Shown here: piece after piece, positions 1-29,295 of the stretch | Layout of the letters: each line of letters begins with the position of its first letter | Numbering within the stretch: the first letter of the stretch is position 1 | Assembly (NCBI GenBank): GCA_044225365.1 | Contig: JBGAIQ010000064.1 | Location: 1-29,295, forward strand | Origin: Planctomycetota bacterium | GTDB lineage: Bacteria > Planctomycetota > B15-G4 > JADJEK01 | Reading direction: 5' to 3' | DNA length: 29,295 nucleotides | Program-made: the position numbers and the translations under genes | Notes under the pieces: generated by a model | What the model saw: only the letters and a program-made list of their open reading frames with translations | What the model was told of the DNA's origin: nothing | Database searches by the model: none

Positions 1-177
1 CAGCCCCGCCGCCGGGATCCCGCGGAGCAGCAGACCATCGATGGCACCAATCGGATTCCAGAAGATCGTGAAGAGACAGAACACGGCGGTCAGCCCGAGC
101 AGCCCGCCCACGATGAGCAATCCGAGGCCGATCTGCCGCGGCGTCTCGTCCTGCGATGTTGGTTCGATCGATCCCAT
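1..177 (-). CDS. Hypothetical membrane protein, 5' part only (runs off window edge)
   Basis: Not in the ORF track. Minus strand reads MGSIEPTSQDETPRQIGLGLLIVGGLLGLTAVFCLFTIFWNPIGAIDGLLLRGIPAAGL, open to base 1 with a clear hydrophobic helix. AAGGA lies upstream. Alternative in-frame GTG at 189. Confidence 0.6.
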   Translation of the reverse strand, partial: MGSIEPTSQDETPRQIGLGLLIVGGLLGLTAVFCLFTIFWNPIGAIDGLLLRGIPAAGL

Positions 178-337
178 GGCGCGATCCACGTTCCTTCGGT
201 TCCTGAGTCGGCGCGAAAATCTAAGCGATTCGTCCGGGGGCGCGAGTCCGAAATCGTCGGCGAATCGGGATTCGGATTCGGACGCGACGAGTCCGCGCTC
301 CGCGGGATCATGATGGTCGGAAGGACACACTCCGCCC

Positions 338-3300
338 ATGACTCTCGATGAATTCTCCGACGTCCGAAGCCAGCTCCATGGCGCCGCCGACCTGCGATGG
401 CTGCGGGGGCTCGCGACGAATCTCCTACGAGGCGATGCAAGCCTCGCCGACGATGTCACCCAGCAGGCGTTCGTCGCTGCACTGAAGACTCCGCCCGATG
501 AGCCGTCGCGATTCGCCGCATGGCTCTCGCGAACGACGAAGAATTTCGCGCTGCGCGCTCGGCGCGACGAGGCTCGCCGTTCGACACGCGAGCGAGCGGC
601 CGCGCGCGAGGAAGCGATTCCTTCGGTCGAGGACATCGTCGGGATCGAGGAATCCCGCCGCAGGATCGTCGACGCGGTCGTCGCGCTGGATCCGCCGCTT
701 CGCCGCATCGTCCTCCTTCACTACTGGTCGGGCATGACGTCGGTTTCGATCGCGGCGCGCGATGGAATTCCGGATTCGACGGTCCGCAATCGTCTGCGAC
801 GGGCTCATGAGCAGTTGCGGCGCACGCTCGAGAGCGAGTTCGGCGACGACGAAACGTGGCGCCGCTTCGTGTCGATGATCCTCGTTCGTGGTGCCGGGAG
901 CGCCGCCCCCTCGCCGTTGGGAGTCCGTTCGATGAGTGCCAAGGCGACGACGATCCTCGTGACTTCGGTCGTCGTGCTCGGCATCTCGATCCTCGTTCTC
1001 TTTCCGCGAGATCCGCGAGACGAACCTCCGACCGCGCTCGTCGCCCGTCCCGGTCCGATCGTCGAGGCTCCGCGCCCCGACCCGGTCGTCGCCTCGGTCA
1101 CCGTTGCGCCGCCGTCGGAACGCAGCGCCGTCGCCGCGACTGCCCTCGCTGCGGGCACCACGGGAGTCGACGCATCGAAGAATCTCGTGCTTCGCGTCGT
1201 GAACGCGGAGACGAAGCTCCCCGTGAAGGGCGCGCGAGTTCTCGTCGCGAAGAACGCACTCGATGCCGTCGCGGCCTTCCACAGCTCGCGCGGCGCGGGG
1301 TTCTTCGAGGAGTGGGATCCCGAAGGGAATATCACGAGGATCCCGGGCTCGACGACGAAGGTCACCGATGCGAACGGCGAGGTCGAGATCCCCTCGGATG
1401 GATCCTCCTACTCGACCTGCGCACGTCTCGGAACTCTCTTCGGACGCGCGGCGATCTCCACGCGCGAGACTCGCGAGGTCGCCGTTCTCGAGCTCCATCC
1501 CGATCCGGACCTGAGAGTGCGCGTCGAGCATCGCGACGGCACCGCCGCCGCGAACGTGTCGGTCGCGCTCCTCACCACCAAGCCGCGACCCATGCCGATC
1601 GCGGGCGAACTCGTGGCCATGAAGCATGCGACGACCGACTCCAACGGGATCGCGATCTTCCACGACCTCGCCGCGTCCTTCCGACTGCGTCGAACCCTCG
1701 GTTCCATTTACGCGGTCGGACTCGGCGCGCCGTACTCCGCCGACCTCTCGCCGCGTGTCGCGATCGATCCCAACGCTCTCCCGACCGATCCCATTCGTCT
1801 CGTCCTGCCCCCATCGGCGCAGATCGATTTCGTGTGCGTCGACGAGTCCGGATCGCCTCCGGAATCGACGGAGCATCTCGCGCTCGGCGTGATGCTCTCG
1901 CCCGTGGCCGATTCGATTCTTCCTGGGAGCAACGAGTTGCTCTGGATCCCCGTGAGTCCAGCCGGTCACGCACGGCTCGAAGTGGGACTCGGAATCACGA
2001 TGGGCGGCGAAGTGCTGTCGCTCACCGAACACCGCGAACCCTGCCGCTTCGAGTTCGAGGGACCCGTGGCGGAAGGCGAGATCATGACGCAGCGCATCGT
2101 CCTTCCGAGAGTCCGGCCTCGCGTCCTCGGTGTGCTCGTGGACGAGAGCGCAAAGCCCGTCGCGGGCCAGGTCCTTTCCGCGAGCTTCGAGCCGCCGTAT
2201 CCCTACGACCTCGATGCATCACTCATTCGCGTGCTCACGGGTCCCGACGGTCGCTTCGAGATCCCGGTGCGATCCTTGGCGCGAACCGCGAATCCGTCGC
2301 GCATCGTCCTCGAGCCGACGACGTTCGGATCTGCGCCCAATGGAACGGCGACGATCCCCATCGACGCCGCTTCCGTCGCGCAACGGGATCACGACGCAGG
2401 AGAGATCGTTCTCCACTCCCTTCCCATCGTGGCGCGAGGTCGAGTCCTCGACGTGAAGGGCAACGGAATCGGCGGCGCCGAGATCGAGTACGGGACCGCG
2501 AGTTCGAAGGAGGGGCGACGCGAACACGGACCGCGGTCCGACGCAGACGGGTCGTTCGAGATCCGCGACGCCAACGTCCATGGCCCCGTGCGTATCCGCG
2601 CCAGCAAGCCTTCCTACGTCCAGGAGCAGGAGGTCATCGCCAAGGACGGCGCGACGATCGTGGAGATCCGCCTCGTTTCATCCGGCGCCCTGGAAGGTTC
2701 CGTGGAGTCGGCGGATGGAATCGAACTCTCGTCTCTGCTCCTGATCGTCGAGCCGAGTGGAAAGGAGGGGCCTGCCTCGTTCAACTCGATCCGGGAGGCG
2801 GAACTTCGGCCGCTCGGCAAGGATGGGCGTTTCCACATCGACTCGTTGCCCGCGGGTCGCATGCGACTCACGATCAGCGTACGCGATCAGAGCGCCATGC
2901 TGCCGCTCCTGCGCATCGACGACCTCACGATCGCTCTCGGCGAGACGAATCGGGACCCCCGCGTTCAATCGATCTCGCTCGCGAGGACGACGCGACTCGT
3001 CGAGTTCGAGGTCTTCGATTCGGCGAATCGGCCGGTCGATCACGCGTTCGTACGCGTTCGCGAAGCGGGAAGAACGAGCGGACCGTCGCGAACCGCTTCG
3101 ACCGATGCGGCTGGCCGCGCGCGCCTGCGGCTGCCCAAAGAGCCTCAGGACGTGATCGTGACGAAGCCCGGCCTCCGGACGGCGATCCTCGAACGCGTCG
3201 AGGGCAATCGACGCGTCGTCCTCGAAGCGGCGCAGCGCGTCCAGGTGCAAGTGCTCGGCATTCCGAAGGCGCAGGTCGATTACTCGGTCTTCGTTCAACC

Positions 3301-3553
3301 GGAGTCGGCCTCGAACACGGACGTGGAAGAACTCGAACGCTGGATGGAGAGAGGACGGTCCGCGGGTGCGGCACTCGATGCCGAAGGGCATGCCACGGTC
3401 TATCTCACCGAGCCCGGGAAATACGTGGTCTTCGTCAGCCGCAACGCATCGAACGGAACGGGAACACTCTGCGCGACGCGGCCTCTCGATCTCTCCAGCG
3501 GCGTCGCCACGACCGCGCTGACGATCGATCTCGAGAAGCCCGACGCGAAGTAA
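338..3553 (+). CDS. ECF-type sigma-70 factor fused to a transmembrane helix and multiple carboxypeptidase-regulatory-like (Ig-like beta-sandwich) repeats
   Basis: Region 2 (LADDVTQQAF...FAAWLSRTTKN) and region 4 (LDPPLRRIVLLHYWSGMTSVSIAARDGIPDSTVRNRLRRA). TM segment ILVTSVVVLGISILVLF. Repeated motifs such as GRVLDVKGNGIGGAEI...SDADGSFEI and TDANGEV/TDSNGIA/TDAAGRA. Confidence 0.88.
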   Translation: MTLDEFSDVRSQLHGAADLRWLRGLATNLLRGDASLADDVTQQAFVAALKTPPDEPSRFAAWLSRTTKNFALRARRDEARRSTRERAAAREEAIPSVEDIVGIEESRRRIVDAVVALDPPLRRIVLLHYWSGMTSVSIAARDGIPDSTVRNRLRRAHEQLRRTLESEFGDDETWRRFVSMILVRGAGSAAPSPLGVRSMSAKATTILVTSVVVLGISILVLFPRDPRDEPPTALVARPGPIVEAPRPDPVVASVTVAPPSERSAVAATALAAGTTGVDASKNLVLRVVNAETKLPVKGARVLVAKNALDAVAAFHSSRGAGFFEEWDPEGNITRIPGSTTKVTDANGEVEIPSDGSSYSTCARLGTLFGRAAISTRETREVAVLELHPDPDLRVRVEHRDGTAAANVSVALLTTKPRPMPIAGELVAMKHATTDSNGIAIFHDLAASFRLRRTLGSIYAVGLGAPYSADLSPRVAIDPNALPTDPIRLVLPPSAQIDFVCVDESGSPPESTEHLALGVMLSPVADSILPGSNELLWIPVSPAGHARLEVGLGITMGGEVLSLTEHREPCRFEFEGPVAEGEIMTQRIVLPRVRPRVLGVLVDESAKPVAGQVLSASFEPPYPYDLDASLIRVLTGPDGRFEIPVRSLARTANPSRIVLEPTTFGSAPNGTATIPIDAASVAQRDHDAGEIVLHSLPIVARGRVLDVKGNGIGGAEIEYGTASSKEGRREHGPRSDADGSFEIRDANVHGPVRIRASKPSYVQEQEVIAKDGATIVEIRLVSSGALEGSVESADGIELSSLLLIVEPSGKEGPASFNSIREAELRPLGKDGRFHIDSLPAGRMRLTISVRDQSAMLPLLRIDDLTIALGETNRDPRVQSISLARTTRLVEFEVFDSANRPVDHAFVRVREAGRTSGPSRTASTDAAGRARLRLPKEPQDVIVTKPGLRTAILERVEGNRRVVLEAAQRVQVQVLGIPKAQVDYSVFVQPESASNTDVEELERWMERGRSAGAALDAEGHATVYLTEPGKYVVFVSRNASNGTGTLCATRPLDLSSGVATTALTIDLEKPDAK

Positions 3554-3559
3554 CGCCGC

Positions 3560-4657
3560 TCACACCGGCGACACGTGCTCGACGTCGCGGTCGCCGTCGA
3601 AGACGTACCATTGCGTGGGATCGAGGAGCGTCGTCGACTTGGGGTTCGCGTCCTCGCGCAGGACGCGCACGATGAAGGGGGTCGCGGTGCGGAACGGAGT
3701 CGTCTTGGGGTGAGGGAAGAACCCGTTGCGATTCAGCATCGCGGCGACGCGCGCGCAGGGCAGGGTCGAGAGCAGGGCGAGCCCGCAACCCTCGCGACGA
3801 AATTCGCCGAATGCCGCGCGCAAGAGCGCGTCCTCGACCGCCTCGTCGAGACCGAGGACGTCGACGAGGTAGCCACGGCCGTGGGCGATCTCGATCACCG
3901 CGTAGCCGACCAAGTCCTCGCCGCGTTCCGCCGCGAGGATGCGATGTTTCTGCGTCGGCGTGTCGACGTAGCGCCAATTCAGGTAGTTCGCATCGCGCAC
4001 GAACGCGATGGGCAGCGCGGGAGCCACCTTCGCGAACAAGGCGTCGACGCGCGAGTCGAAGCGATCGACAGGTCGCGTCTCGATGCCTTGGACGCTCGCG
4101 GTACGCGCGCCGCGGCCCAAGATCGAGAGCACGGCGCGCAGGACGAGCGAGGCGGGCAGAGCGAGCGGGCCGAGGCGGTTCTCGAGCACGCGCTTCGCAT
4201 CGATGACGGCGATGTACTGCTGGTACGTGCCGATCGCCTTCCACCCGTTCTTCAGGAAGCCGTGCATCGACTGGCGGCCCGCGACGGCCATGCAGACCGG
4301 CGCGCCCTCGCCGCCGCAGTGGCGGGCGGCATCGTCGTCGAACGAGGTGAAGATCCCGCGCTTGCGGAAAGGGACGTCGACCATCGCGTCCGACGCCTGC
4401 GTCGCGAGGAACGGTTCACCGCGGAACGTCGCCTTGCGGTAGACGTAGCTGTACCCGCCACCGATCGCCGACGCGTCGTCCGGTTCCATCGCGAGCAGCG
4501 TGTACGACATGCCGTGAGGATTGCGAAAGTACTTCCACGTCGCGGTCCGCGCGTCCTTCTGTTTGTTGAACGCGCGATTGAACAATCCGATGAGAGTTTC
4601 GGCGTCGGCCGGCGTCGCACGGCGTCGCGCGAACGGCTTCGGGTTCGAATCGCTCAT
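3560..4657 (-). CDS. GNAT family N-acetyltransferase (tandem GNAT-like, polysaccharide-locus type)
   Basis: Start moved to ATG 4657 (MSDSNPKP), which overlaps the upstream GT stop (ATGA) and has a GGGAG RBS. Acyl-CoA motif A-like DAMVDVPFRKRGIF. WKYFRNP and RDANYLNWRY segments. Confidence 0.78.
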   Translation of the reverse strand: MSDSNPKPFARRRATPADAETLIGLFNRAFNKQKDARTATWKYFRNPHGMSYTLLAMEPDDASAIGGGYSYVYRKATFRGEPFLATQASDAMVDVPFRKRGIFTSFDDDAARHCGGEGAPVCMAVAGRQSMHGFLKNGWKAIGTYQQYIAVIDAKRVLENRLGPLALPASLVLRAVLSILGRGARTASVQGIETRPVDRFDSRVDALFAKVAPALPIAFVRDANYLNWRYVDTPTQKHRILAAERGEDLVGYAVIEIAHGRGYLVDVLGLDEAVEDALLRAAFGEFRREGCGLALLSTLPCARVAAMLNRNGFFPHPKTTPFRTATPFIVRVLREDANPKSTTLLDPTQWYVFDGDRDVEHVSPV

Positions 4658-5922
4658 GACGCTCCCTTCGCGCCGCGCTGCACTTCGGCGTAGATCCGCT
4701 CGAGTTGCGCGACGTGCTCCTCCATCGCGAACTTCGTGAGCATGCGCTCGCGCGCGGCGCGACCCATCCTCTCGCGCAGCGCATCGTCGACGAGGAGTCG
4801 CGAGAGCGCGGCGGCGAGCGAGTCGACGTCGAGCGGATTCACGTGGATGCCGGAGACCCCGTCCTCGACGACGTCCTTGGGCCCGCCGAAGAATGCCGTG
4901 ACCGCCGGCTTGCCAAAGAGCATGCCCTCGGCGTTGATGAGGCCAAAGGACTCGTAGATGAGCGACGGCGTGCAGATCACGTCGGCCGCGGAGTACGCGA
5001 CGCGCATCGCATCCTGATCGAGCCAACCGGTGGAGACGATCGAGTCGCCGATTCCAAGCTCTCCGGCGAGCTTCAGCATCGTCTGCTCGTAGCCGTCCAT
5101 GCCCGAACCGACGACGAGGAGCACGGCGTTCGGCGCTTTCGCCTTCACCTGCCCCATCGCTCGGATCAGGTGCTCGGCGCCTTTTCGATGGTCGAGGCGG
5201 CCGCCGTAGAGCACCACTTTCTTGCCCGCGAGTCGGAAGCGGGTCTTGAACTCCGCGACGACGTCGTCGCGCAGCAGATCTCGCTTCGGCACGCCGTTGA
5301 ACACGGTCTCGACGTTGTCGATCCCGTTCTCGTTCAGAGCGCGATGCATCTCATCGGAGACGGCGAGGACGCGCGCGAGATGCTTCTCGAAGTGCCATCG
5401 AATCCACGGATTCCGGACCGGGTTGTAGCGAAAGCGCGCGCACGGAATGCACCGCGGCATCGGCGCCTTGAACGAGATCGGTGGCCCCTTCGGATCGAGC
5501 GATTCGTTCACGAAGCAGAACATCTTCTGGAAGCAGAAGGGCATCACGTCGTGCACGGTGAGGAGCACCGGTGCGCCCGTCACGCGCGCGGCGGCGAGGG
5601 AGCGATACGACAGGTGGATGTGGACGTTGTGGAAGTGGACGACATCGGGACGGATCGACTCCACCGTCTCGCGAACGATCCGCACCGCGGTGGGATTCCA
5701 GCAGCTCTTCCACGAGCGCCAGCGCAAGTCGTAGGGAGCCGTGTATTCGAGGCGGACCTTCATGCCGGAGGGCTCGACGAAGGTCCTCGCTCGTTCGCGC
5801 TCCTGGACCGTCGCGAGGAACTGCACCTCGTGGCCGCGCGACGCCAGCATCGCGGCCGACGCCGTCGCGACGCCGGCGGCCGAAGAGGGTCCATAGAGAT
5901 CGTTGGCGACGAGGATTCGCAT
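4654..5922 (-). CDS. Glycosyltransferase family 4 (GT-B)
   Basis: MRILVANDLY N-terminus, PDVVHFHN, LTVHD, GRLDHRKG, and the EX7E motif PSLIYESFGLINAEGM. Confidence 0.93.
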   Translation of the reverse strand: MRILVANDLYGPSSAAGVATASAAMLASRGHEVQFLATVQERERARTFVEPSGMKVRLEYTAPYDLRWRSWKSCWNPTAVRIVRETVESIRPDVVHFHNVHIHLSYRSLAAARVTGAPVLLTVHDVMPFCFQKMFCFVNESLDPKGPPISFKAPMPRCIPCARFRYNPVRNPWIRWHFEKHLARVLAVSDEMHRALNENGIDNVETVFNGVPKRDLLRDDVVAEFKTRFRLAGKKVVLYGGRLDHRKGAEHLIRAMGQVKAKAPNAVLLVVGSGMDGYEQTMLKLAGELGIGDSIVSTGWLDQDAMRVAYSAADVICTPSLIYESFGLINAEGMLFGKPAVTAFFGGPKDVVEDGVSGIHVNPLDVDSLAAALSRLLVDDALRERMGRAARERMLTKFAMEEHVAQLERIYAEVQRGAKGAS

Positions 5923-6007
5923 GAGTGGTTCGCGTTGCCCGCAAACCTACCACGTGCGCAATCGCCTCGTCATCGCACACACGAGGGATTCTGCGATCGC
6001 CGCCGAT

Positions 6008-7528
6008 TCACACTCCGGCGCTGACGACGCTCGCCGCGCGCCCGGCCCCGCCCTGTTCGGCGAGGCGACGCCGGAACACGAGGTGCCGACGCCGGGTCAT
6101 CTCGACGAGCGGCCGCCAGATTCTCGCGGTGAGCCGATTCGCGATGAGGAAGCGCCACATCGGGTTCGCGCGCTTGTAGAGCAGCGACATCGCGAGGTAC
6201 GGCGGCACGGCGCGTGGATCCGAAGGTCGACGGCGAACGATCGAAGCCAGCGAGAACAACCGGCGATAGCATCGCGCGTACCCTTCCTCGAGCTGCTCGA
6301 CGCTCATGCGAGCCGGCCGGAACACGACGTGCGCGGTGTCGTAGCGCGACCAGTCCCGATGCAGGAGGCGCCCGGCGCTCTCCATCCTCCGAAAGAGCGG
6401 CGTGCCGGGATACGGCGTCAGGATGTGAAACGTTGCGCACTCCAGTCGATTCGTCTCGATCCAGTCCGCGGTGCGATCGAAGATGCCTTCGTCGTCGTCG
6501 TCGAAGCCGAGCACGAAGCTCCCGTTCACCTGGATCCCGTGATCGTGGAGCACCCTCACGCGGGCCGCGTAGTGTTCTGGGAGCGGCGTCTTCTTGCCAG
6601 AGTCGATGATGCTGCTCGCGCTCAGGGACTCGAAGCCGATGAAGACGCCGGTGCATCCCGCGAGCGCCATGCGCCGCACGAGCGAGGGATCGTCCGTGAC
6701 GTCGATCGACACCGCGGCGCTCCAGATGATCTCGAGCGGAGCAAGCGCGTCGCAGAGCGACCGAAGGTACTCGCGGCGCGATCCGAGGTTGTTGTCGACG
6801 AAGACGACGTACGGCTGTCCGTCCCGGCGGATCTCGTTCACGACCTGTTCGACGTCGCGCGTCATGTACGGCATCTCGAGGCCGTCGGTCGAGAGGTAGC
6901 AGAAGCTGCATCGATTGTGGCATCCGCGCGTCGCGATGATCGAAGTCGTCGTGAGGAAGTGTTCGCGCGGCACGAGATCCCGGCGCGGGGCAGGATCGAA
7001 TCGGTAGAGCGTCCGGTAGCTGCCGATGTACTGCTTGGACAGACGCCCTTTCGCTGCGTCGTCCAGGACGCGCGGCCATACTGAGACGCCTTCGCCGATC
7101 ACGACCGCGTCGGCGTGCGCCGCGCACTCGTCCGTGCACGCCGTGACGTGGAGCCCGCCGAGGATCACCTTCGAACCCAGGCGGCGGTAGAACGCCGCGA
7201 GCTCGTACGCGCGCTTCGCGAACGTGAGATGCACGCTGATCCCCACCACTTCGGGGACGGGCTCGCACGGCGGCGGCCCTTCGAGCAGGTTCTCGTCGAA
7301 CAGCGCCACGGTCCAATCGGGCGGCGTCGCGGCGGCGATGCTCGTGAGCGCGAGCGTGGGCGTGAGAACGTGCTTGCCGAAGCTCGCGTTCGGGTCCTTC
7401 ACGTAGAACGGATTGATCAGGAGGACGTGCCGGGCCTTGACCCGGGGAGGACCATCGGCAGGCACGCGATCGGTAGGAAGCTTCGGGGGTTCGCGAAACG
7501 CACGGGGCAGACGGCGGGAGATCGACAC
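6008..7528 (-). CDS. Cobalamin-binding domain radical SAM protein
   Basis: Start moved to GTG 7528 (GGAGG RBS 5 nt upstream). B12-binding N-terminus (VLLINP...VVGISV...VILGGLHVT...VVIGEG), ATRGCHNRCSFC (CxxxCxxC), FVDNN, FIGFES, LTPYPGTPLF. Confidence 0.92.
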   Translation of the reverse strand: MSISRRLPRAFREPPKLPTDRVPADGPPRVKARHVLLINPFYVKDPNASFGKHVLTPTLALTSIAAATPPDWTVALFDENLLEGPPPCEPVPEVVGISVHLTFAKRAYELAAFYRRLGSKVILGGLHVTACTDECAAHADAVVIGEGVSVWPRVLDDAAKGRLSKQYIGSYRTLYRFDPAPRRDLVPREHFLTTTSIIATRGCHNRCSFCYLSTDGLEMPYMTRDVEQVVNEIRRDGQPYVVFVDNNLGSRREYLRSLCDALAPLEIIWSAAVSIDVTDDPSLVRRMALAGCTGVFIGFESLSASSIIDSGKKTPLPEHYAARVRVLHDHGIQVNGSFVLGFDDDDEGIFDRTADWIETNRLECATFHILTPYPGTPLFRRMESAGRLLHRDWSRYDTAHVVFRPARMSVEQLEEGYARCYRRLFSLASIVRRRPSDPRAVPPYLAMSLLYKRANPMWRFLIANRLTARIWRPLVEMTRRRHLVFRRRLAEQGGAGRAASVVSAGV

Positions 7529-7553
7529 AATGGCCTCCTGGGGTAGGATGCCT

Positions 7554-7574
7554 GTACTTTGCTCCGCAAAGTAC
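7554..7574. promoter_or_regulatory. Palindromic operator GTACTTTGC-TCC-GCAAAGTAC
   Basis: Perfect 9-bp inverted repeat with 3-nt spacer. AT-rich relative to the background, 25 nt upstream of the radical SAM start. Confidence 0.75.
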
Positions 7575-7584
7575 TTCGTGTCAA
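7556..7584 (-). promoter_or_regulatory. Putative sigma70 promoter of the 6008-7528 radical SAM gene
   Basis: Consensus -35 TTGACA (7584-7579), a 17-nt spacer, and imperfect -10 CAAAGT (7561-7556). Confidence 0.6.
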
Positions 7585-7653
7585 TATGCGTCGGAAGCAC
7601 AGCCGTATGGCTCGTCGAGGATCGGGCGGTCGAAGCGGTCGAGTTCGGGCCAT

Positions 7654-8958
7654 TCAGTCGGGATATGCAACGGGCTTGTGAAGCGGGGCTGGGATGCGTC
7701 GATCGAGGAGGAGGGCATGGGTTCCTCCCGACAGCGTGCATCCCGAAGAGCCGCAGAATCCCGCCTGGAAGTAGATCTCGAGGCTATCGACGCCGGGAGG
7801 CAGATCCGGCAGGGTCGAGACGAAGATCGCATGGGTCGGCCCGAGGCCGACGAGGGGCGTGACAAGGAGGAGTCGGGCGTTCGGGTCGAGCACGAGGGGA
7901 GCGGGACCGAGCGGCAGTGGACCCGTCGAAAGCGTGGGGCTCGCGAAGAGAAGCCCCACTTCTCCGGCGGCCCCAGTAAGCACGAGCTCCGCGATATCGC
8001 CTTCACGAATCGGGACGGGCCAGATGCTTACGCCTCGCAGTGGCGCCGGTTCCACCACGAGCGAGCCGCCGATGGCCACATAGGGCGCGGCGCTCGCGCC
8101 CTGCGGACACCCGCTCGCCGACTCCCCGACGCTGCCCGCGGTCCCGGGGAGAAGGAAGCAGCCCTGCAGATGCGCGTCGACCTGATGCATCTCGAGAGCT
8201 GGTCCACCCTCGCCGTTACCGACGCACGTTCCCGAGGACGTGTCGAACGTTCCCTTGCCGCCGAATCCACCGCCAATGAAGGAATGGGCCGAGTAGAGCG
8301 AGCCACCTCGCATCACGATTCCGGGCTTGCCGTCCGCGGCGGGAATGGGAACTCCTTGAGGGCCGACGAACGCAGCGTTCCCCGAGCCTCCGCCTATGGA
8401 GCACGAAGCGAGCCAAGTCTCGCTGTTCGTGATCAGGAGAGCCGTCTCGCCTTGTACCTGCTTCTTGCCGAGCGAATCGTATTGCGTATCGAGCGCGAAG
8501 ATCTGATCCGCGATCATGTCGATGCGCCGGCAATCGCGGATCATGCAAGCCGGAGAGCCGTAGACCGAACACATCTCGATCCACACCGCGCCGGCATTGC
8601 TCGTGACTTCGAGTTCCCCGAGAACGAGACCTCTCAAGACGCACTTCTGATTCGCCGTGAGATTGCGGACGACGGTGCGGCCTCGTGGGGAGACCGCGGA
8701 GTCTCGCCCGACTTCGACCTGGAATTGCTCGGTGTCCGACGAGATCGTGAGCGACTTTCCGTCGACGACGAACGGGGCATAGTCGCCATTGCGGACGAGG
8801 ATCGAATCGCCATCGCTCGACGCGTCGATCGCCGCCTGGATCGAGGAGAACTCGGTCGGAGTCGCGGGCGCGCCGGTCACGATCAAGACTTCGGCGTTCG
8901 CGATCCCGGAGGAAGTCACGCCCACCACGAAACACGCAAGGATCACGGAACTTCGCAC
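7654..8958 (-). CDS. Secreted hypothetical protein (pectin-lyase-like N-terminal cap, Gly-rich middle, C-terminal beta domain)
   Basis: GTG start with GGAGG RBS. Signal peptide MRSSVILACFVVGVTSSGIANA. FSSIQAAIDASSDGDSILVRNGDY motif typical of beta-helix protein N-termini. GGGxG repeats. Confidence 0.72.
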   Translation of the reverse strand: MRSSVILACFVVGVTSSGIANAEVLIVTGAPATPTEFSSIQAAIDASSDGDSILVRNGDYAPFVVDGKSLTISSDTEQFQVEVGRDSAVSPRGRTVVRNLTANQKCVLRGLVLGELEVTSNAGAVWIEMCSVYGSPACMIRDCRRIDMIADQIFALDTQYDSLGKKQVQGETALLITNSETWLASCSIGGGSGNAAFVGPQGVPIPAADGKPGIVMRGGSLYSAHSFIGGGFGGKGTFDTSSGTCVGNGEGGPALEMHQVDAHLQGCFLLPGTAGSVGESASGCPQGASAAPYVAIGGSLVVEPAPLRGVSIWPVPIREGDIAELVLTGAAGEVGLLFASPTLSTGPLPLGPAPLVLDPNARLLLVTPLVGLGPTHAIFVSTLPDLPPGVDSLEIYFQAGFCGSSGCTLSGGTHALLLDRRIPAPLHKPVAYPD

Positions 8959-9276
8959 GATATCGCCTCCATTACGTCGGTCTCTCGAACTCCGGCTCGT
9001 CGGGGCGAGACCCGTTACCGCGAGAACCCGCTACGACACCCAATCCGCCACTGCGCCGGGAGTCGGCGCCCCTCCCCCGTGGGCTCGCAACCCGCGCGCC
9101 GACGAATCGACCGCGCCCCCGATCGATTACCCGTGCGAACCAGTCTCTATACGGCGCCGCTTCTGGAGGCGCTCGCCTGGCTCCTGGTCTTCGATGGATT
9201 CGCGACTTCGAGCTGCACGAGCGCCTCGCCGATCGGCGAACCGTCTTCGTCCCGCACGACATCGATCGAGATGCGA

Positions 9277-9309
9277 AAGCCCACCGACGCAGGATGCGGC
9301 GGTGGGCTT
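9277..9309 (-). terminator. Strong stem-loop downstream of radical SAM gene 9409-10833, possible intrinsic terminator
   Basis: AAGCCCACCG-A-CGCA-GGA-TGCG-G-CGGTGGGCTT. On the minus strand the stem ends in only a short TTT tract. Confidence 0.45.
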
Positions 9310-9332
9310 CGTGGGTCGAGGTCAACGCGGGT

Positions 9333-9356
9333 AGGACAGGACAGGACAGGACAGGA
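9333..9356. repeat. Pentanucleotide microsatellite (AGGAC)4-AGGA
   Basis: Read directly: aggac aggac aggac aggac agga. Confidence 0.9.
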
Positions 9357-9357
9357 T

Positions 9358-9407
9358 GCCAGGCTGGAGCCTGGCGCTCCGGCTTGGCGCTCCACCTGGC
9401 GCTCCGG
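9358..9407. repeat. REP-like palindrome plus degenerate tandem tails
   Basis: GCCAGGCT-GG-AGCCTGGC hairpin (9358-9375). TGGCGCTCC occurs three times (9372, 9385, 9397). Resembles the units at 19485-19617. Confidence 0.7.
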
Positions 9408-9408
9408 A

Positions 9409-10833
9409 CTAGATGTCCATCTTGCCGACGCCGACCATCTCGCGCGCGTTCGGCTTCTTCTTGCTGAGGCCGAAGGCGCGCTTCAGGCGATCCTTGCCTT
9501 CCGAAGAGTTCTCGAAGTAGTACTTGAAGCGGGCGAGCCAGCGCAGGGCGCGCTGCGTCGGCTGGTTGTACCAGCGCTCGTAGTCGGAGACCATCTTGCG
9601 GCGGATGCGGTTGAGCTCGTCGTTGCCGAAGTTCTCGTGCATGTAGGGCGAGCGTTCGGAGTCGACGTATTCGGTGAAGACGAGCTGCTGGTCGATGCGG
9701 TCCTTGTACATCTCGAAGGACTCGGTCGCGGTGAGCGGATTGAACAGCGACGCACGGATCAGGTCCGGCATCGCGAGCCGCATCACGCGCTCGGTCTCGC
9801 GGATGTCTTCGATCGTCTCGTTCGGCGTGCCGACGATGAGGAAGACCTTCGACCAGATCCCGGCGCGACGCGTGATGCGCAGCGCTTCGACGATCTTGTA
9901 CGCCTTGCAGTCCTTCTTCAACGTATCGAGCGAACGCTGCGAGCCCGTCTCGACGCCGAAGTAGAGGCGACGGCAACCGGCCTGACGCATCTTGACGGCC
10001 ATCTCGTAGTCGAGCATGTCGACGCGCGTCTCGCACGCCCAGTTGAGCTTCAGCTTGCGCGAGATGATCTCGTCGCAGATCGCGTAGACGCGCTTCTTCT
10101 GGCAGGTGAACAGCTCGTCGATGAACAGGATGTTGCCCGGCTGATAGTTCTTCACGATCAGTTCGAGCTCGTCGACGATGTTCTTGATCGAACGGGTGCG
10201 GAAGCCGCGGCCCGTGAGTTCCTTCTGGCAGTAGATGCAGCGGAACGGGCAGCCACGACTCGTGAAGATGTAGAACAGCCGTTCCCGGTTCAGCGCGGTG
10301 TAGCGATCGAACGGCAACATGTCCCACGCGGGGAACGGGATGTTGTCGAGCTCGCTGCCCTTGATGAGCGGACGATCGGGAGTCTCCTGCTTCTCGCCCT
10401 TCTCGTTGAACCAGTTGAGACCGAGGATCTCCTTGAGAGCGTCCTTGTCGTCGAAGTGCTTGATGACCGGGACGATCGCGTCCTCGGCCTCGCCGCGGAC
10501 GACGATGTCGAAGAAACCGCTGTCGAGGAAGGTCTGCGGATCGACGGTCGCGTGCGGACCGCCCATCATCACGCGCTTGCCCGCCTTCTTGGCGTACTCG
10601 CCCCAGCGCACCGCGCGACCGACGTGCGGCGTCAGCGCCGAGAGGCCGATGATGTCGTTGCGCGCGATCGCGGCATGGACCTCTTCCTCGGTCGAGACAC
10701 GCTCGTCGAGGACTTCGATCGGCAGGCCCGCAGCGCGAACGATCGCGCCGAGGTAGATGATGCCGAGCGGCATCGCGATGTAGTCGTCGTCCTGCCCGGG
10801 CGGCGTCACGTACATCAACAATGTCTTCTTCAT
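9409..10833 (-). CDS. Cobalamin-binding domain radical SAM protein (class B methyltransferase/BchE-like superfamily)
   Basis: PLGIIYLGA, MGGPHAT, VVRGEAE, LDNIPFPAWD, TSRGCPFRCIYC, FIDELFT, FGVETGS. GGAGA RBS. Confidence 0.93.
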   Translation of the reverse strand: MKKTLLMYVTPPGQDDDYIAMPLGIIYLGAIVRAAGLPIEVLDERVSTEEEVHAAIARNDIIGLSALTPHVGRAVRWGEYAKKAGKRVMMGGPHATVDPQTFLDSGFFDIVVRGEAEDAIVPVIKHFDDKDALKEILGLNWFNEKGEKQETPDRPLIKGSELDNIPFPAWDMLPFDRYTALNRERLFYIFTSRGCPFRCIYCQKELTGRGFRTRSIKNIVDELELIVKNYQPGNILFIDELFTCQKKRVYAICDEIISRKLKLNWACETRVDMLDYEMAVKMRQAGCRRLYFGVETGSQRSLDTLKKDCKAYKIVEALRITRRAGIWSKVFLIVGTPNETIEDIRETERVMRLAMPDLIRASLFNPLTATESFEMYKDRIDQQLVFTEYVDSERSPYMHENFGNDELNRIRRKMVSDYERWYNQPTQRALRWLARFKYYFENSSEGKDRLKRAFGLSKKKPNAREMVGVGKMDI

Positions 10834-11102
10834 CGGTGAATCTCTCCGGCTGAGTTGCAGACGAGGATCCGAACCCGGCTTGGAACCGGCTGTGGGAACC
10901 CCGATCGGTGATGTTCGTCGAACCCTGACCTAGGCGCGTAAAGAGGTAGCGCCATTTTCGACCAGTGGAACTCGAAAACTTGTCTCGGAGTCGAGGAGCG
11001 ACGGACGCGAAGATCCTAACACACGGACCGCCACGGGTCGAATCGACTCGCCGACGAACCCGCGCGGCGCCGACGATCTCGCCTGCCCGAATCGGGGGTG
11101 GT

Positions 11103-13631
11103 TTACTGACCGAGGGTTATGGCGACGCCGTTGCTGAGGGCGTAGCTCGCCACGGACCCAGACCCCGCCTCCAGGATCCCGACTTGCTCGTAGACGAGCG
11201 TCCCACATTGAGCGACCTGTTCAGGCCAAGGTCCTTCGAAGACGATGCGCCCCGATCCATCGAGCGCCCCGAGTGGGATGACCGCGAGCGGGTCGACGAG
11301 CAGAGTGCCGCCGAGGAACGGAAACGCGATCTGCGACTTCCCGAAGAAGAGGACGGCAGGCGCGAAGGGCTTGCCCCCGACGACCTCGAGCGAGAAGGCA
11401 GGACCTTGGAGGTGCGCGACGAGAAGGGGAGAATTCGCTCCGCCACCGCTCGCTTGCCCGTAGGACACGGCTGCCGGCGGCCCCCCACAGATCGGCACCA
11501 TGTACCGCACGATGAAGGCGTCGGCGCCGCCGTTCGCGGTCGAATCGATCGCCCCGGTCGTCGTCGGGAAGTCCGTAGAGCGCGTCTCGCCGAACACGTG
11601 CGCTCGCCCGGCGCCCTCGATCGCGATCGAACTCGCGAAGTCGTCGGAAGCGCCGCCGAGGAACGTCGACGTCAGCAGCGTGCGCCCGAGCGGATCGAGG
11701 ACACTGAGGATGCCGTCGTAGCCGCCGCCGTTCACGAGTCCCGCGGCGTTCGGAGTCACCGGAAAATCGGTCGAACGCGATTGCCCGACGCCGTAGATGC
11801 GATCGTCCGCGTCGCTCGAGATATCGGCGAGCGCCTCGTCGTCGTGACCGCCGAGGAACGTGGCGAAGACGAGGTGATCGAGCTGCGGAGAGAGCCGCGC
11901 GACGACGCCGTCGTAGCCACCATTGGGAGTCGAGTCGTACGCACCCGGCGTCGAGGGGAACGAACCGTTGCCGTAGCTCGAGCCACCCACCACGATCGAT
12001 CCGTCCGTGAGGCGCGTGAGCCCGAAACAGAAGTCGTGGCTTCCGCCTCCGAGGTAGGTCGAATGGACGAGGTGTCGCGCGTCGCCGTCGATCTGCGCGA
12101 CGAAGAAATCGAACGACGCACCGGCGATCGGTCCATTGAAGGTCGAGTCGAACGCGTGGACCGTGATCGGTAGATCGACGGACGAGGTGTAGCCGGCGAC
12201 GTACGCCGTTCCGTTCGCGTCGACGGCGAGCCCGTAGACGTAGTCGCCGCCCGTACCCCCGAGCAGCGTCGAGGCGAGCAACTCGCGGCCATCGCTCGAG
12301 AGTCTCGCGACGAAGGCGTCGTGGATACCGCCGGCATAGCGCGATTGATACGCGCCGTGGGTCACCGGAAAATCGGGCGACGCGGTGTAGCCCCCGATCC
12401 AGAACGAACCGTCGGCGTTGCGTCGCAACCGATACGCGTACTCCTCGAGCTTCCCACCGAGGAACGTCGACCATCGAAGGGCGGATCCGTCGCTGCGCAA
12501 TTCGAATGCGACGACGTCGTAGTACCCGCTGTACGTCGTGTCGTAGGCGCCCGAGGTGACGGGGAAATCGAACGAGACCGTGCGCCCTGCGATCATCACG
12601 CCGCCGTCTGCAGCGAGATCGATTCCGAATGCATCGTCGTCGAAGTGCCCGCCGACGAAGGTCGCGAACGCGAGTTTCGTGCTCTCGCCGTTGAAGACGA
12701 GCTTCGCGACGAAGATGTCGTCGCTGCCGTTCTGCGTGATGTCGAACGCACCGAGGGTCACGGGGAAGTCGAAGGAATGCGTGCGGCCCACCACGAAGGT
12801 ACCGCCATGATCGTCGAAGGCCGCTCCGCCGTAGGCCGGCTCGTCCGCGGCGCCGCCCAGCAACGTCGCGAACGCGAGCACCGGATCGACGACGATCGGA
12901 CTCCTCGCATGGGAAGATTCGTCGACGACGACGCAGAAGACGTCGTTCGACAGGACGACGTGCCGCGACCCGATGGACCGCACGGACCCGTCCTCCTCGA
13001 GCGCGGATGCCTGCGGCGGCGAATCGAAGATCGTGCCGATGCCGGTCGCGATCGCGAGACCCCCGTCCTCCATCTCGTCGAGCCGCTCGTGACCCCGGAC
13101 GCGCACGGGCAAGGCGACCGGGCCGGTGCGTCGCGATTCGCACCGCGGCGCGATCTTCAGGTCCCATTCGATCCCCGTCGCCACGACTCGCAGGACCACG
13201 TCGATCCCGGGCTCGACGTCGCGTAGGACGACACGCGAGAACACCTCGCAATCCGCCGCGAAACGCGCGGGATCGGCCCCGCGCAGGAAGTGAACGCGAG
13301 TCTCGTCTTCGACGGGATCCCCCGGGTCGATCGCGGAGGCCGGGCCGCCGAAGTCGAATTCGAGCGCCACGGCCGTCGTGCCCTGCCCGCGAGTTACCGT
13401 CCGCAGTCCCTGGCTCGTGACGAATGCCGCTCCGTCGCGGAACGTCGCACCGAAGCGGACGCTTTGCTCCCATTGCCCACGGTTCGCGATGAAACCCCCG
13501 CTCGACGATCCCGCGGACCGCATCCTGGGCCGAGCCGGAACGGCTCCACGCGCCTCACGGAGTTCGTGCGACACGAAGCATGCGACCGCGATGAAAACCG
13601 CGATGAACCACCGACGGCGATTCGTGCTCAT
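11103..13631 (-). CDS. Secreted SBBP-repeat (beta-propeller) protein with N-terminal 'FxxNxGQ' domain and C-terminal extra domain
   Basis: Start moved to ATG 13631 (MSTNRRRWFIAVFIAVACF, GGGAG RBS). FIANRGQW...VVDPVLAFATLLGG. About seven repeats of the pattern GxTxSxDFPVTxGA(F/Y)Dxxx(N/S)GxxD(A/V/I)FVxxL...xTxLGG. Confidence 0.87.
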   Translation of the reverse strand: MSTNRRRWFIAVFIAVACFVSHELREARGAVPARPRMRSAGSSSGGFIANRGQWEQSVRFGATFRDGAAFVTSQGLRTVTRGQGTTAVALEFDFGGPASAIDPGDPVEDETRVHFLRGADPARFAADCEVFSRVVLRDVEPGIDVVLRVVATGIEWDLKIAPRCESRRTGPVALPVRVRGHERLDEMEDGGLAIATGIGTIFDSPPQASALEEDGSVRSIGSRHVVLSNDVFCVVVDESSHARSPIVVDPVLAFATLLGGAADEPAYGGAAFDDHGGTFVVGRTHSFDFPVTLGAFDITQNGSDDIFVAKLVFNGESTKLAFATFVGGHFDDDAFGIDLAADGGVMIAGRTVSFDFPVTSGAYDTTYSGYYDVVAFELRSDGSALRWSTFLGGKLEEYAYRLRRNADGSFWIGGYTASPDFPVTHGAYQSRYAGGIHDAFVARLSSDGRELLASTLLGGTGGDYVYGLAVDANGTAYVAGYTSSVDLPITVHAFDSTFNGPIAGASFDFFVAQIDGDARHLVHSTYLGGGSHDFCFGLTRLTDGSIVVGGSSYGNGSFPSTPGAYDSTPNGGYDGVVARLSPQLDHLVFATFLGGHDDEALADISSDADDRIYGVGQSRSTDFPVTPNAAGLVNGGGYDGILSVLDPLGRTLLTSTFLGGASDDFASSIAIEGAGRAHVFGETRSTDFPTTTGAIDSTANGGADAFIVRYMVPICGGPPAAVSYGQASGGGANSPLLVAHLQGPAFSLEVVGGKPFAPAVLFFGKSQIAFPFLGGTLLVDPLAVIPLGALDGSGRIVFEGPWPEQVAQCGTLVYEQVGILEAGSGSVASYALSNGVAITLGQ

Positions 13632-13723
13632 GCGCGACCACTCCCGAAAGGTCTCTCGTCGTCCGTCCGACACGAACGCAGCACGCACGCGATCGTAACG
13701 GAAATTCGGGCGGCGAAGGCCGC

Positions 13724-15160
13724 TCAGACGGAAAGGGTGTCGCCCGCGTCGGACTCGTCCTCCGAGTCCCGCCCAAGTCGCTCCGGCGGCCGCCGGAAAT
13801 AGCGGTACATCACGATGAGGTGCATGGCACCGAGGAGTTGGGCCACCGAGAACACGATGGCGCCGCCGAGGGCGCCGTAGAAATGGACCATCAGCGCGGC
13901 GAAGCCGGTGAGGAAGACGAGCAGGGAGATGTTGATCCGCGCCGAGAGAGCGATCTGGTGGGTGTAGATGTAGAACGCATCCGACACGACCGAGAAGCCG
14001 ACCACGAGATGTCCGAGCGCGAGCACGTAGATGAAGGGAACCGCGTTCGCGTAGCGCGGACCGTAGAGCACGTGGACCGCGAGCGGCGCCAACAGACACG
14101 CCACGACCGTCAGCGCGATGAACAAGAACCCGCTGACGAGGCAGACGCGGAACAAGTCGTGGCGGAACTTGCCCGGATCGTTGCCGCTCTTGCCGATGCG
14201 AAACCCGAGCGCCGGGAGCACCGACCGCTGGAGCCCGCCGAGGAGCTGCTGGACGGCCCAGATGTAGAAGAATGCGACTCGGAAGTGCGCGGTGCCGGCG
14301 TTTCCGGCTTCGTTTCCGATGAGCAGGAACGCGAACGTGCGAAACATGCCCGCGCCATTCTTGCCGATCGCAATGAGCGCGCTGTTCGTGAACAGGCCCT
14401 TCGTCTCGGCGGACGGAATCGCGGCGACGACTCGGGCGAGCGGTGGCGGCATCGCCTCCGGGCGGGCCTCGCGGCGGGCGAGGGCGTAGAGACGCATCCC
14501 GAACGCCCAGTAGACGACACCGGAAAGCAGATACGCGACGACCACGGCCTCGAGCGTCGGCGCGTATGCCATCGCGAACAGGATCATCACCAGCCGGACG
14601 ACCCCGCACGAGTTGTCGTAGAGCACGTACTCCGAAGGCCGTCGCGCACCCTGCTGGACGACGAGCATGAACCCGTTCATCATCTCGGCCGGCCCGAGCA
14701 AGCAGAGGAGCCAGGCGAACCCGCCGAGAGCGCGATCGTCGTAGAACGTCGCACCGATCGAGGGCAGGAGCGCGCCGATCGCGACGATCGCGAGACACAT
14801 GAGCAGGAACACACGGAGGTACGCGGCGAGCGTCGCGATCTTCTCCGTCTCGTCGTTCTTCCCGCAGGCCTTCGCGTAGCGCGAGACCGAATTCGTAGTG
14901 ATGCCGAGATTGCCGATGAAGAAGATGAACGTGTAGAGCTGGAACGCGATCGTGTAGCGCCCGAACTCGTGGGGTCCGAGGGCGCGGGCGAGCACGACCG
15001 ATGTCAGGAGATAGGTCACGAGCGTGACGATCATGCCGCCTTGCATGATCGCGGTCTCGCGGACGAACCGCACCTTGTGCAGTCCCCGCGCCTGATCGAG
15101 CATGCGACCTGCCGTCGAACGCGGTTCGACCGCGCCGGCGGGTTCGGGACCCTTGGTCAC
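13724..15160 (-). CDS. Oligosaccharide flippase (Wzx/MOP superfamily)
   Basis: Start placed at GTG 15160, overlapping the upstream GT stop (GTGA) with a GGAGG RBS; ATG 15103 is an alternative. LARALGPHEFGRY motif, many hydrophobic helices, LYGPRYANAVP and YGALGGAI. Confidence 0.85.
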   Translation of the reverse strand: MTKGPEPAGAVEPRSTAGRMLDQARGLHKVRFVRETAIMQGGMIVTLVTYLLTSVVLARALGPHEFGRYTIAFQLYTFIFFIGNLGITTNSVSRYAKACGKNDETEKIATLAAYLRVFLLMCLAIVAIGALLPSIGATFYDDRALGGFAWLLCLLGPAEMMNGFMLVVQQGARRPSEYVLYDNSCGVVRLVMILFAMAYAPTLEAVVVAYLLSGVVYWAFGMRLYALARREARPEAMPPPLARVVAAIPSAETKGLFTNSALIAIGKNGAGMFRTFAFLLIGNEAGNAGTAHFRVAFFYIWAVQQLLGGLQRSVLPALGFRIGKSGNDPGKFRHDLFRVCLVSGFLFIALTVVACLLAPLAVHVLYGPRYANAVPFIYVLALGHLVVGFSVVSDAFYIYTHQIALSARINISLLVFLTGFAALMVHFYGALGGAIVFSVAQLLGAMHLIVMYRYFRRPPERLGRDSEDESDAGDTLSV

Positions 15161-16329
15161 GACGACCCTCCGCGTTCCCCGCTCTGCAGGGACTCGCGAT
15201 AGAGGCCTTCGATCTGCGATGAAGTGCGATCCCACGTCAGCTCGTTCGCGAAGGCGACGCCATTCGTTCCGAGTTCTCGCCGCAACGTCTCGTCGGTCAG
15301 CAGGCGCGACAGACGCTCGGCGACGCCGTCGACATCGTCCTTCTCGGCGAGCATGCCGGTGACGCCGTCGCGGATGGCGTCCTCGGCGCCAGAGTCCTTG
15401 ATGCCCACCGTCGGAACTCCGCACGCATTGGCCTCGAGGAAGACGAGACCGAAGGCTTCGAACCCGCCCTCACGACTCGTCACGGGCGTGAGCATGAACA
15501 CGTCGGCGTGCGCGAGCAACGCGAGCTTCTCCGCTTCCGAGACGTTGCCCACGAACTTCACACGCGACTCGAGACCTGCCGCCTCGACCTGCGCCAGACG
15601 CTCGTCGGCGTAGGGGTAGTCCTTGGGGATGTTGCCGATCACCACGTAATCGACATCGGGATGTCGGCTCGCAATCTTGAGGAACGCCGGCAGGGAGATG
15701 TGATGGCCCTTTCGCTCCTTCAACTCACCGATCGTGACGACGTAGCGCCTCTCGAACCCCTTCGGCCGTGGGATCGATCGCGCCGCAGCGTACGGCGCCG
15801 GGTCGACCCCGTAGTGACAGACCGATGCATGCGGCAAGTCGATCTTGTCCCGCAGCCGTCGCAGCGCGAAATTCGATCCCATGATCACCGCGTTCGCCCG
15901 CGAGTACGACCACGTGATGAGCGGGCGATGGAAGGGATACTGGAACGGCGCGACGGAGTACGTGCCGTGGCCGGAAACGATGACGGGCTTGTTCAACAGC
16001 TTCCCCGCCATCACACCGAGCATGGCATGCGGATAGTCCGACAGACAGTGAATGAGGTCGACGCCTTTCGCCGCGGCGTGGACGCGCGGGAAGCTCGCCG
16101 AGAAGTACGCGAGGAACTTCGGGATCGAGAGATACAGCGAGTAGTCGGGCGGAAGCGCGACGTCGACCTTCACGTCCTTGGGGACGCGCGTCGAGATGCC
16201 TCGGTGTTTCTTCGCGATGAGGACGCGGACTCCGCTCGTTCGCGGTGCGATTCGGCGCAGGACTTCGGCACTGTAGACGCCGACGCCGTCGATGTCGGAC
16301 AACGAGTGAGTGAGGCAGAGGAGTCGCAC
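15157..16329 (-). CDS. Glycosyltransferase family 4 (GT-B)
   Basis: PVIVSGHG, IGELKERKGH, EAFGLVFLEANACGVPTVG (EX7E), DGVTGML. Confidence 0.93.
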   Translation of the reverse strand: MRLLCLTHSLSDIDGVGVYSAEVLRRIAPRTSGVRVLIAKKHRGISTRVPKDVKVDVALPPDYSLYLSIPKFLAYFSASFPRVHAAAKGVDLIHCLSDYPHAMLGVMAGKLLNKPVIVSGHGTYSVAPFQYPFHRPLITWSYSRANAVIMGSNFALRRLRDKIDLPHASVCHYGVDPAPYAAARSIPRPKGFERRYVVTIGELKERKGHHISLPAFLKIASRHPDVDYVVIGNIPKDYPYADERLAQVEAAGLESRVKFVGNVSEAEKLALLAHADVFMLTPVTSREGGFEAFGLVFLEANACGVPTVGIKDSGAEDAIRDGVTGMLAEKDDVDGVAERLSRLLTDETLRRELGTNGVAFANELTWDRTSSQIEGLYRESLQSGERGGSS

Positions 16330-16483
16330 GAGCTTCCACGGGTCTTGTGAAAACGGATCAGCGTAACGGATGGCATGGCGATTGGCGATTGGCGGCTAGC
16401 GATTCGATGGCTCCACCTCGCCGTCACGACGAGATAGGATCCACTGATCACGAACATCGTCGATTCCTCGAGCGAGGCGGAAC

Positions 16484-16858
16484 TTGCAAGGCAAACGATT
16501 CGTCATCGCACTGTTCGCGTTGCTCACGATCGCCACGGTCTACCTCCTGTCGCTCGTGCCGCGCCGCGGGGCGAGCGAGGCGGCGGAAGTCGCTCCGGTA
16601 CGCGGCGTGCTCGCGGTGCGGCTCTCGGACGGCTCTCCGGCGCAGGGTGCGATCCTCGTCGTTCTCGCGACGGACTCGCAGGCGAGCGCCGCGACGATCG
16701 AGTGCGACGGTGACGGATGCGCGGCCATCGCCATGATCCCGGGCGAATACCGCGCGTATCGCAAGGACGCGGGAGGAGCGCCGCCGCCCCCGGCGTCGAC
16801 GTTCGTTTCGCTCACCTGGCCGCCGCCGAGCGGGACGCTCGAGCTGCGACTGCGCTGA
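16484..16858 (+). CDS. Small membrane-anchored/exported protein with a single carboxypeptidase-regulatory-like domain
   Basis: TTG start with GAGG upstream. N-terminal hydrophobic helix. VRLSDGSPAQGAILVV...CDGDGCA...PGEY resembles the beta-sandwich repeats in the ECF protein. Confidence 0.55.
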   Translation: MQGKRFVIALFALLTIATVYLLSLVPRRGASEAAEVAPVRGVLAVRLSDGSPAQGAILVVLATDSQASAATIECDGDGCAAIAMIPGEYRAYRKDAGGAPPPPASTFVSLTWPPPSGTLELRLR

Positions 16859-16917
16859 ATCCCGCCAAGGCGGTTCAGAACGCCCTGTCCGATTCCGATG
16901 AGAAACCCGAGGTCTTC

Positions 16918-18189
16918 ATGCTGCTGCGTTCCAAGCCGGTGCTCCTCGCGATCTGTCTCTCCATCCCTTCTGCGGCCTTCGCGGCGACCCTCCGGGTCCC
17001 CGATGCTCCCCACGGGATCCTGACGATCCAGGATGCGCTCGACGCCGCCGCTGCGAACGACACGATCCTGATCGACCCCGGGATCTACCGCGGCAGCTTC
17101 CGCGTCACGAACAAGTCCGGCCTCCGCATCCGCGGCGCCGTTCCCGGCAAGGTGGTGATCGACGCGCGCGATTCCGCGCTCGCGGCGGTCGGACCCGGGC
17201 TCGTCCTCGATCACTGCGACGACGCGCAGGTCGAATCCCTCGTGGTGCAGCATGCGCTCCTCACGCTCGCCGACAAGGGGGTCGGAATCCAGGTGAAGCA
17301 GTCGCTCGCGGTGACGTTTTCCAACATCGTCGTCGCGGACTGCGAGGAGGAAGGCCTCGAGGTCGACGGCGCCGGAGCCAAGCTCGTGAATTGCGAGTTC
17401 AGCGGCAACGCCGGCGGTGTGAAGATCTCGGGCGACAACGCGTCCCTATCGAAGGTCCGCGTGCACAACGATTCGATCCGCGGGATCGCCGTCTTCGGCA
17501 ACCAATCGGGTGCAAAGGACTGCGAGGTGGGAGCAATCCTCTCGGGCGGCGGCCTCAGCATCACGGGCGAGACGCCGACGGTCGTGCGCTGCACCGTGAC
17601 GGGCGTCTTCGATCCCAATTCGAACGGAATCACGACCACGGGCTCGGGGCCCCTGATCTCCGACAATACGATCCGCGGCTGCACGATCGGGCTGTACGTC
17701 GTGTACGGCGCGTTCGGGCAGGTGAAGAAGAATACGATCGAGGACTGTACGGGCAGCGGATTCCGCACCGGGGACGTCAGCCATCAGCTCACGATCAAGG
17801 ACAACGTCGTGCGTCGCTGCGGCAACGCGACCGCCGCCGGGTACCACATCGACGGCATCACCCAGGTCCTGAAGAACAACCGCGCCGAGGATTGCGGTGG
17901 CAATGGGTTCCTCCTGCTGTCGACCGATTTCGAATTGACCGAAGACACTGCGCTGCGCTGCGCTCGCGACGGCTTCAACCTCGAGACGACGGCCGATCGC
18001 GCTGCGTTGAAGAACTGCGTCGCGAAGGACAATCGCGGCGAGGGCATCGAGAACAGCGCGCCGAACATCTCGCTGATCGGGAACTCCTCGAAGCGCAACC
18101 GCATCGATTTCGCGAACGACGGCACGGTTCAATCTGCGAACGGGAACGACTTCGACGTGGTCAACGCCCCCGCTCCCGAGATCGACTGA
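16918..18189 (+). CDS. Secreted right-handed parallel beta-helix repeat protein
   Basis: Start moved to ATG 16918 (GAGG RBS). Signal peptide ending [26 protein letters not shown] followed by (I/V)xxNx(I/V)xxC/G coils. Confidence 0.85.
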
Positions 18190-18242
18190 GATGTGTTAGA
18201 ACCTCGCTTCGAAGCTTCGTCCATCGAACCCGGAGACCGTCG

Positions 18243-19484
18243 ATGTCCGTTCGCGCCTTCGAACCGAAGTTCATGAAGATCGGTGTGCTGACCGCGGCGC
18301 TGCAGGAGCTCACTCCCCGCAAGATCCGCGACGAGGATCCCGACCGCGCGATCGAGGAATGGCTCGAGTTCGCGAAGGATCTCGGCGTCGACGAGATCCA
18401 GCTCTCGGCCGCGCTGCACCCCTCCGAGTCCGACGTCCCGCCCGAGGCGATGCTCGATCCCGTCGCGAACACGCTCGACCTTCGCAAGCCGTTCGACAAG
18501 GCGCGCGCGGCGCGCGTGCTCGCCGCGGTGAAGGCGACGGGCGTCGCGATCGCCGACGTGGCGTACTTCGACAACATGCTCCATCACGACGGCGCGATCC
18601 GGAAGAAGAAGCACGACTTCATGCGCCGCGTGTTCGACGCCGCGCAACTCCTCGGCGCACGTGCCGTGTGCGGATTCGTCGGGCGCAATCAACAACTGCA
18701 GATGGAGCAGAACCTGTTCGACTTCGAGGAGTCGTTCGTTCCGCTCCTGAAGGAAGCGAAGGCCCGCGGGCTCGAGTATCGCGTCGAGCAGTGCCCGATG
18801 CCGGGCTGGACCACTTCGGACAACTGGCACAACAACATCGCGTACACGCCCGGCACGTGGATCGCATTGCATCGCATCTGCGAGAAGCACGGCGTGCCCG
18901 ATCAATTCCGCATCCACTACGATCCCTCCCACGCGATCCTGATGGGCCAGGACACCCGCTCGATCTTCCAGTGCCTGAAGGACGAGGGGTACAACTTCCT
19001 GATCGGCGGCTTCCACGTGAAGGGCCAGGTCGTGAACGCCAAGGGCGTTTCGATGTGGGGCTCCGGCGGGCAAACGGTGCAGCGCGGCGACTGGAAGGGC
19101 AATCGGCCCTCGCCGAACGCCGCGGACCATCTGAACGCGTGGAAGAAGCAGGTGGTGCTCTGCGAGCATGAACTGCCCGGCACCGCGAAGCACGACCCGC
19201 TCGCGTACCTGCAGAATCGTTCGGTCGACTGGCTCGACCATCAGCTCGCGGCGCGCGAGCTCTTGAAGCTCGACGTGCCGAACACGTCGCTCATCGTCGA
19301 ACACGAGTACGGCCCGGCGCGGGTGCAGGACAAGAGCAAGCTGCTGCCGATTCTGAAGGGGTCGATCGCGTTCACTCGGAACATCGATCGTGCGGCGGCG
19401 TGCATGCATGCGCTGCATCACGACGTCCTGCCGGCGCAGGGCATCCCGGTGCAGGGAGTCGGCCGGCAAGCGTATCGATCCTGA
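18243..19484 (+). CDS. Sugar phosphate isomerase/epimerase (xylose isomerase-like TIM barrel, AP endonuclease 2 family)
   Basis: Start moved to ATG 18243 (GGAGA RBS; ATG of MKIGVLT is an alternative). Metal-ligand motifs VEQCPM, YDPSH, FHVKG, IVEHE. Confidence 0.85.
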
Positions 19485-19617
19485 CGGACCGCCAGGCTCT
19501 GCCCGGCATCGGATCGGAAGGAGCCAGGCGGAGCCTGGCGGTCCGATCGGCCTCCATCGGAACGCCGGGCTCTGCCCGGCATCGGATCGGAAGGAGCCAG
19601 GGGAGCCTGGCGGTCCG
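19485..19617. repeat. Tandem pair of REPIN/BIME-like units between convergent genes
   Basis: Unit 1 (19485-19545) and unit 2 (19558-19617) are near-identical. Unit 1 has perfect 15-bp terminal inverted repeats CGGACCGCCAGGCTC...GAGCCTGGCGGTCCG around an ATCGGATCGGAAGGA core. Confidence 0.85.
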
Positions 19618-19625
19618 GCGTTCGG

Positions 19626-21359
19626 CTACGGAAGGCGGAGGCGCCACAGCGCGAGCGCCGGCCCGGGTCGGTCGACGTTCCAGATCGCGGTGGCGGCGAA
19701 TTCGGGATCCATCGGCAGCATCGCCTCGCCGGGCGGTTTGCCGGAATACGGCAACAGTTCCGCGACCTTCTCGCCGCGCGCCGCGAGCACCGCGTCGAGC
19801 GCGGAGTTGCGGGGCGCCCCCGGCTTGCGGTCCACGGTGACGAGGTACTGCACGCCGGTCTCGGCGAGGAACTCGCCGACCGGCTTCTCGATCGGATGGT
19901 CCTTGTCCGTGCCACGTGCGAGCCACTGCTGCGGCCACGCCGAGGCGAATTCGTAGAACCGCTCGAGCGGCACCACGGAGTACGGCGGACGCGTCGGACT
20001 GCGCGGCGACTCCCCCGCCGCCTCGCGTTGCTCCAGGCGGCTCGTCCACTGCTCGAACTTCGTGAGCCGCTCGATCGCGCTCGCGTCGAATCGCAGGGGC
20101 GGGCCGTAGCCCTCGACCGCGACGATGCTCCCCTCCTTCACGTTCGACGCGACCTGCGCGAGAAAAGCCGTCCGCGTGTCGACCTGGCACAGCAGGTAGT
20201 CGAGGCGCAGACACTGCACCAACGGCAACGCGAGCAGCACGATCGCCGCCACCCGCACGCCCGCACCCGATGCGAGCATCGTTCGCGCCGCCGCCGCTCC
20301 GGCGATCGCAAGCAGCGGAATCGCCGGCGTGAGGTAGCGCGTGTGCGTTCCACCGTAGAAGACGAAGATCAGGAACACGACCGCGGGGTAGCCGAGAACG
20401 ATCGGTAGGGCTCCCTGCGCGAACGCGATCTTCTTCCTCACGAGCCACACGATGGCGAGCAGCACGAGGAGCACGAGCGCGGGCTCGAAGCCGATGAACC
20501 CGAGGATCGTCTCCTTGAAGCGTGCGAGGCCGAACACCTCGGTGCGCACCGATTGACCGCCGAGATCGAACTGCCCCGCCGTCTCGCCGCCCGAGGTCAC
20601 CGCGACGTCAGCCGAGATCCCGCGGATCAAGTACGGGAATCCGACGAGCAGTGCGACGACGCCGAATGCGATCGCACTCACGACGCCCGCCCGGATCGAG
20701 ATCGCCGGCAACGCGCGGATGCGCGCGATCACCGCCGCGGCGACGATCAGCACCGCGAGCCCGCCGGCCTGATGCGATGCGATCGCGAGGCCGGCGGCTC
20801 CGCCCATCCAAAGCGCGTTCTTCCACGTCGGCGCCGATTGCCAGCGCAGAGCGCGCAGCCCCGTGAGCGCGACGAACGCCGCGACCGCGACCCACGGCCG
20901 CGTGTCCTTGCCGAGGTGCACGAGCATCAATGACGTGCCGACGAGGTAGGCGGCGAGCAGCCCGACGCCGCGTTCAACACTGGCGAGGCGAGCGGCCTGG
21001 TACGTCCACAGGACGCAGAGCAGTCCGAGCAACGTGGTGAGGATCCGCGCGATCCAGTACAGCGGCGTCGGATCGTCGATCATCTTGTTGCCGAAGTCCT
21101 GCGCATCGCGATACTCGCCCGTCACCTTCCCGGCGGCGAACAACACGCCGTATTGCGGCAGCAACGCCATCGGCAAAAGGTACGGGTAGCTCGTGTACTT
21201 GTTCGGCGGCGGCGCGAGCGTTTTCTCCTGCGCCATTCCGAGCGCGCCGCGAACGACGTGCGTGTCCATCACGTAGCGATACGGCAAGGAGTGGAATAGG
21301 CCAGCGACCCGCAAAGCGAGAGCGATGCTGAGCACGATCCACAGTGCGCGATTCTTCAT
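19626..21359 (-). CDS. Integral membrane GT-C glycosyltransferase (ArnT/PMT-like)
   Basis: LALRVAGL then a loop with Asp (YVMDTH). YPYL, IARILTTLLG, ALWMGGAAGLAIAS, RYLTPAIPLL, and a C-terminal DTR...VAVEGY soluble domain. ATGA overlap with the upstream GT4. Confidence 0.78.
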   Translation of the reverse strand: MKNRALWIVLSIALALRVAGLFHSLPYRYVMDTHVVRGALGMAQEKTLAPPPNKYTSYPYLLPMALLPQYGVLFAAGKVTGEYRDAQDFGNKMIDDPTPLYWIARILTTLLGLLCVLWTYQAARLASVERGVGLLAAYLVGTSLMLVHLGKDTRPWVAVAAFVALTGLRALRWQSAPTWKNALWMGGAAGLAIASHQAGGLAVLIVAAAVIARIRALPAISIRAGVVSAIAFGVVALLVGFPYLIRGISADVAVTSGGETAGQFDLGGQSVRTEVFGLARFKETILGFIGFEPALVLLVLLAIVWLVRKKIAFAQGALPIVLGYPAVVFLIFVFYGGTHTRYLTPAIPLLAIAGAAAARTMLASGAGVRVAAIVLLALPLVQCLRLDYLLCQVDTRTAFLAQVASNVKEGSIVAVEGYGPPLRFDASAIERLTKFEQWTSRLEQREAAGESPRSPTRPPYSVVPLERFYEFASAWPQQWLARGTDKDHPIEKPVGEFLAETGVQYLVTVDRKPGAPRNSALDAVLAARGEKVAELLPYSGKPPGEAMLPMDPEFAATAIWNVDRPGPALALWRLRLP

Positions 21360-22546
21360 GGAAGGGACTTCTCCATTCGACCCTGCATGAAAGCACGCAG
21401 TGCGGTGGCGCGTGAATCGAACGTGTAACGAGCCGAGAGCGCGTATGCATTCTCCGCGAGTCGCGCCGCGAGCCTTGGATCGGCGAGGACCGACTCGATC
21501 GCATTCCGCAATGAGCCGGGGTCGTCCGCCGTCACGAGCTTCGCATCGACGTCGTCGGTCAGGATCTCACGGATCGACGACAGATTGGACGCGACGATCG
21601 GACGCCGAACCGCGAGATACTCGAAGAGCTTGAGCGGCGAGGTGTACCGCTCGGAGATCCGCGTCTTGCCGGAATTCGGGAGCACGAGAACATCGGCAGC
21701 CGCGAGATAGAGCGGAACCTCCGAGGGCGGAACCGGCGGATGCAGGACGACGTTCGTCGCGCCGGCATCGAGGATCAGTCGCTCGATGCGCGTGCGATCC
21801 TCGATGCGTCCACCGACGAGGAGCGCGTCGAACCGCGCGCGAGCCGCCGCCGCCACGAACGTATCGGCGCCCTTCCACGGGAAGAGATGGCCGGTGTACA
21901 CCGCGAGCGGACGGTCCATCGCGAGCGAGAGCTTCGAGCGCGCCGCTTCGCGCGTCGGCAGGTTCGAGAATCGCTTTCCGTCGAAGGCGTCCGGAAGGAC
22001 CTCGATCGAGTCCGCGACGACGCCCTCTCGCACGAGGTCGTCCTTCAGGCCCTGCGTGATCGTGACGATGCCGGCGCAGCGCGACAGCGCCGCGACCAAC
22101 TTCTTCAGTCGACCGCGATCCTCCGGGAGATCGTGGACCTCGTAGAAGAACGCGTGACGCTTCACGATCGCATCGGGGAGCAGGGCGAGCGACCACGCAT
22201 CGCGCGAGTACACGATCGAACGCTCCGCGTTCCGCAGTCGCGCCGCAAGCGATCGGGCGAAGGTCAGCGACTGGAGTACGAAAGGCAGTCGCTGGAATCG
22301 CGGCGGGACGCGATCGATGAGATCGAGCGATGCGAGCCGCTCGATCCGCGGCACGGCGGCGAGCGAGTAGTGCTTCGGAATGTCGGTGTCGGTGAGAGCG
22401 AAACGGTTGTTGCGCCGCGGCGCGAGGATCGTGACGTCGAGGCCGCACGTGGTGAGTGCGTCGACCTGCGCGAGGATCTGATACGCGTTCGCACGCTCGG
22501 ACGGGATCCGGACGTTCGCGACGTAGAGGACGCGAAGAGCGCTCAT
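21356..22546 (-). CDS. Glycosyltransferase family 4 (GT-B)
   Basis: Start moved to ATG 22546 (MSALRVLYVANVRIP). FFYEVHD, YTGHLFPWKG, TSPLKLFEYLA. Confidence 0.92.
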   Translation of the reverse strand: MSALRVLYVANVRIPSERANAYQILAQVDALTTCGLDVTILAPRRNNRFALTDTDIPKHYSLAAVPRIERLASLDLIDRVPPRFQRLPFVLQSLTFARSLAARLRNAERSIVYSRDAWSLALLPDAIVKRHAFFYEVHDLPEDRGRLKKLVAALSRCAGIVTITQGLKDDLVREGVVADSIEVLPDAFDGKRFSNLPTREAARSKLSLAMDRPLAVYTGHLFPWKGADTFVAAAARARFDALLVGGRIEDRTRIERLILDAGATNVVLHPPVPPSEVPLYLAAADVLVLPNSGKTRISERYTSPLKLFEYLAVRRPIVASNLSSIREILTDDVDAKLVTADDPGSLRNAIESVLADPRLAARLAENAYALSARYTFDSRATALRAFMQGRMEKSLP

Positions 22547-22553
22547 CCCGAGT

Positions 22554-24668
22554 TCACTTCTTCTCGGGACCGGCCCCGCCGCCGTTTCCCCCGCCTTTCG
22601 ACGACTGCGGATCGGCGGTCTGCTTCGACTTGGAATTCTGCGCCTCGAACACGCCTTCACGCGGACGGGCGCCGATGTAGCCGTTCTGCCGGAGGAGATC
22701 CTGGATCTCGGAGTTCCCGACTGCGGTCTTCGGCAGTTGGACCTCCGGCATGCGTGAATCGAATTCCTGCCACTCCTTCTCGAGGACGTCGAGAGCGGGA
22801 GGGCGGCTCGGATAGAGATTCACCCTCTCCCCCGGATCGGAGGCGAGGTCGAAGAACCGCGGCGGATCGTTCGGGTCGCGATCGCGCGCGCGGATCAGTT
22901 TCCAGTCACGGTTCTGCACCGAGAGATACGTGACGTTCTCGCAGTGCGCGAAGGCGTCGTTGTACGGCCGCTGGCCTCGCAGCCACGGCGTGAGACTGTG
23001 GCCGTCGAGGCTGTTCGCCTTGTCGAGCGTCGGCGATGCGATGCCCAGGAGATCGAGGATCGTCGGCATCACGTCGACCGCTTCCACGGGAACGTCGACA
23101 CGGAGTCCGCGCCCGACCCCATTCGGCACCTTCACGATCAGCGGGACGCGCTGATTCGTGTTGTACATCCAATTGTGTTCCCAGAGATCGTGCTCGCCGA
23201 GTTCTTCGCCGTGGTCGGCCGCGACCACGAAGACCGTGTCGTCGATCAATCCGTGATGCGTGAGGTACTCGTAGATCCCGCCGACCATCGCGTCGGCCTC
23301 GTGGACCGCGCCGTCGTAGAGATCGTTGATGCGCTGCACGTCGCCCGCGTTCGGCTTCCACGCGCCCGACATGATCGCTTCGGTGTGCTCGTTCGTGAAG
23401 CGGTGGAGACCGCCCTTGTAGCCCGGCGAGAAGAGGTCGTGTTCCTTCCCGGGGTCGTAGGGCGTGTGCGTCGAGTAGAGATGAACGAGCGCGAAGAAGC
23501 GTGCGTCTCGGTTCTCGCCGATCCAGTCGACGGCCTCGTCCGCGACGTACGTTTTGTCGAGCGCCTGCCGCACCTTGGTGAAGAGCATGTGGAGCACGAG
23601 TTCCGAGCGGAACAGGCTCCACATCGAGCGCCGGTTCACGACGTCGCGTGCGACCATCGACTCGAGATAGGTCTCGAAGCCCGAGAGCAGCCCGCTCGCG
23701 TTGCTGAGCATGCCGGTGAGGAATGCGCCGGTCCGGTAGCCGTTGTCCTGCAGCACCTTTTGCAGTGTGAGATTCGTCTTCGGGCTGAAGTAGACCGTGG
23801 GGTCCATCTTGAGCAGCCCGTGCTTGCGAGGGTACTTGCCCGTGAAGTACGAACCGAACGAGGTCCAGGTGTACGGCGCCTGCACGACGGCGCGCTCGAA
23901 GAGGGTCGACTCCGCGGCGATGCGATCGATGCGCGGGCTCGTGGGCCGCGAGTAGCCGTAGCACCCGAGCCGATCGGCGCGGAGCGTGTCGACGATCACG
24001 AAGACGACGTTGTACTTGCCCTTCGCGTCCGCGCGGCTCGGCACCTGCGCGTCGATCACGCGCTCGCGGCCGTAGAAGCCGATCCCGATCACGGCGATGA
24101 CGAGGAGCGTCACGAAGCGCCCGCGCACCGAGAGTCGCGGCATCGCAAGCATTCGCTTCGTCACGAACACGCCGCAGGCGATGGCGACGAGCGCGAGGAC
24201 GACGCTCAGCAGCATCCGCTTCGGCGAGTAGAAGTGCTCGCTGTAGGCGAAGTGGAAGAGAAAGCGCGTCCACCAGAACAGGTTGAAGAAGATCGCGAAG
24301 AAGACGACCGAGAAGCGTGGCGCGACGAACGCGCACCAACTCGGGTCCTTGCGCGTCACCACTCGCAGCAGCGGCGCGAGCAATACGCTCGCGAGGAATC
24401 CGATGAAGGCCCCGGCCACGGCGTACTCGAAACCCGAGAGCACGGTCGCGGTGAGGGCGTCGAGCAGGCTGAACTGCGGGATCAGAAGGAGTCCGGGATT
24501 CGCGAACCACTTGAAGAAGGCCGCGCGCCCGAGCGTCTCGGCCGCGCCCCAAACCGCGCCGAGGAATGCCGCTGCGAGCACTCCGAGCGCGACTTGGGTC
24601 GACAGGGAGGGCGCGGCGATGGCCGAGGAAGCGGTTTCGCGTGGATTGCCGGCGGAAGGTTCGGTCAT
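22554..24668 (-). CDS. Sulfatase-like hydrolase/transferase (alkaline phosphatase superfamily) with about 5 N-terminal TM helices
   Basis: Start placed at ATG 24668 (MTEPS), since the longer ORF overlaps the divergent gene. VIVDTLRADRLGCYGY, APYTWTSFGSYFTGKYP, HLYSTHTPY, ADHGEE, RVPLI, FDLASDPGE. Confidence 0.88.
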   Translation of the reverse strand: MTEPSAGNPRETASSAIAAPSLSTQVALGVLAAAFLGAVWGAAETLGRAAFFKWFANPGLLLIPQFSLLDALTATVLSGFEYAVAGAFIGFLASVLLAPLLRVVTRKDPSWCAFVAPRFSVVFFAIFFNLFWWTRFLFHFAYSEHFYSPKRMLLSVVLALVAIACGVFVTKRMLAMPRLSVRGRFVTLLVIAVIGIGFYGRERVIDAQVPSRADAKGKYNVVFVIVDTLRADRLGCYGYSRPTSPRIDRIAAESTLFERAVVQAPYTWTSFGSYFTGKYPRKHGLLKMDPTVYFSPKTNLTLQKVLQDNGYRTGAFLTGMLSNASGLLSGFETYLESMVARDVVNRRSMWSLFRSELVLHMLFTKVRQALDKTYVADEAVDWIGENRDARFFALVHLYSTHTPYDPGKEHDLFSPGYKGGLHRFTNEHTEAIMSGAWKPNAGDVQRINDLYDGAVHEADAMVGGIYEYLTHHGLIDDTVFVVAADHGEELGEHDLWEHNWMYNTNQRVPLIVKVPNGVGRGLRVDVPVEAVDVMPTILDLLGIASPTLDKANSLDGHSLTPWLRGQRPYNDAFAHCENVTYLSVQNRDWKLIRARDRDPNDPPRFFDLASDPGERVNLYPSRPPALDVLEKEWQEFDSRMPEVQLPKTAVGNSEIQDLLRQNGYIGARPREGVFEAQNSKSKQTADPQSSKGGGNGGGAGPEKK

Positions 24669-24700
24669 GGATTCGGTCGGAGGAATCGATCTCGACGGGA

Positions 24701-24821
24701 AGTGTATCGGCAACCACGACACGTGGATCGGATCCGTCCCAAAAGAATCGGGCCGAACGGGATCCGCACCCACGATCCGGCCGAAATCGCGGATGCCTGC
24801 CGCCACCGTCGGGCGTATCCT
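24701..24821. promoter_or_regulatory. Divergent promoter region with two TAnnnT -10-like hexamers
   Basis: TACACT on the minus strand (24706-24701) faces the TM sulfatase-like gene. TATCCT on the plus strand (24816-24821) lies 7 nt before ATG 24829. Confidence 0.4.
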
Positions 24822-24828
24822 TTGCGGC

Positions 24829-26307
24829 ATGATCGCCCCCCGACACCTCGCCGCCGCGGCCATCCTGCTCGCCGCCGTCTCCACGGGTTGCTCCCACGAA
24901 ACCGCTCGCGCGAAGCACCTCCTCCTGATCTCCGTCGACACGCTGAACGCCGATCATCTCGGCTGCTACGGCGGCAAGAATCGCCCGAGCCCCGCGATCG
25001 ACCAGCTCGCCTCCGAAGGCGCTCGCTTCGAACGCGCCTACGTCCCGCGCGGGATGACGCTCGCGTCGATGGCCACCTACTTCACGTCGAAATACCCGAG
25101 CGAGCACGGCGTGATCGACAACATCCACAAGCTCTCGCGCGACGAGTACACGCTTGCGGAACGACTCGACGACGCAGGCTTCCGCCGCCTCGCGTACAAC
25201 GCTTCGGAGATCCTGAATTCCGATCGCGGCACGCGCATCGATCAGGGCTTCAAGCAGAACGTCTTCTTCACCAAGGTCGGCGAGGATCGCGCGCTCACCC
25301 GCGACGTCGTCTCGTACCTGAAGTCGAGCTTCGGCAAGAATCCGAAGCGCGAATTCGTGTGGGTGCACCTCGTCTCGCCGCACAAGCCGTACGAGCCGCC
25401 GCGCGAGAGCATCGCCAAGTTCGATCCGGGATATTCCGGCAAGCTCGACACCAACGGCAAGGAGCTCGAGGCGATCGTCGAGGGCGTCTACCTGAAGAAG
25501 GAGCCGCTCGATGCGAAGGACAAGAAGCACTTCGATGCGATCTACGACGGCGAGGTGGTCACGGTCGACACCTGCGTGTCCGAGATGATGGCGGCGCTCG
25601 AAGCGAGTGGCGCGGCGGACGACACGCTCGTGGTGTTCGTCGCCGACCACGGCGAAGAGCTGTACCTGCACAACCTCTACCCGTACCACGCCAATTGCCC
25701 GTATCGCTGCGTGACGCGCGTACCGTGGATCTTCCGCCAGAAGGGCGCGATCGCGCCGAAGGTCGTTCCGGACGTCGTCGAGAGCGTCGATTTCCTCCCG
25801 ACCGTCCTCGCCTGGCTCGGGCTCTCCGACAAGATCCCGGGCGACACCGAGGCCAACAAGCCGCGCGGCCGCGACGCCTCCGCGCTGCTCACGGGCGCCA
25901 CGCTCCCCGAGAAACTCGCCTTCGGCCGCATCGACGAATGCGCGGATCGCCCGGAGAACACGGGTGTGGGTACCGTCCGCGACGCCCACTGGTCGCTCGT
26001 CGTGAACACCGACGGCTGGTGCCCCGACTTCCCGCCCGAAGGTGGCTCCTACCCGATCCCATCGCTCGCGCTCTACGACCTCGACAAGGATCCGGATGAA
26101 CTGCTCGACGTCGCGAAGCAACACCCCGAGGTCGTGACGCGACTGAGCGAGGCCCTCGCGGGTTGGATCGGACCACTCAAAACCCATAACGCCGATCTCA
26201 TCGACAAGGCGAAGAGTCCGGAAGAGATCGAGATGCTGAAGAAACTGGGGTACACCGGGGGCGCAGTCAGTTCCGAACCGCAGCGCGTCCGCTGCAATCC
26301 GAGATGA
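24829..26307 (+). CDS. Sulfatase-like hydrolase/transferase, predicted lipoprotein
   Basis: Start moved to ATG 24829. Lipobox-like VSTG-C. LISVDTLNADHLGCYG, PRGMTLASMATYFTSKYP, HLVSPHKPY, ADHGEE, LYDLDKDPDE, C-terminal LKKLGY. Confidence 0.88.
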   Translation: MIAPRHLAAAAILLAAVSTGCSHETARAKHLLLISVDTLNADHLGCYGGKNRPSPAIDQLASEGARFERAYVPRGMTLASMATYFTSKYPSEHGVIDNIHKLSRDEYTLAERLDDAGFRRLAYNASEILNSDRGTRIDQGFKQNVFFTKVGEDRALTRDVVSYLKSSFGKNPKREFVWVHLVSPHKPYEPPRESIAKFDPGYSGKLDTNGKELEAIVEGVYLKKEPLDAKDKKHFDAIYDGEVVTVDTCVSEMMAALEASGAADDTLVVFVADHGEELYLHNLYPYHANCPYRCVTRVPWIFRQKGAIAPKVVPDVVESVDFLPTVLAWLGLSDKIPGDTEANKPRGRDASALLTGATLPEKLAFGRIDECADRPENTGVGTVRDAHWSLVVNTDGWCPDFPPEGGSYPIPSLALYDLDKDPDELLDVAKQHPEVVTRLSEALAGWIGPLKTHNADLIDKAKSPEEIEMLKKLGYTGGAVSSEPQRVRCNPR

Positions 26308-28382
26308 CGAACCCGGCCTCCGACCCCACGGCGCAGCCTCGCCACGACCTGCTCGCCGCGGGACTCTGCGTCGCGTCCGTGATCGCCTCGTTCGTGCTGC
26401 CTCGCGGACTCCTCGCCAGCACGCTCGCGATCCTCGCCGCCGTCTGGCCCGCGGGGCATCTCGCGGTGTCGCTCGTCGCGCCGCGCCTTCGCGGCAGCCT
26501 CCGCCTCGCGCTCGCCCTCGCCCTCTCGCCCTTCGTGCTCGGCGTCGTGATGACCGTGCTGATGCTCGTCGGCGTCGACGCGCACACGAGCAGCGTCGTG
26601 AGCCTGCTCGCGATCGGCGGCGGACTCGTGTTCACGGCGCTGCGCAAGACGCCCGACCTGAAGATCGCAGTCGCCCCGCCGCTCGGTCGCCCCGGACTCG
26701 CCGTCGCATTCGTTCTCACGGCGCTCGTCGCCTGGCCGCTCGCGCAGAGCAACCGGGTGCGAACGTCGATCCACGGCATGCTGCATTCGTCGCTGCTGTT
26801 CGAGCTGATGGATCGGGGCGCACCGCCCGGCAATCCCTTCTTCGCGGGTCAGCCGCTGCGGTACTACTGGACGTGGCACCTCGCGATCGCGGCGCCGGTC
26901 GAACTCTCCGGCGTCGATCCGACGATCGGATTCGCCGCGACGAACGTCGCCGCCGCGCTCGCCTTCCTGATCCTCCTCGGACACCTCGGGATCTTCCTCG
27001 GCTCGATCGTGTTCGACGAGGAACGGGCGCGAAGGAGCAAGGATCGCCTCGCGGCGTTCGCCATCCTCCTCGGCTTCACGAGCCTCAATCCGCTCGGAGC
27101 CTTTCTGTTCCCGCACCAGTCCGAGGCGCTCGGCAAGCGGTTCTCGCCGCTCTCCCGGCTCGCCGCGGGCGACGACGTGATCGGCTACCTGCAGGCGCTG
27201 AAGCCGGGTGAGGACGATCGCATCAGCGCGACGCTGACGAAGTTCTTCAACGTCTCGTCGTTCCCGGGCGCGCTCGCTCTGCTCGCGGCCGCCTGGCTCT
27301 TCTCGGCGCGAACGCTGCGCCATCGCACGCTCGGCGATTTCGCGTGCACGCTGCTCGCGATCGCGGGATGCATCGCGCTCTCGCCCATCACGGGGCTCTC
27401 GGGCGGCCTTGCGCTCGGACTCGCGGGAACGATCGCACTGCTCGCGAACCTGCGCGACGTGGAGAAACGCAACGCTGCGCTCGCGACGCTCGGAGCTCTC
27501 GCGATCGGACTCGTCGCTTCTCTGCCCTTCGTCCTGCTCTCGGGCGGCGACGACGAAGGCTCGATCAAGTTCCTGCCGACCCTGAAGAAGCTGCGCGACG
27601 ACGCGCTGGCGCTCGCGCCCGCGTTCGTCCTCGCGCTGCCCGCGATCGTCCTCGCGATCCGCCGCGCCCGCACGACGGCGCTCGCGCTCGTGCTCTCGGC
27701 GCTCGCGTTGCCCTTGCTCGCCGTCGCGTTGAACTTCCCCGTGAACAGCGAATACAAACTGGTTCGCGAAGCTGCGCCGCTGCTCGGCGTCTTCCTCGCG
27801 CTCGCCGTCGACGTGCTCCTCGAGCGAAGGAAGGTCTTGTTCACGGCGCTCGCCGCCGCCGTCGTGCTGTTCTTCCTGCCGACGAACGTCCTCGCGTGGA
27901 ATGCCTATCGCACCAGCGCGCAAGCGAGCCTTCCGGTGACGTTCGACGGCAAGGAGTTCGTCCTCGACTCGAGCGCTCACCCGGTCGAGGAGCTCTACGA
28001 CTGGATCCGGAAGAACACGCCGATCGACGCCGTCCTGCTCGACGACGTCGACGTCGTCCATCACTTCGCGGGGCCCTTCCACGGCGCGGAGGCGCCCGCG
28101 CTTGCGCAGCGCGCGGTGTTCACCGACACCAAGAGCTACATGAACGACTTCGAGAAGACGGTCGATCAGCGCCTCCAACTCGTGCGCAGCTTCTTCTCGG
28201 GACGCCCGCTCGACTCGGATGCGATCGCGTTGCTCGAATCCCCGTCGCGGCCGATCTACGCGATCGTTCGCGCCGACTCGCCGCGCGCCGCCGCGAGCGC
28301 GCAGGCCGTGAGTCTCTCGCGGCGCTTCGAACGCGTCTTCGATTGTGCGGCAGGAAGGGTGTATCGATGGAAATCCAAGTGA
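26304..28382 (+). CDS. Large polytopic membrane protein, GT-C-like (resembles DUF2298/YYY-domain proteins)
   Basis: Numerous hydrophobic helices. Loop PPGNPFFAGQPLRYYW. C-terminal soluble domain beginning ELYDWIRKNTPIDAVLL. Stop/start overlaps with both neighbours. Confidence 0.68.
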   Translation: MTNPASDPTAQPRHDLLAAGLCVASVIASFVLPRGLLASTLAILAAVWPAGHLAVSLVAPRLRGSLRLALALALSPFVLGVVMTVLMLVGVDAHTSSVVSLLAIGGGLVFTALRKTPDLKIAVAPPLGRPGLAVAFVLTALVAWPLAQSNRVRTSIHGMLHSSLLFELMDRGAPPGNPFFAGQPLRYYWTWHLAIAAPVELSGVDPTIGFAATNVAAALAFLILLGHLGIFLGSIVFDEERARRSKDRLAAFAILLGFTSLNPLGAFLFPHQSEALGKRFSPLSRLAAGDDVIGYLQALKPGEDDRISATLTKFFNVSSFPGALALLAAAWLFSARTLRHRTLGDFACTLLAIAGCIALSPITGLSGGLALGLAGTIALLANLRDVEKRNAALATLGALAIGLVASLPFVLLSGGDDEGSIKFLPTLKKLRDDALALAPAFVLALPAIVLAIRRARTTALALVLSALALPLLAVALNFPVNSEYKLVREAAPLLGVFLALAVDVLLERRKVLFTALAAAVVLFFLPTNVLAWNAYRTSAQASLPVTFDGKEFVLDSSAHPVEELYDWIRKNTPIDAVLLDDVDVVHHFAGPFHGAEAPALAQRAVFTDTKSYMNDFEKTVDQRLQLVRSFFSGRPLDSDAIALLESPSRPIYAIVRADSPRAAASAQAVSLSRRFERVFDCAAGRVYRWKSK

Positions 28383-29295
28383 GCCGACGCCTGACCGTGC
28401 TCGCGACGGCGCTCGCACTCTCCTCGTTCTCCGCCTGCAGCAAGGAGAGCGCGCCGAAGTATCGCGGCGCGATCCTCATCACGATCGACACCGCACGCGC
28501 CGACCACTTCTCGTGCTACGGCTACGCGATGGCGACGACGCCGCGCATCGACGAGTTCGCGAAGGACGCCGTCCGCTTCGAGCGTGCGCTCGTCCCGATC
28601 CCGCGCACCACGCAATCGCTCGCGAGCATGATGACGGGCATCTACCCGCAGTTCACGGGAGTGCGAAACCTCTACGACACGCTCGCGCCCGAATACGAAA
28701 CGCTCGCCGAGCGACTTTCCGAAGCCGGGTACAAGACGGGCGCCATCGTCGAGATCCCGTTCTTCGGAGTGAAGGAGAACAAGCTCGTCGCCTTCGGCCT
28801 CGATCAGGGATTCGACAAACGATTCTTCACCGATCCGTCCCCGGGCGAATGGCGGGCGGAGGAGGTCACGCAGCGCGCATTGAAGTGGCTCGAGAAGAAC
28901 AAGGACGAGCGCTTCTTCCTGTGGATCCACTACCGCGATCCGCACGCGCCGTATTGGCCCCCCGAGCCATTCAAGAATCGCTTCGATCCGGGCTACCCGA
29001 AGGACGGCAAGCCGTACACGGGGCCGCTGCCCGAGTACTTCCACTACTGGCCGGTCGACGACAAGTTTCAGATGCAGATCCCTCCGGGGTCCTCGAAGGA
29101 GGAGCTGCAGGACGCGAAGGAGAAGCTGAAGTTCGGCGATTCGCCGCTCCTCTCTCCTCGCTTCGTCGAGCGCGCGACCGCGCTCTACGACGGCGAGATC
29201 GCCTACACCGACGACCAGATCGGCAAGCTCCTCGACGGAGTGAAGCGCCTCGGGCTGATGGACGAAGTCGTCACGGTCGTCTCCGCCGATCACGG
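28379..29295 (+). CDS. Sulfatase-like hydrolase/transferase, predicted lipoprotein, partial (runs off window)
   Basis: Not in the ORF track. GTG 28379 overlaps the previous stop. MSRRLTVLATALALSSFSA-C, ITIDTARADHFSCYGY, PIPRTTQSLASMMTGIYP, FLWIHYRDPHAPY, YDGEIAYTD, ends at SADH. Confidence 0.9.
   Translation, partial: MSRRLTVLATALALSSFSACSKESAPKYRGAILITIDTARADHFSCYGYAMATTPRIDEFAKDAVRFERALVPIPRTTQSLASMMTGIYPQFTGVRNLYDTLAPEYETLAERLSEAGYKTGAIVEIPFFGVKENKLVAFGLDQGFDKRFFTDPSPGEWRAEEVTQRALKWLEKNKDERFFLWIHYRDPHAPYWPPEPFKNRFDPGYPKDGKPYTGPLPEYFHYWPVDDKFQMQIPPGSSKEELQDAKEKLKFGDSPLLSPRFVERATALYDGEIAYTDDQIGKLLDGVKRLGLMDEVVTVVSADH

Follow-up and report, generated by a model that had tools for sequence, protein, structure and literature searches.

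The window, 29,295 nucleotides that make up the whole of contig JBGAIQ010000064.1 from a Planctomycetota bacterium (GCA_044225365.1), carries three genes of the alkaline-phosphatase superfamily, SULF1, SULF2 and SULF3, which adjoin or overlap GT4 and GT-C-like glycosyltransferase genes just as the original prediction had described (Table 1). SULF1 and SULF2 are divergently oriented and, judging from the coordinates, the promoters of both operons presumably lie in the intergenic region between them. On the SULF1 side the likely start of the neighbouring GT4 gene (MSALRVLYV) overlaps the SULF1 stop, and the start of the PMT-like GT-C gene overlaps the stop of this GT4 gene by 4 bases. On the other side SULF2 has an L-K-K-L-G-Y-T-G-G motif at its C-terminus, and SULF3 is truncated by the contig end right after 'SADH'.

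Table 1. Coordinates of the features of the locus within the window.
Feature	Position	Strand	Remarks
GT4 (glycan locus)	4654-5922	-	
B12-binding radical SAM genes, two (glycan locus)	6008-7741 and 9409-10833	-	
Wzx-type flippase (glycan locus)	13724-15424	-	
GT4 (glycan locus)	15157-16329	-	
Remaining glycan locus, whole extent	4654..16329	-	
PMT-like GT-C glycosyltransferase	19626..21359	-	PF02366 25.4 bits, cut-off 22.7
GT4 glycosyltransferase	21356..22546 (ORF 21356-22660)	-	directly downstream of SULF1
SULF1	22554..24668	-	5 predicted TM helices and periplasmic alkaline-phosphatase-superfamily (PF00884) domain; candidate starts ATG 24668 (MTEPS) or GTG 24581 of the gene caller (675 aa, P0003)
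SULF1-bearing ORF	22554-24941	-	
Intergenic region, SULF1/SULF2	24669..24828		
SULF2-bearing ORF	24283-26307	+	
SULF2	24829..26307	+	putative lipoprotein, N-terminus MIAPRHLAAAAILLAAVSTGC/S; Thr-type PF00884 domain
GT-C-fold membrane protein, DUF2298-like	26304..28382	+	start overlaps SULF2 stop by 4 bases
SULF3	28367..29293	+	putative lipoprotein (..LALSSFSAC/S); Thr-type PF00884 domain

Membership in the alkaline-phosphatase superfamily is clear for SULF1, SULF2 and SULF3 from their scores against PF00884 (Sulfatase; 158, 129 and 136.6 bits, Pfam cut-off 25) and PF01663 (Phosphodiest; 32.3, 47.5 and 33.8 bits, cut-off 23) and from a fold similarity reaching Z 39.5. Formylglycine sulfatases are the nearest relatives of the catalytic domain, both by sequence and by fold. 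The best NCBIfam matches are arylsulfatase, choline-sulfatase and PehA models, all below cut-off, with 150, 111 and 91 bits against arylsulfatase NF010322 (cut-off 481) and 119, 89 and 57 bits against choline sulfatase TIGR03417 (cut-off 433). All of the 60 best matches listed in a PDB profile search are formylglycine-dependent sulfatases or phosphonate monoester hydrolases, and matches in the ESM Atlas carry only automatic sulfatase or phosphodiesterase names. Formylglycine sulfatases also lead the fold matches of the SULF1 AlphaFold2 model (pLDDT 91.2; VIA Z 39.5-34), and S1 sulfatases and phosphonate monoester hydrolases (6hr5, 4upl, 7stt, 2vqr), which give the best sequence scores, share its whole catalytic fold over 355-400 residues, including a C-terminal SGSH_C-like subdomain.

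At the position of the formylglycine-forming residue all three paralogs carry threonine, and the predicted codons are correct to the base: ACC at 23870-23868 (TWTSF, SULF1), ACG at 25057-25059 (TLASM, SULF2) and ACC at 28607-28609 (TTQSL, SULF3). Alignments to solved sulfatases (phmmer) place TWTSF on C-G-S-S-R of 4upl and A-S-P-T-R of 7stt, TLASM on S-T-P-A-R of 7oz8 and A-G-P-S-R of 4upi, and TTQSL on S-S-P-S-R of 3ed4. The C/S-x-P-x-R motif of S1 sulfatases, with its convertible Cys or Ser, is thus lost in each, with Thr at the first position and neither Pro at +2 nor Arg at +4. The metal motifs (VDT/IDT, H-x-P-Y, A-D-H-G-E) are intact as had been noted, SULF3 being readable to 'SADH'. In SULF1, alignment with 7stt and 4upl reveals that the residues contacting sulfate are replaced as well: the CxPxR Arg by F, G-K-W-H by L-T-G-M, D-N by D-H and the late Lys by His. 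The G-K-W-H block is missing from all 19 Thr-type paralogs of this genome.

These replacements bear on whether the proteins could nonetheless be true sulfatases, or sulfo-transferases working without formylglycine, which we regard as very improbable. Their closest relatives in sequence and fold are S1 sulfatases and the genome holds 30 matches to the formylglycine-generating enzyme (FGE) domain, but there is no convertible Cys or Ser, and the sulfate-contacting Arg, Lys, His and Lys are all replaced. The SulfAtlas authors state that formylglycine cannot arise from Thr and that Thr-bearing PF00884 members are not to be counted as sulfatases (PMC5066984). The suggestion that sulfo-substituents are added to a glycan fares no better, as we found no evidence for sulfo-transfer. 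No FGE domain occurs among the window ORFs scanned, in agreement with the original prediction, but this is uninformative because the 30 PF03781 matches lie elsewhere in the genome.

Conservation indicates that the Thr is under strict selection at the nucleophile position. Among the best 120 of 1225 matches to SULF1, its own protein included, Thr is present in 120 of 120, as are the S, F and G of T-W-[TS]-S-F-G and the first Asp, Arg201, His367, His372 and Glu459; D456 is kept in 118, and H457, H469 and N476 in 119 each. SULF2 has Thr in 9/9 rows (its own and 8 orthologues) and SULF3 reads T-T-Q-[SA]-L in 10/10. In a wider set for SULF2, the nearest 150 cluster representatives (50% identity) of 4393 at E<=1e-30, Thr occurs in 148, D-H in 150, the HxPY His in 149 and the late His in 144, with a nucleophile consensus of T-x-P-S-[LHM]. 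Within this genome, 19 of the 27 full 'sulfatase' domains are Thr-type and 8 Cys-type, and a quick tree separates the two by a single branch (SH-aLRT 99).

The topology expected from the original prediction was also recovered. In the model, SULF1, and SULF1 only, has five N-terminal helices (residues 2-26, 39-76, 80-107, 120-146 and 152-178) followed by the catalytic domain. SULF2 and SULF3, read from sequence, have a hydrophobic stretch followed by Cys (..AAVSTGC/S and ..SSFSAC/S) that is also present in their orthologue rows, and both are putative lipoproteins. The proposed likeness to LtaS and EptA holds for the modelled 5-TM layout of SULF1 and fails for family membership, since NCBIfam scores against LtaS, EptA and YejM models are 15-37 bits where cut-offs are 404-1250, the EptA-type N-terminal Pfam domain was not found (Pfam scan, E<=0.01), and sulfatases lead the fold matches. 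Individually, LtaS NF053595 gives 24.5 bits for SULF1 (cut-off 970) and no match for SULF2 or SULF3; the phosphoethanolamine (pEtN) transferase model NF028537 gives 37 bits (cut-off 500), MCR models 15-25 bits (cut-offs 1100-1250), and YejM/PbgA NF038282 23.9 bits (cut-off 825). One EptA/MCR feature is nevertheless present in the SULF1 family, a D-H with a His ~11 residues later: hhalign (probability 92.5%) pairs S-D-H-G-E-E-L-G-e-h-G-l-W-E-H with S-D-H-G-E-S-L-G-E-N-G-I-Y-L-H of E. coli K-12 EptA, in an alignment limited to the C-terminal half, with the Thr region outside it. We take the aligned D-H and late His of EptA to be zinc ligands.

Gene order around SULF1 is conserved. SULF1 is followed by GT4 in 4/4 orthologous Planctomycetota loci (36-40% identity) and in both same-family loci that hold SULF1; the SULF1-orthologue loci L037 and L039 also carry GT4, Wzx, GT4, B12-binding radical SAM and GNAT genes, placing the SULF genes within a glycan-assembly locus whose arrangement is kept in relatives. 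The PMT-like GT-C follows the GT4 gene in L137-L140. The three-gene arrangement that prompted this analysis recurs in relatives and is therefore more than chance. An ORF of ~600-670 aa upstream of SULF1 orthologues (L036-L038) was considered as a further GT-C and rejected, having no Pfam match and no similarity to the GT-Cs of the window. In two same-family loci that keep the lipoprotein/GT-C trio SULF1 is away from its usual place, and we found no support for the idea that the TM enzyme and the lipoproteins act as a relay.

Glycosyltransferase linkage was also counted genome-wide, using GT4, GT2 and PMT_2 matches within 10 kb, with the PMT (PF02366) and DUF2298 models left out. A match lies near 7/19 Thr-type and 0/8 Cys-type domains of this genome, compared with 19% of random positions. 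Setting aside the window's three genes leaves 4/16 Thr-type domains, no enrichment over the random 19%, so the linkage is specific to these subfamilies rather than a property of the whole clade. The expected association with glycosyltransferases thus stands for GT-C and GT4 in these subfamilies and not for the Thr-type clade across the genome.

The gene between SULF2 and SULF3 is, on the evidence of its predicted structure, a GT-C-fold enzyme, an assignment new to this analysis. It scores 27.4 bits against PF10060, just under the cut-off of 27.8, its homologues carry PF10060, and it is single-copy in the genome. All 25 Foldseek matches of its model (pLDDT 92.1) at E<=0.001 are GT-C enzymes (DPY19, STT3, AftA, ArnT, PglB, AglB). 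SULF2, GT-C and SULF3 occur together in 7/7 genomes of the same family; 2/2 genomes of another family have GT-C together with SULF3. Among 400 sampled genomes of the phylum, 19 others hold the GT-C, 17 of them with a PF00884 gene directly beside it, and Thr is found in 24/24 readable PF00884 genes so placed. A complex prediction for the GT-C with its adjacent Thr-type lipoprotein, from a stand-alone pair (L130), scored 0.01 (mark 0.32), a value that speaks neither for binding nor against it. We found no description of the Thr-type clade or of GT-C/sulfatase pairing in a literature search covering few subscription journals; among the titles listed, only SulfAtlas treats Thr forms.

The best fold matches of this GT-C are protein-modifying enzymes, the DPY19 C-mannosyltransferase and the STT3/PglB/AglB oligosaccharyltransferases, which raises the alternative that the SULFs are protein acceptors glycosylated by the GT-C, or else non-catalytic or regulatory envelope proteins with a retained fold, a role already argued for YejM/PbgA. 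The structural match of the SULF1 model to YejM/PbgA (Z 33.6-33.7) points to the latter: the YejM periplasmic domain 6vc7 gives Z 33.7 with rmsd 3.1 over 325 aligned residues, and the alignment with full-length PbgA (6xlp) spans residues 1-613 of the model at rmsd 20.4. We nevertheless consider either role improbable, because the putative catalytic residues show little or no variation among hundreds of divergent sequences, which would be unexpected for a scaffold or an acceptor.

Our preferred reading, to which we give about an even chance, is that SULF1-3 are not sulfatases but enzymes of the alkaline-phosphatase superfamily that work outside the cytoplasm, depend on metal, carry out phosphoryl transfer through a Thr nucleophile and serve a surface-glycan pathway. 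Their substrates would be phosphate-ester-linked groups, handled while a surface glycan exported by Wzx matures; SULF1 would act from a five-TM anchor, co-transcribed with GT4 and the PMT-like GT-C, and SULF2 and SULF3 as lipid-anchored proteins flanking the DUF2298-type GT-C in a conserved module. The Thr would be activated by a metal site made up of the V-D-T Asp, the Thr itself, the A-D-H-G-E Asp-His pair, the H-x-P-Y His and a further His 11-12 residues past D-H. Its alkoxide would attack a phosphodiester in a donor, which may be the head group of a phospholipid or a group carried on a polyprenyl phosphate or a phosphoglycan. From the phospho-Thr intermediate that we infer, the phosphoryl group would go on either to a hydroxyl of the glycan, making the enzyme a transferase, or to water, making it a phosphodiesterase. 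On the analogy of LtaS, EptA and GacH we commit to SULF1 as a presumptive transferase; for SULF2 and SULF3 we hold to either a transferase or a phosphodiesterase acting with the GT-C.

In favour of phosphoryl transfer we count the Thr column and its conservation, the loss of the sulfate-binding residues, the EptA-like late His, PF01663, the architecture, the synteny, the single clade and the GacH precedent. This conclusion must be tempered by a catalytic domain that resembles formylglycine sulfatases and phosphonate monoester hydrolases more than it does any known transferase (arylsulfatase 150 bits, pEtN 37, LtaS 24.5), by the lack of the Thr region in the EptA alignment, by a Thr-type clade not generally near glycosyltransferases, by the absence of SULF1 from its usual place in two same-family loci, and by SULF2 and SULF3 having no TM domain, which to our knowledge all characterised head-group transferases have.

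The last point also favours a narrower possibility, that the SULFs act purely as hydrolases, as phosphodiesterases or phosphatases of the periplasm that pass no group to an acceptor; their role might be to cleave intermediates linked to polyprenyl (pyro)phosphate, to trim glycan bound through phosphate or set it free, or to scavenge phosphate. The PF01663 scores (an NPP-type phosphodiesterase model) agree with such a role, as does the clade consensus T-x-P-S-[LHM], which we take to resemble the NPP nucleophile motif, and the nearest solved relatives, among the matches listed, are all hydrolases. YejM, of the same layout, is reported as a Mg-dependent phosphatase (PMC7576196). Set against this, the tight, conserved adjacency to GT-C and to GT4/Wzx suits a biosynthetic step better than scavenging, and the modelled 5-TM layout of SULF1 is typical of head-group transferases; we judge the hydrolase-only role possible, though rather less probable than phosphoryl transfer as framed above.

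Since 19/27 domains of the genome and 148/150 nearest representatives carry Thr, the sulfatase counts behind claims of sulfated-polysaccharide degradation in Planctomycetota, Acidobacteriota and Myxococcota are likely to be too high; the annotation problem of Thr forms was brought up in general terms by SulfAtlas (PMC5066984). More tentatively, and with the odds against it, the DUF2298-type GT-C and the Thr-type AP-fold lipoprotein may be the two enzymes of an envelope-modification system that had gone unrecognised, occurring as a stand-alone pair in some small genomes of Planctomycetota and set here within a Wzx-dependent glycan cluster. The system would place a sugar together with a phosphate-linked group on the outer face of the membrane, and thousands of 'sulfatase' clusters in the same three phyla would belong to one uncharacterised Thr-nucleophile family. 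The conserved pairing gives two families of unassigned function a shared, testable context.

Compared with S1 sulfatases, the SULFs have Thr in place of the Cys/Ser that becomes formylglycine, with Pro and Arg, the Lys and His of G-K-W-H and the late Lys replaced, and in this genome one well-supported branch divides the Thr group from the Cys group. A scaffold that is kept while the nucleophile and every sulfate-binding residue are swapped amounts to a re-tooling of the active site within the superfamily. LtaS, GacH, EptA/MCR and OpgB resemble the SULFs in the Thr nucleophile and the D...T...D-H metal motif, and resemble SULF1 in that a bundle of N-terminal TM helices precedes the extracytoplasmic domain, with the D-H-G-E-x-L-G-x-x-G-x-x-x-H stretch of SULF1 aligning with E. 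coli EptA; unlike them, SULF2 and SULF3 are putative lipoproteins with no TM bundle, and family HMM scores are far below cut-off. GacL is listed as a GT-C protein. GacH, encoded like the SULFs within a polysaccharide gene cluster, is reported to transfer glycerol phosphate, likely from phosphatidylglycerol, onto a cell-wall polysaccharide side chain using T530 and Mn, and the first metal ligand reported for LtaS and GacH is Glu, whereas it is Asp in the SULFs (10.1101/337519). YejM/PbgA (LapC) is described as combining, like SULF1, five TM helices with an AP-fold domain in the periplasm that has a conserved Thr (PMC7576196), but the SULF context is a glycan cluster and not LPS regulation. As an analogy only, a GT-C from the SULF locus would work next to a Thr-type enzyme of the AP superfamily on the non-cytoplasmic face, as happens in eukaryotic GPI-anchor assembly, in which GT-C mannosyltransferases alternate with AP-superfamily ethanolamine-phosphate transferases; if the two-enzyme system is real, it would be a bacterial counterpart of those alternating mannose and ethanolamine-phosphate steps.

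The right third of the window, which is the entire 29,295-base contig of a 6.5 Mb, 94%-complete genome, consists of two divergent operons (see table). On the minus strand SULF1, a protein with five TM helices and a catalytic domain, is encoded together with a GT4 and a PMT-like GT-C, with overlapping start and stop codons; the plus-strand operon encodes SULF2 and SULF3, putative lipoproteins of the same family (lipobox read from sequence), on either side of a membrane protein. Further upstream lie the remaining glycan genes, namely additional GT4s, a Wzx-type flippase, two B12-binding radical SAM genes, a GNAT, and others. Because GT4, flippase, radical SAM and GNAT genes accompany the two operons, we assign the locus as a surface-glycan assembly cluster. 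The named homologues are from metagenome bins of Planctomycetota.

Window features and their coordinates (nucleotides)
Feature	Position	Strand	Remarks
B12-binding radical SAM gene 1	6008-7741	-	Pfam: B12-binding, Radical_SAM, DUF4070
B12-binding radical SAM gene 2	9409-10833	-	Pfam: B12-binding, Radical_SAM
PMT-like GT-C	19626-21359	-	SULF1 operon
GT4	21356-22546	-	SULF1 operon
SULF1	22554-24668	-	operon with GT4 and PMT-like GT-C
L-x-x-[LMN]-G-Y-[ILVT]-G motif, SULF1 C-terminus	~22620-22660	-	also in orthologues (loci L136-L144)
SULF2	24829-26307	+	plus-strand operon
L-x-x-[LMN]-G-Y-[ILVT]-G motif, SULF2	~26240-26270	+	also in orthologues (loci L136-L144)
692-aa membrane protein (predicted GT-C fold)	26304-28382	+	between SULF2 and SULF3
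SULF3	28367 to contig end	+	plus-strand operon

An anSME-type sulfatase maturase was rejected for both radical SAM genes, because the Pfam scan detected no domain other than B12-binding and Radical_SAM and, in the first gene, DUF4070; sugar methylation might be their role. The second is 86% identical to its counterpart in L137, a same-family locus, and 49-53% identical in the more distant L037 and L039. At 338-3553 (+) a 1071-aa open frame carries N-terminal ECF sigma-70 regions 2 and 4 and, from about residue 700, CarboxypepD_reg and Big_1; it could be a single fused protein or several genes sharing a stop-free frame in GC-rich DNA.

Each of the SULF proteins scores far over the PF00884 cut-off and matches PF01663 as well. 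The Thr codons named in the original prediction match the window sequence exactly, and its placement of Thr at the sulfatase nucleophile position is borne out by phmmer alignments to solved sulfatases, in which the first Thr of TWTSF, TLASM and TTQSL falls on the Cys/Ser (or engineered Ala/Ser) of C/S-x-P-x-R. In the same alignments the Arg of that motif is replaced by Phe, Met or Leu, G-K-W-H by L-T-G-M, D-N by D-H, and the late Lys by a His; the sulfate-contacting residues are thus gone.

Conservation indicates that the Thr is functional, with no sign of decay. Among the best 120 of 1225 SULF1 matches (identity down to 35%), the Thr and its downstream Ser, Phe and Gly are invariant, as are the first Asp, Arg201, His367, His372 and Glu459 (each 120/120); of the Asp-His pair, Asp is found in 118 and His in 119, and the late His and one Asn in 119 each. 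The SULF2 Thr is present in 9/9 rows of its orthologue alignment, and among the nearest 150 relatives (50%-identity cluster representatives) we find Thr in 148, D-H in 150, the HxPY His in 149 and the late His in 144. SULF3 retains T-T-Q-[SA]-L in 10/10 rows, among them two genomes from a different family. Profile comparison (probability 92.5%, the Thr region lying outside the alignment) aligns the late His with a His of E. coli EptA in S-D-H-G-E-x-L-G-x-x-G-x-x-x-H.

The SULF proteins do not belong to the LtaS or EptA families: models for LtaS, EptA/MCR, CptA and YejM score only 15-37 bits, and the proteins are closer to formylglycine sulfatases. Among curated models, arylsulfatase, choline sulfatase and PehA come nearest by sequence, each far under cut-off. 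The SULF1 predicted structure (pLDDT 91.2), with five N-terminal helices and the catalytic domain, matches S1 sulfatases (Z 39.5 to ~34) and phosphonate monoester hydrolases best, ahead of YejM/PbgA (Z 33.6-33.7), and the best 60 PDB sequences listed for the family profile are formylglycine enzymes only. Of 31 PF00884 matches in this genome, 4 partial or sub-threshold ones were left out, and the 27 full domains comprise 8 with Cys and G-K-W-H and 19 with Thr, split by one branch (SH-aLRT 99) of a quick tree of these domains. Taken together, the model scores, fold matches, PDB profile matches and tree place the SULF proteins, only 29-35% identical to one another, in a clade that is sister to the sulfatases and has Thr as nucleophile. 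Counting PF00884 matches as sulfatases would overstate this genome's repertoire about three-fold. SulfAtlas (PMC5066984) had already reported Thr in 30/59 PF00884 seed sequences, holding that such members cannot count as sulfatases. In addition, 30 FGE-domain matches were found in the genome, many within ~1000-aa open frames.

The chief new result of the context analysis is the pairing of Thr-type genes with the GT-C that separates SULF2 from SULF3. The protein has a GT-C fold: its model reaches pLDDT 92.1, and each of the 25 Foldseek matches with E<=0.001 is a GT-C enzyme (DPY19, STT3, AftA, ArnT, PglB, AglB). Single-copy in this genome, it has a homologue (E<=1e-10) in 19 of 400 other genomes sampled from the phylum. 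A PF00884 gene directly adjoins it in 17 of these, the two exceptions being the weakest GT-C matches, and wherever the nucleophile column of the adjacent gene is legible it is Thr (24/24). The order SULF2, GT-C, SULF3 is kept in 7/7 same-family genomes. Two small genomes from a different family (L130 33-3096, L131 1276-4374) carry a Thr-type lipoprotein gene beside that of a shorter GT-C, which lacks the first four helices of the window's protein. The two genes stand alone there, adjoining a comM/Mg-chelatase-like gene, and the short flanks examined contain no glycan genes. This partnership with a DUF2298-type GT-C is conserved and so far undescribed; DUF2298 proteins are present in Acidobacteriota, Myxococcota, Chloroflexota and Archaea as well.

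The same GT4 comes after SULF1 in 4/4 orthologous loci, two of which additionally hold GT4, Wzx, GT4, B12-binding radical SAM and GNAT genes. The entire divergent arrangement recurs in two same-family loci, L138 (where the SULF3 orthologue is full-length) and L140; no SULF1 was found at its usual place in L139, and in L137 a methyltransferase-like ORF occupies it (12360-14963, +; 867 aa, N-P-P-W motif as in N6-adenine methyltransferases, between SULF2 and the GT4 gene). The glycosyltransferase linkage is seen in the GT-C and GT4 adjacency of SULF orthologues but not genome-wide, where 4/16 other Thr-type genes have GT4, GT2 or PMT_2 within 10 kb vs 19% of random positions, showing no enrichment. 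Directly upstream of more distant SULF1 orthologues lies a conserved, soluble-looking protein of ~600-670 aa (L036 7415-9421, L037 7705-9636, L038 8030-9850) with no Pfam match.

All three SULF subfamilies share the C-terminal L-x-x-[LMN]-G-Y-[ILVT]-G, found by pattern match within the last 70 residues of 114/150 SULF2-like representatives and, by eye, in most Thr-type but 0/8 Cys-type paralogs of the genome; docking, sorting or capping are possible roles for this element. At 900-1550 aa, several SULF2 relatives (P0157, P0272, P0153, others) align with the query in 3-8 distinct segments, a pattern suggestive of tandem Thr-type domains within a single protein.

In the mechanism we propose, a metal centre (Asp, Thr, Asp-His and two more His) would activate the Thr for attack on a phosphodiester, and the phospho-Thr intermediate would be resolved by a glycan hydroxyl or water. 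SULF2 and SULF3 would work with the GT-C, as transferases or phosphodiesterases. The observation behind the original prediction is confirmed and its interpretation partly supported. We found no support for sulfo-substituent transfer or for a relay among the three proteins. We regard the SULF proteins as a variant of a known enzyme kind, with a DUF2298-type GT-C partner. SULF1 itself is probably a glycan-decorating transferase, because its layout is that of the head-group transferases LtaS, EptA, GacH and YejM (10.1101/337519, PMC7576196).
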